Source: an uncultured Gammaproteobacteria bacterium (lineage in GTDB: Bacteria > Patescibacteriota > Patescibacteriia > UBA2591 > UBA6264). From it: 39,459 bases of DNA. A model generated the notes under the pieces. The model was not told the origin of the DNA, did not search any database, and saw nothing but the letters and a program-made list of their open reading frames with translations. The stretch covers positions 1 to 39,459 of the forward strand of contig CAZXPA010000001.1 of NCBI GenBank assembly GCA_964642485.1, written 5' to 3'. This document shows, piece by piece, positions 1 through 39,459 of this stretch. The position numbers and the translations under genes are program-made. Numbering within the stretch: position 1 is the first letter of the stretch; each line of letters starts with the position of its first letter.

Positions 1-28
1 GAATATTTAGAGTATTACCAACAACAAT

Positions 29-889
29 ATGGTAAAAGAAAAAAGTAAAAAGATTTTACAAAAAATAGTTATTGGTTTTATTGCCCTAGCGGTGATTTTC
101 GTTTTTGATTTTTGGTTATTCAGCCCAAGAGAATTTTCAACCCTATCAACCACTTATCAAGAAAATCAAGAACCCGATTATCAGGAACCAGCCTCAATTG
201 AGGACCCTACCGTTGAGAGTACTGTTGAGACAGAGGAAGAGGAGGTTATTGAAGAAGAAGAATCTTTTCTTGCAGAAATAAAGCCAGCGGTTAATTTGTC
301 CGTCCCCTTTGCTATTCAGGCTCCTTTGGCTGAGTGGGATGATTTACATAATGAGGCTTGCGAAGAGGCAGTTCTGATTATTGCTAAGTATTGGTTAAAT
401 AATCAGGAGTTAACCACCGCCAAAGCTGAACAAGAAATTTTAGATTCAGTTAAATGGCAGGAAGAAAACTGGGGCGGTCATTATGATTTAAATGTGGCTG
501 AGACAGTCAGGTTAGCTAATCAATATTTTAATATAGAGAAAATATATTACACTTCGGTTAAAAGTCTTAATGATATAAAATATCAGTTGAGTCAAGGAAA
601 TTTAGTCATTACTCCCATGGCCGGCCGGATGTTAGATAACCCTTATTACCGCCAACCAGGCCCAGTCTATCATATGTTAGTGGTTAAAGGTTATAATGAA
701 GAAGAAATTATTACTAATGACCCGGGAACCCGTCGGGGGGCTGATTTTTCTTATTTAAATGATGTTTTTTTAAGGTCAATTCATGACTGGCCCTTTTCTT
801 TAAAAGAAAAACAGGATCTTTCCAAAGATGAAAAAGCTCAAGAGATTTTAAAAGGCGAAAAAATGATGATTGTGGTTGAAAAAGAGTAG
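29..889 (+). CDS. Membrane-anchored C39-like (papain-fold) peptidase domain protein
   Basis: 286-aa ORF with an N-terminal TM helix (IVIGFIALAVIFVFDFWLF) and an acidic E-rich linker. VPFAIQAP..W..HNEACEEAVLIIAKYW resembles the Q...C catalytic region of Peptidase_C39_2-type domains. HMLVVKGY...ITNDPG supplies candidate His/Asp residues. Confidence 0.55.
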   Translation: MVKEKSKKILQKIVIGFIALAVIFVFDFWLFSPREFSTLSTTYQENQEPDYQEPASIEDPTVESTVETEEEEVIEEEESFLAEIKPAVNLSVPFAIQAPLAEWDDLHNEACEEAVLIIAKYWLNNQELTTAKAEQEILDSVKWQEENWGGHYDLNVAETVRLANQYFNIEKIYYTSVKSLNDIKYQLSQGNLVITPMAGRMLDNPYYRQPGPVYHMLVVKGYNEEEIITNDPGTRRGADFSYLNDVFLRSIHDWPFSLKEKQDLSKDEKAQEILKGEKMMIVVEKE

Positions 890-953
890 TACTGGAATTT
901 ATTGTGTTTCTGGTTGGAGCCCGAATCCTATTAAAAAATTATTCTAGGTTCAT

Positions 954-977
954 ATGTTCAACCCCGGGGTTGAACAT
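954..977. repeat. 24-nt perfect palindrome, left copy
   Basis: ATGTTCAACCCCGGGGTTGAACAT read directly. It has a GC-only core in an AT-rich context. Confidence 0.9.
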
Positions 978-984
978 TAAATTT

Positions 985-1716
985 ATGCCATATAGAGAAG
1001 AAGTATTTGAAGAGGATAGACCGTTTCACATTTTATCTCATGCTGTAGAGAATATTTTTAACAACGAAGCAACCCGTTGTAGATTTATTTTTCAGCTTTA
1101 CGCCGCCAATATAGGTAGGCCGGTTTCGAATTTATGTAGAACAGATATAGTAAAGGCAGCCCATGATTTATTAAAAGGTAATACCGCCGTAGTGTCAAAA
1201 TTAGTAGTTGAAGAACATCCCCCACTTGTTCATATTTTAGATTTTTCCTTAATAGTAAATCACTATCATCTATATTTGGTTTCCAATATAGAGAATGGAA
1301 TTCTAATTTATATCCAGAGACTAAATATGGCATTTGCAAAATATTTTAATTTAAAATATAAGCGCAACACACCCTTGTTTAAGGATCGCTATAAAAGTAT
1401 TCTAGTAAAGACGGAGAAGCAATCATTTGTATTGACTCGTTATATTAATGTAATCAATCCTTTAGACGTTTACCAGCCAGGTTGGAGAAAAAATGGCCTG
1501 GAAGATAGAAGTAAAGCTTTTGAATTTTTAAAAACCTATCAATTCTCGAGTTTTCCTGACAAGATAGGAGAAAGGAGATCTAAGCTTTTAGCTCCTAAAG
1601 ATGTTTTAGAAATATATCTCCCCGGACAGGTCGGGCGAGAAATTGATTATATTCAGTTCGTAAATGATTTCTTAGAAGAAAGGTTGGTTAATTTTCAAAA
1701 TCTTTTTTTAGAATAG
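985..1716 (+). CDS. RAYT/IS200-like HUH Y1 tyrosine transposase
   Basis: HUH motif in VNHYHLYLV and a catalytic-Tyr helix motif RYINVINP (compare YIxxNP in REP-associated tyrosine transposases). The ORF-track GTG start at 904 would translate through the upstream palindrome, so the in-frame ATG at 985 (MPYREE) is preferred. Confidence 0.6.
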   Translation: MPYREEVFEEDRPFHILSHAVENIFNNEATRCRFIFQLYAANIGRPVSNLCRTDIVKAAHDLLKGNTAVVSKLVVEEHPPLVHILDFSLIVNHYHLYLVSNIENGILIYIQRLNMAFAKYFNLKYKRNTPLFKDRYKSILVKTEKQSFVLTRYINVINPLDVYQPGWRKNGLEDRSKAFEFLKTYQFSSFPDKIGERRSKLLAPKDVLEIYLPGQVGREIDYIQFVNDFLEERLVNFQNLFLE

Positions 1717-1750
1717 AACATGACAGAACATGTTCAAAGAACATGTTCAA
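1715..1750 (+). repeat. Reiterated half-arm AGAACATG(TTCAA) x3 abutting the right palindrome
   Basis: AGAACATGAC at 1715-1724 overlaps the TAG stop. AGAACATGTTCAA follows at 1725-1737 and again at 1738-1750, the last copy running into the palindrome. Confidence 0.8.
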
Positions 1751-1768
1751 CCCCGGGGTTGAACATGT
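1741..1768. repeat. 28-nt perfect palindrome, right copy
   Basis: ACATGTTCAACCCCGGGGTTGAACATGT read directly. The inner 24 nt are identical to 954-977. Confidence 0.9.
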
Positions 1769-1811
1769 GAGTATTACTTATATACTTACCTTGAACAGCT
1801 ATTATTAATTT

Positions 1812-2486
1812 ATGAAAAAAATATATTTTATATTATTTTTAATAATAATTGCTTTAGTATTTTTCTTTTTGTCAAAAAATTATCAGCAAAAAGACAATTC
1901 TAATGTTCCGCAAATTAATCAACTCGGAGTCTTAGATATTAATCAGGAAGAAGAGAATTTATCAAATATCAGAACTCTAAACAACCTACAACCTCCATTA
2001 GATAAAGCAGGCGAAAGAGTAAGTAAGAAGAAATTTGGAGTTTATATCACACCACAAAATTCTCCTATCCAGCCAGAAAGATTTAAAGGTTTTCATACTG
2101 GTGTTGATTTTGAAGTTTTCTCTGAAGAATTAAATACAGAAGTATCAGTATATGCGATATGTTCAGGGAAAATAAAATTAAAGCAATATGTAAGTGGATA
2201 CGGCGGTATAGCGGCTCAGACTTGTGAATTAAACAAAGAGCCAATAACTATAATATATGGACACTTAGAACTATCTAGTATTACTGTTAATATTGACGAA
2301 AATATAGAAACTGGAGAGAGGATTGGGATTTTGGGGGCCGATAAAAGCCAAGAAACAGATTATGAACGTAAGCATTTGCATTTGGGTATTTATAAAGGAA
2401 TGGAACTTAATATCAAAGGATATGTTGGTTCTCAATCAGAGCTTTTAAATTGGATAGATCCATGTCTTTATATATGTCATAACTAA
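1812..2486 (+). CDS. M23/LytM-family metallopeptidase, membrane-anchored
   Basis: N-terminal TM/signal segment. FKGFHTGVDF (HxxxD) and KHLHLGIY (HxH) are the M23 zinc-binding motifs. Confidence 0.8.
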   Translation: MKKIYFILFLIIIALVFFFLSKNYQQKDNSNVPQINQLGVLDINQEEENLSNIRTLNNLQPPLDKAGERVSKKKFGVYITPQNSPIQPERFKGFHTGVDFEVFSEELNTEVSVYAICSGKIKLKQYVSGYGGIAAQTCELNKEPITIIYGHLELSSITVNIDENIETGERIGILGADKSQETDYERKHLHLGIYKGMELNIKGYVGSQSELLNWIDPCLYICHN

Positions 2487-2654
2487 ATTTTTGATTAGTT
2501 TAATCCATCAAACAGGTTCTAACTACGTCCGCCCTGGGGAGCTTTTGGCCAAAAGGAGAGGCAATTCCTCGCTTTTTAGGTTGAATAAATATAAAAATTT
2601 GCTACAATTGATTAAAGCTTAGTACTTATTTTAGTGTAATTCATTTAATGAGTG

Positions 2655-2879
2655 ATGTCGAATATGGTTAAAAAAGATAATCTAAACATAGATGCTTTTA
2701 TGACTAAAAGTGGAAAGAATTACCGGCGGGCCAAATTAATAGATAAGAGCTTTGTTTCAAAATATTTTAAAGGGTTAGGGTTTGAGGTTCTTGAGGTAGA
2801 ACAATTATGGCGTCATATACACGGAAAATTGAGAAAGAACAATAAGGTATACTTTTTGAAAATGGCCTCTACAGAGTAA
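2655..2879 (+). CDS. Small hypothetical protein; possibly the N-lobe remnant of a kinase-like protein
   Basis: 74-aa ORF from the ATG at 2655 (the track gives GTG at 2652). The ending KVYFLKMASTE weakly resembles the beta3-Lys region of APH-type kinases. There is no downstream catalytic part, so this is a weak call. Confidence 0.25.
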   Translation: MSNMVKKDNLNIDAFMTKSGKNYRRAKLIDKSFVSKYFKGLGFEVLEVEQLWRHIHGKLRKNNKVYFLKMASTE

Positions 2880-3091
2880 ATAGGGGACGGTTCTCAAAAT
2901 GAAGCTAATTTGACGAAAACAGGACACAGCGCAATGAAGTAAACCTACTAAGAAGTAATGATCTTGAAGGTAAATTCATTCTCTAATACCCTCAAACAGG
3001 TTCGAGCCCACCTTTGCTAAACCTGTCCGTCCGGAAGGCGGGGCTACGGTGGATATAGCATCGTTCCACTTGGGGATCCACGACTAAAAAA

Positions 3092-3112
3092 CGAGGCAAA
3101 ACCTCGCTTTTT
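3092..3112. terminator. Bidirectional intrinsic terminator between convergent transcripts
   Basis: AAAAAA-CGAGG-CAAAA-CCTCG-CTTTTT. A 5-bp GC stem is flanked by an A-run and a T-run, so each strand sees hairpin plus U-tract. It lies about 25 nt past the PBP stop (3134, minus strand). Confidence 0.6.
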
Positions 3113-3133
3113 ATTATTATCTTACCTGTCTTT

Positions 3134-6061
3134 TTATTTTACCTCAATCTGGGATTCTTCACCAATAAGAGTTTTATTATTAATATCAATTATCTCTGGC
3201 CATAATTTATATCTTCCTTTATCAGTCATATTCCAGGTTAAATCAATTTTGCCGCTGGTTTCTGGGCTGAAAATAGTGCCAAGTAAAGAAATTTGTAAAG
3301 AGGTTAGATCTTGAACAAAAAATCTAACCATTTTAATTTTTACTACGGGAGCCAGAATAGAAAGAGTTAAAGGAAAATCTCTTTGTTGAATAATCCAGTT
3401 ATCTTTAGGGGTTAACCAGGCAATTTTTTGTTCAAACATTTGAGTGGTGATAACCCAGACTTCTTGGCTTTTGCTGTTTTCAATGTCATCAGAGGCTGTA
3501 ACCTTGACTTTATGTTCTCCTAAATCTAGGCCGGCGAAATTAAGAACACATTCATATGACCCTGCTAAAGATTTATCTGTAACAGGGTATGATGAGGCCT
3601 GTTTTTTTACTAAGATTATATCTAAGGGAATATTATCAACAGCACAAACTATTTTGCTGATTCCCCGAGGAGCTGTTGTCTTTAATTTTAATTCTAATAT
3701 TTGTTCATTAATTACAGATCCATTTTGAGGAAAAACAATACTTAAGCTTGGCTGGTTAGCCGGGATGTGGAGGTCATCGTATTCGGTTGGTGGTAATTCA
3801 AAAATAGTTTCAGTTCTTTCCTCTTCTGGTTTGGAAGCTAAATCTTGGAGCCAATTTTTGATTCCTTCATGCCAATAATCATATTGAGGATCAGTAGTTG
3901 GGTTTTCTGGGGCAGCTCCTTGGGGATTATTTTTGTCTAAATAATAAAGAATGGGGTAGTATTTTTTAAAGGTTTTTTCAGTCATATAAGATTCAGGAGT
4001 TAAATCAGTGGCTAATTTACCAGATGCTTTATCAATCTGTAAAGTAATCTCGCCTGGCATTTCTCCCCTGAGAATTGATTTAACAACCTCAGTTGGTTCT
4101 GGGGGGGTAAATTTTTTCGCTGGAGTTTTAGCTAAAGCTTTTGACATAAATTCGTGCCAGATTGGAGCGGCGACATTAGCTCCGCTAGCTTTTTCAGCCA
4201 TGGCTTCATTACGGCTATTACCAACCCAAACCCCAGTTACTAAATCAGGGGTATAACCAATTGTCCAGGCATCACGAAAGTCATTAGTAGTTCCTGTTTT
4301 AGCCGCTACTGGTCGATCAGGCAAGGTTAAAGAATTTTCTTCACCAAACATAAAGGCTCGGGACTGATTGTCAGAGAGGATATCATTGATTAAGTAAGTG
4401 ATTTGAGGAGTAATTACTTCTTGGGGAAGAGAGAGTTCAGGTGTGTTTTCTTCAAGAATTTTTCCCTGGCCATCTTCCACTTTAAGGATGCAGACCGTAG
4501 GAATTTTTTTACCTTCACGGGCAAAAATTCCAAAAGTTGCGGTATGTTCTAAAAGTTTAACTTCTCCTCCACCCAAGACCAGAGATAGACCATAGCGACT
4601 TCTATCAGCTAAGGTGGTATAGCCCATTCTTTGAGCTAAATTTAAAGCCCTGTCTAAGCCGGTTAAATAAAGTGTTTTAACTCCAGGAACATTTAAAGAG
4701 CCGGCTAAAGCCTGACGCATTGTTACTGGCCCCCGAAATTTTTCATCATAGTTTTGGGGAATATAGTCTTCTCTTTTGGGTCCGGCTGGGCCAAAATTTG
4801 TTTCAACGTCAAAAAGGACTGTTTCAGGAGTAAATCCTTTTTCAAAAGCGGCGGCATAAACAACTGGCTTGAAAGAAGAACCAGGTTGACGTGGTCGCGT
4901 AGTAACATTAACCTGTCCGTCAATTGATTCGTCAAAAAAATCTTTTGAGCCAACCATGGCAAGAATTTGTCCTGTTTTAACATCCAGGCTAACTAAAGCG
5001 GCATTGGTTGCTTTAAAAATTTCTTCGTTTTTTTCTGACTGATTAGCAATTGCCTGTTCAGCAATTTTTTGTTTGGTGATATCAAGCGTGGTAATAACTT
5101 TAAGGCCGCCTTGTTCAACTAAACGTTGTCCATATTTTTCAGTTAAAAGCCCCTTTATATACATGATAAAATGGGGAGCAGTGATATTTTCATAACGCGG
5201 AGTGATTTTTTCTAAACTATTTATTTTCTTTGTTTGATCAGCCAGTTCCTGAGTAATTTGTCCTTTTTCTGCCATTATATTTAAAATATAGTTTCTTCGA
5301 GCAATTAATTCTTCTTGATGATTACCTCGGGGAGAATAATAGGTAGGAGCTTTAGCCATGGCCGCCAGAAGAGCGCATTCGTCCAGAGTTAAATCCCGAA
5401 CAGACTTTCCAAAATAGATTTGACTAGCAGCTTCTGCGCCATAAGCGGTTGACCCATAAGGGATTTCATTAAAGTACATTTGCAAGATTTCTTGTTTTGA
5501 AAATCTTTTTTCCATTTGATAAGCTAAGAGAAGTTCCTTTATTTTTCGCTGATAGGTTTTTTGTGGTGTCAGGAAAGCATTTTTAATAAATTGTTGAGTT
5601 AAGGTCGAGGCCCCCTGAACCTTTCCTCCTTGTAAAATATCAACGATTAAAGCCCGAATAATAGCTTTAAAGTCAAAACCAGGGTGTTGGAAAAAATCTT
5701 GGTCTTCAGCTGCTAGGGTAGCGTTAATTAAGTTCTGGGGCACATCATCAAGTTTAATCAGGGTTCTTCTTTGTTCAGCAAATATTTCATAAAGGACCGC
5801 TTTGCCAGTGTGGTCATAAATTTTTGTGCTTTGGGCAATTTTCCTTTCTAAAAGTTTTTCTGGATGTGGCAGATTATAGTTTAACCAGGTTAGTGTCCCA
5901 ATTATTAGCACACCAACTAATAAGACGAGAAGAATTAAGGTAAGTAAAAGTTTCCGAACTAAATGCTTTTTTTTCTTTTTAGTTCGCTTTGACTTTTTTT
6001 GGCCAATTGGCCGACTCTGCCAAGTTGATTTCTTTTTTCGTTTTTTACCTTTAGTGGGCAT
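3134..6061 (-). CDS. Class A penicillin-binding protein (bifunctional transglycosylase/transpeptidase) with a long C-terminal extension
   Basis: GT51 motifs EDQDFFQHPGFD, GASTLTQQ and RKIKE. Transpeptidase motifs SSFKP (SxxK), SLN (SxN) and KTGTT. ATG at 6061 (MPTKGKKRKKK, then a TM helix) is preferred over the track TTG at 6100. Confidence 0.9.
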   Translation of the reverse strand: MPTKGKKRKKKSTWQSRPIGQKKSKRTKKKKKHLVRKLLLTLILLVLLVGVLIIGTLTWLNYNLPHPEKLLERKIAQSTKIYDHTGKAVLYEIFAEQRRTLIKLDDVPQNLINATLAAEDQDFFQHPGFDFKAIIRALIVDILQGGKVQGASTLTQQFIKNAFLTPQKTYQRKIKELLLAYQMEKRFSKQEILQMYFNEIPYGSTAYGAEAASQIYFGKSVRDLTLDECALLAAMAKAPTYYSPRGNHQEELIARRNYILNIMAEKGQITQELADQTKKINSLEKITPRYENITAPHFIMYIKGLLTEKYGQRLVEQGGLKVITTLDITKQKIAEQAIANQSEKNEEIFKATNAALVSLDVKTGQILAMVGSKDFFDESIDGQVNVTTRPRQPGSSFKPVVYAAAFEKGFTPETVLFDVETNFGPAGPKREDYIPQNYDEKFRGPVTMRQALAGSLNVPGVKTLYLTGLDRALNLAQRMGYTTLADRSRYGLSLVLGGGEVKLLEHTATFGIFAREGKKIPTVCILKVEDGQGKILEENTPELSLPQEVITPQITYLINDILSDNQSRAFMFGEENSLTLPDRPVAAKTGTTNDFRDAWTIGYTPDLVTGVWVGNSRNEAMAEKASGANVAAPIWHEFMSKALAKTPAKKFTPPEPTEVVKSILRGEMPGEITLQIDKASGKLATDLTPESYMTEKTFKKYYPILYYLDKNNPQGAAPENPTTDPQYDYWHEGIKNWLQDLASKPEEERTETIFELPPTEYDDLHIPANQPSLSIVFPQNGSVINEQILELKLKTTAPRGISKIVCAVDNIPLDIILVKKQASSYPVTDKSLAGSYECVLNFAGLDLGEHKVKVTASDDIENSKSQEVWVITTQMFEQKIAWLTPKDNWIIQQRDFPLTLSILAPVVKIKMVRFFVQDLTSLQISLLGTIFSPETSGKIDLTWNMTDKGRYKLWPEIIDINNKTLIGEESQIEVK

Positions 6062-6141
6062 AGATAGGGATATTTTAACAGAAATAAGCAAAACCTTCAA
6101 TGGATACTTGATTTTTTATTTTTTTCTATTAAACTAAAGAT

Positions 6142-7335
6142 ATGGAAATTAATAAAGAAAAGATAGAGCAAATTCTTTCCCGAAATGTAGAAAAAGTAAT
6201 TGAGGCCAGGAATTTAGAAAAACGGCTTTTAAGGGGTGGCAAATTAAGGATTAAACACGGGATTGATCCAACTGGGCCACAAATCCATCTTGGCCGGGCC
6301 GTTGTCCTTTGGAAGCTTAAAGAATTCCAGGACTTAGGGCATAAAATAGTTCTGATTTTAGGCGACTATACTGCTCAGATTGGCGACCCATCTGATAAGC
6401 TTCATAAGCGGCCTTTTCTTTCTGAGAAACAGGTAAAAGAAAATTTAAGAAAATATCAGCAACAGATTGGTCGGATTTTAGATTCAAAAAAGATTGAATG
6501 GCGCAAGAACAGTGAATGGCTGAGCAGACTAAGTCCTCGTCAGCTAGATGAGTTAGCTGATTTGTTTAGTATTCAACAAATGGTTGCTAGAAGAAATTTT
6601 AAAGTTCGTTGGAACAATCAGGAGGAGATTTCTTTAAGAGAGCTGCATTATCCTTTGTATCAGGGCTATGATTCAGTAGTGATTAAAGCCGATGTAGAAG
6701 TTGGCGGAAACGATCAGTTATTTAATTTATTGGCTGGCCGAAAAATACAGCAAGCTTATAAGCAAAAACCCCAAGATATTCTAATTGTAGAAATGTTAGA
6801 AGGTCTTGATAGAGAAAAAATGAGCACTACTAGAGGTAATGTGATAAATATTAATGATTCATCTCAAGACCAATATGGGAAAATAATGTCAATGCATGAT
6901 GATTTGATTATTAAATATTTTAAACTCTGCACTTTACTTAAGAAAAAAGAAGTTGAGGGTATGGCCGGGCAAATGAAAAAGGGGGCTAATCCGCGTGATT
7001 TTAAAGCTAAATTGGCTTATGAAATTGTTAAATTATACCATGGAGAAAAGCAAGCCCAAAAAGCAGCAAAAGAATTTGATCGGATTTTTAAAGAGAGAAA
7101 GACCCCAAAAAATGTTCCAATTTTTAAAACAAAGAGTGAAAAGGATAAACTAATTAATTTTTTAAGCAAAAGCAAGTTGGTTTCTAGTAAAGGTGAGGCC
7201 AGAAGATTAATTGAACAAAGGGCGGTGGAAATAGATGGTCAAATAATTGACGATTGGCGTTACGAATTAAAACCAAAGACTGGAATGATTATTAAAGTAG
7301 GGAAAAGAAGATTTCTAAAAATAGAAAGCAATTAA
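6142..7335 (+). CDS. tyrS: Tyrosyl-tRNA synthetase
   Basis: GIDPTGPQIHLGRAV (HIGH-type motif), GDYTAQIGDPSDK, KMSTT (KMSKS-type motif), and a C-terminal S4-like motif GEARRLIEQRAVEIDG. Confidence 0.88.
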   Translation: MEINKEKIEQILSRNVEKVIEARNLEKRLLRGGKLRIKHGIDPTGPQIHLGRAVVLWKLKEFQDLGHKIVLILGDYTAQIGDPSDKLHKRPFLSEKQVKENLRKYQQQIGRILDSKKIEWRKNSEWLSRLSPRQLDELADLFSIQQMVARRNFKVRWNNQEEISLRELHYPLYQGYDSVVIKADVEVGGNDQLFNLLAGRKIQQAYKQKPQDILIVEMLEGLDREKMSTTRGNVININDSSQDQYGKIMSMHDDLIIKYFKLCTLLKKKEVEGMAGQMKKGANPRDFKAKLAYEIVKLYHGEKQAQKAAKEFDRIFKERKTPKNVPIFKTKSEKDKLINFLSKSKLVSSKGEARRLIEQRAVEIDGQIIDDWRYELKPKTGMIIKVGKRRFLKIESN

Positions 7336-7351
7336 TTAATTTTTAATTTTT

Positions 7352-8209
7352 ATGATTACTAAAGCAATCATTCCCGTAGCCGGGCTGGGAACTAGGTTTT
7401 TGCCAGCCACTAAAGCTCAGGCAAAAGAAATGTTGCCTTTGGTTGATAGGCCGGTTATTCAGTATGTTGTCGAAGAAGCTGTGGCTTCAGGCATAAAGCA
7501 GATTTTTTTAATTACTAGTCATACCAAGCGGGCAGTTGAGGATCACTTTGATTATAATTTTGAATTAGAATATCGTCTTCGTCAGGCTGGCAAGAAAAAA
7601 GCTTTAAAAACTGTTCACCAGATTCATAAATTAGCCAAATTCATTATCATTCGTCAAAGAGAACCAAAGGGAAACGGTGATGCGATTCTTTGTGCCAAAG
7701 AATTTGTCAAAAACGAACCTTGCGCTGTACTTTTTGGTGATGATGTAATAGATAGTAGAAAACCTTGCTTGGCTCAATTAATTAAAGTTTTTGAAAAATA
7801 CGGTGATCCAGTTATTGCTGTTAAGAGGGTGAGGAAAAAAGAAATTCAGCACTTTGGTTCGGTTAAAGTGGTTGGGCTTGAGAAAAACGTTTATCAAGTC
7901 CAGAAAATTGTTGAAAAGCCTAAACCAGAGAGAGCTCCTTCTAATCTAGGCATAGTTGGTCGATATATTATTACTCCAGAGTTACTTCAAAAATTAGCTT
8001 TAGTCCGCCCTGGAAAAGGGAAAGAAATTTTGCTTACTGATGCCTTTAAGGATTTACTTAAGAGAAGACCAGTCTACGCTTGCGAATTTGAGGGAGATTG
8101 GTATACTTTTGGCAGTAAGCAGAATTTTTTACAAGCTAATATAGTTTTTGGTCTTAAAGATAAAGAGATTAGAAGAGGATTAAAGAGATTTTTGGAAAAG
8201 ATAAAATAA
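7352..8209 (+). CDS. galU: UTP--glucose-1-phosphate uridylyltransferase
   Basis: AIIPVAGLGTRFLPATKAQAKEMLPLVDRPVIQYVVEEA is the canonical GalU N-terminus. The length is 285 aa. Confidence 0.9.
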   Translation: MITKAIIPVAGLGTRFLPATKAQAKEMLPLVDRPVIQYVVEEAVASGIKQIFLITSHTKRAVEDHFDYNFELEYRLRQAGKKKALKTVHQIHKLAKFIIIRQREPKGNGDAILCAKEFVKNEPCAVLFGDDVIDSRKPCLAQLIKVFEKYGDPVIAVKRVRKKEIQHFGSVKVVGLEKNVYQVQKIVEKPKPERAPSNLGIVGRYIITPELLQKLALVRPGKGKEILLTDAFKDLLKRRPVYACEFEGDWYTFGSKQNFLQANIVFGLKDKEIRRGLKRFLEKIK

Positions 8210-8218
8210 TATTTTGTT

Positions 8219-9595
8219 ATGCAGAAGAATAAAAAAATAAAAATTTTAATTGGACTCTTGATCGCTGTCTTTTTACTGACCTCTGGCCTGGGTTGCAAAT
8301 GTACGCCAAAAAGATTAACTGAAAGGACTCAACCAGTAAATTTAGTTTATTGGCGGATCCAGGACGGGCAAGATGCTTTTTCAGCTATTATTCAAGGATT
8401 CCAAGCACTCTATTCGCACGTCTCCATTACTTATAAATTAATTCGACCAGAGGAATATGAGCAAGCTCTTCTTGAGGCCTGGGCTGAAGACAGGGGTCCA
8501 GACATATTTTCTATTCCTAATACCTGGTTAGGAAAGTACCAAGCAAAAATTTTACCCATAGGTTTATCAAGTGAGGTAGTTGTGGCTCGACAGATAATGA
8601 CAGGGATAACCAAGAAAGAACCAAAAATTATTATAGAAAGAAAAAAAGCTCCGAACATGAGGCAGTTAAGAGAGATTTTTATTGAAACAGTGCCCAAAGA
8701 TATTATAATTAACAATCAAATCTATGGCTTACCTTTATCTTTAGATATTTTAGTCCTTTATTATAATCGAGATTTTTTAAACAGCGCGGGAATTATTAGT
8801 CCCCCTCAGACCTGGCAGGAATTTGTTAATGATGTTAATCTTTTAATCCTTCAAGATCGTTATGGGAATTTTATCCAATCTGGAGCTGCTTTGGGGACAG
8901 CAGAAAATGTTGCTAATCTAACTGACATTCTTTCTTTGTTAATGCTTCAAAACGGAACACCAATGGTTAATCAGAACAACCGGGTAGTTTTTGGCGAGCC
9001 GTTGGCTGATGATTTAGGTTATTTTCCTGGTCAGGAGGCCCTGAGATTTTATACTAGTTTTGCCAACCCCCTTCAAGAAATTTATACCTGGAATAACCAG
9101 ATGCTTAACTCTTTAGACGCTTTTATTCAGGGTCGAGTTGGATTTATTTTTGGTTATTCAGATTATTTACCAATTATTAAAGAACAGGCTCCAAAATTAA
9201 ACTTCGATATTGCCAAGGTTCCGCAAATCAGCGGTTCACTTAGAGAAGTAAATTATGCCCAGTATTGGTTGGAAACAGTTTCTAAGAAAACCAAACATCC
9301 CCATGAGGCCTGGGCTTTTATACTCTATGCTACTGAGGCGCAAAATGCCAAGACATTTATTGAAAGAACCAAACATCCAACTAGTCATCGGGATTTAATC
9401 AAAGAACAATTAGAAGATTTTGATTTAGCGCCATTTGCCAACAGTGTATTAACAGCTCAAACCTGGTATCGAGGGAAAAATTATTCTTTGGTTGAGGAGG
9501 CCTTTCAGGAAATGGTCAAAGACACTTTAACTGGAGAGAAATCTATTGGCGAGGCAATCAGTTATTGTGCTCAGAAGATTAATTTGACGTATTGA
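8219..9595 (+). CDS. ABC-transporter-type extracellular solute-binding lipoprotein (family 1, sugar-like); orphan
   Basis: Lipobox LTSGLGC. YGLPLSLDILVLYYNRDFL and DIFSIPNTW are typical of sugar-binding SBPs. No permease or ATPase gene lies nearby. Confidence 0.65.
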   Translation: MQKNKKIKILIGLLIAVFLLTSGLGCKCTPKRLTERTQPVNLVYWRIQDGQDAFSAIIQGFQALYSHVSITYKLIRPEEYEQALLEAWAEDRGPDIFSIPNTWLGKYQAKILPIGLSSEVVVARQIMTGITKKEPKIIIERKKAPNMRQLREIFIETVPKDIIINNQIYGLPLSLDILVLYYNRDFLNSAGIISPPQTWQEFVNDVNLLILQDRYGNFIQSGAALGTAENVANLTDILSLLMLQNGTPMVNQNNRVVFGEPLADDLGYFPGQEALRFYTSFANPLQEIYTWNNQMLNSLDAFIQGRVGFIFGYSDYLPIIKEQAPKLNFDIAKVPQISGSLREVNYAQYWLETVSKKTKHPHEAWAFILYATEAQNAKTFIERTKHPTSHRDLIKEQLEDFDLAPFANSVLTAQTWYRGKNYSLVEEAFQEMVKDTLTGEKSIGEAISYCAQKINLTY

Positions 9596-9660
9596 TTGTT
9601 GATCGCTTATTGCTGATTGTTAAAAATTCTAACAATTAACTATCAACAATTAACAATTTT
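9594..9660. repeat. Composite ATTGTT/AACAAT-core repeat forming an AT-rich inverted repeat
   Basis: TTGATTGTTGATCGCTTATTGCTGATTGTTAAAAA is followed by TTCTAACAATTAACTATCAACAATTAACAATTTT. The central hairpin is ATTGTTA (9616-9622) / TAACAAT (9630-9636). It starts at the SBP stop codon. Confidence 0.7.
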
Positions 9661-9683
9661 ATCTTTTTAAAAATAATCAAACG

Positions 9684-10496
9684 ATGTTCTCCAAAAGGAT
9701 AATTGTATTAATTCTAACTATTTGTTTTCTTGCTTTAGAATTTAATTTTGTTTTCGCGCAAGAAGGACCCGATTATATTGGCGATGGTAGATATTCTAAC
9801 TGCACCTTGGCCGAAGGAGAAACAAACGTATATCACTGTATTTGTCAGTCTGTTAACGAGGTTGAGGATTGTCATGTCGGAGAATTAATTAGTCATCCAG
9901 TTTGTGCTTGTTGCGGCGATTGCACTTTAAATGATTTTCTTAGACTAGGAACTGGCGTTGCTGATATAATTTTAAGATATTTAGGGGTTGCCGCTTTGCT
10001 ACTTTTTGTTGTTGGTGGTATAATGTGGATAACTTCAGGCGGATCTTCAGAAAGGGTTCAAAAAGGAAAAAAGATTATCACCGGCTCAATTATTGGTATG
10101 GTTATAGTTTTATTTGCCTTTACGCTTACTAGGTCGTTAATGAAAGCGCTTGAGATTGAAGAATATTTACCCGAGGAGAAAAGTCAAATAACAGAACTTC
10201 CTAAAATAGAATGGCGAGATTGTTGGAAAAATTGGCCCATGTGCCTCAGGCCATATAGAAAAAATTGTAAAGGCCTGGGGGTGCAGAGTTTACAGGGGAG
10301 ACTACAGCAACTGAATTGTTTGGAGGGAAGAAACGAAGAAATAGATGGTTGTTACGGCCCAAAAACCTATGCAGCTGTTCAGGCTTTTTGTCTGGCGAAT
10401 TCAATTTTTTCCACTGATTGTCAGCCAGGTCTAAGTAATTCCGAGTTTGAACAAAAGATATATAATGACCCCGGTGCAAATTCTTGCTCGCCATAA
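9684..10496 (+). CDS. TrbC/VirB2-like pilin core fused to an N-terminal Cys-rich region and a C-terminal peptidoglycan-binding-like domain
   Basis: Signal peptide ending in FAQ and a Cys-rich stretch (CTL..HCICQ..C..CACCGDC). The two-helix pilin core carries VGGIMWITSGGSSERVQKGKK. The C-terminal LQGRLQQLNC....IDGCYGPKTYAAVQAF resembles the PG_binding_1 pattern. Confidence 0.6.
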   Translation: MFSKRIIVLILTICFLALEFNFVFAQEGPDYIGDGRYSNCTLAEGETNVYHCICQSVNEVEDCHVGELISHPVCACCGDCTLNDFLRLGTGVADIILRYLGVAALLLFVVGGIMWITSGGSSERVQKGKKIITGSIIGMVIVLFAFTLTRSLMKALEIEEYLPEEKSQITELPKIEWRDCWKNWPMCLRPYRKNCKGLGVQSLQGRLQQLNCLEGRNEEIDGCYGPKTYAAVQAFCLANSIFSTDCQPGLSNSEFEQKIYNDPGANSCSP

Positions 10497-10521
10497 AAAA
10501 GTAATTAATTATTATTGATTA

Positions 10522-10890
10522 ATGACTTTTCAAAGAAAAAAAATTTATTTTGTCCTGATTTTAAGTTTAATTATTATTGGTTATTCGTTGTCAGCCAATT
10601 TTTCTCAAGCTGCAGATCAAGCAGCAGAAACTGTTACTTTAGATGATCCCCTAGGTGAGAGAGATATTCCAGAATTAGCCGGCAGTATTATTCAATATAT
10701 TTTAGGAATAGTTGGGGTTTTAGCTTTGGCAATGTTTATTTATGGCGGGATTATTTGGATGACTTCTGGCGGGAGTCCAGAGAAAATTAAAGCTGGTAAG
10801 GACACAATTGTTTGGGCGATTTTAGGTTTGGCTTTTATTTTCTTTAGTTATGCGATCTTAGATTTTGTTCTTAGAGCTTTTATTGAATAA
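10522..10890 (+). CDS. TrbC/VirB2-like (T4SS-type) pilin family protein
   Basis: 122 aa with a signal peptide. The core YGGIIWMTSGGSPEKIKAGKD lies between two hydrophobic helices. Confidence 0.7.
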   Translation: MTFQRKKIYFVLILSLIIIGYSLSANFSQAADQAAETVTLDDPLGERDIPELAGSIIQYILGIVGVLALAMFIYGGIIWMTSGGSPEKIKAGKDTIVWAILGLAFIFFSYAILDFVLRAFIE

Positions 10891-10962
10891 ATAAAGAGTT
10901 TTCTCAAAAATTTCAAGGTTGAGTTTATTAAAATCGCAGAAATTTTTGTAAGAAAACCTTTA

Positions 10963-10997
10963 CTCCCTCCTTTTGCGCAAACGCGAAAAGAAGGGGG
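10963..10997. repeat. Dispersed long imperfect hairpin, copy 1
   Basis: CTCCCTCCTTTTGCGCAAACGCGAAAAGAAGGGGG. A near-identical copy lies at 22205-22241. Both sit 55-75 nt downstream of a plus-strand stop codon. Confidence 0.75.
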
Positions 10998-11167
10998 TTC
11001 TCGAAAATCTAATCAAAAATTTTTCGGTCTCAGACCTCCAATTTTTGAAAATTTTCGGAAAAAGATATCCACACCCTAAGGTTGACCCCGTGGAAGAATT
11101 TTGATAGTCTAAGTGTATTAGTAATTATTAAGGGCTGTTGTTTAGTTGTTGGTTAAAAGCAACTGAA

Positions 11168-11197
11168 TTGACAAATTATTTATTTGTGTTTTAATAA
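11168..11197 (+). promoter_or_regulatory. Candidate sigma70-type promoter for the third pilin gene
   Basis: Perfect -35 TTGACA (11168-11173), then a 17-18 nt spacer containing TGTG, then a weak -10 TTAATA/TAATAA (11191-11197). Confidence 0.3.
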
Positions 11198-11210
11198 ATA
11201 GATAATTAGT

Positions 11211-11277
11211 CCCTCTCCCCGCAGTGATGCATTTTTCTTAGAAATACGACAGTATTTTTATCACTGCTGGGCGAGGG
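11211..11277 (+). other. Long leader hairpin (18-position stem, 16 paired)
   Basis: CCCTCTCCCCGCAGTGAT (11211-11228) pairs with ATCACTGCTGGGCGAGGG (11260-11277), with 2 mismatches and a 31-nt loop. Confidence 0.6.
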
Positions 11278-11300
11278 ATTCAAGGTCGTTTGATTAAAAT

Positions 11301-11326
11301 TCGCCTCCAAGGGGATTAAGGGGCGA
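11301..11326 (+). promoter_or_regulatory. Hairpin pairing a CCTCC (anti-SD-like) tract with an AAGGGG (SD-like) tract, 15 nt before the ATG
   Basis: In TCGCCTCC-aaggggattaa-GGGGCGA, positions 11301-11307 pair with 11320-11326, including one G-U pair. Confidence 0.4.
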
Positions 11327-11340
11327 AAAAAAGGTTTAAA

Positions 11341-11712
11341 ATGAAAAAGTATTTACCCTTTATTTGTTCAGGATTGTTAATAGCTCTACTTTTATTGCCG
11401 TCTGTTGCTCTTGGGCAGCTATTTGGTAATGAATATTTGAATGAATTTGGCAACGAAGCTGGTTTTGGAACTGCTGGTCTAGCTGAAATTATTGGGAAAA
11501 TAATTAGAGCTGTTCTAAGTCTTCTTGCTTTAGTAGCAGTTGTTTTAATTATTGTTGGCGGATTTCAATGGATGACTTCTGGCGGGAATCAGGAGAAAAT
11601 TGAAAGCGCTAAGAAATTAATGGGATCCGCTCTTATTGGTTTAGTAATTGTTGTTCTTGCTTACGCCATAGCTGCCTTCGTAATTAGCAGTCTAACCGGG
11701 GTGACTGATTAG
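11341..11712 (+). CDS. TrbC/VirB2-like pilin family protein
   Basis: 123 aa with a signal peptide (VALGQ). Core VGGFQWMTSGGNQEKIESAKK lies between two hydrophobic helices. Confidence 0.7.
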   Translation: MKKYLPFICSGLLIALLLLPSVALGQLFGNEYLNEFGNEAGFGTAGLAEIIGKIIRAVLSLLALVAVVLIIVGGFQWMTSGGNQEKIESAKKLMGSALIGLVIVVLAYAIAAFVISSLTGVTD

Positions 11713-11731
11713 AACTTTTAATTACAAACTT

Positions 11732-12166
11732 ATGGAGCATCTCGACTGGAGAAGGCGGGCTTTTTGTTTTTTTGTGATATTTGTTTTATTAGCTGTTTTT
11801 ATTGGCCCTTTAATTCAGGGCCAAAAAGTTTTAGCTCAAGATTCTGAAACTTTAAAAAAATTAGAGGATACAGCTAAGAAAGCAGGATTAGGAGAAGAAA
11901 CTGATATTTCCGTTATAGTTGGTCGAATAATTAGCGTTGTTTTGGGCTTGATAAGTATAATCTTAGTGGTTTTGTTAATGGTTGGCGGATTTATGTGGAT
12001 GACAGCTGGTGGCAATGCTGAACAAGTAACTAAAGCCAAGACCATGATGACTAATGCTTTTATTGCTTTAGTAATTATTGTTTTAGCCTTTGCTATTACT
12101 CGTTTTGTGGTTAAGGAAATGATTGAGGTTACTGCCCCTCCTTCCAGCCCTCCTCCCAGCTCTTAG
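11732..12166 (+). CDS. TrbC/VirB2-like pilin family protein with a Ser/Pro-rich C-terminal tail
   Basis: Core VGGFMWMTAGGNAEQVTKAKT. The C-terminus is TAPPSSPPPSS. Confidence 0.7.
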   Translation: MEHLDWRRRAFCFFVIFVLLAVFIGPLIQGQKVLAQDSETLKKLEDTAKKAGLGEETDISVIVGRIISVVLGLISIILVVLLMVGGFMWMTAGGNAEQVTKAKTMMTNAFIALVIIVLAFAITRFVVKEMIEVTAPPSSPPPSS

Positions 12167-12195
12167 GTAGATTAAAACTCAACTTTAAAAAGATT

Positions 12196-12218
12196 ACGCC
12201 TGATTTTTTATCAGGCGT
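12196..12218. terminator. Bidirectional intrinsic terminator
   Basis: ACGCCTGAT-ttttt-ATCAGGCGT is a 9-bp stem preceded by AAAAAGATT and followed by ATTTTT. It lies between the convergent pilin (+) and GT2 (-) genes. Confidence 0.8.
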
Positions 12219-12222
12219 ATTT

Positions 12223-12939
12223 TTAATTTCTTCTCAATCGCCATTTAAGTTTTATCACCTCCCTCAAATAGGTAAGCGAGGTTTTAATGATTTTAATTTT
12301 TGTCTTTCGATCTTTTTCCTCTCGCCAATTAACAGGAATTTCTTTAATAGGGAGATGATAATGACAGGCTAAGATTAAGAGTTCAGTGTCAAAAAAAAGA
12401 TCATTACTTTTTATTTTCGGGATAATTTTTTCAACTACAGATTGGGAAACAGCTTTAAACCCGCAGTGGGTGTCAGTTAATTTAAGGTTAAAAAATAATT
12501 TAAGAGTGAGATTATATGCCCGGGAGCAGAAAATTCGAAAAAAAGACCATTTTAATTGACTTTGTTTGTGGTGCCGTGAACCAATAGCTACCTGATAATT
12601 TTTTTCAGAGATAGCTTTAATTAACAGAGGAATAAATTTTAATTCTGTTGACAGGTCAGCGTCCATAAAAATGTTAATGTCAGCGGAATGTTTTTGCCAG
12701 GCCTTTTTAATAGCAGCGCCTTTGCTTGGATAATTAAGGTGAAAATATTTTAGATTGGGATATTTTTTCTTTCTTTGTTGAACAATTTTTAAAGTTTTAT
12801 CAAATGAGCCATTATCAGCAACAATAATTAGCCATTGATAACCTAGAAGTTCTTTTTGACAAAAGTTAAAAAGTTGATCAAGTTTTTGACTAATAATTTT
12901 TTCTTCATTATAGGTAGGTAGGGTTATATTAATAGTCAT
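12223..12939 (-). CDS. GT2-family glycosyltransferase (polyprenyl-phosphate sugar synthase-like)
   Basis: LPTYNEE, IIVADNGSFDKT and the FMDADLST (DxD) motif. 238 aa. It overlaps the upstream gene by 4 nt, indicating an operon. Confidence 0.8.
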   Translation of the reverse strand: MTINITLPTYNEEKIISQKLDQLFNFCQKELLGYQWLIIVADNGSFDKTLKIVQQRKKKYPNLKYFHLNYPSKGAAIKKAWQKHSADINIFMDADLSTELKFIPLLIKAISEKNYQVAIGSRHHKQSQLKWSFFRIFCSRAYNLTLKLFFNLKLTDTHCGFKAVSQSVVEKIIPKIKSNDLFFDTELLILACHYHLPIKEIPVNWREEKDRKTKIKIIKTSLTYLREVIKLKWRLRRN

Positions 12940-14576
12940 AATATAGTTTGATAAATGCTTACTTTTTTATTTTCAAAAATTTCTTCCAAATATTCTTTTT
13001 TTTGAGGCTGGAAAACCTCATTATTTTCTTTGCGAAAGAACAGATAGTCTATTTTATTTGTTTTTAAAAAGGCTTGTTTTTCCTGATCATGATTATTAGT
13101 TTCAAAAAACCAAGAAGTTTCTTGCTTTTTCTTTTTAAAATCAATAGTTTCAACCCCGTGGCCAACATAGGTCTTGCGAACAGCAAAAGCCGGGATAAGA
13201 TTAGCAGCTCGAAGGTCATAACGACTTAAAATTCTAGACTCTTCTGAAGAATTTTTCTTCAACCAGGTCATGGCTTCTATTATCCCTTCAGGAACAGAAA
13301 AATATGGATAAGGAAAATAGGTTAGGTCTTTAGCAACAATGAAAATGTTTGATGAGAAAAAAAGAAAGAAGAACAATATACTCCAGAGAAATTTATTTTT
13401 AAATAGCTTTAATTTCTGGTAGGAAATTCTTTTTTTAAGTTCTTGGTAGAGAAAAAATATACCAGAAGTGGCTAAAATGCAAATAATAAGATGCAGCCCC
13501 TCAGACATTTTTCTTTGTAGGGGCAAGGGGGAGTAAATGAGAAAGATTTGGGCTCCCAGCCAAGTAATTAAAAAAAGAGTTGCCTTATTTATTTTTCCAC
13601 ATTTTAGCAAGTTATATATGCCAATTAAAACTAAGGGTATAAGCAAACCATAGCCGATTAAAAAACTAAACCAGGGCGGGGTAAAACCAGCTGGGGCCGC
13701 CTGACTGATTCGGTGGATGGTCAGCCAATGAGTTGAACTCAGCCACCAGTAGTAAAAAAGAGAAGGTAGGGAGACAATAAAGAGGATTAAACAATATTTA
13801 AAAAATAACCAATTAATTTGTTTTTCTTTAAAAAAAAGAATTAACCAAAAAAGACTTAAGACTAAAAAAACAGTTGGAAAATGATAAGGATGAACCTGGA
13901 AAAGAAAGAGTCCTAACAAGCCGGCTATTAAGGCATATTTGTAGTTTTTGTTTTCAAGAGCTAAAAGCATTAGAAAAAAGATGAGAACAATCAAGATTAG
14001 AGAAAAAATAAAAAGAGGATTAGTATAAAGGGTTAGAAAGGTGATTGCTTCCGGGGGCCATAGATCCATTGGCTGTTGCCGGGGTAAAAAGTTTGATAAT
14101 AGGGGCAGGAACCAGACGCCCAGGCCGCTTGAAAAACAAACTAGAAAAAGACAAATCTTTCGTTTTTGCTTTTTTTTAAATAGAAAACTAATAAAAACAT
14201 AGAAGATAAATAAAAAAACTGGGATTAGAATGATTCTTGAGGCTTGAAAGATTTGAAGAGCTGAGAGATGAAATGCTTTAGCAATTAACCCCAGGGTTAA
14301 AAAAAACAGATTAAGAATAATTCGTGGTTGTGTTTCAGTGGTATAAAGATCTTTAAAAAGCCAATGACCTGATTTGGCCTGTTCAATATAGGAAAAGTAG
14401 TTTGGGTAGTCGACTCGGTTGAGAGTGGAGACAGCCAAGAAATAAGTGTTTTTTGGAGCAGTCAAATAACCATAGAGATAGGGAAGGGTGGTGACAATAA
14501 TCAAAAGAACAGCTAGAATAACAATAAACAGCCTTTCTTTTTGATTAATATCTTGGACAATTTCTTTTATTGTCAT
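12936..14576 (-). CDS. Large polytopic membrane protein, GT-C-like putative glycosyltransferase
   Basis: 546 aa with more than 10 hydrophobic segments and a soluble C-terminal part. Translationally coupled to the GT2 gene. No diagnostic motif was recognised. Confidence 0.45.
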   Translation of the reverse strand: MTIKEIVQDINQKERLFIVILAVLLIIVTTLPYLYGYLTAPKNTYFLAVSTLNRVDYPNYFSYIEQAKSGHWLFKDLYTTETQPRIILNLFFLTLGLIAKAFHLSALQIFQASRIILIPVFLFIFYVFISFLFKKKQKRKICLFLVCFSSGLGVWFLPLLSNFLPRQQPMDLWPPEAITFLTLYTNPLFIFSLILIVLIFFLMLLALENKNYKYALIAGLLGLFLFQVHPYHFPTVFLVLSLFWLILFFKEKQINWLFFKYCLILFIVSLPSLFYYWWLSSTHWLTIHRISQAAPAGFTPPWFSFLIGYGLLIPLVLIGIYNLLKCGKINKATLFLITWLGAQIFLIYSPLPLQRKMSEGLHLIICILATSGIFFLYQELKKRISYQKLKLFKNKFLWSILFFFLFFSSNIFIVAKDLTYFPYPYFSVPEGIIEAMTWLKKNSSEESRILSRYDLRAANLIPAFAVRKTYVGHGVETIDFKKKKQETSWFFETNNHDQEKQAFLKTNKIDYLFFRKENNEVFQPQKKEYLEEIFENKKVSIYQTIL

Positions 14577-14594
14577 TTAAAACTAGAAGAGACT

Positions 14595-16178
14595 ATGTTA
14601 AAAAATAAATCTTTTCAAAATTATCTGCTCTGGTCTATTTTGATTATTGTTATTTTACTAACAATAGTAATTCGGGTTCGCTTGCTTAGCGTTCCCCTTG
14701 AACGTGATGAAGGACTGTATGCTTACATGGGGCAGCTTTTATTACAAGGGGTTCCTTTATATGATCAGGCTTATGGAATTAAATTTCCGGGGATTTATTT
14801 TATTTATGGATTAATATTAGCAGTATTTGGGCAGACTCATGTTGGCATTCATTTTGCCTTGTTATTGGTGAACCTTGCCACAGTGTTATTGCTTTATAGA
14901 TTAGGCAAACGTTTATTTAATAATTGGGTTGGTGTTATTTCAGCCAGTGCTTATGCTCTTATGTTGCTGGGGGTTGGGATCCAGGGTTTTTGGGCAAACG
15001 CTGAGCATTTTGTAGTATTTTTAGCTTTGACAGGAGTTTTATTAATGGTGAAAGCTCTAGATTCGAGCCAATTAAAACATTTTTTCTGGAGTGGTGTGTT
15101 TTTTGGTTTGGCTTTAATTACTAAACAGCCAGGGTTGTTTTTTTTAATATTTGCTTTCGGATATCTTGTTTTCAGATTTTTAAAGAACCGACAAGATTCA
15201 CGGGTTTATTGGATAAGAAAAATTTGTTTTTTTAGTTTAGGGGTTGCTGTAGTAATGGGATTAACTTGTCTTTATCTTATTTTATTCAATGTTTTTCATC
15301 AGTTCTGGTTTTTAACAATTAGATATGTCTTGGAATATGTTTCTGAGATAACATTTTTCCCTGGATTAATTAATTTTTATCATAGCTTGATTTGGGTAGC
15401 TGGTCCTTATCTTTTATTTTGGTTGATTGCTCTTATTGGTTTGGTTTTTCTTTGGCAAGACAAGGAATTACGTTCTCGCCGAGTTTTTATAACAGGTTTT
15501 TTTGTTGCCTCATTTATTGCTATTTGTCCAGGTTTATACTTTAGGCCGCATTATTTTACCCTTTTAATGCCAGCAATTTGTTTGTTAATTGGTATAGGTT
15601 TGTACAGTATTACAAAGTTTTTTATGAGGCTCAATTTTCAGTTAATGAACCCGATAATACTAATTTCTTTAATTTTTGTTATTTTACTTCATCCAATATT
15701 GGTTCAGAAAGACTTTTTATTCCAGCTAAGCCCTGAGGCAGTTTGTCGACGGGTTTATCCAGCTCCTTTTCCGGAATCATTAGAAATAGCTAATTATATT
15801 AAACAACAGACTTCTTCTAATGACAAGATTGCAATTATCGGTTCAGAGCCGCAAATTTATTTTTATTCACACAGACGCGCGGCCACACCATATCTTTATG
15901 TAGATTGGTTAAGAGAAAAGCAGAAATTTGCCTTACAAATGCAGAAAGAGATGATTTCTGAAATTGAAACTAATCATCCAGAACTTTTAATTTTTGTAAA
16001 TCATCCAAATTCATGGGGAGGAACGTCACCAGACCTGGCAGAATCATTAATTAATTGGTTTAAACAATACACAGAAAAAGAATACAATTTGGTGTATGAG
16101 TTAACTATAGATGGAAGCATTAAGCACGTTTCTCATAAGGGGCACCGTTTCTCTGTTTATAGAAAAAAGTCTAGTTGA
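14595..16178 (+). CDS. ArnT/PMT-like (GT39/GT83-type, GT-C fold) glycosyltransferase
   Basis: The first-loop motif PLERDEGLYAYMGQ (DE..Y) follows TM1, with many TM helices after it. ATG at 14595 (MLKNKSF) is preferred, because the track start at 14541 overlaps the divergent gene. Confidence 0.6.
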   Translation: MLKNKSFQNYLLWSILIIVILLTIVIRVRLLSVPLERDEGLYAYMGQLLLQGVPLYDQAYGIKFPGIYFIYGLILAVFGQTHVGIHFALLLVNLATVLLLYRLGKRLFNNWVGVISASAYALMLLGVGIQGFWANAEHFVVFLALTGVLLMVKALDSSQLKHFFWSGVFFGLALITKQPGLFFLIFAFGYLVFRFLKNRQDSRVYWIRKICFFSLGVAVVMGLTCLYLILFNVFHQFWFLTIRYVLEYVSEITFFPGLINFYHSLIWVAGPYLLFWLIALIGLVFLWQDKELRSRRVFITGFFVASFIAICPGLYFRPHYFTLLMPAICLLIGIGLYSITKFFMRLNFQLMNPIILISLIFVILLHPILVQKDFLFQLSPEAVCRRVYPAPFPESLEIANYIKQQTSSNDKIAIIGSEPQIYFYSHRRAATPYLYVDWLREKQKFALQMQKEMISEIETNHPELLIFVNHPNSWGGTSPDLAESLINWFKQYTEKEYNLVYELTIDGSIKHVSHKGHRFSVYRKKSS

Positions 16179-16211
16179 GTTTTTTAAAAGAGATATTAAG
16201 TTTCAAGTTGA

Positions 16212-16964
16212 TTATTTTATAAATCTAGGGTCTTTTTTTATTCTCCATTTTGATAATACAAAATCAAGTAAAGCTTTTAAAACATCTAGGCCGTATTGGA
16301 TGCTTCTTTTAAAGCCAATCATTGAAGCTTCTTTAAAGTAGCGAGTGGTGATGGGGATTTCTCTGATTTTGAATCCATGGATTTTAAGCTGAATAATAAT
16401 TTCTGTGTCAAAAACAAAATCATTTGAATTTAGTTTAAAAGGAATAGTTTTAAGAATTTGACGGCTATAAGCTCGAAAACCAGAATGATATTCAGTAAGC
16501 TTAAGACCTAAAACAAGATTTTCTATTTTTGTCAAAAGAATATTAGCTAAATATTTCCAAAAGGGCATTCCTCCTTCAAGAGCCCAGCCCTTGACCATCA
16601 TCCGTGAACCAAAAACAGCGTCAGACCAACCCCTAATAATAGGGAGAACAATTTGAGGAATATAAGTTGGGTCATACTGATGATCAGGGTGAACCATAAT
16701 CACAATGTCAGCTCCTAGTTTAAGGGCCTGTTGATAGCAGGTTTTTTGATTTCCCCCATAACCTAAGTTTCTTTGATGTCTAAAGGTGTTAATCCCTAAT
16801 TTTTTTGCCACCTTAACAGTATTATCTTGACTGGCATCATCAACTAAAATTATTTCATTAACCCAGTTTTGATCAATATCATCAAGGGTTTTTTTAAGAG
16901 TTTTTTCTGCATTATAGGCTGGGAGGACAGCAATAATTTTGTAGTCAGGAGCTTTAATAGACAT
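16212..16964 (-). CDS. GT2-family glycosyltransferase (DPM1/dolichyl-phosphate sugar synthase-like)
   Basis: LPAYNAEKTL, ILVDDASQDNT and HPDHQYDP motifs. 250 aa. Confidence 0.85.
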   Translation of the reverse strand: MSIKAPDYKIIAVLPAYNAEKTLKKTLDDIDQNWVNEIILVDDASQDNTVKVAKKLGINTFRHQRNLGYGGNQKTCYQQALKLGADIVIMVHPDHQYDPTYIPQIVLPIIRGWSDAVFGSRMMVKGWALEGGMPFWKYLANILLTKIENLVLGLKLTEYHSGFRAYSRQILKTIPFKLNSNDFVFDTEIIIQLKIHGFKIREIPITTRYFKEASMIGFKRSIQYGLDVLKALLDFVLSKWRIKKDPRFIK

Positions 16965-18588
16965 AGTTAGAATCTACTTCATAGATTATTACTTGTTCAT
17001 CTTGATAGACCTCTTTTAAGGATTTTGATTTTTTAAGTAGTTTTCCAAATTTTTCACTGCCCTTATCAACTAAAACATAAGAAGCCTGAAATTTTTCTTT
17101 AAGAATCTGAGCAGTCTGGTCGGGACTAACTTTATGGGAAACTAAATCAAGCCAGGTCTGATAAAGATTCTTATTTTTTTCATACATAAAAGTCTGGTCA
17201 AGGCCGTTAATATAGTAATTTTGAGTATTAAAATAAAATAGTTCAGGGAAAATACTCCATTTGCTTTGAAAAACAATTTCTCCTTTTTGAGTGTTATTTT
17301 TAAGCCAATAACTGGCCTTTTGGAGATAATCCAGTGGCCGGCTTTGAACGTAGGAGTTATGGAGTTTTTTAATGCTAGAATTAAGATAAAATCCTAAGAA
17401 AAAGCAGATTAAAATTATTAAAAAAATTGTGGTGATAAAATAAAAAATATTTTCTGGACCTTGAAAATATCGCTTGAATCGATTTTTAATATTAAGCCAA
17501 TTTATTTTTTCTGCTATTTGGCTAAAGATGATTCCACTAAAAAAAATGGCTGAAGGGACAAAGTATTCAATATTTCGTCTGGCTTTAAGGGTGTAAAGAA
17601 GGAAAAAGCTTGAAAGAAAAGCAAAGAACCAGGATGATGTTTTTTGCTGCTTTCTTGAGAAAATAAACCAGGCGAAGGAAATAATCCAGGGGAGTAAAAT
17701 CGGCAAGGTACTAAGGAAGAATGTTTCTGGGCCAAACGGATACCATTCAGCTCCAACCCCAACTTTATTTTGATAATTTAGGAAAGCAATTTTTACTGTT
17801 TGAAACCAATAAAAAGGAATGGTTTTAGGGAAATAAGGATTGATGATAAGGCCGGCGCCTAACCCGAGGATACAAATGGAGAGTAGTTTCAGATTGTTTT
17901 TCGAAAAAAAGTAATAGATTAAATTTTTAATAGAAAATAAAAACTTGCTGATAGAAGTCGGAAATTGATTTAAATTTTTAACCGCATTGGCCAAACAATA
18001 TATAAATACAGTGATTAACATTAATGGCCAGGTGCCATAGATCCAGACATAAAAGAAAGAAAGAATAAAAAGTCCTAAATATTTTTTTCTTAAAATAAAA
18101 TAAAAACCCAAAATTAGAATAAGAAGAGAGATGGCTGGAGCACGAATTAAAGAAAGGCGGAGGAGAAAAGGGGAAACAAGGAAACCTGTTAGGGTCCAGG
18201 GTATGGGTTTTTTTATTCTCAAATAACGGCAAAACCAATAAATAATCAGAAAAACTAAAGCAGCAAAAAAAGCTGTTGCCAGTTTAGCTTTAATTAAAGG
18301 ATCAATCTCTGCTGAAAAAGTATCAAGATTTTTAGGAGTTGGTAATTTAAGGAAAGGAATTAATAGAAAGTGATAGCCAAAATGATGGTCAACAAACAGG
18401 TCGTTATAGGTGGTAAATTGGGTCCAGGGAAAATCATGGATTAATCCTTGATCTTTTATCATCAGAGCCATTTTAGTGTGATAAAAGCTATCTGGGCCAA
18501 GGATTCCGGGCGGATGGAGAACATAAAGGAAGACAATGAAACCGAGGCCGAAAATTAAAAAATAGCCTAACCACGGCCGATTTTTCAT
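16954..18588 (-). CDS. Large polytopic membrane protein, GT-C-like putative glycosyltransferase
   Basis: About 544 aa from the ATG at 18588 (MKNRPWLGYF), with many TM helices. The track N-terminal extension (MTYFVKLLKCYNVI) is simply the translated 8-bp repeat array. It overlaps the downstream GT2 gene by 11 nt. Confidence 0.45.
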   Translation of the reverse strand: MKNRPWLGYFLIFGLGFIVFLYVLHPPGILGPDSFYHTKMALMIKDQGLIHDFPWTQFTTYNDLFVDHHFGYHFLLIPFLKLPTPKNLDTFSAEIDPLIKAKLATAFFAALVFLIIYWFCRYLRIKKPIPWTLTGFLVSPFLLRLSLIRAPAISLLILILGFYFILRKKYLGLFILSFFYVWIYGTWPLMLITVFIYCLANAVKNLNQFPTSISKFLFSIKNLIYYFFSKNNLKLLSICILGLGAGLIINPYFPKTIPFYWFQTVKIAFLNYQNKVGVGAEWYPFGPETFFLSTLPILLPWIISFAWFIFSRKQQKTSSWFFAFLSSFFLLYTLKARRNIEYFVPSAIFFSGIIFSQIAEKINWLNIKNRFKRYFQGPENIFYFITTIFLIILICFFLGFYLNSSIKKLHNSYVQSRPLDYLQKASYWLKNNTQKGEIVFQSKWSIFPELFYFNTQNYYINGLDQTFMYEKNKNLYQTWLDLVSHKVSPDQTAQILKEKFQASYVLVDKGSEKFGKLLKKSKSLKEVYQDEQVIIYEVDSNYVY

Positions 18589-18625
18589 TATAACATTATA
18601 ACATTTTAACAGTTTAACAAAATAA
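18586..18625 (-). repeat. 8-bp-period array (5 units), in phase with the start codon
   Basis: The minus strand reads TTATTTTG TTAAACTG TTAAAATG TTATAATG TTATAATG, and the final ATG is the start codon at 18588. It contains a perfect TGTTATAAT. Confidence 0.85.
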
Positions 18626-18638
18626 GTCATTTAATTGT

Positions 18639-19694
18639 TTATTTGTTAAGTTGACTCTTAATTTTTTGGATTTGTCTAACTGGCGTAGGGTCAACTTTGT
18701 TGAGTATGGCTAAATAAAAACTTATCCAGTCTCCAAGCAGGACCAATGAAATAGTTTGAACAAATTTATGATCACCAAAAATTGGAATTTCTTCCCAGCG
18801 AATATTTTCTTGATCTAACAACTTTTCAAAAGTACTTATAGCTTTTTTGATTTTAGGTTTTTTTTCTAAATCTTCAAAAATTAGAAAAACAATTTCATCT
18901 TTTAAACGCCAGGGCAGACGGCTTTCAATAGAATTGTGGAAAATTTCCGGGAATGTTTCAAAAAAGCAAAAAGTTTTACTATTTTCCGCCATTTGTGTTT
19001 TAAAACGCCGACCAATGCCTGATAAATTTTCAGGGGCAATAATAATTGGCAAGTGATCAAAGATAAAATAAGCCAGATATTTAGCAATGTTCTTTTCTAT
19101 TGGGGTTTCAGGGTAAAAAATTTGATTAAAATTTTTAAGCTGGTCTAGTGAAGGAACGATTTGAAAGTTTTTCAAATTAATCAGGTCAAGTTTTTCTAAG
19201 ATAACTAGAATTGGTATAAAAACATAACCTAGGCTTGCTCGGGCTGGGCCTTGATATTGAAATTTAAAAACAGGTAATTTTTTTTCTTGAGCCAATTTTT
19301 TTAATTTTCCACCCTGAGTAATAATTACAATTTTTGTTTTTTTCTTTATTGCCCCTTGAACACAAGACAGAGTCTCTTGAGTCTCACCTGAATAGCTAAC
19401 TGAAATAACCAGAGTATCTTTATCAACTAAGGACGGCAAGTGCCAGTCGCGAATAATAATAATTGGTTTTTTAAGTTGATCAGTAATTAGGTTCTTAATC
19501 AGTTCGCCGCCGATAGCTGAACCACCCATTCCACTAATAACAATGTTTTTAATATTTTTATAGGCTTGAGGCAGCTTTATTTTCTGGCTTAGATTATAGG
19601 CTTTTAGGCATTGATCAGGTAAATCAGCAATAAAATCAGCCATACCTGATTTATCCAGGTCTTTAATTTTTTTAAGGTCATCAAGAATAGTCAT
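18639..19694 (-). CDS. Bifunctional phosphoglucose/phosphomannose isomerase (SIS-domain)
   Basis: ISGMGGSAIGGE and SYSGETQET motifs. 351 aa, typical of the PGI/PMI family. Confidence 0.75.
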   Translation of the reverse strand: MTILDDLKKIKDLDKSGMADFIADLPDQCLKAYNLSQKIKLPQAYKNIKNIVISGMGGSAIGGELIKNLITDQLKKPIIIIRDWHLPSLVDKDTLVISVSYSGETQETLSCVQGAIKKKTKIVIITQGGKLKKLAQEKKLPVFKFQYQGPARASLGYVFIPILVILEKLDLINLKNFQIVPSLDQLKNFNQIFYPETPIEKNIAKYLAYFIFDHLPIIIAPENLSGIGRRFKTQMAENSKTFCFFETFPEIFHNSIESRLPWRLKDEIVFLIFEDLEKKPKIKKAISTFEKLLDQENIRWEEIPIFGDHKFVQTISLVLLGDWISFYLAILNKVDPTPVRQIQKIKSQLNK

Positions 19695-19774
19695 ATTAAA
19701 TCATTAGAACATTAGAATATTGACGTATGGTAACATTGTAACAGAAATAATGCCTATTGTCTATAATCTAAATT

Positions 19775-19814
19775 ATGTTAGAATGTTAAAATGTTAAGAT
19801 GTTAAAATGATTTT
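19775..19814 (+). repeat. 8-bp-period array (5 units), in phase with the start codon
   Basis: ATGTTAGA ATGTTAAA ATGTTAAG ATGTTAAA ATGATTTT, then the ATG at 19815. ATGs fall at 19775, 19783, 19791, 19799, 19807 and 19815. Confidence 0.9.
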
Positions 19815-20540
19815 ATGAGCGGGCATAGTAAATGGGCCAAGCTAAAACATTTCAAAGGGGCGCTTGACGCTAAAAAAGGCGCTATGTTTACTAAGCTTGG
19901 GCATGCTATTACTATAGCTGCCCGGCAAGGTGGCGGTGACCCAGAATCTAATTTTAAACTGCGCTTAGCTATTGAAAGTGCTAAAAAAGCGAATTTACCC
20001 AAGAATAATATTGAGCGGGCCATTAAAAGGGGGACCGGTGAGTTGGCCGGGGAACAAATTGAAGAGGTTGTTTATGAAGCTTTTGGCCCGGGTAAAACTG
20101 CTTTAGTAATCGAAGCCTTAACTGATAACAAGAATCGAACCGTGGCCAGTTTACGACGGGTTTTTAATAAATATGGAGGGAATTTAGGCGGTCAGAATTC
20201 TGTTTGTTGGATGTTTGAAAAAAAAGGAATTATTAGAATTGCCGATTGTAAATCAAAAGTCCCTAATTTGGAAGAAGTTGAATTAAAGGCAATTGATTTT
20301 GGAGCCGAAGACATTAAAATAGAGGGTGATGAATTAGCTATTTATACTAAGCTTGAAGATTTAGAAAAGGTTAAACAAAAATTAGAAGATGAGGGAGTAA
20401 AGATAGATTATGCTGAAATAGAATGGTTTGCTAAAGATCCAATTGAAGTTGATGAGTCAGTTCAGAAAAAGGTTGATAGTATTTTTGCTGAGCTTGAGGA
20501 AATTTCAGACATAAACGACTACTATTCTAATATTAAATAA
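19815..20540 (+). CDS. YebC/PmpR-family transcriptional regulator
   Basis: MSGHSKWAKLKHFKGALDAKKG is the family-defining N-terminus. 241 aa. Confidence 0.9.
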   Translation: MSGHSKWAKLKHFKGALDAKKGAMFTKLGHAITIAARQGGGDPESNFKLRLAIESAKKANLPKNNIERAIKRGTGELAGEQIEEVVYEAFGPGKTALVIEALTDNKNRTVASLRRVFNKYGGNLGGQNSVCWMFEKKGIIRIADCKSKVPNLEEVELKAIDFGAEDIKIEGDELAIYTKLEDLEKVKQKLEDEGVKIDYAEIEWFAKDPIEVDESVQKKVDSIFAELEEISDINDYYSNIK

Positions 20541-20572
20541 TTGTTAAATTGTTTAATTGTTAAGTTGTTATG
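20541..20572 (+). repeat. 8-bp-period array (4 units)
   Basis: TTGTTAAA TTGTTTAA TTGTTAAG TTGTTATG. The last three nt are the ruvC ATG. TGTTAAATTGTTTAAT is shared exactly with 31835-31866. Confidence 0.85.
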
Positions 20573-21043
20573 ATAATAATGGGTATTGATCCAGGAATAG
20601 CTACAGTTGGTTATGCATTTATTTCCTTAAAGGGTAATAAATTATCAGCGGTTGATTATGGCTGTATTAGAACTTCAAAAAAACAAATTTTTTCTCAAAG
20701 ATTGGTTGAAATTTATAAAGAGTTGAAAAAAATAATTAAAAAATATCAACCAGATAAAATAGCGATTGAAAATCTTTATTTTGCTAAAAATGTTAAAACA
20801 GCAATAAATGTTGGTCAGGCCCAGGGTGTGGCTGTTCTGGCTGCTGCTGAGAACAAAATTCAGATTTTTGAATTTACCCCCCTTCAGGTTAAGCAAGCTC
20901 TAACAGGTTATGGTCGAGCTTCTAAAAAGCAGGTTCAAGAGATGGTTAAAGCAGTTTGTAATCTTAAAACCACGCCAAGGCCTGATGATGCTGCTGACGC
21001 TTTGGCCATTGCCATAACTTGTATTCAAACCAAATCATTTTGA
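20570..21043 (+). CDS. ruvC: Crossover junction endodeoxyribonuclease RuvC
   Basis: MGIDPGIATVGYAF, IAIENLYF and DDAADALAIAI catalytic-acid motifs. 157 aa. Confidence 0.9.
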   Translation: MIIMGIDPGIATVGYAFISLKGNKLSAVDYGCIRTSKKQIFSQRLVEIYKELKKIIKKYQPDKIAIENLYFAKNVKTAINVGQAQGVAVLAAAENKIQIFEFTPLQVKQALTGYGRASKKQVQEMVKAVCNLKTTPRPDDAADALAIAITCIQTKSF

Positions 21044-21066
21044 ATCACTACTGAATACTAAGTAGT

Positions 21067-22149
21067 ATGAATACAAAAATCAAACAACTTATTAAAACTT
21101 CCAGGGAGGTTATTAAGGATTGCGCCCTTGAGAACGGGGCCATTGTTGCAGCTAACATTGACAAGCCTTATGTTCACCGGGAGGCAGCTAATTATCGCTG
21201 GGTTTGGCCCAGGGATGCAGCTTTTGTTTGTGTTGCCGCTGACATTTTAGGAATTCCAATTCAAGAATCATTTTTTTCCTGGCTCAACCAGGCCCCCCAA
21301 GACTTTCAGCGGAGTAAAGTGCTTTATGCTAATTATGCTACTAATGGTCGTTTAGGGAGCATGGGAAGATCTTTCCAGCCGGATCAAGCAGGTGAAGTAC
21401 TTTGGGCTATTCATCACCATTTTAAAGAAGATTTAAAAAAGGTCTTAAAATTTAAAGACCTGATTGAACAATTGGCTGACGGAGTTAGTCATCACTGGGA
21501 CAAGACTCATTTTGATTTACATACAATAGATATTTGGGAAGAAACTCATCGCCACACTTCTGTAACCATGGAAAATAATTTTACCTATTCCTTAGCTGCC
21601 TGTGCCAAGGGGTTGTTATTAGCAGCAGAAATTCAATCAGTTTCTCTTTGGAAAGAAACAGCTTCCCAGATGATTGAACAGATAAGAAAAGCCTATAATC
21701 ATCAAGATGAATATTTTTACCGAACAGCAGGCAAGATTAATGATCCGAATATTGATGCTTCTTTACTGGGCCTGGTCTGGCCCTTTGAGACTTACAAGCC
21801 TCAGAGCGATGAAATGATTAAGATGGTTAAAAAGATTGAAGAGAAGATAGTGATTGATGGAGGAGTTCATCGTTATCAGTTTGATTATTATGATGGAGAA
21901 GGGTCGTCCCAGGAAGGGGGTGGAGCTTGGCCAGTTCTTAATTTTTGGCTGGCAATTTATTGGGTTTTGGCTGGTGATAAAAAGAAGGCTCTTAATTATT
22001 ACACCTGGGTTTTGAAAAGATTAGATCAAGATGGTTATCAGAATTATATCCCCGAACAGATTTTTAATGATTTTCGTCAAGGGATTTATCCTTTAGCTTG
22101 GTCGCACGCAATGTTTATTATTGCCAGTCATTATTTAGGATTTGTCTAA
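21067..22149 (+). CDS. GH15-family glycoside hydrolase (glucoamylase/glucodextranase-like catalytic domain)
   Basis: YRWVWPRDAAFV and IDIWEE motifs. The WSHAMFI ending is typical of the (alpha/alpha)6 barrel. Confidence 0.75.
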   Translation: MNTKIKQLIKTSREVIKDCALENGAIVAANIDKPYVHREAANYRWVWPRDAAFVCVAADILGIPIQESFFSWLNQAPQDFQRSKVLYANYATNGRLGSMGRSFQPDQAGEVLWAIHHHFKEDLKKVLKFKDLIEQLADGVSHHWDKTHFDLHTIDIWEETHRHTSVTMENNFTYSLAACAKGLLLAAEIQSVSLWKETASQMIEQIRKAYNHQDEYFYRTAGKINDPNIDASLLGLVWPFETYKPQSDEMIKMVKKIEEKIVIDGGVHRYQFDYYDGEGSSQEGGGAWPVLNFWLAIYWVLAGDKKKALNYYTWVLKRLDQDGYQNYIPEQIFNDFRQGIYPLAWSHAMFIIASHYLGFV

Positions 22150-22204
22150 ACTTTTCGAGTTTCGACTTGTCGAGACGAAGAAAATTTAGGAACAAATCCT
22201 AGAC

Positions 22205-22241
22205 CTCCCTCCTTTTGCGCGCTTGCGCGAAAAGAAGGGGG
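22205..22241. repeat. Dispersed long imperfect hairpin, copy 2
   Basis: CTCCCTCCTTTTGCGCGCTTGCGCGAAAAGAAGGGGG. It matches 10963-10997 outside the loop. Confidence 0.75.
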
Positions 22242-22304
22242 TGCTCAAATTTATGGTAAAAATTTTTGCATTATGAATAACTTAAAATTTTTAATAAATT
22301 TGGC

Positions 22305-23816
22305 ATGAAAAGGCCTTTAAGAGTTGTTCATATTAGCTCTGAAATTTCGCCTTATTCTAAGAGTGGAGGCTTGGCTGATGTGGCTCGATCTCTGCCTCGG
22401 GCCTTACGCCGGTTGGGCCATCAGGTGATAGTTGTCACCCCTTATTATGGTTTTATAAAAAAGAGAGACTGGCCCTTAGAAAATTTGAGCGCTCGATTAA
22501 CCCTGGAATTTGCCGGCCATCAATATAAGTTTGGTTTTAAAAAAGTTATTTGCCCGGATAATTATCCGGTCTTTTTTGTCTGTCAACGAGAATTATTTGG
22601 TTCGCGCCAGAGAGGGGGTTCAGGGATGTATGCTTATCCGGATAATGGTTTAAGGTTTTTATTATTTGATTTAGCCGCTATTGAGCTGATAAAGATTTTA
22701 AAATTTGAGCCTCATGTTATTCATTGTCATGATTGGCATGCTGGCCTGGTTCCTAATTATTTAAAAATAAGGTATAAGAATGATGAGAAATTGAAAAATA
22801 TCGCTACTCTTTTTACAATTCATAATTTACTTTTTCAAGGCCCGGAAGATTGGTGGAGGATTTCACCAGAAAAAACAGATAATGGCAGGGGCTTGCCGAA
22901 AGAAGACTTGGAGAAACTAAAATGGCTTAACTTTACTAAAAGAGCAATTTTCCATGCTGACCTGATTAATACTGTAAGTATGTGTCATGCTCGAGAGATA
23001 ATGACGCCAGAATTTGGTTGTCATTTAGACGATTGTCTCCGGAAACGCAAAAAAGATGTTTACGGAATTGTTAATGGTGTTGATTATGCAATTTTTAACC
23101 CCCAATTTGATTCAGATGTTTATATTAACTATGATGCTGATTCTTTAGAAAAAAAGGTTGAAAATAAATTGATTCTTCAAAAGAAGTTTGGATTAAAAAT
23201 TGATCCAGAGCTTCCTTTAATTGGCTTAGCCAATCGTTTAACCGAGCAAAAGGGATTCAAGTTAATTATCGATCTTTTAGATTATCTTTTGAAATTGGAT
23301 TTACAAATTGCTATTATTGGTAGTGGCGGGGGGATTTATGCTGATGCTCTCCGGGTTACCAGACGAAAACATCCTAAAAAGATATTATTTGTTTCTCCTT
23401 TTAGAGAAGATATTGCCAGGAAAATTTATGCCGCTTCAGATATTTATTTAATGCCTTCCCGTTTTGAGCCTTGCGGGATTTCTCAGTTAATCAGTCTGCG
23501 TTATGGGTCGATTCCAATTGTTCATGCAGTTGGCGGACTCGCGGATACAGTCAGTGATTACAACCCAAAAACTGGAAGAGGAAATGGTTTTGTTTTTACT
23601 TCTTATAATTCAAGAGACCTTTTATTTGCCTTAGCCCGAGCTTTGGAGAATCATCGCCGGCGAGGGGCCTGGCAAACATTGGTTCGTCGAGCTATGAAAG
23701 AGTCTTATTCTTGGACTTTGCCAGCTAAAAAATATGCTGTCCTTTATCGCAAGGCAATAAAGAAACATAGAGACCAATTAAACAATTTAACAATTAAACA
23801 AGCAGATAGAAAATAG
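22305..23816 (+). CDS. glgA: Glycogen/starch synthase (GT5)
   Basis: VVHISSEISPYSKSGGLADV (K-x-GGL motif), HCHDWHAG and PSRFEPCGISQL motifs. Confidence 0.9.
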   Translation: MKRPLRVVHISSEISPYSKSGGLADVARSLPRALRRLGHQVIVVTPYYGFIKKRDWPLENLSARLTLEFAGHQYKFGFKKVICPDNYPVFFVCQRELFGSRQRGGSGMYAYPDNGLRFLLFDLAAIELIKILKFEPHVIHCHDWHAGLVPNYLKIRYKNDEKLKNIATLFTIHNLLFQGPEDWWRISPEKTDNGRGLPKEDLEKLKWLNFTKRAIFHADLINTVSMCHAREIMTPEFGCHLDDCLRKRKKDVYGIVNGVDYAIFNPQFDSDVYINYDADSLEKKVENKLILQKKFGLKIDPELPLIGLANRLTEQKGFKLIIDLLDYLLKLDLQIAIIGSGGGIYADALRVTRRKHPKKILFVSPFREDIARKIYAASDIYLMPSRFEPCGISQLISLRYGSIPIVHAVGGLADTVSDYNPKTGRGNGFVFTSYNSRDLLFALARALENHRRRGAWQTLVRRAMKESYSWTLPAKKYAVLYRKAIKKHRDQLNNLTIKQADRK

Positions 23817-23821
23817 AAAAA

Positions 23822-23885
23822 TTAACTAATTTCCAATTTCCATTTTCTATACCAATTTCTAATTTCTAATAACCAATTTCTAATT
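23822..23885 (+). repeat. Dispersed 64-nt AT-rich intergenic element, copy 1
   Basis: TTAACTAATTTCCAATTTCCATTTTCTATACCAATTTCTAATTTCTAATAACCAATTTCTAATT. It is identical to 35741-35804 except at 2 positions and abuts the ATG at 23886. Confidence 0.9.
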
Positions 23886-25115
23886 ATGTATTGGGCCAGC
23901 CTTTTACACATTTATCAGCCTCCAGGTCAAAAAAAACAAATTATTAATCAGGTGGTTAAAGAATCCTATGAGCAGATTTTATCCATTTTAGAAGCCCGAC
24001 CTAAGGTGAGGATTAGTTTAAATATTTGTGCTTGTTTAACTGAGCAATTAATTGAATATGGTCATCAAGGAGTTGTTGAGCGAATTAAAAAATTGGCCGA
24101 GAAAGGTCAGATTGAATTAACTGGTTCAGCTAAGTATCATCCTATTTTACCTCTTTTGCCAGAAACAGAGGTTATTCGCCAAATAAAGCTTAATGAAGAT
24201 TTAAATCAAAAATATTTTGGCAAAATTTGGCGGTCAAAACCAAAGGGATTTTTTCTTCCTGAACTGGCTTATAATAAAAAAACAGGGCGAATTATTCAAA
24301 GCTTGGGTTATCAGTGGATTGTTTTAGATGAAATTGCCCGTAATGGAAAATTTGGCCAGGTTTTGTTTAACCAGGTTTATGAAACAAAAGATTTATTTCA
24401 TGGACAAAAAAAACCAGAACTTAAAATAATTTTTCGTAATCGAGGTTTAAGTTTATTATTTTTTGGTAAATGGCTGGACTCTTTAGATAAATTTTTTTCA
24501 GCGGTTAAAAATGATAAACGTTCAAGCAAATTTTTAATTACAGCTTTTGATGGAGAAAATTTAGGTCATCACCGAAAGCATTTAGCCGCTTTATGGGCTA
24601 AAATTTTAGATCAGCCAGAAATACAAACTATTACCTATTCTGACTATCTTCAATTCTTACGGGTAAGACCGGCAATAGATGTAATAGGGGTTGAGCCCCT
24701 TCCTTCAAGCTGGTCAACAGAAGTAAAGGATTTAGAAAAAGACATTTTTTATCCTCTTTGGCAGCATCCTAAAAATCAATTACACCGATTACAATGGCAA
24801 ATAACCAATCTTGTTATTAAGATGATGAAAGAGTCTCAGGATAATCCAAACTACAAAAAAGCAAGAGGTTTTTTAGATCAGGCCCTAGCCTCAGATCAAT
24901 ATTGGTGGGCCTCAGCTAAACCTTGGTGGAATCCAGGAATTATTGAAAGGGGAGTGCAAAATTTTGTCCAAATTAGCCGCTTGTTAGAAAAGAACGTCAG
25001 TCCTGAGATTAAAAATAGAATTGTGAAAATAGCTCGAGATATTTTTAATGAATTAGAACGTCGAAAAAAATCCGGGCATTACAAAATTATTGAAAAAATC
25101 GGATCATGGAAATAA
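23886..25115 (+). CDS. GH57-family alpha-glucan-active enzyme, paralog 1
   Basis: LLHIYQPPG (HQP-type region 1), GQIELTGSAKYHPILPLLP, FFLPELAY (candidate nucleophile Glu), AFDGENLGHH and SDQYWWASAKPWW. Confidence 0.75.
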   Translation: MYWASLLHIYQPPGQKKQIINQVVKESYEQILSILEARPKVRISLNICACLTEQLIEYGHQGVVERIKKLAEKGQIELTGSAKYHPILPLLPETEVIRQIKLNEDLNQKYFGKIWRSKPKGFFLPELAYNKKTGRIIQSLGYQWIVLDEIARNGKFGQVLFNQVYETKDLFHGQKKPELKIIFRNRGLSLLFFGKWLDSLDKFFSAVKNDKRSSKFLITAFDGENLGHHRKHLAALWAKILDQPEIQTITYSDYLQFLRVRPAIDVIGVEPLPSSWSTEVKDLEKDIFYPLWQHPKNQLHRLQWQITNLVIKMMKESQDNPNYKKARGFLDQALASDQYWWASAKPWWNPGIIERGVQNFVQISRLLEKNVSPEIKNRIVKIARDIFNELERRKKSGHYKIIEKIGSWK

Positions 25116-25184
25116 CTAAAGACCATAGAAGCTACTGTCTCGAATTTCACGGCCGTGAAAAAGTGAATAGTAATTTTTCCTCTC

Positions 25185-25224
25185 TTGTTAAATTGTTATA
25201 TTGTTATATTGTTAGAATGTTAAA
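25185..25224 (+). repeat. 8-bp-period array (5 units), in phase with the start codon
   Basis: TTGTTAAA TTGTTATA TTGTTATA TTGTTAGA ATGTTAAA, then the ATG at 25225. Confidence 0.9.
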
Positions 25225-26628
25225 ATGATTATCTATGACCTAATCCATGGCTATCAGCCATTTGATCCAGGCGATCCAGTTCCTGAGTGGATAAAAGGGA
25301 ATTTAAAACAAATTTTTTTACCTACTTCCTTGGCAATGAAAAAAGGTTTAATTCCTCGAGGGGCTCAGCTTCAAGGCTGGACTATTGATGTCTGGTTAGC
25401 AGCAAAAAAACCAATAAGGGATTTGGCTAAAAAAACTTTTAATAATTTAAAAATTGCCAATCAAAAAGGAAATATAGAAATTGGCATTAGTGCTTATAGC
25501 CATCCGATTTTACCAATGCTAAGCAGTGATTTAATTCAAGCCCAGATTCTCTTAGACAAAGAGGTGGTTGAACAGTATCTTGGTAAAGCAACCTGGTTTT
25601 GGCCGCCAGAGGGAGCAATTGATAGACGAGTTTTAAAAATAATTCACCAGACCTTTCCTAATTTAATTTTACTAATTCCCGACAAGGCAATTGGCAGGTA
25701 TAATTTTAGTGGACCAATAAAAATTAAGTTTCCTGACTCGCCCTGCCTGCCTGGCGGCCGGCAGGCGGCCGGCAGGAAAAAGGATTTTCAAAAAGCCATT
25801 GTTTTTAATACTTTGTTGAAGGATTTATTTATGAATGCCGAGGATTACCGGAAAAAGCCAAAATATATTAAAAGACCAAAGCACTTGCCTGATAAATTAG
25901 TCTGGTCACAGGTTCGTCGGATGGTTCATTCTCCTAAAGTATTTTTACAAGTTTTAGAATATTTGCGCTCCGCGCAAAATTCTCTTACCAATTACGAATC
26001 TAAACGAATTACGAATAAATTTAAAAGTGATTGCTTTGTTTTAATGAGGGACTGGGAGAATGCTGGTTCTAAAAGAGGGCTGAGAAAAATAAAGGGAGCT
26101 GTCCCTGAACAGAGATTGCCCCCAAAAGAGATTGGTAATTTTTTAAAATTTAGAAATCAAACCGGCCCGTCTGGCTTTGCCAGGCCAAGCGGGCGGATAA
26201 ATTTTTGCCTGCCCAGTCAATTTAATTGGCAAAGAGCAGAAATTATCCCAATTTCTAAGATTATCCCCTGTTCTTGGGATATGGAATCAACCCCCAAAGA
26301 TCCTTTTCCCTGGTGGCAGCCAAATAAACATGGGGCAGTTTGGCGGAAATGCAAACCTTTTCGGAGAAAGAGAATGATTGAATGGCAAGAGTTAATTAAA
26401 GAATTTAATCAGATTTTTCAACAAAGGATTAAACAGCAAGGAGGGCTAAAAAAAGCTTTGAAAAATAAAGAGTTTAAAGATTTGTTAAAAAGGACTCTGC
26501 CAGCTCTTCATTCTTGTATTGGTTGGCATTATTTTGCTAAACGAGCCTGGAAACCAGATTATCAATATTCTCAGCAGGCCTTGAAGAATATAGTTTTACC
26601 AGGTTTAAAAAGGTTAAAAAATTTATGA
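25225..26628 (+). CDS. Divergent GH57-like protein, paralog 2, carrying GC-rich and low-complexity inserts
   Basis: LIHGYQPF, SAYSHPILPML, FWPPEGAID and LMRDWENAG align loosely with GH57 regions of the flanking paralogs. The middle of the protein is basic and low-complexity. Its stop overlaps the next start (ATGA). Confidence 0.5.
   Translation: MIIYDLIHGYQPFDPGDPVPEWIKGNLKQIFLPTSLAMKKGLIPRGAQLQGWTIDVWLAAKKPIRDLAKKTFNNLKIANQKGNIEIGISAYSHPILPMLSSDLIQAQILLDKEVVEQYLGKATWFWPPEGAIDRRVLKIIHQTFPNLILLIPDKAIGRYNFSGPIKIKFPDSPCLPGGRQAAGRKKDFQKAIVFNTLLKDLFMNAEDYRKKPKYIKRPKHLPDKLVWSQVRRMVHSPKVFLQVLEYLRSAQNSLTNYESKRITNKFKSDCFVLMRDWENAGSKRGLRKIKGAVPEQRLPPKEIGNFLKFRNQTGPSGFARPSGRINFCLPSQFNWQRAEIIPISKIIPCSWDMESTPKDPFPWWQPNKHGAVWRKCKPFRRKRMIEWQELIKEFNQIFQQRIKQQGGLKKALKNKEFKDLLKRTLPALHSCIGWHYFAKRAWKPDYQYSQQALKNIVLPGLKRLKNL
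25741..25776. repeat. In-frame GC-rich palindromic block
   Basis: CCCTGCCTGCCTGGCGGCCGGCAGGCGGCCGGCAGG. It contains an 11-nt tandem CGGCCGGCAGG x2 (25755-25776), and CCTGCC is complementary to GGCAGG. It encodes PCLPGGRQAAGR. Confidence 0.8.
26162..26196. repeat. In-frame GC-rich nested hairpin
   Basis: In CCGGCCCGTCTGGCTTTGCCAGGCCAAGCGGGCGG, GCCCG pairs with CGGGC and CTGGC with GCCAG. It encodes TGPSGFARPSGR. Confidence 0.7.
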
Positions 26629-28601
26629 AATGGGCTAATTTTTTACATTTTTATCAACCATATAATCAGCAGCCTGATATTTTAGAAAGAGTTGTTAATG
26701 AAAGCTATCGCAAAGTTATTGCTGGATTGGCCTCCAACCCAGAGACAAGAATTACCATTAATATTAATGCTGGTTTGACTGAGCTTTTAGTAAAAAATGG
26801 TTATGCTGATTTAGTTGAGCAAATTAAAACTTTTGCTCAAGGGGGCCAGATTGAATTTGTTGGTGGAGTTAAATATCATCCTTTTTTGCCTCTTTTACCT
26901 AAAGATGAGATCAAGAGGCAAATTAGACTTAATGATCAAACAAATAAAAAATATTTTGGTCAAGCCTGGAAGCCGCGAGGGTTTTATTCTCCAGAACTAG
27001 CCTATAGTAAGAAAGTCGCCCGGGCGGCCAGAGAAGCGGGCTTTAAATGGATTTTAGCCGAGGAATTAGCTTGTGCTAAAAAGGCGGGTTTTAAAAAGAT
27101 ATATAATATTAAAGGGCTAGATGATTTTAAAATCATTTTTCGTGATAAAAAAATTAGCGTTTTAATTCTCTCCGCAATTGTTCGTAATTTAAAATCTTTA
27201 ATTCAGGAAGTTGGTCAAGAAGAATTTAAAAAGAATCGTTATCTTTTAACCGTAATGGATGCGGAGACCTTTGGCCATCATCGGCCAGGGTTAGAGAATT
27301 TTCTTTTCCAAATATATCAGGACAGAAAAATACCCAAGGTTTTTATTTCTGACCTAGTTAAAGAGTTTGGTGTTAATGAAGAAATTGAGCCTCGAGATAG
27401 TACTTGGTCTTCTGAAGAACAGGATTTTTGGTTGGAAAAGGAAAAAGAACATAGTTTTACTCTTTGGAATCATCCAGAAAATCCCATTCATCGGATTCAA
27501 TGGGAATTCACTTATTTTGTTATTGATTTGGTTAAAAGAATTAACACTCAAGTTCCTTGGTATAAAGAGATTCGTCAAAAGTTAGATCGTGCTTTGCAGT
27601 CAGACCAATATTGGTGGGCTTCAGCCAAGCCGTGGTGGTCTTTAGAAATGATTGAGCAAGGAGCTTTTATTCTAAAACAAGTGGTTTTTTCTATTCCGGA
27701 TGTTAGTCAAAGGAATAAGAATAAGGCCGAAGAATATTACCGCCAGATAATTGACCTGGCTTTTCAATGGCAGCGGAGTGGAAAAATTCGTCAGGCTTAT
27801 CGTCAGGCCATGGATACAGTCAAGTTAAGACCTTATAAAAAAAGAGTTTTGGTTGGCCAGTTTAATGCCATGGTTTTAGAATTTGAAGATGAGATGAATA
27901 AAGCAATTAAAGACCAAGAATTTGAAAAAGCCATTAAATGGCGTGATGCTATTTATAAGTTAAAAAGCGGGATGGATATTTATGATGTTTTACATGTAGT
28001 TGATGATTTGCGCCAAGTGAGACATTTACCTTCACTTAAAGATTATTGGGAGCATGCACCTGAAGAATTTTCCAGCTTTGCTAAAAAATCTTTTACTAGT
28101 TTTCAAAAGAAAAAATTTGTGCAAAAACAACCTAGCCATTTTTTAAATGAAATAAAAGCAGCTTTGTTAAAAAGGAAAATGGGTCATCCTTTGGGATTTT
28201 TTAAAGATGAATATAATAATGTTTATTTCTGCGAAGTACCCAGTCAACATATTGAACATTGGCCAGGAGAAAGAGGATGGGATGCAATGAGTATAATCAA
28301 ATTTTCTCGTTCAGGAACATATCATCAACCTCATCAATGTTTTTATCAATTTAAAAAGGGAAAACTAAAAATAATAGTTAAACCCCAAAGTTTGGTTAAT
28401 CAAATTTTAAAGTTTCTTAAACAGCATGACATTGGTCAAGGCAGGTCATTAAAATTAGCTATTTTAGCAGAAAGCCAGAGATGGTCACCAATCTTTTTTA
28501 AAAAAGATAAGAAAGGAGAGTTGGTCGCCACTATTCCGTATAGAGTTTCTGCCCAAGGGCAGGGTTTTAAATTCAAGATATCAGGCTTTAGCCTGAAATA
28601 A
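26625..28601 (+). CDS. GH57-family enzyme, paralog 3, fused to a UVR-like motif and an uncharacterised C-terminal domain
   Basis: FLHFYQPYN, GQIEFVGGVKYHPFLPLLP, FYSPELAY, VMDAETFGHH and SDQYWWASAKPWW. EMNKAIKDQEFEKAIKWRDAIYKL (about 27870-27968) matches the UvrB/UvrC UVR motif pattern. About 200 further residues have no recognised family. Confidence 0.7.
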   Translation: MKWANFLHFYQPYNQQPDILERVVNESYRKVIAGLASNPETRITININAGLTELLVKNGYADLVEQIKTFAQGGQIEFVGGVKYHPFLPLLPKDEIKRQIRLNDQTNKKYFGQAWKPRGFYSPELAYSKKVARAAREAGFKWILAEELACAKKAGFKKIYNIKGLDDFKIIFRDKKISVLILSAIVRNLKSLIQEVGQEEFKKNRYLLTVMDAETFGHHRPGLENFLFQIYQDRKIPKVFISDLVKEFGVNEEIEPRDSTWSSEEQDFWLEKEKEHSFTLWNHPENPIHRIQWEFTYFVIDLVKRINTQVPWYKEIRQKLDRALQSDQYWWASAKPWWSLEMIEQGAFILKQVVFSIPDVSQRNKNKAEEYYRQIIDLAFQWQRSGKIRQAYRQAMDTVKLRPYKKRVLVGQFNAMVLEFEDEMNKAIKDQEFEKAIKWRDAIYKLKSGMDIYDVLHVVDDLRQVRHLPSLKDYWEHAPEEFSSFAKKSFTSFQKKKFVQKQPSHFLNEIKAALLKRKMGHPLGFFKDEYNNVYFCEVPSQHIEHWPGERGWDAMSIIKFSRSGTYHQPHQCFYQFKKGKLKIIVKPQSLVNQILKFLKQHDIGQGRSLKLAILAESQRWSPIFFKKDKKGELVATIPYRVSAQGQGFKFKISGFSLK

Positions 28602-28676
28602 CCTCACTAAACTACTAATCTATATAAATACGAATATTAGTACTATTAGTAGGGATTCGTAATTTCGTAAGGTCCC

Positions 28677-29756
28677 ATGATATTTATTAAAGTTAAAACA
28701 AGGATAGACCCAAAAAAAACCCTTGATAAAGAGTACATGTTTTCATTTTTTAAAAAAAGAGGACAGAAATTTTTATCTATAAACGAGAAATTAATTGATT
28801 TGAAAATTGATTTGATTAGAAATTTCCAAGGTAAATTCAGGAATATGGGTTTGAGATATGAATTAATAATAACCCCTGCCAATTCCCCCTTAAAAAGGGG
28901 GAGAAAAAGAAGGGGCGTGAGGAAAAAGATAGTTCGAGCCAGAATTCACAAATATCAAGATATCCCCAGAAGAGAATGGCGAGTTCTTAATTATTTTAAA
29001 AAAGTCGGTCTAGAAAAAATTACTCCTCGACCCTTAGATTATTTTAAGCCTTTAAACATACTTTTTTATTTAGAAACCCCTGGATACTCTTTTGAAGGAA
29101 TACTTGCCCAAAGAAAGCCAAACATACTTTTAAGATTTGTTCCTTTAATTGCTAAATGGTTAAATCGGATTCATGGTTTAAATAAAAGACTAGCATTTTT
29201 ACCTGTTAAAACCATTCAAGAGGAAAAACGCGAGCGTCAACATTGGTTTTTTTTGGTAAGAAAATGTATGCCGAGTTTTTATCCTTTATTCAGCCAACTT
29301 TTAAAAGAGCTTTGGGGTTTAAAACAAAAAAACAAAGGCCTGTTTTTAAAGCCTTCTCAATATAGGTTGGTTCATGGAGATTTTCATTGGGGGAACATTA
29401 TTAGGAACAAAAATAATTTCCGGATAATAGATTTTGGCACAGCTTTTTTAGGAGATCCTTTGGAAGATATTGGTGGTTTTTTAGCTCAAAATGATTCAAT
29501 GTTCCGCTATTATGCTCCTAGATTTATAAAAAAGAGCCGGGAAATTAGAGAGGTTTTTTTAAAGAATTATTTTAAAAAGCCTTTTTTAAAGAGCCAGAAA
29601 TGCCGCTTGCTTTATTTTGAAATTCAGAAAATATTAGAGATGGCCGCAATTTTGGCCCTTATTGAATCAAATGAAAAAAACAAAACAAGAGGCGTGGCAA
29701 GATTATTAAGAGAGGCAGAAAAAAAAATTAAAATTGTTAAAATGTTAAAATGTTAA
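28677..29756 (+). CDS. APH-fold (aminoglycoside/choline/maltokinase-like) phosphotransferase
   Basis: LVHGDFHWGNII (HGDxxxxN catalytic loop) and IIDFGTAFLGDPLEDIG (DFG plus DPxxD). The substrate cannot be determined from sequence. Confidence 0.7.
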   Translation: MIFIKVKTRIDPKKTLDKEYMFSFFKKRGQKFLSINEKLIDLKIDLIRNFQGKFRNMGLRYELIITPANSPLKRGRKRRGVRKKIVRARIHKYQDIPRREWRVLNYFKKVGLEKITPRPLDYFKPLNILFYLETPGYSFEGILAQRKPNILLRFVPLIAKWLNRIHGLNKRLAFLPVKTIQEEKRERQHWFFLVRKCMPSFYPLFSQLLKELWGLKQKNKGLFLKPSQYRLVHGDFHWGNIIRNKNNFRIIDFGTAFLGDPLEDIGGFLAQNDSMFRYYAPRFIKKSREIREVFLKNYFKKPFLKSQKCRLLYFEIQKILEMAAILALIESNEKNKTRGVARLLREAEKKIKIVKMLKC

Positions 29757-29773
29757 ATTGTTAAATTGTCCTA
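29734..29773 (+). repeat. 8-bp-period array spanning a stop codon and the next start
   Basis: TTGTTAAA ATGTTAAA ATGTTAAA TTGTTAAA TTGTCCTA. It encodes the kinase C-terminus KIVKMLKC* and ends at the PHP ATG (29773). Confidence 0.85.
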
Positions 29774-30687
29774 TGATTGATTTACATATGCACTCCTATT
29801 TTTCTGATGGGATTTATTCACCAGAAGATTTAATTAAAAAAGCAAAAAAAGCTGGTTTTAATTTTATTTCCTTAACTGATCATAATGGAATTGATGGGGT
29901 AAAAGAATTTTTAAATAAAGGAGAACGAGCTGGATTAAAAGTTATATCTGGAGTAGAAATTTATACTCATTATCCCGCTCGCCATCGCTACGCCCAGGCG
30001 TCAGCGGGCGAGCAAAAACAAAACCTTCATCTTTTAGGTTACGGATTTGATTTAGAAAATAAAGAATTAAATTCAGCCTTAAAAGAACTTCAAGCTCAAC
30101 GTATTCCTCGAATAAAGCAAGCAATTAAACTTTTACAAGCAGATAATTGGCAAATAACCGAAAAAGAGATTTTCAGTTTTCCTTCTGTTTATCTTGGTTT
30201 ATTTCAATTAGCAAGTGTTTTACAAAAACACCCTCAAAACTGGGAGCGAATAAAAAAAGATTTTAATTGGTTTAAGGGTAAAATTATTCCAATTACTGAG
30301 ATTATTGTTAAGTATTTTATAAAAGATAGTCACTCCATTTATGGCGGCAAATCAATCTGCCCAGAAACAAGAATTCTAGTTGACCAGGCAATTAAATTAA
30401 TTAAACAAGCTGGAGGTAAAACAGTTTTGGCTCACCCGGGCGAGCATCTTTCTTGGAAACATGATGTTTTAATTGCTGAATTAAAAAAAATAGGATTGGA
30501 TGGGCTCGAAGCAGTTTCTGCTCATCATTCTTGGCAGGAAATAGAGCATTGGCAGAAACTTGCCAGGGAATTAGATCTAATAATTACACCTGGTTCTGAT
30601 TTTCATGGAGATTTACCCCACGAATGGGGTTTTCCAATTCAAAGTCAATGGGAATATTTTACCCCTAACATTGTTGTTGAAATTTGA
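29773..30687 (+). CDS. PHP-domain metal-dependent phosphoesterase (TrpH/YciV-like)
   Basis: MIDLHMHSYFSDG, LTDHNGIDG, GVEIYT, VLAHPG and GSDFHG motifs. ATG at 29773 is preferred over the track TTG at 29758. Confidence 0.8.
   Translation: MIDLHMHSYFSDGIYSPEDLIKKAKKAGFNFISLTDHNGIDGVKEFLNKGERAGLKVISGVEIYTHYPARHRYAQASAGEQKQNLHLLGYGFDLENKELNSALKELQAQRIPRIKQAIKLLQADNWQITEKEIFSFPSVYLGLFQLASVLQKHPQNWERIKKDFNWFKGKIIPITEIIVKYFIKDSHSIYGGKSICPETRILVDQAIKLIKQAGGKTVLAHPGEHLSWKHDVLIAELKKIGLDGLEAVSAHHSWQEIEHWQKLARELDLIITPGSDFHGDLPHEWGFPIQSQWEYFTPNIVVEI
29974..30013. repeat. In-frame GC-rich nested hairpin inside the PHP gene
   Basis: In CCCGCTCGCCATCGCTACGCCCAGGCGTCAGCGGGCGAGC, GCTCGCC pairs with GGCGAGC, CGCT with AGCG, and ACGCC with GGCGT. 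It encodes PARHRYAQASAGE. Confidence 0.8.
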
Positions 30688-30705
30688 TTTCAACAGATTT
30701 CAACA
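30675..30705. repeat. TGTTGAAAT hairpin across the stop codon, plus a 10-bp tandem repeat
   Basis: TGTTGAAAT-ttg-ATTTCAACA (30675-30695) includes the PHP TGA stop. GATTTCAACA x2 follows at 30686-30705. Confidence 0.75.
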
Positions 30706-30718
30706 GATGTAAAAAGTG

Positions 30719-30751
30719 AAAAAGCAGCCCTATTAAAAGCAGCTGCTTTTT
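30719..30751. terminator. Bidirectional intrinsic terminator
   Basis: AAAAAGCAGC...GCTGCTTTTT has 10-bp arms and a 13-nt loop that includes the GCAGCTGC palindrome. It lies between the convergent PHP (+) and BNR (-) genes. Confidence 0.7.
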
Positions 30752-30771
30752 ATTTTGCTTCAACATCAATC

Positions 30772-31770
30772 TTATTCAGAAGTTATTGGTTTTAGGCTGC
30801 GAAAGATTCCGCCAATGGCTGCGGCAAAGATATGCCCGCTGGGGCTGATTGCTAAACCAAATACTGTTGGCTTGTCACTTTCTTCCAGAGGGGGTATCCC
30901 GCCATTAATTTCTTCCCAGGTATTTCCATTATCTATTGAATGAAAAGCTCCGAGATAGGCTCCAACAAAGACATCACTGCTTGAGCTGGTGATAATGGAT
31001 TTAACACTCTCATTTAAGTCAGTTTCTACCCAGGTGTTTCCATTATCTGTTGAACGAAATAGTCCCCAATCATTTCCAGCAAAAATATGCCCCAGTGAGT
31101 TTGTGGTAAGAGCCGTAGCAGACTTCTCCAGACCAGTATTGGTTTCCGTCCAATTGTCGCCATTGTCCATGGAACGGAAAAAATCGCCATCAGAGCCACT
31201 GGCAAAGATGTGTCCATCGGGGTTAATAGCAATAGAATAGATTACAGTGTTTGTCAAGCCATTATTTATTTCCGTCCAAGTTTCGCTATTATCTGTTGAG
31301 CGATATAACATACCTTTTCCTGCTCTTGCGACAAAGACATTATCAGCCGAATTAATAGCAATGGAGTTAACGCCAGCATATATATCAGGCCTAATTTCTG
31401 TCCAAGTGCCCCCATTATCTATTGAACGAAATAGGTCCCAGTGGGTTCCAGCGAAAACATACCCCAATGAGTTAATGGCAAGACATTTAGCGAATACGTC
31501 TGTTAAACCAACCTCTTCCCATGTTTCGCCATTGTCCATGGAACGAAGAACACCTTTATTCCCGCTTCCAGCAAAAATATGCCCTTGGGAGTTGGTAGCA
31601 AGAGATAATGTGAGGACATCGATTTCATAGACTTGCTCCCAGAAGTCTTCTGGCTCACCATTTCCATTATCTCCATCAGAATCAGTTGGCGATTTACTAC
31701 AACCTGAAATGACAAGGACAGCCGCAATCATCAAAACCAAGAATAGCAACGGATATTTTTTGCTTTTCAT
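30772..31770 (-). CDS. BNR/Asp-box repeat beta-propeller lipoprotein (Ycf48/sortilin-like repeats)
   Basis: Lipobox VISGC. About 8 iterations of F/LRSxDNGxTWxE(I/V) (SxDxGxTW Asp-box) occur at about 40-aa spacing. The gene is visibly more G+C-rich than its neighbours. Confidence 0.75.
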   Translation of the reverse strand: MKSKKYPLLFLVLMIAAVLVISGCSKSPTDSDGDNGNGEPEDFWEQVYEIDVLTLSLATNSQGHIFAGSGNKGVLRSMDNGETWEEVGLTDVFAKCLAINSLGYVFAGTHWDLFRSIDNGGTWTEIRPDIYAGVNSIAINSADNVFVARAGKGMLYRSTDNSETWTEINNGLTNTVIYSIAINPDGHIFASGSDGDFFRSMDNGDNWTETNTGLEKSATALTTNSLGHIFAGNDWGLFRSTDNGNTWVETDLNESVKSIITSSSSDVFVGAYLGAFHSIDNGNTWEEINGGIPPLEESDKPTVFGLAISPSGHIFAAAIGGIFRSLKPITSE

Positions 31771-31776
31771 TTTTTA

Positions 31777-31786
31777 CTCCTTCCTT
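31777..31786 (-). promoter_or_regulatory. Strong Shine-Dalgarno sequence
   Basis: The minus strand reads AAGGAAGGAG-TAAAAA-ATG. GGAG ends 6 nt before the start at 31770. I saw no comparable SD upstream of the other genes in the window. Confidence 0.6.
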
Positions 31787-31834
31787 TTTTTGTTTGTTTT
31801 TTCTTCTTTTTTAAGATTTAAAGAGCTCCTTTAT

Positions 31835-31866
31835 TGTTAAATTGTTTAATTGTTAAATTGTTTAAT
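31835..31866 (+). repeat. 8-bp-period array (TGTTAAAT TGTTTAAT x2)
   Basis: The array lies on the plus strand between two minus-strand genes and overlaps the LysM-CHAP stop at 31862-31864. Its orientation is opposite to both flanking genes. Confidence 0.85.
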
Positions 31867-33070
31867 TGCTTTTAGGGTAAATATAGCCAAGGATTTTCCA
31901 GCCGTTCTGCCATTGTTTAGTAATATTTTTAAGAGAACGTTCTGAATATTGTCGACGTTTTAGTCCATTCATTTCAGAAATAGTTACTGTGCTCTCATCA
32001 AAACTTTCGACATAAGCCACGTGGCCATAATAACCACAGATCCAACTAGTACAGGTTAGGGTCATAATTGCTCCCTGACGAGGAGAGGATCCTGTTTCAT
32101 AGCCGTCTTTTTGGGCTTTTCTGTACCAATATTTAGCATGACTCCAGGAGGGGACACATTGACCCTGTTCAGTTGCCCATTTAAAAGCAGCCCAATCAGT
32201 ACATTGTCTAGAAACAAATCTATGACATTTAGTGTTGCTCCGCCAGTCCCAATAGTTTGAATAATTTTCTTGGACCAACTGAGGGGCAACTGACTGGTAT
32301 TTAGGTGCAGGCGGAGGTGGTGGGGTTCCTTCAGGGATAATAAGAATCTCGCCTGGTTTAAGAATTGACTCCTCTGTTAAATTATTGAATTCAGCGATTT
32401 GTTTGGTTGAAGCTTTGTATTTTTCTGCTAAATAAGAAAGGTTTTCACCCGTTTTTACTTTATGGGTTATTCCATTTATCGGCAGGATTTTTAATTCATC
32501 CCCTGGTCGGATAACAGACCAATAACCAAGATTATTTTCCCAGAGAACCGTACTCCATTTAAGGCCAAAGTTTTCAGCAATTGTACTGATTGTATTACCA
32601 GGTTGAACTATGTATTTTTCTATCTCCGTTCGGGTTATGCTTAAGAAATCAATCTCATTGACTTCTGTTTCTGGAGCCACTAAAATACTGCCCCCGAGAA
32701 TCAGAGCGATTTCTGAGTCCTCGCTTATGTCTATTATATCATCCTCACGCCAGGCGGCGATTTGAAAGTCTTGTTTTTGTTGGTCTTCACTTTCGTCAGA
32801 AATAGTCAGTAAGCCAGTTTCAATAATTATCTCTTGTTTTTGGAGAATTAATTTAGCCAGAAAACTTTCATTAGTTATTGCTGTTATTTCAAAATAAGAG
32901 AAAATAGTGAAAAGAACAATAATTACAATCAAAGGGGCTTGTTTAAAAGAGAAAAGTCGTCTTTGACATTTAAAATAAAAGCGGAAGATATAAATGAATC
33001 TTAAAATAATCTTTCGTCCTAGGCCTGCAGGCATTAATCGACTAAAATTTTTTGGCAAACTAATTTGCAT
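31862..33070 (-). CDS. LysM-CHAP peptidoglycan hydrolase, membrane-anchored
   Basis: Two LysM motifs (YIVQPGNTISTIAENFG and HKVKTGENLSYLAEKY), a PPPPPAP linker, and a CHAP domain (QCTDWAAFKW ... GHVAYVES). The ATG at 33070 is preferred over the track TTG at 33076. Confidence 0.8.
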   Translation of the reverse strand: MQISLPKNFSRLMPAGLGRKIILRFIYIFRFYFKCQRRLFSFKQAPLIVIIVLFTIFSYFEITAITNESFLAKLILQKQEIIIETGLLTISDESEDQQKQDFQIAAWREDDIIDISEDSEIALILGGSILVAPETEVNEIDFLSITRTEIEKYIVQPGNTISTIAENFGLKWSTVLWENNLGYWSVIRPGDELKILPINGITHKVKTGENLSYLAEKYKASTKQIAEFNNLTEESILKPGEILIIPEGTPPPPPAPKYQSVAPQLVQENYSNYWDWRSNTKCHRFVSRQCTDWAAFKWATEQGQCVPSWSHAKYWYRKAQKDGYETGSSPRQGAIMTLTCTSWICGYYGHVAYVESFDESTVTISEMNGLKRRQYSERSLKNITKQWQNGWKILGYIYPKSN

Positions 33071-33166
33071 AAACAAAAATTTATGCTATGCTTAGTATGC
33101 GAATAATTTATTCGTAGCATTCGCATATTATTCGTAGATTAGCATTATTATTACAATTAGTCAAGT

Positions 33167-35737
33167 ATGGGTTATCAACAGGGGCAAAAAGGCCATAATT
33201 ATCAAAAAATTAACCCCGCACCAGGGCAGAGCTCGATGCGGGGCAAGAAAAAAGCGGCAAGTGATTTTAATAAGATAGAAAGGAAGTGGCAACGTGTCTG
33301 GAAGAAGTTAAACCTTCATCAGGCTAAAGATTTTGATAAAAAACCAAAGCAGTACATTTTAATTGAGTTTCCTTATCTTTCTGGACAAGGACTTCATGTT
33401 GGTCATGTTCGAAGTTATAGCGCCTTAGACGCTTTAGCCAGGAAAAAGAGAATGGAAGGTTATAATGTCCTTTATCCCATTGGTTGGGATGCTTTTGGTT
33501 TGCCAACAGAGAACTATGCGATTAAAACCGGTCTTCACCCAAAAGAAATTATCAGACAAAATATTAAACTTTTCAAGCGTCAATTAAAAAGTTTAGGCCT
33601 TTCTTTTGATTGGTCAAGAGAGATTAATACTTCTGACCCTAAATATTACAAATGGACGCAATGGATTTTTTTAAAACTTTTTGAAAAGGGACTAGCCTAC
33701 CAAGCGGAAATTCCGATTAATTGGTGTCCAAAATGTAAAATCGGCCTGGCTAATGAAGAGGTAGTTGGCGGTAGATGTGAGCGTTGTGGAATTGAAGCAG
33801 AGAGACGGGAGCAAAAACAATGGATGCTGAAAATTACTGCTTATGCTGATAGAATGCTTCAAGATTTAGAAAAGGTAGATTATTTAGAAAAAATAAAAGC
33901 TCAGCAGATTAATTGGATTGGCCGAAGTCAGGGAACAATTGTAAAATTTAAGTTGGCAATCAACAATCCCTATGGGCCGTTGGCCCCGGGCCAGAGGCAA
34001 CAATCAGCAATCAATGATATCGAAGTATTTACTACTCGAATAGATACACTTTTTGGGGTAACGGCAATGGTTTTAGCCCCAGAGCACAGAATAATTTCAG
34101 ATTTAAGATTGCAGATTGAAAATTGGAAAGAAGTTAAAGAATATATTAAAGCCTCAAAGAAAAAAAGCGAGTTAGAAAGGACAGATCTTGCGAAAGAAAA
34201 GACAGGCGTCCCCTTGAAGGGGGTATTCGCTATTAATCCCGCGAACCAGGAAAAAGTTCCCATTTGGATTGGTGATTATGTGATTGCTACTTATGGCGGT
34301 GGAGCAGTAATGGTTGTCCCGGCTCACGACAAACGGGATTATATCCTGGCTAAAAAATATGGGCTGAAGATTAAGCAAGTTATTAAATCAGCAATCAGCA
34401 ATCAAGCTTTTGTTGACTATGGGGTTTTAGTAAATTCTGGAGAATTTAATGGATTAAGTTCTGAGCAGGCAATTAAAAAAATAACTCAGTGGTTAAAAAA
34501 GAAAAAGCAAGGAGATTTTTCAATTCATTACAAGCTTCGCGATTGGGTTTTTTCCCGTCAGCATTATTGGGGAGAACCAATACCAATTATTCATTGTCAA
34601 AAATGTGGTCCAGTTCCAGAAAAGGATTTGCCAGTTGAGCTTCCTTACGTCAAAAGTTATAAGCCAACAGAAACCGGCCAATCGCCTTTAGCAGCGATTA
34701 AGGATTGGGTTAATGTTAAATGTCCAAAATGTGGTGGTCCAGGAAAAAGAGAAACAGATACTATGCCGAATTGGGCTGGCTCAAATTGGTATTTTTTACG
34801 TTATCTTGACTCCAACAATGATCAGGTCTTAGCTGATTTTAAAAAATTAAAATATTGGTTGCCCGTTGATCTATATAATGGAGGGATGGAACATACCACC
34901 TTACATCTTTTTTATTCTCGTTTTTGGCACAAATTTTTATTTGATATCAAAGTAGTTCCAACTCCAGAACCGTATGCTAAGCGCCGGTCTCATGGTATAG
35001 TTTTAGCTGAAGACGGGAGAAAAATGAGTAAAAGTTTTAATAACGTTATTAATCCTGATGAAATAATTAAATCTTTTAGCGCTGATACTCTTCGTCTTTA
35101 TGAAATGTTTATGGGGCCATTTGATCAGGCAATTGCTTGGGACACAAAGACCATTGAAGGAGTATCCAGGTTTTTAACGAAAGTTAAGAATTTAGTATTG
35201 AAAAATAAGAATAAAAAGAAGAAAACAGCAAAAACTCAGAAATTAGAACAAATAGAACATCAAACAATTGGAAAAGTCAGCCAGGACTTAGAAAACATGA
35301 AATTTAATACAGCAATTGCTGCTTTAATGAAGTATACGAATGCGTTGACATTGGAACATGAGAACATTAGAACATTGGAACATATTAAAACTTTATTGTT
35401 GTTGTTGGCGCCGTTTGCGCCACACTTGGCTGAAGAGCTTTGGCATCAAATCCAGCCGGAATTGTCAGAAAAGCAAAGTATTTTTCAGGAGAAATGGCCA
35501 AAATTTGATCCAAAATTAGCCAAGGAAAAACAAATTGAATTAGTGATTCAGATTAATGGCCGGGTTCGGGGTAGAGTTTTAGCTCCAGCTGATATTTCTC
35601 AGGCCGAAGCAGAAGAATTAGCTTTAAAACAAAAGAACATTCAGCGTCATTTGACTGGGGAAAAGGTAAGAAAGATTATTTTCATTCCCGGGAAACTCAT
35701 TAACCTAGTAATTGAGCAAGAGGAAAATAGAAAATAA
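33167..35737 (+). CDS. leuS: Leucyl-tRNA synthetase
   Basis: PYLSGQGLHVGHVRSY (HIGH), FTTRIDTLFG, KMSKS and the CP1 editing region. An alternative start at 33236 (MRGKKK) would remove a non-conserved Q/G-rich N-terminus. Confidence 0.92.
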   Translation: MGYQQGQKGHNYQKINPAPGQSSMRGKKKAASDFNKIERKWQRVWKKLNLHQAKDFDKKPKQYILIEFPYLSGQGLHVGHVRSYSALDALARKKRMEGYNVLYPIGWDAFGLPTENYAIKTGLHPKEIIRQNIKLFKRQLKSLGLSFDWSREINTSDPKYYKWTQWIFLKLFEKGLAYQAEIPINWCPKCKIGLANEEVVGGRCERCGIEAERREQKQWMLKITAYADRMLQDLEKVDYLEKIKAQQINWIGRSQGTIVKFKLAINNPYGPLAPGQRQQSAINDIEVFTTRIDTLFGVTAMVLAPEHRIISDLRLQIENWKEVKEYIKASKKKSELERTDLAKEKTGVPLKGVFAINPANQEKVPIWIGDYVIATYGGGAVMVVPAHDKRDYILAKKYGLKIKQVIKSAISNQAFVDYGVLVNSGEFNGLSSEQAIKKITQWLKKKKQGDFSIHYKLRDWVFSRQHYWGEPIPIIHCQKCGPVPEKDLPVELPYVKSYKPTETGQSPLAAIKDWVNVKCPKCGGPGKRETDTMPNWAGSNWYFLRYLDSNNDQVLADFKKLKYWLPVDLYNGGMEHTTLHLFYSRFWHKFLFDIKVVPTPEPYAKRRSHGIVLAEDGRKMSKSFNNVINPDEIIKSFSADTLRLYEMFMGPFDQAIAWDTKTIEGVSRFLTKVKNLVLKNKNKKKKTAKTQKLEQIEHQTIGKVSQDLENMKFNTAIAALMKYTNALTLEHENIRTLEHIKTLLLLLAPFAPHLAEELWHQIQPELSEKQSIFQEKWPKFDPKLAKEKQIELVIQINGRVRGRVLAPADISQAEAEELALKQKNIQRHLTGEKVRKIIFIPGKLINLVIEQEENRK
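33974..33998. repeat. In-frame GC-rich palindromic block flanked by CAATCA-type direct repeats
   Basis: GGGCCGTTGGCCCCGGGCCAGAGGC contains GGGCC/GGCCC and GGCCC/GGGCC pairings. The flanks are GGCAATCAACAATCCC (33955-33970) and GGCAACAATCAGCAATCAATG (33996-34016). Confidence 0.7.
34386..34407 (+). repeat. 7-bp tandem repeat inside leuS
   Basis: AATCAGC AATCAGC AATCAAGC. Three 7-nt units total 21 nt and preserve the frame. It encodes KSAISNQA. Confidence 0.8.
35344..35383 (-). repeat. 8-bp-period array (5 units) inside leuS, inverted orientation
   Basis: The plus strand reads GTTGACAT TGGAACAT GAGAACAT TAGAACAT TGGAACAT, the reverse complement of ATGTTCCA-type units. It encodes LTLEHENIRTLEH. 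Confidence 0.85.
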
Positions 35738-35740
35738 AAA

Positions 35741-35804
35741 TTAACTAATTTCCAATTTCCATTTTCTATACTAATTTCGAATTTCTAATAACCAATTTCT
35801 AATT
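35741..35804 (+). repeat. Dispersed 64-nt AT-rich intergenic element, copy 2
   Basis: It differs from 23822-23885 at 2 positions. Similarity extends upstream into the stop-codon regions (GAAAATAGAAAA) of leuS and glgA. Confidence 0.9.
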
Positions 35805-35842
35805 TCTTTTACTTTTTTAAATTCTGCCAGTAATCGTTAGTT

Positions 35843-36748
35843 ATGATACTCTTAAGGGAAGTTAAGGCTCTCTGTAGAGAGTATAATATCAAGCCTTTGC
35901 GGAGGCGAGGGCAAAATTTTTTAATTAACAATTTAGTTATTAAAAAAGTTTTAGAAGCAGCTGATTTAAAAAAACAAGATGTTGTTTTGGAGATTGGAGC
36001 TGGTTTAGGTACTTTAACAAAAGAAATAGCAAGGAAAGTAAAAAAAGTTATCGCAGTTGAAATTGATAAAGAGTTAGTTAAGGCTTTAAAAAATGAATTG
36101 AAGGGCTACAAAAATGTTGAAATAGTTCAGGAAGATATTCGAAACAATCGTTTAATCGTTAAATTGTTAAATTGTTATCCTGAATATAAGGTGGTGGCTA
36201 ATCTGCCTTTTAATATTACCGGCTTGGTTTTAAGACAGTTTTTAGCAGGCGAAAATAAGCCCCAATCCATGGTTTTGATTTTACAAAAAGAGGCTGGTGA
36301 AAGAATTGTTGCCCGGCCCCCCAAAATGTCTCGGCTAGCTCTAACAATTCAATTTTATGGTCAAGCCAAGATTATTGCTCAAGTTAAAAAAGATAATTTT
36401 TGGCCAAAACCAAAGGTTGACTCTACGATTCTTCGAATCGTTCCTACGAATTATCCTAGACCCGTTCTGGAACGGACCGAGGGCGAATCTGATACCAATA
36501 TAAATGAGGACAGGTTTTTTCAAATTATTCGGGCTGGATTTTCTTCACCTCGTAAATATTTACTTAACAATTTAGCAAAAAGTGGTATAATGGGGACTGT
36601 CCCCGAATGGGGACTGTCCCCAAAAGAGACAGTAAGACAAGTTTTTAAACAAATAGGGCTGAGTCCTAAAGTAAGGGCGCAGGAATTGTCAGTTGAAGAG
36701 TGGATAAAGCTTGCAGAAACATTAGAACATGAGAACATGAGAACATGA
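35843..36748 (+). CDS. rsmA: 16S rRNA (adenine1518/1519-N6)-dimethyltransferase
   Basis: RRGQNFLIN, VLEIGAGLGTLT (SAM motif), VANLPFNIT and FWPKPKVDS motifs. Confidence 0.9.
   Translation: MILLREVKALCREYNIKPLRRRGQNFLINNLVIKKVLEAADLKKQDVVLEIGAGLGTLTKEIARKVKKVIAVEIDKELVKALKNELKGYKNVEIVQEDIRNNRLIVKLLNCYPEYKVVANLPFNITGLVLRQFLAGENKPQSMVLILQKEAGERIVARPPKMSRLALTIQFYGQAKIIAQVKKDNFWPKPKVDSTILRIVPTNYPRPVLERTEGESDTNINEDRFFQIIRAGFSSPRKYLLNNLAKSGIMGTVPEWGLSPKETVRQVFKQIGLSPKVRAQELSVEEWIKLAETLEHENMRT
36147..36178 (+). repeat. 8-bp-period array (4 units) inside rsmA
   Basis: ATCGTTTA ATCGTTAA ATTGTTAA ATTGTTAT. It encodes RLIVKLLNCY, in the variable segment before the NLPF motif. Confidence 0.85.
36589..36622 (+). 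repeat. 17-bp tandem duplication of a GC palindrome inside rsmA
   Basis: AATGGGGACTGTCCCCG AATGGGGACTGTCCCCA. Each unit contains the palindrome GGGGAC-T-GTCCCC. It encodes MGTVPEWGLSP. Confidence 0.9.
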
Positions 36749-36754
36749 GAACAA
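36715..36754 (-). repeat. 8-bp-period array (5 units) forming the rsmA C-terminus and stop, inverted orientation
   Basis: The plus strand reads AGAAACAT TAGAACAT GAGAACAT GAGAACAT GAGAACAA. It encodes ETLEHENMRT*, with the TGA at 36746-36748. Confidence 0.85.
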
Positions 36755-36788
36755 AAAAATAAAAGAAAATTTTGTGAAACAAAATTTA

Positions 36789-36828
36789 ATGTTCCAATGT
36801 TCCAATGTTAAAATGTTAAAATGATTTT
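36789..36828 (+). repeat. 8-bp-period array (5 units) upstream of the next gene
   Basis: ATGTTCCA ATGTTCCA ATGTTAAA ATGTTAAA ATGATTTT, then TT and the ATG at 36831. It is partly complementary to the 36715-36754 array. Confidence 0.9.
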
Positions 36829-36830
36829 TT

Positions 36831-37574
36831 ATGTCATCAAAGCCCAACTTTCGTTTATTAATACTTCTTGTTATTTTTGGCGTTCTCGCCATTAGCTTGG
36901 GCTATCTTCAGATTAAAGGAGCGATTCATGCTCCTTTTAGGCAGACATTTAAAGAGCAAGAAGCGCCGAGCCAGGCCGAGGTTTTTGCTATTTTGGCCAA
37001 TCAAGACACAGATAAAGACGGACTTTCTGATTTTGATGAAAAATTTGTTCACCAAACGTCTGTTTATATTGCTGATTCAGATAGTGATGGATATTCTGAC
37101 AAAGAAGAGGTCGACGCCGGCGGCAACCCCCTTGATCCAGAATCAACACCTTATCGTTCTCCTCCTAATTCTTCAGAAGAAAAAGGCATTTTGGAAGAAG
37201 TTGTCCCCGCCCCTTCTCGTCAAGGCTATGGGGAGCAGACGCCTGAAGGCCAGTTGCTTGACAGCGAAATCTCAATTAAGGAAATCAGGGATTTATTAGT
37301 TAATCGAGCTGGTTTGGGTCAAGAAATTGTGGATAAGTTGGATGACAAAACTCTTAAGAACCTATATAATGAAACTAAACAAGAAACCGGAATAGATCTA
37401 AGAGAATTAAAGGAGCCAGATGATCTTATGCGTCAGTTTTCGGATTTGGATATTTCTCAACTCCGACAGCTTTTAATTAGTCAAGGCGTTAATCAAGAAA
37501 TGTTGGACTCTTTTGATGATGAGACGTTAAGATCAATGTTTTTACAATCATTAATGAATTTTGAATTAAAATAA
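36831..37574 (+). CDS. Membrane-anchored protein with thrombospondin type-3-like calcium-binding repeats
   Basis: N-terminal TM helix. DTDKDGLSDFDE and DSDSDGYSDKEE fit DxDxDGxxDxxE. The C-terminal half has an internal duplication (EIRDLLVNRAGLGQEIVDKLDDKTLKNLY and QLRQLLISQGVNQEMLDSFDDETLRSMF). Confidence 0.55.
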   Translation: MSSKPNFRLLILLVIFGVLAISLGYLQIKGAIHAPFRQTFKEQEAPSQAEVFAILANQDTDKDGLSDFDEKFVHQTSVYIADSDSDGYSDKEEVDAGGNPLDPESTPYRSPPNSSEEKGILEEVVPAPSRQGYGEQTPEGQLLDSEISIKEIRDLLVNRAGLGQEIVDKLDDKTLKNLYNETKQETGIDLRELKEPDDLMRQFSDLDISQLRQLLISQGVNQEMLDSFDDETLRSMFLQSLMNFELK

Positions 37575-37580
37575 TCATTT

Positions 37581-39459
37581 ATGAAATTTGTGGCTTTATT
37601 CAAAAAATTAATACTCACTAGTTTACTAATCACATTTTTGATAGTTAGTTTATTTTTCCCCAAAGGTGTTCAGGCCCAACTTGTTGTGACTGATATTCCT
37701 CATCTAGTAGCTCGGACAGGGATAAGCATTGCCGAGCATGTTTGGGAATTACTTAAATTAGCCTGGAAATATGGCGGAGCTGTTGCTTATAAAAATACTA
37801 TTAATTTCTATTTAGGTCAAATGGCCAAACAGACCGCTGAATATGTAGCTACTGGAAGTCAAGGTCAGAAACCAATGTTTATGACTGATCCAGGTTATTG
37901 GAGTAAATTAGGCGATCAAGTATTAGGAGAATGGATTAATCAAACCGCTCAGTCGTTTACTGGTTTTAGCGGCCGAAGTCTTTGTGACCCAATTGATCCA
38001 ACTATTCGTTTTAATATGTTGGTTGGTTTAGACCCTAAATATAAAGAAATGATGTTTGACGCTCAACTGAGATGTTCTTGGACTACACTCAAAAAACGTT
38101 ACAAAGAGTTATCTAAGAAAAAATTATTTGAATTTAGCGCAGAGTTAAATGAAGGCCGGGCTGGCAGATACAAAGCCATGTTAGCAGCTCAAGTAGAGGG
38201 AGAGCCTTCTTTAGCTGGACCGGCTAAAAAGAGAATATTACAACATATTGAAAAGTTAAAAGAAAGCGATGAAGTTTTTAGGCAAAATGTTGAAGATTTG
38301 AAGAAAATAGCTAAAGGCGCAAAAAAGGTCTCTGATGTTGTGATGAATGCAATTAAAAAAGGGTTAGAAGAACAGCGCGCAGAGGATCAAAGAGACCTAG
38401 AGGCGTTTAAGAATTCAAGAGTTGGTAAAGGGGCGATTTGTAGCGCAAAAGGCGCAGATGATTTTTGTAAAGATGAAGTTTGTCGGGGTCTTTGTAGTGA
38501 AACTTATACTGAAGAGGAGTGTAAAAATGATTTTGGTTATTGTACTGAGGTGGCTAAAAAAACAGCCAAATTTTTTAAACGAGCAGAGGATTGGACTAAT
38601 GAGTTAGTTGACGGAGCAGGTGGTATTTTAAAGAATTTTGCTGATTTTAAACCAACCCCGCCGCCAACTTTAGAAGACATCAATAAGCAGTATAATCCTG
38701 AAGCAAGTGATGTAGCGGTAATGTTTAAAATCCAGAGTGATTTATTTGCCAAGCAAGCTGAAGCAATTGAAAAATCTAAATTTATGCAGGCTCTGCAGGG
38801 AGATATTAAGCGGTTAAAAACAGATATTTCTGATTTAACTTTAACGCCAGCCAGTGGCATTAGAAAGACATATGAAGAGGCAATAAAAGGCGGGTCAACA
38901 AGTCCAGTCGCTTATACTGGTGTAGCTGTTGCTGACGCCCTTGGTATTTTTACTAATACCTTAATGAGTAAACTTTTACAACAAGTTTTTGAAAAAGGAA
39001 TGCACCCAGGTGTAACGCCGGAGATTGCTAAAAGAACTGCACCATTTCTTGGTGATTTCGAAGAATTTCTCCACCCCACGCAAGAAGAAAGTGAGGTGCT
39101 TTACGCTGATTTAGCTGTTGTTGAAGTTAAAAGGGGTGGAGAAGTAAGTATTTATGACGAATTTGCTGTTTGCCCCAAAGACCCAAAATATGCTTTGCCA
39201 ACCAATTGTTTAATGGACTATAAATTAGTGCGGGCAATTGAAGAGAACTTAACAATTGATGAAGCAATGGAAAAGGGCTTACTTGATCCCAGTCAATTAG
39301 TTGGTGTGCCAGATGATTATGATAGTCTGTTGAGTTGGCCCAATATTAAGAAATTGCGCCGAATAAGAATTTTCCCCCTGGGCTTAGAAATTGCTGCCGA
39401 TAAGCTTTTTCATCGCTTGCTCGATGATGTTCAATACAGCTTAAAACAGATTGTTGATG
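37581..39459 (+). CDS. Large secreted protein of unknown function, 3'-truncated by the window edge
   Basis: This ORF is not in the track because it has no stop. I translated frame 37581 by hand and found 626 codons open to the window end. It has a signal peptide (MKFVALFKKLILTSLLITFLIVSLFFPKGVQAQ), a coiled-coil-like K/E-rich middle and a Cys cluster (CSAKGADDFCKDEVCRGLCSETYTEEECKNDFGYC). Confidence 0.6.
   Translation, partial: MKFVALFKKLILTSLLITFLIVSLFFPKGVQAQLVVTDIPHLVARTGISIAEHVWELLKLAWKYGGAVAYKNTINFYLGQMAKQTAEYVATGSQGQKPMFMTDPGYWSKLGDQVLGEWINQTAQSFTGFSGRSLCDPIDPTIRFNMLVGLDPKYKEMMFDAQLRCSWTTLKKRYKELSKKKLFEFSAELNEGRAGRYKAMLAAQVEGEPSLAGPAKKRILQHIEKLKESDEVFRQNVEDLKKIAKGAKKVSDVVMNAIKKGLEEQRAEDQRDLEAFKNSRVGKGAICSAKGADDFCKDEVCRGLCSETYTEEECKNDFGYCTEVAKKTAKFFKRAEDWTNELVDGAGGILKNFADFKPTPPPTLEDINKQYNPEASDVAVMFKIQSDLFAKQAEAIEKSKFMQALQGDIKRLKTDISDLTLTPASGIRKTYEEAIKGGSTSPVAYTGVAVADALGIFTNTLMSKLLQQVFEKGMHPGVTPEIAKRTAPFLGDFEEFLHPTQEESEVLYADLAVVEVKRGGEVSIYDEFAVCPKDPKYALPTNCLMDYKLVRAIEENLTIDEAMEKGLLDPSQLVGVPDDYDSLLSWPNIKKLRRIRIFPLGLEIAADKLFHRLLDDVQYSLKQIVD

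Follow-up and report, generated by a model that had tools for sequence, protein, structure and literature searches.

Tandem octanucleotide repeats at gene junctions of an uncultured Patescibacteria bacterium and their possible origin in an extended -10/start-codon cassette

The window (the whole stretch of 39,459 nucleotides analysed here) comes from a small uncultured Patescibacteria/CPR bacterium in which many gene junctions carry tandem 8-base repeats. Twelve arrays of 8-bp period with an invariant TGTT core were found, all between 18.5 and 37 kb of the window; the TGTT is constant across units and the remaining four positions drift. The arrays and the promoter elements next to them are listed below, with copy numbers from Tandem Repeats Finder (TRF).

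18586 to 18625, minus strand: array of 5 units, TTGTTAAA CTGTTAAA ATGTTATA ATGTTATA ATG (TRF 18586-18619, 4.2 copies, 92% match)
19702 to 19721, minus strand: PGI array of 2.5 units, AATATTCT AATGTTCT AATGATTT, offset by 2 nt from the phase of the PGI start (19694) (TRF 19702-19721, 2.5 copies)
19735 to 19743, minus strand: conserved PGI extended -10, TGTTACAAT, 40 nt before the PGI ATG
19755 to 19764, no strand assigned: conserved block ATTGTCTAT, from alignment A1 (five genomes) and a promoter scan
19775 to 19814, plus strand: yebC array, ATGTTAGA ATGTTAAA ATGTTAAG ATGTTAAA ATGATTTT, then ATG 19815 (TRF 19775-19809, 4.4 copies)
20539 to 20572, plus strand: yebC-ruvC spacer array, TTGTTAAA TTGTTTAA TTGTTAAG TTGTTA (TRF 20539-20570, 4.0 copies)
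23775 to 23801, minus strand: reversed array CAATTAAACAATTTAACAATTAAACAA inside the last glycogen synthase codons
25185 to 25224, plus strand: GH57b-start array, TTGTTAAA TTGTTATA TTGTTATA TTGTTAGA ATGTTAAA, then ATG 25225 (TRF 25185-25224, 5.0 copies)
29724 to 29773, plus strand: kinase/PHP array, its last TGTTAAATT 5 nt before the PHP ATG 29773 (TRF 29728-29769, 5.1 copies)
31833 to 31868, plus strand: LysM/CHAP array, TTGTTAAA TTGTTTAA x2, overlapping the LysM/CHAP stop (TRF 31833-31868, 4.5 copies)
35348 to 35383, minus strand: reversed C-type array in LeuRS, ACATTGGA ACATGAGA ACATTAGA ACATTGGA ACAT
36146 to 36177, plus strand: RsmA array in a variable loop, AATCGTTT AATCGTTA AATTGTTA AATTGTTA
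36718 to 36753, minus strand: reversed C-type array encoding the RsmA C-terminus TLEHENMRT*
36788 to 36828, plus strand: array before gene 36831, AATGTTCC x2, AATGTTAA x2, AATGATTT, then TT and ATG 36831 (TRF 36788-36823, 4.5 copies)

TRF recovered every array reported by a first-pass annotation of this DNA at, or a few bases from, its coordinates, and the arrays at 23775-23801, 35348-35383, 36146-36177 and 36718-36753 are additional. A self-match scan of the window detected nine regions at period 8 and no array at any of the periods 5-7 and 9-12, leaving the 8-nt periodicity first described as the sole one in that range. The window has 21 matches to TGTT-N4-TGTT-N4-TGTT, with 0.02 expected from shuffles, and 6 to TGTTANAW x3, with 0.00 expected; the motif in single copy was not enriched, amplification being confined to period 8 with the TGTT core. 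Of the eight arrays in TGTT sense, seven are found at gene 5' ends, and the four in AACA sense all occupy 3' ends or gene interiors (Fisher p about 0.01). This unequal distribution of the two orientations favours a promoter function, but the four reversed arrays among the 12, at 3' termini or within genes, weaken it. Both the restricted amplification and the non-random orientation argue against the view that the arrays are long simple-sequence repeats, neutral or selfish in essence and without an expression role, an explanation that we regard as improbable.

The register of the units relative to start codons was close to what had been described, with exceptions. The claim that an ATG recurs every 8 nt holds from 19775 to 19815 and for the minus-strand ATGs 18588, 18596 and 18604, but not for the 25185 array, where ATG occurs only at 25217 and 25225 and the four earlier units start with TTG. 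The hexamer had been placed exactly 6 nt before each ATG; this is the case for the starts at 18588 (in TGTTATAAT), 19815 and 25225 (in TGTTAGAAT), but the distance is 5 nt at 29773, 8 nt at 36831 (from the last TGTTAAAAT, in an array 2 nt out of phase with its ATG) and 3 nt at 20570 (ruvC), where the closest -10-like hexamer belongs to an array that is out of register. Likewise, A-rich units (TGTTAnAA followed by T) spell TGnTAnAAT as proposed, but C-type units lack the -11 A, and C occupies this critical position in the PGI array (units TGTTCTAAT) and in half of the 36788 array. The spacings given for tyrS (TTGATT-16-TAAACT-6-ATG, in a 41-nt divergent spacer) and for pilin 2 (TATTAT-6-ATG) were confirmed. 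In-array ATGs open short mini-ORFs (MLKC*, MLK* and also MIL*), but not at 36821, where 24 codons follow.

Array-free relatives use a related signal. In their genomes the density of TGnTAnnnT between genes is 7-9 times that in coding DNA and the extended -10 motifs point at starts, and the A-rich units are, by their sequence, of the putative extended -10 type used by these syntenic relatives. When arrays were excluded from the Patescibacteria loci, 9 of 32 extended -10 motifs lay 6-7 nt before the ATG of a long ORF (p = 1.6e-5). The suggested enrichment of this spacing is therefore present for TG-bearing hexamers, but hexamers without TG gave no 6-7 nt peak in the same test (7/109, p = 0.28); extended -10-to-ATG distances in a Bacteroidota control were flat.

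The divergent PGI-yebC spacer preserves predicted promoters for both genes. The block ATTGTCTAT provides back-to-back -35-like hexamers, TAGACA at 19763-19758 for PGI and the conserved TTGTCT at 19757-19762 on the plus strand for yebC. TACAATGTTA is conserved in the relatives L121 and L123, and the PGI array, being downstream of the conserved PGI extended -10, is probably part of the 5' leader; its uORFs are MF*, ending at -9, and MI*, ending at -1. The yebC array opens with the extended -10 TGTTAGAAT (19776-19784, 30 nt ahead of the ATG) and closes with TGTTAAAAT (19800-19808, 6 nt ahead). In alignment A1 the first unit matches TGATATAAT, TGTTATAAT and TGATATGAT of four relatives, located 16-17 bp after a conserved TTGTnT (16 bp after TTGTCT in the window), and on this alignment it is positionally orthologous to the relatives' predicted extended -10. 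The 30-nt distance from that element to the ATG is common to L121, L123 and L129. Because the relatives' yebC and PGI extended -10 lie 23-40 nt before the ATG, implying leaders of 17-31 nt, these genes were ancestrally leadered, and the yebC spacer has kept its length in the window; this weakens the proposal of leaderless messages for the pair. The yebC leader of L123 is a degenerate copy of the window's array, and the 30-nt length and quasi-periodicity of the leader were kept in four lineages, which speaks against neutrality. Conserved promoters precede the PGI array and coincide with the first yebC unit, so that later units would be transcribed. This is compatible with a further explanation, namely that the arrays belong to the transcribed sequence of 5' leaders or intercistronic spacers and support Shine-Dalgarno-independent translation; we consider this explanation unlikely, though worth weighing.

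Several arrays lie within coding sequence. The 18586 array had been placed upstream of a start, a position that no longer holds, since the minus-strand ORF reads in frame through it up to ATG 18630, 8 nt from the PGI stop (the corresponding gap in relatives is 0-13 nt), and a start there gives an N-terminus equal in length to that of the closest ortholog. Because N-terminal length and gene spacing match those of relatives, this array is probably inside the first 14 codons, coding rather than upstream of the start. The LeuRS array encodes TLEHENIRTLEH in a variable loop with no net insertion by alignment to solved LeuRS structures, and the APH-family kinase is as long as those of relatives despite its array; coding arrays leave protein length unchanged, which is awkward for simple expansion. 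The 31833 array opposes both neighbouring minus-strand genes, as the first-pass annotation had cautioned. Some array copies sit where a promoter makes no sense.

Within the 23775 array, 27 nt are 100% complementary to 31842-31868 and 22 nt are 100% complementary to 20538-20559; such identical 22-27 nt stretches at three loci indicate copying between loci. Together with the copies in coding loops and tails, reversed or at 3' ends, they are in favour of neutral repeats, which would arise by slippage and patchy gene conversion under low constraint (spacers, protein tails, variable loops), the likeness to promoters and start codons being a side effect of the seed sequence.

Comparison of orthologous spacers showed different arrays, or none, at one junction across lineages, as expected of slippage-prone repeats. 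The 20539 array occupies the entire yebC-ruvC spacer; at this junction L129 has ATGTTAAA x3, in phase, L124 has TTTTAATG x4, and L123, L125, L126 and L127 have no array. The 25185 array is the sole source of -10-like elements in its spacer and is preceded by the hairpin TTCACGGCCGTGAA; L125 has 7 nt at this junction and L123 has 56 nt. The 29724 array covers the final 8 codons and stop of the kinase gene and ends at the PHP start, and these genes overlap (ATGA) in L124 and L125. Arrays also occupy joints where, in relatives, operon genes overlap or are separated by 3-13 nt, which weakens the promoter reading. Relatives carry 0-1 arrays in the syntenic 20 kb. Both the absence of arrays from relatives and the variation in unit type at one junction would suit neutral repeats, as would the scatter of (TTGTTAnA)n and (TGTTAAAA)n arrays across numerous phyla and contexts, most without an adjacent long ORF; sporadic lineage-specific repeats with units of 5-11 nt have been described (Mrazek et al. 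2007, summarised in PMC4679880). Against this, arrays are phased with start codons in several genomes: other CPR metagenome contigs have similar arrays in phase with the starts of rplD, rplF, infC and ruvC, and for (TGTTAAAA)n arrays of other metagenomic genomes 12 of the 15 near-array cases show the adjacent start in phase. The terminus TGTTAAAATGATTT(T) also recurs among arrays of other genomes.

A Shine-Dalgarno 4-mer was present at 10 of 89 clade starts, with G depleted from -12 to -4, and the anti-SD motif is missing from 52% of Parcubacteria 16S sequences (PMC9297842). Shine-Dalgarno absence had been taken as support for leaderless mRNAs; since operon-internal cistrons likewise lack the motif, it does not call for them. 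These observations are in line with a role in translation, in which the arrays would be G-poor, C-free, unstructured A/U-rich landing sites, e.g., for ribosomal protein S1, and each in-phase AUG would begin a uORF of 2-4 codons whose end lies at or beside the real AUG, so that ribosomes reinitiate there. With one exception the uORFs do terminate in the interval from -25 to +4 around the real AUG, and an equivalent proposal has been put forward for the TAACTGA heptamers (PMC4679880). Arrays also occur at operon-internal joints of conserved ribosomal-protein operons in other genomes (rpsH-rplF and rplC-rplD), which counts against the promoter reading as well. Where the upstream stop is followed by an inverted array, the pair would moreover form a long hairpin uniting stop and start or coupling cistrons. 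Inverted pairs, some of them in other CPR contigs, do fold as stop-to-start hairpins (-27 to -43 kcal/mol, z from -3.2 to -6.4), and in the window 36718-36753 is the 5' arm pairing with 36788-36825 (fold of 36705-36840, -27.1 kcal/mol, z = -3.7). However, one of four tested spacers folds no better than shuffles, an inverted partner is missing for 100 of the 120 ATGTT-type arrays, several AUGs ahead of the true start in a leader would usually compete with it, and reversed and coding copies are left unexplained. The units also fit an extended -10 better than known translation elements, and the 6-7 nt peak is limited to TG-bearing hexamers.

Inverted pairs have a fixed geometry, ATGTT-type pairs being divergent in 18 cases versus 2 and TTGTT-type pairs convergent in 14 versus 0; where genes are in tandem, the upstream partner faces a 3' end, which speaks against a promoter role. 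The fixed geometry, the use of both orientations, the invariant TGTT amid four drifting positions and a sporadic, genome-by-genome distribution could suggest cooperative double-stranded DNA sites for a candidate lineage-specific protein recognising TGTT/AACA every 8 bp, by analogy with ribbon-helix-helix repressors or centromere-binding proteins, which cover arrays of direct or inverted heptads; the bound protein would regulate the genes on either side or organise them. We find this quite improbable: no candidate protein was found, arrays within essential coding regions would be odd operators, the start-directed orientation bias and ATG phasing are not predicted, and the identical duplex in Bacteroidota has the opposite orientation relative to genes.

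The reading we prefer, and to which we give about even credence, is that the arrays are a slippage-prone, lineage-amplified octanucleotide repeat family built on the clade's extended -10/start-codon cassette. The leaderless-promoter proposal is retained in it insofar as A-rich units match the clade's extended -10 and the 6-7 nt spacing is enriched, but leaders, reversed and coding copies, and C-type units do not fit. From sequence we infer that polymerase initiates at arrays, that leaderless mRNAs result and that slippage generates the copies; given that the unit spells an extended -10 and a start codon, the repeats probably launch messages beginning at or next to the start codon. The founding unit may have been the clade cassette TGTTAAAAT-GATTTT-ATG. 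A G after TGnTAnAAT recreates ATG plus the next TG, and an 8-bp tandem copy therefore keeps register: each unit is a putative extended -10, and its predicted +1, 7 nt downstream, coincides with the A of the ATG that lies two units further along. RNA polymerase would most likely use the -35-independent units where an A-rich TGTT-oriented array abuts a gene start, with yebC 19815, GH57b 25225, PHP 29773 and gene 36831 as candidates. Initiation from the last unit would yield an mRNA that is leaderless or has a leader of 1-2 nt, and upstream units, or an ancestral promoter with a -35, would give short leaders opening with tiny uORFs that end at or next to the real AUG. Whole-unit slippage would alter copy number and leave the last unit-to-ATG distance fixed, so arrays could grow or shrink harmlessly. 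Non-promoter units, reversed copies and coding tail or loop copies would be by-products of slippage and patchy copying between arrays, some of them pairing in inverted orientation and folding into hairpins.

Extended -10 (TGn) sigma-70 promoters driving leaderless mRNAs are established in Actinobacteria, Deinococcus and archaea, and a mycobacterial example is reportedly on record; no TSS evidence for this phylum was found in the literature searched. The arrays share with such promoters a TG one base upstream of TAnnnT, a dispensable -35, a hexamer 6-7 nt before the ATG and no Shine-Dalgarno sequence; unlike them, the element is repeated head-to-tail 3-5 times with 8-bp period, and start codons are built into every copy. 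REP/BIME-like elements are small dispersed palindromes forming intercistronic hairpins. Similarly, inverted array pairs and GC-cored, ATGTTC/GAACAT-armed palindromes recur in spacers and fold stably here, but the arms consist of 8-nt periodic units pairing in several registers, most arrays are solitary, and the window contains no RAYT-type transposase gene.

The TAACTGA heptamer direct repeats of marine Beggiatoaceae, Cyanobacteria and some Bacteroidetes (MacGregor 2015, PMC4679880) are likewise short, tandem, mostly intergenic and aimed at a start codon within a few nt, in regions without Shine-Dalgarno sequences and with ribosomal-protein operons among their sites. They too have occasional copies within ORFs or reversed after stop codons, a sporadic lineage-specific distribution, whole-unit indels between strains and a putative function (PMC4679880). 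They differ in their 7-nt unit, unrelated sequence, other hosts and lack of promoter-like or start-codon content, for which reason a post-transcriptional binding site was proposed (PMC4679880). Long simple sequence repeats and the promoter/5'-UTR repeats of phase-variable genes such as Moraxella UspA1/UspA2, as far as PMC4679880 summarises them, share with the arrays short tandem units, a scattered phylogeny, presumed slippage and a site between promoter and start codon. In phase variation, according to the same summary, copy number shifts spacing and switches the expression of surface antigens, whereas in the arrays described here whole-unit changes preserve the distance from the last unit to the ATG, and the genes are housekeeping genes.

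Tandem Repeats Finder detected a period-8 array at every position where the first-pass annotation had placed one, together with four further arrays:

18586, array within the 558-aa membrane-protein ORF (minus strand)
19702, array of TGTTC-type units at PGI (minus strand, ATG 19694)
19776-19784, first unit of the array before yebC (plus strand, ATG 19815)
20538, array before ruvC (ATG 20570)
23775-23801, further array
25225, ATG preceded by an array
29724, start of the array before the ATG at 29773
31833, start of an array
35348-35383, further array, TGTTC-type units
36146-36177, further array
36718-36753, further array, TGTTC-type units
36788, start of the array before the gene at 36831, TGTTC-type units in its first half

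All twelve lie between 18.5 and 37 kb and repeat a short unit head to tail above chance. A self-match scan returned 9 regions at period 8 and 0 at periods 5-7 and 9-12, and three successive copies of TGTT-N4 were matched 21 times against 0.02 expected. TGTT is the constant part of the unit, the remaining four bases being AAAA, AAAT, ATAT, AGAA, TAAT, CCAA, CTAA or CTCA; the yebC-ruvC junction holds 0, 1.5, 3 or 4 units in different species, with differing types. The window has a G+C content of 33-39% and a typical Patescibacteria (CPR) gene set (T4SS-type pilins, PBP1, TyrRS, LeuRS, YebC, RuvC, a glycogen/GH57 cluster and RsmA). Its DNA is also present in one Logan assembly, its exact proteins occur in one sample only, and all YebC homologs with source-given names are from Patescibacteria/Parcubacteria. 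ARAGORN found no tRNA in the window and Rfam covariance models gave 0 matches at gathering thresholds anywhere in it, and a known structured RNA or tRNA was rejected as the identity of the arrays. NusB/E boxA, PUF-type 8-nt RNA sites and the ACAAUUAC repeats of TMV omega are look-alikes only.

Syntenic relatives were fetched via YebC homologs (locus L121 at 83% identity; L123, L124, L125, L126, L127 and L129 at 75-77%), and these carry 0-1 such arrays across the syntenic 20 kb. In the relatives, the extended -10 motif TGnTAnnnT (at least 5 of 6 matches to TATAAT) occurs between genes at 7-9 times its density in coding sequence; most of its sites are directed at a start 7-37 nt off; the window holds 15 intergenic sites at the same threshold, 12 of them inside arrays. 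Array units have a TG one base upstream of the -10 hexamer (-15/-14), and the TGTTA-type units (TAAAAT, TAGAAT, TATAAT, TAAATT) add A at -11 and T at -7, a pattern absent from the TGTTC-type units (TCTAAT, TCCAAT, TCTCAT). That the arrays are protein-binding sites seems quite improbable to us; LexA boxes (GAAC-N4-GTTC), considered for the TGTTC-type units, were rejected since the half-sites are direct, not inverted.

The divergent PGI/yebC spacer provides the closest comparison between genomes. Here a block common to five genomes, ATTGTCTAT, yields back-to-back -35-like hexamers, and 16-17 bp farther on all five have an extended -10. The first yebC unit of the window (TGTTAGAAT, 19776-19784) lines up exactly with TGATATAAT, TGTTATAAT and TGATATGAT in the relatives. 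By this alignment, the A-rich octamer is the predicted extended -10 element of the clade and the yebC array begins at the ancestral promoter, which supports the first-pass view that the units are extended -10 elements. Self-contained -35/-10 pairs within an array were rejected, the 8-bp register setting TTGTTA 14 or 22 bp from -10-like hexamers and not 16-18; a generic -35/-10 scan performed at chance (62 matches versus 60.5 expected). A model in which the arrays are repeated promoter cassettes is, in our estimate, evenly poised between right and wrong.

It had further been proposed that the arrays start leaderless messages on the start codon, and that the spacing from hexamer to ATG should be enriched. 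In about 200 kb of mixed Patescibacteria loci, with arrays excluded and counting ATGs that open ORFs of 80 aa or more, the gap from extended -10 to ATG was indeed 6-7 nt in 9 of 32 cases (binomial p = 1.6e-5). Hexamers without the TG showed no peak (7/109 at 6-7 nt; p = 0.28), and the extended -10 to ATG distances were flat in Bacteroidota loci. The tyrS gene has the arrangement TTGATT-16-TAAACT-6-ATG in a 41-nt spacer. This pile-up and the tyrS spacing suggest that a leaderless layout from an extended -10 appears common in the phylum. Within the window, the last -10-like hexamer lies 6 nt from the ATG at 19815, 25225 and 18588, 5 nt at 29773, 8 nt at 36831 and 3 nt at 20570 (ruvC); the last unit fits the leaderless layout at 19815, 25225, 29773 and 36831, and for these four arrays a leaderless start is plausible given the phylum-level spacing signal.

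The leaderless claim does not extend to a general account: at yebC and PGI such a start is not the ancestral state, and one third of the copies lie beyond its reach. The yebC extended -10 lies 30 nt from the ATG in the window, L121, L123 and L129, 23 nt in L124 and 37 nt in L125, and the PGI extended -10 lies 16-40 nt before the ATG across genomes, except in L124 (7 nt); the conserved PGI promoter TGTTACAAT is 40 nt upstream of the ATG in the window. Leaderless spacing is thus not conserved in the orthologs of either gene. The yebC spacer of the window is no longer than those of the relatives, and the L123 yebC leader, ATGTTAAAACGTTAAATTAATTTTATG, represents the window array in decayed form. 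The ancestral promoter distances and the unlengthened spacer indicate that transcription from the ancestral promoter probably includes a portion of each array. Given the 8-nt register, a yebC transcript from that promoter would likewise start at an in-phase AUG (19791), which opens MLRC* with its stop 9 nt before the real yebC start.

The near-absence of Shine-Dalgarno sequences, which had been taken to point to leaderless messages, was confirmed as an observation but not as such a pointer. Among 89 starts from the window and its relatives, an SD-like 4-mer was found upstream in 10, G is depleted from -12 to -4, A is enriched from -11 to -8, and T occupies -1 in 62%. This scarcity is in line with a published figure for the anti-SD motif, present in only 48% of Parcubacteria 16S sequences (PMC9297842). 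Shine-Dalgarno sequences were not found before operon-internal cistrons with 9-25 nt gaps either, so their absence is a general property and by itself no argument for leaderless messages. The BNR/sortilin-like gene 30772-31770 is the only window gene with a strong Shine-Dalgarno sequence (AAGGAGT; GGAAGGAGT at 31771-31790 on the minus strand, 5 nt before the ATG), and on account of this lone sequence the gene may be foreign.

Several copies are not explained by a promoter. The array at 18586 had been placed upstream of a minus-strand start; the 558-aa membrane-protein ORF, on the same strand, continues in frame across it to an ATG at 18630, which lies 8 nt from the PGI stop, as in relatives, and gives 19 residues ahead of a conserved WLGYF motif, exactly as in L121. 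These three features indicate that the array probably forms the first 14 codons of the gene. Further arrays are coding in loops of LeuRS (TLEHENIRTLEH) and RsmA, and at the C-termini of RsmA (TLEHENMRT*), glycogen synthase and an APH-family kinase; net insertion into genes was rejected, there being no length change relative to solved LeuRS and KsgA structures or to orthologs. C occupies -11 in the PGI array and in half of the 36788 array, and the ruvC array lies just 3 nt from its ATG. The junctions that hold the 18586 and 29724 arrays are overlapping or 3-13 nt long in relatives. Identical stretches of 22-27 nt are common to the arrays at 20538, 23775 and 31833, and LeuRS and RsmA have one coding repeat in common, which makes copying between loci, beyond local slippage alone, likely.

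Array polarity relative to the touched gene is non-random: arrays in TGTT sense are at gene 5' ends in 7 of 8 cases, and those in the reversed, AACA, sense are at 3' ends or internal in 4 of 4 (Fisher p about 0.01). This bias argues against fully neutral repeats, and we regard inert arrays as improbable. An uptake-sequence-like motif spread genome-wide was rejected, because outside arrays such words as TGTTA, TGTTAA and ATGTT occur singly at the expected frequency.

Other repeats occur in the region. A 74-nt dispersed repeat (23812-23885 and 35731-35804; 95% identical, nearly G-free, with 7-nt units AATTTCC/AATTTCT) starts in both copies within the last codons of the upstream gene and ends exactly at the GH57 start (23886) or 38 nt before the rsmA start. 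Palindrome ATGTTCAACCCCGGGGTTGAACAT occurs twice (950-977 and 1725-1770; 96% complementary), once inside ORF 904-1716; tandem 13-mers (AGAACATGTTCAA) adjoin the second copy, and the palindrome arms resemble TGTTC-type units. Small GC-rich dispersed repeats are GCGC..GCGCGAAAAGAAGGGGGT (10975-11023, 22219-22267) and GGGGACTGTCCCC (26089-26131, 36587-36629), the latter making a 17-nt tandem at 36589-36621 inside rsmA. The divergent genes 12936-14576 (minus) and 14595-16178 (plus) are separated by 18 nt only (14577-14594), so that each promoter must fall within the opposite gene unless leaders are very short. In L121, a 34-nt GC-rich palindrome, CCCAGTAGTAGAGCAGAGCTCACTACAGGGCAGG (7411-7444), lies between two copies of CATTAAAA, and at the matching window site two CATTAGAA units abut; this may reflect an insertion that duplicated 8 bp, or it may be coincidental. 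L129 has an IS605 OrfB/TnpB-like gene (20200-20726) adjoining the syntenic block, and 7-nt arrays of the unrelated units TTTCGGA and AAGGTCA (4968-5007, 19574-19613).

We also searched for arrays in other genomes. Among the matches listed for three copies of TGTTANAW in GTDB representative genomes, most were in Bacteroidota, with Patescibacteria, gammaproteobacterial MAGs and others also present; the TTGTTAnA type dominated, and its start-abutting arrays more commonly had the opposite orientation (...AACAATG). Among the GTDB loci listed (L002-L120), many Bacteroidota have arrays of the types (TTGTTAAA)n, (TTGTTATA)n and (TTGTTACA)n, reaching 16 copies, with several per genome and also in G+C-rich contexts, often abutting a start as ...AACAATG; carriers include cultured Chryseobacterium, Bergeyella, Mariniflexile and Anaerophaga. 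Most of the matches listed in a metagenome scan for (TGTTAAAA)3 had no adjacent long ORF, by crude calls, likewise applied to the GTDB loci (standard code, minimum length), in which "no ORF" includes truncated contigs and possibly recoded lineages. Where a long-ORF ATG lay within 10 nt of the array, it was in phase in 12 of 15 unique cases among the matches listed, and the genes that follow such arrays include rplD, rplF, rpsT, infC, holB, tsaD, ruvC and a T4SS coupling protein. In L129, (ATGTTAAA)3 fills the yebC-ruvC spacer in phase with ruvC. The terminus TGTTAAAATGATTT(T) occurs twice in the window and recurs in several contigs of one metagenome sample, and one 10.6-kb metagenome contig holds six arrays of mixed unit types.

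In several array spacers of metagenome contigs, an AACAT-type array runs from the upstream stop codon and a TGTT array extends as far as the next start. Of four such spacers, three fold into long imperfect hairpins (-33 to -43 kcal/mol; z -3.2 to -6.4), and the window has one inverted octamer pair, from RsmA to gene 36831 (-27.1 kcal/mol; z = -3.7). The pair geometry is fixed, the inverted partner being upstream of ATGTT-type arrays (18 vs 2) and downstream of TTGTT-type arrays (14 vs 0); the majority of arrays are solitary. A role of the arrays as translational leaders or hairpins has some possibility, at about one chance in a few. Intergenic hairpins of 30-35 near-perfect base pairs from inverted octamer arrays were seen in L211 and L194 (rpsH-rplF spacers) and in L142, with the upstream stop and downstream start codons at the stem base. 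At 9593-9658, two inverted 7-nt-period arrays (TGATTGT-type, then TAACAAT-type) occupy the stretch that separates the gene for the solute-binding protein from the first pilin gene. These arrays have the ATTGTT/AACAAT core of the octamers and form a hairpin of -16.9 kcal/mol (z = -3.0).

Promoter and hairpin features could be combined in a putative self-phased expression device that dispenses with Shine-Dalgarno pairing, a scheme we consider doubtful as a whole. Each unit would be both an extended -10 box and a start codon, and transcripts would begin with AUG from whichever unit polymerase picks. A 70S ribosome would load on the leaderless 2-4 codon mini-ORF, terminate 1-4 nt from the next in-phase AUG and be relayed on to the real start. 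At operon-internal joints, the inverted array after the upstream stop would pair with the start-proximal array in a long hairpin that sets stop beside start, letting the terminating ribosome cross a spacer of >100 nt; alternatively, an RNase III cut would make a near-leaderless downstream message.

The window and its relatives provide concrete sequence rules that can be tested: an extended -10 consensus of TGTTAnAAT, a gap of 6-7 nt from promoter to ATG, start regions that lack Shine-Dalgarno sequences but show A across -11 to -8 and T in the -1 position, and a repeat family that stacks signals in register. Our literature searches returned no paper with the octamer strings or on leaderless transcription or promoters in Patescibacteria (CPR), and nothing on how Parcubacteria start transcription or translation. 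If the arrays act as promoters or ribosome-loading sites, they show how very small genomes can gain and adjust expression signals by simple slippage, and functional arrays would improve the calling of gene starts in CPR genomes, the 558-aa gene being an example of the confusion they cause. If inert, they would still usefully mark a lineage-specific process that generates repeats, a parallel to the TAACTGA repeats, themselves unexplained.

The nearest phenomenon described so far is a heptamer repeat, TAACTGA, known from Beggiatoaceae, Cyanobacteria and a few Bacteroidetes (PMC4679880). Like the octamers, it occurs just upstream of starts without Shine-Dalgarno sequences and in ribosomal-protein operons, is sporadically distributed and has a function that is still putative (PMC4679880); six window arrays are likewise intergenic and start-directed, ending 0-10 nt before a start that has no Shine-Dalgarno sequence. 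The two differ in that the TAACTGA unit is 7 nt long, whereas the window units are 8 nt with a TGTT core, and in that the octamer carries promoter and start-codon information.

Follow-up and report, generated by a model that had tools for sequence, protein, structure and literature searches.

Short GC-rich hairpin-forming blocks inserted in frame within protein-coding genes of an AT-rich Patescibacteria genome

Protein-coding genes of a gene-dense, AT-rich genome of the Patescibacteria (CPR) contain short, strongly GC-rich blocks with hairpin potential that are inserted in frame and vary among close relatives. Within the window (the whole stretch of 39,459 nt that was analyzed, with 35% G+C), comparison with orthologs revealed such inserts in six host genes located within approximately 11 kb, and the inserts range in size from 18 to 54 nt (Table 1). 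A preliminary description of this DNA had proposed a set of lineage-specific, polymorphic palindromic insertions tolerated by coding sequences, and this core inference is borne out by both the in-frame indels and the presence/absence differences between genomes with ~95% identity. We favor, with a probability of about 0.6, the interpretation that the blocks are short hairpin-forming selfish or neutral DNA, a bacterial counterpart of the GC clusters of yeast mitochondria and a miniature form of the Rickettsia palindromic elements (RPEs).

The window is enriched in such sequences. Eleven 30-nt windows with at least 22 G+C were counted, against 2.35 ± 1.09 (maximum 5) in 200 codon shuffles, and nine 48-nt windows fold at -20 kcal/mol or below, against 2.4 ± 0.8 expected; GC-rich perfect stems numbered three against 0.6 expected, a type of count that is too strict for hairpins as imperfect as these. 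All of the blocks listed beforehand were recovered, at most a few bases from where they had been placed, and their high G+C content was verified by the 75–82% measured for five of them. A scan of the whole window against Rfam 15 (E <= 1) returned two chance-level matches (E 0.66 and 0.84), neither of them at a block. Equating each GC-rich stretch with an insertion had to be abandoned, as positions 22390–22420 correspond to a conserved motif without an indel, and positions 27011–27041 to a cluster of substitutions relative to a ~95% identical genome (L001), with the length unchanged.

Table 1. Coordinates of the inserts, the transposase-like gene and its flanking palindromes in the window.
Feature	Position	Strand	Description
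Block 1	25732..25776	+	GH57-like gene; 45-nt in-frame insertion, 82% G+C, encoding PDSPCLPGGRQAAGR
Composite insertion	25962..26028	+	GH57-like gene; in frame; hairpin TTTGCGC-TCC-GCGCAAA, then TACGAAT-repeat stretch (…SAQNSLTNYESKRITNKFK…)
Degenerate GGGGACTGTCCCC-doublet copy	26089..26131	+	GH57-like gene; encodes GAVPEQRLPP
Block 2	26161..26196	+	GH57-like gene; 36-nt in-frame insertion, ~75–77% G+C, TGPSGFARPSGR
APH insert	28881..28922	+	APH-family kinase gene; 42-nt in-frame insertion (NSPLKRGRKRRGVR)
PHP insert	29974..30012	+	PHP-domain gene; 39-nt in-frame insertion, ~77–78% G+C (PARHRYAQASAGE); near-perfect long hairpin
leuS N-terminal hairpin	33214..33244	+	CCCCGCA...TGCGGGG, 77% G+C, within ~19 aa extra relative to orthologs
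leuS 30-nt block	33968..33997	+	In-frame insertion, 77% G+C, encodes PYGPLAPGQR; starts on a codon boundary
rsmA palindrome	36462..36475	+	rsmA/ksgA; 14-nt CCGTTCTGGAACGG within a ~10-aa insertion
rsmA doublet	36587..36629	+	GGGGACTGTCCCC-GAAT-GGGGACTGTCCCC (core 36592–36621), encodes MGTVPEWGLSP
Y1 (HUH) transposase-like gene	985..1716	+	RAYT/IS200 type by sequence, 243 aa; candidate mobilizing enzyme only
Palindrome copy 1	954..977		Perfect 24-nt ATGTTCAACCCCGGGGTTGAACAT, upstream of Y1 gene; z -3.1
Palindrome copy 2	1743..1766		Identical ATGTTCAACCCCGGGGTTGAACAT, downstream of Y1 gene, after GAACATG repeats

Wherever orthologs allowed a comparison, the listed blocks behave as in-frame, lineage-specific insertions. 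Alignments placed indels at blocks 1 and 2, the APH and PHP inserts and the leuS 30-nt block, with the coordinates of Table 1, and at the leuS N-terminus for the hairpin there, and both rsmA blocks are insertions in the alignment with Bacillus subtilis KsgA. In a syntenic relative (L014), the APH, PHP, leuS and rsmA genes are all shorter. The lengths of all coding indels between the window and L001 are multiples of three, as had been anticipated, whereas those of intergenic indels are not; hairpin indels of 38 and 36 nt occur in the intergenic DNA of L001. As the coding blocks are also free of stop codons, their removal by translational bypass or in the manner of introns is unlikely.

The GH57-like (polysaccharide-deacetylase-like) protein contains 467 aa, compared with 413–430 aa in most orthologs, and the excess corresponds to discrete alignment gaps. 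Block 1 lies between codons F169 and K185 and forms a CCTGCC...GGCAGG hairpin (MFE -30 kcal/mol) that is lengthened by the flanking TTT/AAA and holds an 11-nt tandem repeat, GGCGGCCGGCA x2. It is missing in 14 of the 21 orthologs covering the site, and its junction holds other hairpins in L001, L005, L004/L006, L020 and L021; relative to L001, approximately eight positions and a 3-nt indel differ between identical flanks, together with the 11-nt duplication. The composite insertion, with its perfect 7-bp stem, is likewise absent from most orthologs, and other lineages hold different hairpins there. The degenerate doublet copy adds 8–9 aa relative to most orthologs, and better copies of the GGGGACTGTCCCC doublet occupy the same site in L017 and L021. 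Apart from the window, only L001 and L003 have block 2, a nested hairpin with an outer CCG(G)CCCG/CGGGCGG stem and an inner CTGGC/GCCAG stem, of which the outer is kept and the inner is different in L003. The idea that the inserts occupy surface loops is supported for the single protein that was modeled with AlphaFold, this GH57-like host of three blocks, in which low-confidence loops (pLDDT <50) are predicted at residues 173–184 (block 1, between strands 163–168 and 188–194), 253–267 (composite insertion) and 313–323 (block 2).

In the APH-family kinase, the insert contains a perfect 8-bp stem, TCCCCCTT-AAA-AAGGGGGA, at positions 28884–28902, and of 15 orthologs, only those of the window and L001 have its 14 aa; in L021 and L009, the same site is occupied by a non-hairpin AAATCAA array. 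The PHP insert is missing in eight of 12 orthologs, and at its junction L021 has instead a three-way element of 54 nt and L009 another hairpin. The leuS N-terminus reads MGYQQGQKGHNYQKINPAPGQSSMRGKKKAAS… in the window and L001, where L014 and L007 show MNYQQPPQSKNQG… and MSYQHPKNEFNYG…. The presence/absence polymorphism that had been suggested as a check was observed within the same gene, in that the 30-nt block is precisely absent from L001, as well as from L007 and L014. This block lies in an array of CAATCAA-type heptamers, both of its CAACAAT flanks are already present in the empty L001 allele, and it consists in part of GGGCC/GGCCC/GGGCC sub-repeats; leuS also carries GAACATNA arrays. A search for shared 12-mers in ~300 kb found no donor copy for this recent insertion, and neither a target-site duplication nor a common target motif was found at block 1, block 2, the PHP site or the leuS block. 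In rsmA, the residues LERTEGESDT face a 10-residue gap in the alignment with B. subtilis KsgA (6ifs), and the loop encoded by the doublet is merely ~6 aa longer than in that protein. Predicted block-spanning peptides include PCLPGGRQAAGR and GTVPEWGLSPK.

Hairpin potential had been attributed to all of the blocks, and this holds for only part of them once composition is taken into account. Four blocks clearly beat dinucleotide shuffles and three do so moderately. The potential is strong for the PHP insert (29968–30018, MFE -25.7 kcal/mol, z -5.2, equaled by none of 200 shuffles), the rsmA doublet (36587–36629, MFE -26.9 kcal/mol, z -5.5) and the leuS N-terminal hairpin (33208–33250, z -3.8), and the composite insertion reaches z -4.5. 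It is moderate for block 1 (25726–25782, z -2.4), block 2 (26155–26202, z -2.6) and the degenerate doublet copy (26089–26131, z -2.1), and weak for the APH insert (28875–28928, z -1.5), while the leuS 30-nt block (33962–34003, z -1.0) and the rsmA palindrome (36456–36481, z -0.1) fold no better than their shuffles. Across genomes, most inserts show z values of -3 to -8 against mononucleotide shuffles.

Which hairpin occupies a codon junction varies from lineage to lineage, and the spread over the gene tree is patchy. The site of block 1 is filled in at least five separate clades with empty ones interleaved, and that of block 2 is filled in the window/L001 and L003 and empty in their sisters. 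Between genes, too, hairpins in corresponding positions have different sequences from one genome to the next. The number of hairpins at or below -22 kcal/mol in ~21 kb of syntenic DNA was six in the window, four in L001, two in L010 and zero in L007 and L014; it was also zero in 13 kb of L016. Instead of repeated insertion, this patchiness could reflect a single ancient insertion that was then precisely lost many times, or recombination, and local mosaicism between the window and L001 was indeed observed at positions 26960–27090.

The hairpins might also have grown in place, with slippage and template switching at quasi-palindromes building them within indel-tolerant loops and perfecting them locally, like the heptamer and octamer arrays, so that nothing would move between sites. 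Tandem and inverted sub-repeats within the blocks (the 11-nt duplication of block 1, (CCTG)n/(CAGG)n arms, the leuS block, and TCCGCCTCTGG x2 in the L020 insert) are as expected from such growth, as are the non-hairpin tandem arrays at the same sites (AAATCAA, TACGAAT and the GAACATNA arrays of leuS) and the uniqueness of most blocks. In addition, the substitutions at 27011–27041 produced, at constant length, a GC-rich stretch whose two ends are complementary (GCCCG…CGGGC) and which folds no better than shuffles (z +0.6). However, the AT-rich flanks of the 30-nt, 77% G+C insertion in leuS offer no local template for it, the blocks are very different in composition from their surroundings, and the sequence families described below recur at unrelated sites. 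We regard growth without mobility as the less probable account.

The preliminary description held that the blocks share no common sequence, a statement that proved too strong: sequence families, at least three in number, reappear between genes or at sites that are not homologous (each at two to four sites across genomes). The GGGGACTGTCCCC doublet is present at three unrelated, non-homologous sites and in three reading frames, with 79% identity between 36587–36629 and 26089–26131. The 54-nt three-way element was found in the APH gene of L017 and L005, in the PHP gene of L021 and as an intergenic tandem array in L037. Different genes and an intergenic array share an identical 50-nt architecture as well as a stretch of 24 identical nucleotides. 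The CCTGCC/GGCAGG hairpin of block 1 is also found between genes in L007, a likeness that could stem from low complexity, (CCTG)n/(CAGG)n, instead of descent. Most blocks are nevertheless unique in ~300 kb of loci, where their 12-mers mostly matched the orthologous site only. A covariance model of the three-way element recovered only its six training copies in 297 kb, and window blocks were rejected as members (best score 15.5 bits, at block 2). Concatenated block peptides matched only two proteins in a search of 5.8 billion protein clusters, and the tested families are thus not high-copy in that frame. One of these two matches led to the intergenic array of L037. Exact-pattern scans of viral contigs for two families gave no matches.

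Conservation of structure raises the question of whether the blocks are functional mRNA or DNA elements, such as exonuclease barriers, RNase sites, translational pauses or internal attenuators, that are kept for their structure. In the three-way element, 96.8% of the cells pair and compensatory changes affect nine of the 21 pairs, a value reached by none of 500 shuffles; all four independent sites hold it in the sense orientation, and the L021 copy shows G·U-compatible changes on the sense strand. The altered inner stem of block 2 in L003 and the intergenic hairpins of different sequence at equivalent positions are in line with the same reading. However, covariation is equally expected if propagation of the element needs the structure, several blocks fold no better than shuffles, most orthologs are without insertions, and the positions match protein loops and not a consistent place in operons. 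An essential structured mRNA element, the alternative raised at the outset, is disfavored by the patchy presence among close relatives and sister lineages and by the lack of an Rfam match, and we consider a functional role of this kind improbable.

Selection on the encoded peptides, with palindromy as an incidental property, would explain why inserts are kept between the window and L001 and why block 2 extends to the more distant L003. This reading of the Gly/Pro/Ala/Arg/Ser peptides as adaptive protein loops is already largely refuted, and is very improbable, as one DNA family is translated in more than one frame depending on the site, and intergenic copies exist. In addition, the peptides at one site are unrelated between lineages, palindromy is well above chance for several blocks, and the predicted structure has low confidence at the inserts.

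A candidate for a mobilizing enzyme is encoded in the window. The Y1 open reading frame matches the Pfam family Y1_Tnp (PF01797) below threshold (E 0.0037; 17.8 bits, with the cut-off at 23), contains HUH- and Tyr-type motifs (NHYHL and RYKS…RYINVINPL), and has no match in NCBIfam or the PDB. More than 200 homologs were found, several of them from Patescibacteria, and many carry PF01797 or the name RayT, which was assigned to some by JGI. The RAYT-like gene and the perfect palindromes on both of its sides are real: ATGTTCAACCCCGGGGTTGAACAT is present in exactly two copies in the window, against zero expected, and the gene is flanked by hairpins on both sides in all three loci (window, L033 and L035), with a hairpin sequence that co-varies with the genome. 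The blocks might be REP-type cargo of this HUH enzyme, scattered by its cutting and rejoining of hairpins in folded single-stranded DNA, and their insertion without target-site duplication is what is expected of Y1 enzymes. The proposed connection between blocks and enzyme nonetheless found no support in sequence. No further copy of ATGTTCAACCCCGGGGTTGAACAT was found in the 39-kb window or in the related loci (~297 kb). The flanking palindromes are unrelated in sequence to the blocks, which are very heterogeneous, whereas one RAYT recognizes one REP type. Moreover, the L001-type genome shares the blocks, and no close Y1 ortholog for it was found among the matches (the next best had 65% identity); a simple IS200-like unit fits the arrangement equally. 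We therefore regard REP-type cargo as a rather improbable identity for the blocks. A broader version is unlikely as well. In it, Patescibacteria would harbor a previously undescribed class of ultra-short mobile elements (18–54 nt) that are defined by structure, a hairpin or three-way junction, and not by sequence. These would home to, or be converted into, particular codon junctions in housekeeping genes, where they would be translated as loops, and the phylum-wide 243-aa RAYT-like HUH enzyme might move them by acting on folded single-stranded DNA, as a "coding REP" system.

Under the favored reading of short selfish or neutral hairpin DNA, it is the DNA itself that would spread and turn over, by way of hairpin intermediates folded from single strands, by gene conversion between the alleles of co-occurring lineages, or by a combination of the two, and the RAYT-like Y1 enzyme would be an obvious candidate to act on the hairpins. 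The elements are remodeled in place through small duplications. Selection may act as a mere filter, letting a copy within a gene survive only where it adds whole codons (a multiple of 3 nt), contains no stop codon and falls in a solvent-exposed loop, after which it would be translated as a short disordered loop of Gly/Pro/Ala/Arg/Ser. The high G+C content may come with hairpin stability itself in a genome of 35% G+C, with slight help from the lower stop-codon content of GC-rich sequence (an estimated ~2.6-fold effect).

We found no description of in-gene hairpin insertions in CPR in the limited collection of papers searched. If our interpretation is correct, tiny, gene-dense CPR genomes tolerate the turnover of hairpin DNA inside essential genes, including leuS, rsmA and genes for enzymes of glycogen metabolism, and selfish DNA in coding sequences extends beyond Rickettsia and organelles, at a much smaller element size. 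The inserts would then provide a natural map of indel-tolerant loops and explain heterogeneity in length and G+C content among CPR orthologs, and they could mislead gene callers, alignment trimming, composition-based binning and phylogenies. If instead the "coding REP" reading holds, protein surfaces are continually remodeled in ultra-small genomes. The conserved, palindrome-flanked RAYT-like gene also raises the question of what the substrate of this HUH family is in Patescibacteria.

Several known systems resemble the blocks in part. MITEs are derived from insertion sequences and have terminal inverted repeats and target-site duplications; this identity was rejected, as each block is itself the whole palindrome, without target-site duplication and with no related insertion sequence in the window. 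Cyanobacterial small dispersed repeats (SDRs) are reportedly very small mobile hairpin modules, mostly non-coding, with recognizable conserved sequences and many copies, and are said to land precisely within other repeats, tandem heptamer arrays among them. The location of the leuS block inside a CAATCAA heptamer array, and the sharing of sites by hairpins and heptamer arrays, recall this behavior, while the non-coding location, conserved sequences and copy number of SDRs set them apart.

The blocks share with REPs and REPINs (PMC3733652; PMC3116915) an imperfect, GC-rich palindromic form of 20–40 nt and the presence, in the window, of a RAYT-like gene flanked by palindromes. REPs associated with RAYTs lie outside genes in many copies of one uniform sequence that begins with a conserved GTAG or CGTC head, whereas the blocks are intragenic, heterogeneous, without a common head motif and unlike the palindrome flanking the Y1 gene, which itself occurs only beside that gene in the 39 kb and the related loci. 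Inverted repeats within protein-coding sequences that are translated are also known from mitochondrial genes of Nematomorpha and placozoans (PMC6649704; PMC7813641). These are organellar, the Nematomorpha repeats reach 284 bp with both arms encoding conserved protein, and these repeats are not small loop insertions.

RPEs provide a closer parallel, being in-frame insertions of ~100–150 bp in many genes (PMC10969869). Like the blocks, they are palindromic selfish DNA, sit in frame in housekeeping genes that are unrelated to one another, within a reduced bacterial genome, and are compatible with protein folding. RPEs encode a conserved peptide and are grouped in some ten sequence families, present in dozens of copies in each genome, whereas the blocks are GC-rich, mostly unique in ~300 kb and read in different frames, with peptides that differ between copies and one family in three frames; membership among the RPEs, to which the preliminary description had likened the blocks, is excluded by size (18–54 nt against ~150 bp). 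The nearest parallel is with the GC clusters of yeast mitochondria, as an analogy and not a homology, given that these are organellar and the blocks are bacterial and lie in many housekeeping genes within 20 kb. In addition, the AG/TAG terminal repeats of the clusters have been read as a target-site duplication, of which none is seen at the blocks, and unidirectional gene conversion is associated with the clusters. The clusters nevertheless form polymorphic in-frame insertions in var1 and undergo rapid change, merger and shuffling (PMC8811140), and both systems thus consist of short GC-rich palindromes in an AT-rich, compact genome that are polymorphic and in frame within coding genes, change quickly in sequence with merger and shuffling, occur also between genes, and can share termini between otherwise different elements.

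The GC-rich blocks carried in frame by the AT-rich genes of the window are best supported as hairpin-forming selfish or neutral DNA with turnover at the DNA level. A sliding scan retrieved all the blocks listed in the preliminary description, and its account of their composition, reading frame and indel status was borne out. Eleven 30-nt windows held at least 22 G+C, compared with 2.35 ± 1.09 (maximum 5) under codon shuffling within genes, and clusters of 48-nt windows numbered 9 versus 2.4 ± 0.8 at a folding energy of -20 kcal/mol or lower and 15 versus 5.2 ± 1.4 at -18 kcal/mol. The GH57-like protein hosting blocks 1 and 2 is 467 aa long, its orthologs being mainly 413-430 aa, and the extra length consists of discrete alignment gaps matching the block positions. 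In an AlphaFold model of this protein (mean pLDDT 68.5, pTM 0.75), the low-confidence segments 173-184, 253-267, 276-305 and 313-323 are the insert positions, placing the inserts in loops; block 1 lies between strands 163-168 and 188-194. In such a gene-dense genome, hairpin DNA would be visible only where it is tolerated, that is, as a stop-free multiple of 3 nt in a loop. The GC-rich stretches at 22390 and 27011 were ruled out as insertions, with no indel at either.

The window (35.5% G+C) has genes typical of Patescibacteria (CPR), encoding three GH57-family proteins, an APH-type kinase, a PHP-domain protein, LeuRS, RsmA/KsgA, TyrRS, a class A PBP and T4SS-pilin-like proteins. Four of the last are tandem paralogs with common repeated segments, and a repeat protein of BNR/sortilin type contains internal repeats of 117-126 nt. 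The nearest relative found, L001 (MAG contig GCA_016783845.1, labelled 'Patescibacteria group bacterium'), is collinear with the window at 92-98% identity across 15.4-34.8 kb; remoter syntenic relatives (L007, L010, L014, L016 and several short contigs) show 55-85% protein identity. A 1.85-kb insertion in L001, with an AAA_14/DUF4143 ATPase gene, separates the GH57-like and GH57-UVR genes, which overlap in the window.

The blocks are polymorphic. In the complete indel list from the nucleotide alignment of the window and L001, all coding indels were multiples of 3 nt, whereas the intergenic ones were not. The 30-nt leuS block CCCTATGGGCCGTTGGCCCCGGGCCAGAGG, situated within a CAATCAA heptamer array, is precisely missing in L001 and the outgroups, so the simplest account is that the window lineage gained it recently. 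In L001 a GH57 gene contains an inserted TACGAAT-repeat stretch of 69 nt and leuS an inserted GAACATNA array of 48 nt (at window 34390), and two intergenic indels, of 38 and 36 nt, are hairpins. Within flanks that are otherwise identical, block 1 and its L001 counterpart differ at ~8 positions and by a 3-nt indel, and block 1 includes an 11-nt tandem duplication, indicating that blocks are remodelled in place. Purely local growth through slippage and template switching is a rival explanation, which this duplication favours and the recurrence of families at unrelated sites speaks against. Within a gene 92% identical overall, one patch has only ~72% identity to L001 and encodes a segment closer to L004 and L017, which on sequence comparison suggests that recombination took place. 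AT-to-GC changes clustered in this patch, with no change in length, create GCCCGGGCGGCCAGAGAAGCGGGC. Seven copies of the 7-mer AGCGGGC were counted in the window, for an expectation of 1.6, and three of them are in 3' arms of blocks.

Several insertion sites are hot spots with differing occupants. At the GH57-like junction between KIKF and xxGxQ, hairpins of 18-51 nt were found in seven genomes, five of which (window, L001, L005, L004, L006) share the termini CCTGCC…GGCAGG around different interiors, the other two (L020, L021) being unrelated in sequence. The block 2 site is occupied in the window, L001 and L003, with a constant outer stem (CCGCCCG/CGGGCGG) and differing inner stems, and the PHP site has a different hairpin in each of the window, L021 and L009. 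In the APH gene, the site at alignment column 245 is filled by a 54-nt element in L017 and L005, and L021 and L009 have an AAATCAA heptamer array there. When a neighbour-joining tree was built from columns outside the inserts, filled and empty sites were interleaved on it, a pattern that calls for multiple gains, multiple precise losses or recombination; the last does occur, given the local mosaicism of the window and L001. Heptamer arrays of (G/A)CAATCA and AAATCAA encode in-frame Q/N/S/K/I-rich loops, including those in the APH genes of L021 and L009, and have insertion sites in common with hairpin blocks.

The blocks had been described as lacking any common sequence; a 12-mer comparison found most of them only at their own site, but three families recur. 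The GGGGACTGTCCCC doublet occurs in rsmA of the window and at the GH57-like middle site of the window, L001, L017 and L021; L017 has it at a third site too. The reading frame of the doublet differs between sites, which tells against the alternative that the inserts are adaptive peptides; their neutrality, as we infer it, belongs to the selfish-DNA reading. The three-way element (50-54 nt, an outer stem of ~11 bp and two 5-bp hairpins) was found inside genes in L017 and L005 (APH) and in L021 (PHP), and L037 has three copies in tandem in an intergenic region beside an Avd-like gene. Across the six copies, pairing is kept in 96.8% of cells, and both-sided changes affect 9 of 21 pairs, a level reached in 0 of 500 shuffles; a covariance model detected no further copies in 297 kb. 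The CCTGCC/GGCAGG hairpin has an intergenic copy in L007, between GH15 and glycogen synthase genes, and likeness within this family may partly reflect low complexity. Selfish hairpin DNA would spread through hairpin intermediates of single-stranded DNA, by gene conversion or by the two together.

The L037 gene (Avd-like/23S_rRNA_IVP, a four-helix bundle) is followed by an array of three 54-nt three-way elements and three 27-nt repeats, which had been annotated as a spurious 126-aa ORF. In addition, an intergenic hairpin element of ~49 nt is present twice in the window, with the sequence …CCTCCTTTTGCGC(AAA/GCTT)GCGCGAAAAGAAGGGGG…, MFEs of -18 and -23 kcal/mol and a compensatory inner-stem difference between copies; at the equivalent position L007 has the CCTGCC/GGCAGG hairpin instead.

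Hairpin potential, attributed to the blocks in general, proved uneven against each block's own dinucleotide shuffles, being evident in some and weak or absent in others (see table). Selection for RNA or DNA structure, a further alternative, finds support in the paired changes of the three-way element, and this unevenness counts against it. Hairpin load also varies among syntenic genomes, with six hairpins of -22 kcal/mol or lower in the window, four in L001, two in L010 and none in L007, L014 or L016. The contig L035, also from Patescibacteria but more distant (41% G+C), has strong hairpins in UvrD/AddB-like, ftsZ, aminotransferase and tRNA-methyltransferase (PF03054) genes; in several of them C-G closes a GAA loop (…CCGAAGG…, …GCGAAGG…), a motif present also in L003, L004 and L017 blocks.

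Positions and properties of blocks, repeats and related features (window coordinates unless a locus is named; folding as z against dinucleotide shuffles)
Feature	Position	Property	Folding
Block 1	25732-25776	GH57-like gene	moderate, -2.4
Small hairpin	25962-25978		strong, -4.5
Further hairpin	26089-26131		moderate, -2.1
Block 2	26161-26196	GH57-like gene	moderate, -2.6
APH kinase block	28881-28922	14-aa insert, window and L001 only among 15 orthologs	weak or none, -1.5
PHP block	29974-30012	13-aa insert	strong, -5.2
leuS N-terminus (5') block	33214-33244	about 19 additional residues	strong, -3.8
leuS block (30-mer)	33968-33997	10-aa insert	weak or none, -1.0
rsmA blocks	36462-36475 and 36587-36629	gaps of 10 and about 6 residues vs B. 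subtilis KsgA	36462-36475 weak or none, -0.1; doublet strong, -5.5
Diverged patch	26960-27090; L001 13583-13713		
ATPase-gene insertion	L001 11412-13261	at window 26639	
Pilin-like paralogs; BNR/sortilin-type repeats	9684-12166 and 30772-31770		
Heptamer arrays	33950-34015, 34390-34406		
Octamer arrays	19765-19812, 20531-20570, 25183-25238, 29724-29771, 31832-31871, 36146-36177, 36787-36826		
Octamer arrays, reverse complement	18585-18631, 19693-19739, 35340-35402, 36719-36773		
TACGAAT/TTCGTA stretches	25990-26028; L001 9035-9103 (at window 24341); L005, same site		
TACGAAT-like, intergenic indels	L001 5693-5746 (inserted at window 21061); 28656-28676, 33111-33133		
74-nt intergenic repeat	23812-23885, 35731-35804	95% identical	
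~49-nt intergenic element	10953-11023, 22197-22267	76% identical	
Avd-like gene, then array	L037 917-1261 and 1517-1760		
L035 in-gene hairpins	581-628, 3677-3724, 8497-8544, 12285-12332, 12569-12616		
Y1 gene	985-1716		
Y1-flanking palindromes	954-977, 1743-1766		
GAACATG repeats	1716-1748	precede downstream palindrome	
Y1-flanking hairpins, relatives	L033 157-198, 953-971; L035 9961-9981, 10746-10766		

Other repeats accompany the blocks. Tandem arrays of 8-nt period, (A/T)ATGTTAA / ATGTTC(C/T)A (on the opposite strand, GAACATNA), lie directly upstream of many start codons, occur in frame in leuS (…EHENIRTLEH…) and make up the rsmA C-terminal extension; the unit is similar to arm ATGTTCAA of the Y1-flanking palindrome. 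TACGAAT / TTCGTA stretches behave like the GC blocks and form no hairpins; the 69-nt in-frame GH57 insertion of this type is common to L001 and the distant L005 and missing in the window. The 74-nt repeat, with AATTTC(C/T)A units, lies downstream of glycogen synthase in one copy and of leuS in the other.

RAYT-driven, REP-like mobility is a rival with a candidate enzyme in the window. The Y1 gene (243 aa) has a sub-threshold Y1_Tnp match (E 0.0037) and the motifs NHYHL (HUH-like) and RY…RYINVINPL. Of its homologs, which number over 200, several are named from Patescibacteria and some are called RayT; NCBIfam and PDB gave no matches to the gene. It lies between two identical perfect palindromes, ATGTTCAACCCCGGGGTTGAACAT, its L033 and L035 homologs have related flanking hairpins (TTTAACACCCGAGGTTAAA and GTTTAAGATCGGGACTTAAAC), and it is a genuine RAYT/IS200-like unit. 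A link between this unit and the blocks is no more than hypothetical, because the palindromes have no other copy in the window or ~297 kb of related loci and are unlike the blocks. Hairpins flank the gene on both sides in all three loci examined, differing in sequence between genomes and keeping the pattern TT(C/T)AAC…GTT(G/A)AA; the genes next to it vary from one genome to another, suggesting that the unit itself moves.

The literature searched yielded no earlier report of in-gene hairpin insertions in CPR bacteria, and we therefore regard them as a novel form of a known phenomenon. RPEs follow a comparable logic of selfish DNA in frame, but differ in being about 150 bp long, grouped in families and conserved in their encoded peptides (PMC10969869). 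REP/RAYT systems are similar in size and palindromy, whereas REPs are extragenic and uniform. Nearest in behaviour are the GC clusters of yeast mitochondria, short GC-rich palindromes of an AT-rich genome that form polymorphic in-frame insertions in var1, change, merge and shuffle rapidly, and are found in intergenic regions as well (PMC8811140).

What the first reader, a model, noticed from the sequence alone, without database searches (positions are those of the whole stretch)
35344..35383. The intergenic 8-bp repeat family also builds parts of conserved proteins (shared TLEHEN(I/M)RT peptide in LeuRS and RsmA)
- **Seen, leuS:** five inverted 8-bp units (xxGAACAT) lie inside leuS at 35344-35383 and encode LTLEHENIRTLEH.
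- **Seen, rsmA C-terminus:** five such units form the last 11 codons and the stop of rsmA (36715-36754, ETLEHENMRT*).
- **Seen, rsmA interior:** four forward units lie inside rsmA (36147-36178, RLIVKLLNCY).
- **Seen, kinase:** forward units supply the kinase C-terminus (29734-29756, KIVKMLKC*).
- **Seen, artefacts:** translated arrays also create the false N-terminal extensions in the ORF track at 18630 and 29758.
- **Inference:** two unrelated housekeeping enzymes share an identical peptide only because the same DNA repeat sits in both. The repeats therefore spread into, or expand within, coding DNA at variable segments and termini. Because 8 nt is not a multiple of 3, each intrusion must have a compensated length, and the leuS array is 40 nt embedded in context.
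Basis: partly seen in the sequence, partly recalled or inferred. Interest (0 to 1): 0.6.

Follow-up and report, generated by a model that had tools for sequence, protein, structure and literature searches.

The report
8-base repeats translated inside housekeeping genes
In this tiny-genome (Patescibacteria) bacterium, a family of 8-base tandem repeats that normally sits at gene starts also lies inside conserved genes. There it is read in all three frames, so unrelated enzymes carry the same short peptide, and close relatives gain, lose or resize these copies.

Summary
The window holds 10 arrays of at least 3 TGTT cores spaced 8 bp apart, against 0.02 expected. No other period from 5 to 12 gives any.

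**Where the 12 arrays lie (counting two degenerate ones)**
- Two lie inside genes: leuS 35344-35383 and rsmA 36146-36177.
- Three form C-terminal tails: rsmA 36715-36754, the APH kinase and GlgA.
- The rest abut start codons.

**Why LeuRS TLEHENIRT and RsmA TLEHENMRT match**
- Both are the same DNA, (NNGAACAT)n, read in the same phase.
- Resampling synonymous codons for the same LeuRS protein reproduces the array in 29 of 20,000 trials. Shuffling codon order never does.

**What relatives show**
- A relative about 92% identical in DNA differs by exactly two units (16 nt) at the kinase/PHP junction.
- It lacks the rsmA and GlgA tail arrays.
- It has two extra in-gene arrays. One is a 48-nt (six-unit) insertion in another LeuRS loop.
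- The leuS array persists in a relative with 73% LeuRS identity, with unusually conserved synonymous sites.

**Most likely explanation:** slippage-prone junction repeats are seeded into coding DNA and survive only in variable loops and tails, in stop-free unit variants.

I rate this a new variant of a known kind.

The parts
35344..35383 (-). C-type 8-bp array inside leuS. The family's forward unit ATGTTCNN is on the minus strand and NNGAACAT is on the coding strand. Five units, the first degenerate. Encodes LTLEHENIRTLEH.
   Evidence: The same array sits at the same site in L081 and L082, and a degenerate, interrupted copy in L083.
36715..36754 (-). C-type array that forms the last 10-11 codons and the TGA stop of rsmA (ETLEHENMRT*).
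   Evidence: It is absent in L081, degenerate in L084 (KTLEYDNKK*), and P0127 ends AETLEH.
36146..36177 (+). Forward A-type, partly degenerate array inside rsmA. Encodes RLIVKLLNCY in the loop before NLPFNIT.
   Evidence: There are arrays at the same loop in L081, L324, L325 and L326. In the AF2 model it is a short helix of lower confidence.
29728..29769 (+). Forward A-type array that supplies the APH-kinase tail (KIVKMLKC*) and lies just before the PHP gene's ATG at 29774.
   Evidence: L081 and the run X5 contigs are exactly 16 nt (2 units) shorter, and the kinase tail differs.
23775..23801 (-). Reverse array (TTGTTTAA/TTGTTAAA units) inside the C-terminal tail of the GlgA-like gene. Encodes QLNNLTIKQ.
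   Evidence: It is absent from the relative L327, which has a different tail.
36788..36823 (+). Forward array (two C-type then two A-type units) ending about 8 nt before the next gene's ATG at 36831. It is the right arm of an imperfect inverted repeat with 36715-36754.
   Evidence: The fold has dG -27.1 kcal/mol and z -5.0. It is conserved in L084.
18586..18620 (-). A-type array at the start of the minus-strand gene. It contains TGTTATAATG twice and causes a false 14-codon N-terminal extension.
   Evidence: It is identical in L327.
19702..19721 (-). Short C-type array (2.5 units), 8 nt upstream of the minus-strand gene 18639..19694 and in that gene's orientation.
19775..19809 (+). A-type array ending 6 nt before the YebC-like gene's ATG at 19815.
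   Evidence: In L327 it is split by a 38-nt GC-rich hairpin.
20539..20572 (+). A-type array between the stop of gene 19815..20540 and the ATG of the RuvC-like gene at 20570.
   Evidence: Units have turned over relative to L327.
25185..25227 (+). A-type array abutting the GH57 gene start.
   Evidence: In L081 it is replaced by a different short repeat.
31833..31868 (+). A-type array at the stop of the minus-strand LysM/CHAP gene, antisense to both neighbouring genes.
   Evidence: In L081 it is split by a 36-nt GC-rich hairpin.
33167..35737 (+). leuS (leucyl-tRNA synthetase, 856 aa), host of the interior C-type array.
35843..36748 (+). rsmA/ksgA (16S rRNA dimethyltransferase, 301 aa), host of one interior array and one tail array.
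28677..29756 (+). APH-family kinase gene whose last roughly 7 codons and stop come from the array.

Best explanation
This Patescibacteria lineage carries a family of imperfect 8-bp tandem arrays with unit WTGTTMNN, 3-5 units long.

**Usual position (shown) and likely role (inferred).**
- Most arrays sit at gene junctions, pointing at the downstream gene and ending 6-10 nt before its ATG. This is shown.
- The A-type units spell TGnTA(A/T)AAT, an extended -10 box. The 8-nt period places an ATG seven bases downstream of each box.
- They therefore probably act as promoter and start modules for leaderless mRNAs. This is inferred. No transcript data exist.

**How the arrays change (shown) and by what mechanism (inferred).**
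- Arrays change in whole units. This is shown by a 16-nt difference.
- Arrays appear and disappear between relatives of about 92% DNA identity. This is also shown.
- The most likely causes are slipped-strand mispairing and local re-seeding. This is inferred.

**What happens inside a gene.**
- Eight is not a multiple of three, so successive units are read in the three phases: GAA-CAT gives E-H, xxG-AAC-ATx gives x-N-I/M, and xGA-ACA-Txx gives R-T-L.
- The result is an 8-residue peptide period, TLEHENIR.
- Any two genes that hold the array in the same phase therefore share a peptide.

**Which copies survive.**
- Homogeneous A-type units contain TAA in both orientations, so they can only end a reading frame. 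That is how they write C-terminal tails and stops (kinase MLKC*).
- The C variant read on the opposite strand (NNGAACAT) has GAA where TAA would be.
- It stays open if the two variable bases avoid TGA or TAG in the relevant phase. They do in leuS. In rsmA they do not, and the array supplies the stop.

**Where copies persist.**
- Copies persist only in surface-variable loops and tails, where the protein tolerates them.
- In-frame changes come in 24-nt steps, as in the 48-nt insertion in the relative's leuS.

I judge the encoded peptides to be passengers rather than functional motifs.
For: **The family is real and specific to period 8.**
- 10 arrays are seen against 0.02 expected, and no other period gives any.
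- Arrays occur in the window, L081 and L082. Among 80 other LeuRS loci with 50-64% identity, none has one.

**Position and orientation.**
- Forward arrays begin 32-42 nt before sense-strand starts in the window, L084, L210, L252 and L284.
- Coding DNA is 93% of the window, yet only 2 of 12 arrays are interior to genes.

**DNA origin of the peptide.**
- The synonymous-resampling and codon-shuffle nulls are both rejected.
- Relatives with the peptide also have the repeat DNA.

**Turnover between relatives.**
- A 16-nt indel at the kinase/PHP junction changes the kinase tail. The same indel is seen in contigs of a separate run.
- The rsmA and GlgA tail arrays are absent in L081/L327.
- L081 has extra arrays in LeuRS loop 2 (+16 codons) and in an RsmA loop.

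**Stop-codon logic.** The table of unit variants shows which are open or closed in each orientation.

**Tolerated sites.**
- The segments are variable across orthologues.
- The leuS array aligns to the inter-helix segment of T. thermophilus LeuRS 1H3N residues 755-775.
- In the RsmA model, residues 101-110 have pLDDT 76 against 91-95 in the neighbouring blocks, and the tail falls from 74 to 47.

**A parallel 7-nt family behaves the same way.** AAATCCG and AAATTCA arrays inside leuS of L083 and L084 encode KSEIRNP and KFKIQNS.
Against: **Signs of a constraint on the DNA itself.**
- The leuS array is more conserved at the DNA level than a passenger should be.
- Against L082 (73% LeuRS identity), 37 of 40 bases are identical, which puts it in the top 1.5% of 40-nt windows.
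- All 10 core codons keep their synonymous bases. The expected probability is about 1e-3.
- The rsmA interior array is recognisable in relatives with only 56-64% RsmA identity.
- This points to a DNA-level constraint or to repeated homogenisation, which the passenger model does not explain.

**Patchy distribution.** On the LeuRS tree the site-1 array is present in two of three clades and absent in the sister of L082.

**Orientation bias.** All five independent C-type copies in genes are antisense, although sense copies would more often be open.

**Gaps in the evidence.**
- No unit-number variation was seen within a population. Only assembled contigs were available, and those drop rare variants.
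- The promoter role has no transcript support, because no RNA runs exist.
Confidence: 0.75

Rival explanations
1. The in-gene arrays are functional DNA or RNA sites kept by selection, so these stretches are dual-coding. They could be recognition sites for a lineage-specific DNA-binding protein, or internal or antisense promoter-like elements. This can coexist with the origin proposed above.
For: - Synonymous sites in the GAACAT cores are conserved between the window and L082 (expected probability about 1e-3). The array is in the top 1.5% of leuS 40-nt windows for DNA identity, although it lies in the most variable protein segment.
- The rsmA interior array persists across distant relatives, one of which has perfect TGTTATAAT boxes.
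- All in-gene C-type copies share one orientation.
- GAACAT is enriched in the window, with 41 copies against 17.7 expected. It also forms perfect palindromes, GAACATGTTC, at 1726-1748.
Against: - Copies are lost or degenerate in sister lineages without visible consequence (L084, L335, and L083 where a hairpin splits the array).
- The tail arrays differ between relatives of about 92% DNA identity.
- The leuS array has no RNA structure signal (z +0.67) and no Rfam match.
- C-type units lack the A at position 2 of the -10 hexamer, a base I recall to be critical.
- Codon preference explains part of the conservation, since GAA, CAT and AGA are favoured codons.
Confidence: 0.25
2. The arrays are spread by an active copy mechanism linked to the putative HUH-type (tyrosine) transposase gene at 985-1716. 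Its flanking palindromes end in the same hexamers (ATGTTC...GAACAT), so the in-gene copies would be insertions of a mobile sequence rather than local slippage products.
For: - ATGTTCAACCCCGGGGTTGAACAT flanks the ORF on both sides.
- The half-arm AGAACATG(TTCAA) is reiterated at its right end.
- The same unit variants (TG, TA, GA) occur in coding and non-coding arrays.
- The arrays are multi-copy in the metagenome, as shown by depth spikes and many loose ends at the arrays.
Against: - The ORF has no Pfam hit.
- The arrays have no terminal hairpins, no fixed length and no target duplication.
- The observed changes are in whole units and in place.
- Other lineages carry unrelated 7-nt repeats at the very same loops, which fits local slippage hot spots.
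Confidence: 0.1
3. The shared peptide is selected at the protein level as a convergent motif, or the periodicity is a chance or assembly artefact.
For: The peptide is hydrophilic and helix-compatible. It sits in helices or turns in both models.
Against: - With the protein fixed, the DNA periodicity is reproduced in only 29 of 20,000 resamplings. Non-preferred codons (AAC 24%, GAG 28%, ACA 25%) are used throughout.
- The same units occur in non-coding DNA.
- The structural contexts in LeuRS and RsmA are unrelated.
- Several separate assemblies and runs carry the arrays.
Confidence: 0.03

Closest known systems
Rickettsia palindromic elements (RPEs) inserted in frame in protein genes (reviewed in PMC10969869)
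   Same: - One repeat family occurs both between genes and inside conserved housekeeping genes.
- It stays in frame and sits in tolerant protein segments.
- Unrelated proteins end up sharing a peptide.
- Presence and absence differ between relatives.
   Different: - By my recollection RPEs are discrete palindromic elements of roughly 100-150 bp, with a length that is a multiple of three.
- Here the unit is an 8-bp tandem repeat with no palindrome in the leuS copy (z +0.67).
- Array length varies in 8-nt steps.
- The reading frame rotates through all three phases.
Borg tandem repeats that create amino-acid repeats (PMC9879509)
   Same: - Tandem repeats are found in both intergenic DNA and ORFs.
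- They turn over rapidly between close relatives.
- They create new, poorly structured protein segments.
   Different: - In Borgs every repeat inside an ORF has a unit length divisible by three. The repeats are near-perfect and arise locally with unrelated sequences.
- Here the units are 8 nt (and 7 nt) and imperfect.
- They belong to one genome-wide family and sit in essential chromosomal genes of a bacterium.
Simple-sequence contingency loci (slipped-strand phase variation in Haemophilus, Neisseria, Campylobacter)
   Same: - Short units whose length is not a multiple of three lie at gene 5' ends or inside ORFs.
- They change by whole units through slippage.
- Unit changes at the kinase tail alter the reading frame.
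   Different: - Contingency tracts are long and perfect, and they switch genes on and off within a population.
- These arrays are short (3-5 units) and imperfect.
- They are fixed in frame inside essential genes, and the available contigs showed no switching.
Extended -10 (TGn) promoters driving leaderless mRNAs
   Same: - A-type units plus the next two bases read TGTTATAAT or TGTTAAAAT.
- An ATG lies 7 nt downstream.
- This applies to the family's intergenic members.
   Different: - The boxes are stacked in tandem at an 8-bp period.
- The in-gene C-type copies read TGTTCnnAT, without the A at hexamer position 2.
- Some of those copies point where there is no gene to drive.
- No transcription start site data exist.

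Membership tests
RPE-like in-frame mobile palindromic repeat | The element is a palindrome able to fold as a hairpin. | tested here: not met
   The leuS array region folds no better than shuffles (z +0.67). Only the pair of opposed arrays at the rsmA end folds (z -5.0).
RPE-like in-frame mobile palindromic repeat | The same repeat family is dispersed in intergenic DNA and inserted in frame in conserved genes. | tested here: met
   There are 12 arrays in the window, 5 of them largely in coding DNA. The reading frames are intact and continue into conserved domains.
RPE-like in-frame mobile palindromic repeat | A discrete element of fixed length, a multiple of 3. | tested here: not met
   The arrays have 2.5-5 units of 8 nt, and a 16-nt length difference separates relatives.
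Tandem-repeat-derived amino-acid repeats (Borg type) | The unit length inside ORFs is divisible by three. | tested here: not met
   The units are 8 nt (window) and 7 nt (L083, L084), and the peptide period equals the unit length in residues.
Tandem-repeat-derived amino-acid repeats (Borg type) | Rapid gain and loss between close relatives. | tested here: met
   The tail arrays and two interior arrays differ between the window and L081/L327, which share about 92% DNA identity.
Contingency locus (phase-variable simple-sequence repeat) | Unit number varies within a population and switches the reading frame on and off. | tested here: inconclusive
   Only assembled contigs could be laid, and they show no variation within a sample. 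Between lineages, a 16-nt change shifts only the kinase tail.
Contingency locus (phase-variable simple-sequence repeat) | A long, perfect repeat tract. | tested here: not met
   The arrays have 3-5 units at 85-96% match, with heterogeneous NN positions.
Extended -10 / leaderless promoter (for the family's junction copies) | A TGnTATAAT-like box placed about 7 nt upstream of the transcription start and ATG. | tested here: met
   - TGTTAAAAT is followed by 6 nt and then ATG at 19815.
- TGTTATAAT units overlap the likely start at 18588.
- Arrays begin 32-42 nt before starts in 7 loci.
- This is a sequence match only.
Extended -10 / leaderless promoter (for the family's junction copies) | Transcripts start at the predicted position. 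| not testable with these tools
   No RNA run holds the stretch.
Extended -10 / leaderless promoter (for the in-gene C-type copies) | A at position 2 of the -10 hexamer. | tested here: not met
   C-type units read TGTTC(T/C)(A/C)AT, with hexamer TCnnAT.

The most novel reading that the evidence does not exclude
**First part: selection on the DNA.**
- The in-gene arrays would be kept by selection on the DNA itself and would not be mere passengers.
- They would be dual-coding sites inside essential genes, for example recognition sites for a lineage-specific DNA-binding protein or a tyrosine transposase.
- That would explain their conserved synonymous sites and their uniform orientation.

**Second part: landing pads.**
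- The arrays also serve as landing pads for this lineage's GC-rich hairpin elements.
- In 3 of 3 cases seen, the element had inserted at the same AAT^GTT point of a unit and in the same orientation.

**Consequence.** Together these would form a layered system in which one repeat family directs where another inserts, including inside genes.
Probability: 0.2. Interest if true: 0.75.

Novelty: new variant of a known kind. Interest (0 to 1): 0.55.

Why it matters
**A route from non-coding repeat to protein sequence.**
- The case shows how non-coding, promoter-like repeats become protein sequence in a streamlined genome.
- The repeat unit is not a multiple of three. It is nevertheless translated by cycling through all three frames, which gives an 8-residue period.
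- New loops, new C-terminal tails and new stop codons arise and disappear between relatives only about 8% apart in DNA.

**Practical consequences.**
- The arrays create false N-terminal extensions in ORF calls.
- They create spurious local similarity between unrelated proteins.
- They break short-read assemblies, since Logan contigs end at the arrays.

**If the DNA-level conservation proves to be selective,** these would be dual-coding elements inside essential genes of an uncultivated phylum whose promoters and regulators are essentially unknown.

Tried and rejected

**Searches for variation within populations.**
- Laying eight public runs gave only Logan contigs.
- They confirm the window-type and the L081-type alleles in separate samples.
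- They cannot reveal rare unit-number variants.
- A flank-anchored pattern with a variable gap found nothing in JGI metagenomes.

**RNA evidence.** No run holds the stretch, so the promoter idea stays untested.

**Scans that were uninformative.**
- The canonical sigma-70 promoter and terminator scan gave counts equal to shuffles.
- Rfam gave no match.

**Collection-wide pattern scans.**
- Most hits were perfect microsatellite-like arrays in unrelated phyla such as Fluviicola, Bacteroidales and Pseudoalteromonas.
- I did not treat these as the same family.
- Only the Patescibacteria hits, which have heterogeneous units, resemble ours.

**Structure and family searches.**
- The LeuRS AlphaFold model was poor overall (mean pLDDT 48). 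I used it only for the better-scored C-terminal part and leaned on the alignment to 1H3N instead.
- Pfam gave no hit for the putative transposase ORF, so that link stays a lead.

**Readings rejected.** Protein-level convergence and chance or assembly artefact are both rejected (see the rival explanations).


Full report
**What is there.**
- The window is AT-rich (GC about 0.35).
- By its LeuRS relatives it comes from a Patescibacteria/Parcubacteria-type genome recovered from seawater.
- A scan for TGTT cores spaced 8 bp apart finds 10 arrays of at least three units, against 0.02 in dinucleotide shuffles. Periods 5-7 and 9-12 give none.
- With two more degenerate arrays reported by Tandem Repeats Finder, the window has 12 arrays, all between 18.5 and 37 kb.
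- The units are of two kinds: 'A-type' WTGTTA(A/T)A and 'C-type' ATGTTCNN.

**Where the arrays sit.**
- Coding DNA makes up 93% of the window.
- Seven arrays lie at gene junctions. Most point at the downstream gene and end 6-10 nt before its ATG.
- The same geometry recurs in relatives and in other Patescibacteria loci, where arrays begin 32-42 nt before the start.
- Two arrays are interior to genes: leuS 35344-35383 and rsmA 36146-36177.
- Three make C-terminal tails: rsmA 36715-36754, the APH kinase at 29734-29756 and GlgA at 23775-23801.

**Is the shared peptide a product of DNA?**
- LeuRS TLEHENIRT and RsmA TLEHENMRT come from DNA identical at 24 of 27 bases and read in the same phase.
- With each protein held fixed and synonymous codons redrawn from the window's own usage, a four-unit GAACAT run arises in leuS in 29 of 20,000 trials.
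- With codon order shuffled, a run of four or more never arises.
- The array uses non-preferred codons throughout (AAC 24%, GAG 28%, ACA 25%).
- An 8-nt period cannot come from a protein repeat. Instead the hexamer is read as GAA-CAT (E-H), then xxG-AAC-ATx (x-N-I/M), then xGA-ACA-Txx (R-T-L), so three units give one 8-residue period.
- Every relative that has the peptide has the repetitive DNA.

**Comparative evidence for spread and turnover.** A relative from GCA_016783845.1 (L081/L327) has 94% LeuRS identity and about 92% DNA identity and is fully syntenic.
- At the kinase/PHP junction it is exactly 16 nt (two units) shorter, and the kinase ends RQIVL* instead of KMLKC*. Contigs of another run show the same 16-nt gap.
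- The rsmA tail array is absent there. The tail is VKKIEDRC* and is followed by 7-nt TTAGAAA repeats.
- The GlgA tail array is absent too.
- The relative has a C-type array in a second LeuRS loop. It reads KSLEHENIRTLEQNNENIQELEK where the window has KSAISNQ, a gain of 16 codons, which is 48 nt or six units.
- It has another C-type array in an RsmA loop (NMGTLEHGNIGTS), where the window has a duplicated GC palindrome.
- The two interior arrays of the window are conserved in the relative.

**Deeper relatives.**
- The leuS site-1 array is intact in L082 (73% LeuRS identity).
- It is degenerate and split by a 39-nt GC hairpin in L083.
- It is absent in L084 and in L335. L335 instead has a small 7-nt repeat at the same place.
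- On the LeuRS tree this distribution is patchy.
- The rsmA interior array is recognisable as DNA in L324, which reads AATGTTAC AATGTTAT AATGTTGC AATGTTAT and encodes ECYNVIMLQCYN. It is also recognisable in L325 and L326, at 56-64% RsmA identity.
- L083 carries an unrelated 7-nt repeat in that loop.

**Why these copies survive.**
- A table of unit variants shows that three identical A-type units contain TAA in either orientation. They can therefore only terminate a frame. The predicted forward translation MLKC* is exactly the kinase tail.
- One base differs between the A-type and the C-type unit. On the opposite strand it turns TAA into GAA.
- The reverse C-type array stays open only if its two variable bases avoid TGA or TAG in the phase they fall in.
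- leuS has TG, GA, TA, TG in the permissive phases.
- rsmA has GA in the phase that gives TGA, and that is its stop codon.

**The host sites are variable.**
- In 80 orthologues the LeuRS segment differs in sequence and length, and the window's version is of ordinary length.
- It aligns to the inter-helix stretch 755-775 of T. thermophilus LeuRS and is five residues shorter.
- In an RsmA model (mean pLDDT 85), the array-encoded residues form a short peripheral helix of lower confidence, and the tail ends in a low-confidence helix.
- The LeuRS model was poor overall, but its C-terminal part agrees with a helix-turn-helix at the array.

**What the family probably does elsewhere.**
- A-type units plus two bases read TGTTATAAT or TGTTAAAAT, an extended -10 box.
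- The 8-nt period puts the ATG two units on exactly seven bases after the box. This fits promoters for leaderless mRNAs.
It is not independent proof, and no RNA data exist.
- The opposed arrays across the rsmA stop fold into a long interrupted hairpin (dG -27.1 kcal/mol, z -5.0).
- The leuS array alone does not fold (z +0.67).

**What does not fit a pure passenger model.**
- Between the window and L082, the leuS array is 37/40 identical, against 73% for the gene as a whole. That places it in the top 1.5% of 40-nt windows.
- All ten codons that lie wholly in the cores keep their synonymous base. The expected probability from gene-wide rates per codon is about 1e-3.
- All five independent C-type copies in genes are antisense, although sense copies would more often be open.
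- Some constraint on the DNA, or repeated homogenisation between arrays, is therefore possible. I give it about 0.25, and it is compatible with the origin story.

**Comparison with what is known.**
- The behaviour resembles Rickettsia palindromic elements: a dispersed repeat sits in frame inside conserved genes and gives unrelated proteins a shared peptide.
- It also resembles Borg tandem repeats, which occur in and between genes, turn over quickly and create new protein segments.
- It is a member of neither. There is no palindrome and no fixed length.
- Borg repeats inside ORFs all have unit lengths divisible by three. Here 8-nt units, and in relatives 7-nt units, are translated through rotating frames.
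- It is not a classical contingency locus either. The arrays are short, imperfect and fixed in frame in essential genes.
- I found no description of such arrays in the searchable literature.

**Limits.**
- Only assembled contigs, not reads, could be laid.
- Function is inferred from sequence alone.

Noticed in passing
L081:8603-8638; L083:7262-7300 (inside leuS); L327:4387-4424: A GC-rich hairpin element (about 36-39 nt, beginning ..TGCCCYGTA and ending YGGG) is inserted into an 8-bp array in three separate places. Each time it sits between AAT and GTT of a unit and in the same orientation relative to the array. This suggests site-specific targeting of the arrays by this lineage's hairpin elements.
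   Followed up: partly
window 23828-23885 and 35745-35807; L083:6349-6406 and 7061-7092; L084:4217-4235, 4640-4672, 5543-5568: A second family of 7-nt tandem repeats (AATTTCY and its complement GAAATYY) lies upstream of genes in the window. It lies inside leuS in relatives, where it encodes 7-residue periods (KSEIRNP, KFKIQNS). P0002 LeuRS also has ISNSQFLISKQIPNSN.
   Followed up: partly
window 954-977, 1715-1766: The perfect palindrome ATGTTCAACCCCGGGGTTGAACAT flanks ORF 985-1716 on both sides, and the half-arm AGAACATGTTCAA is reiterated at the right end. Its outer hexamers are the same as the C-type unit core. The ORF has no Pfam hit at E <= 0.001.
   Followed up: partly
window 36762-36786; L084:7085-7110; L124 near 7180-7215: Between the opposed arrays lies a small palindrome, AAAATTTTGTGAAACAAAAT. 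It is conserved in two more distant Patescibacteria loci at the same kind of junction.
   Followed up: no
window 36589-36622 versus L081:13314-13354: The exact 17-bp duplicated GC palindrome in rsmA (MGTVPEWGLSP) occupies the same loop where the close relative has a five-unit C-type array. A 30-nt GC-rich insert at 36454 is also absent in the relative and in runs X4, X5 and X6.
   Followed up: partly
window 33108-33152 versus L081:9887-9919; window 25185-25227 versus L081:160-205: The spacers upstream of leuS and of GH57 hold different short repeats in the two relatives. One has an 8-bp array where the other has a 9-11 or 20-nt ATTCGTA/ATTAGCAT-type repeat. Whole repeat families are therefore swapped at the same junction within about 8% DNA divergence.
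   Followed up: no
loci L085-L204 and L205-L284 (genome contigs pattern hits): Perfect 8-bp arrays built on GAACAT (for example TTGAACAT x5-12) or TGTTAAA occur in many unrelated genomes. Several copies per genome are seen in Fluviicola and in some Bacteroidales MAGs. Long heterogeneous C-type arrays (7-13 units) occur in other low-GC metagenome contigs (L329-L334).
   Followed up: partly
L081:1771-3024: The close relative carries an extra AAA_14/DUF4143 gene between the GH57 paralogues. The window lacks it.
   Followed up: no
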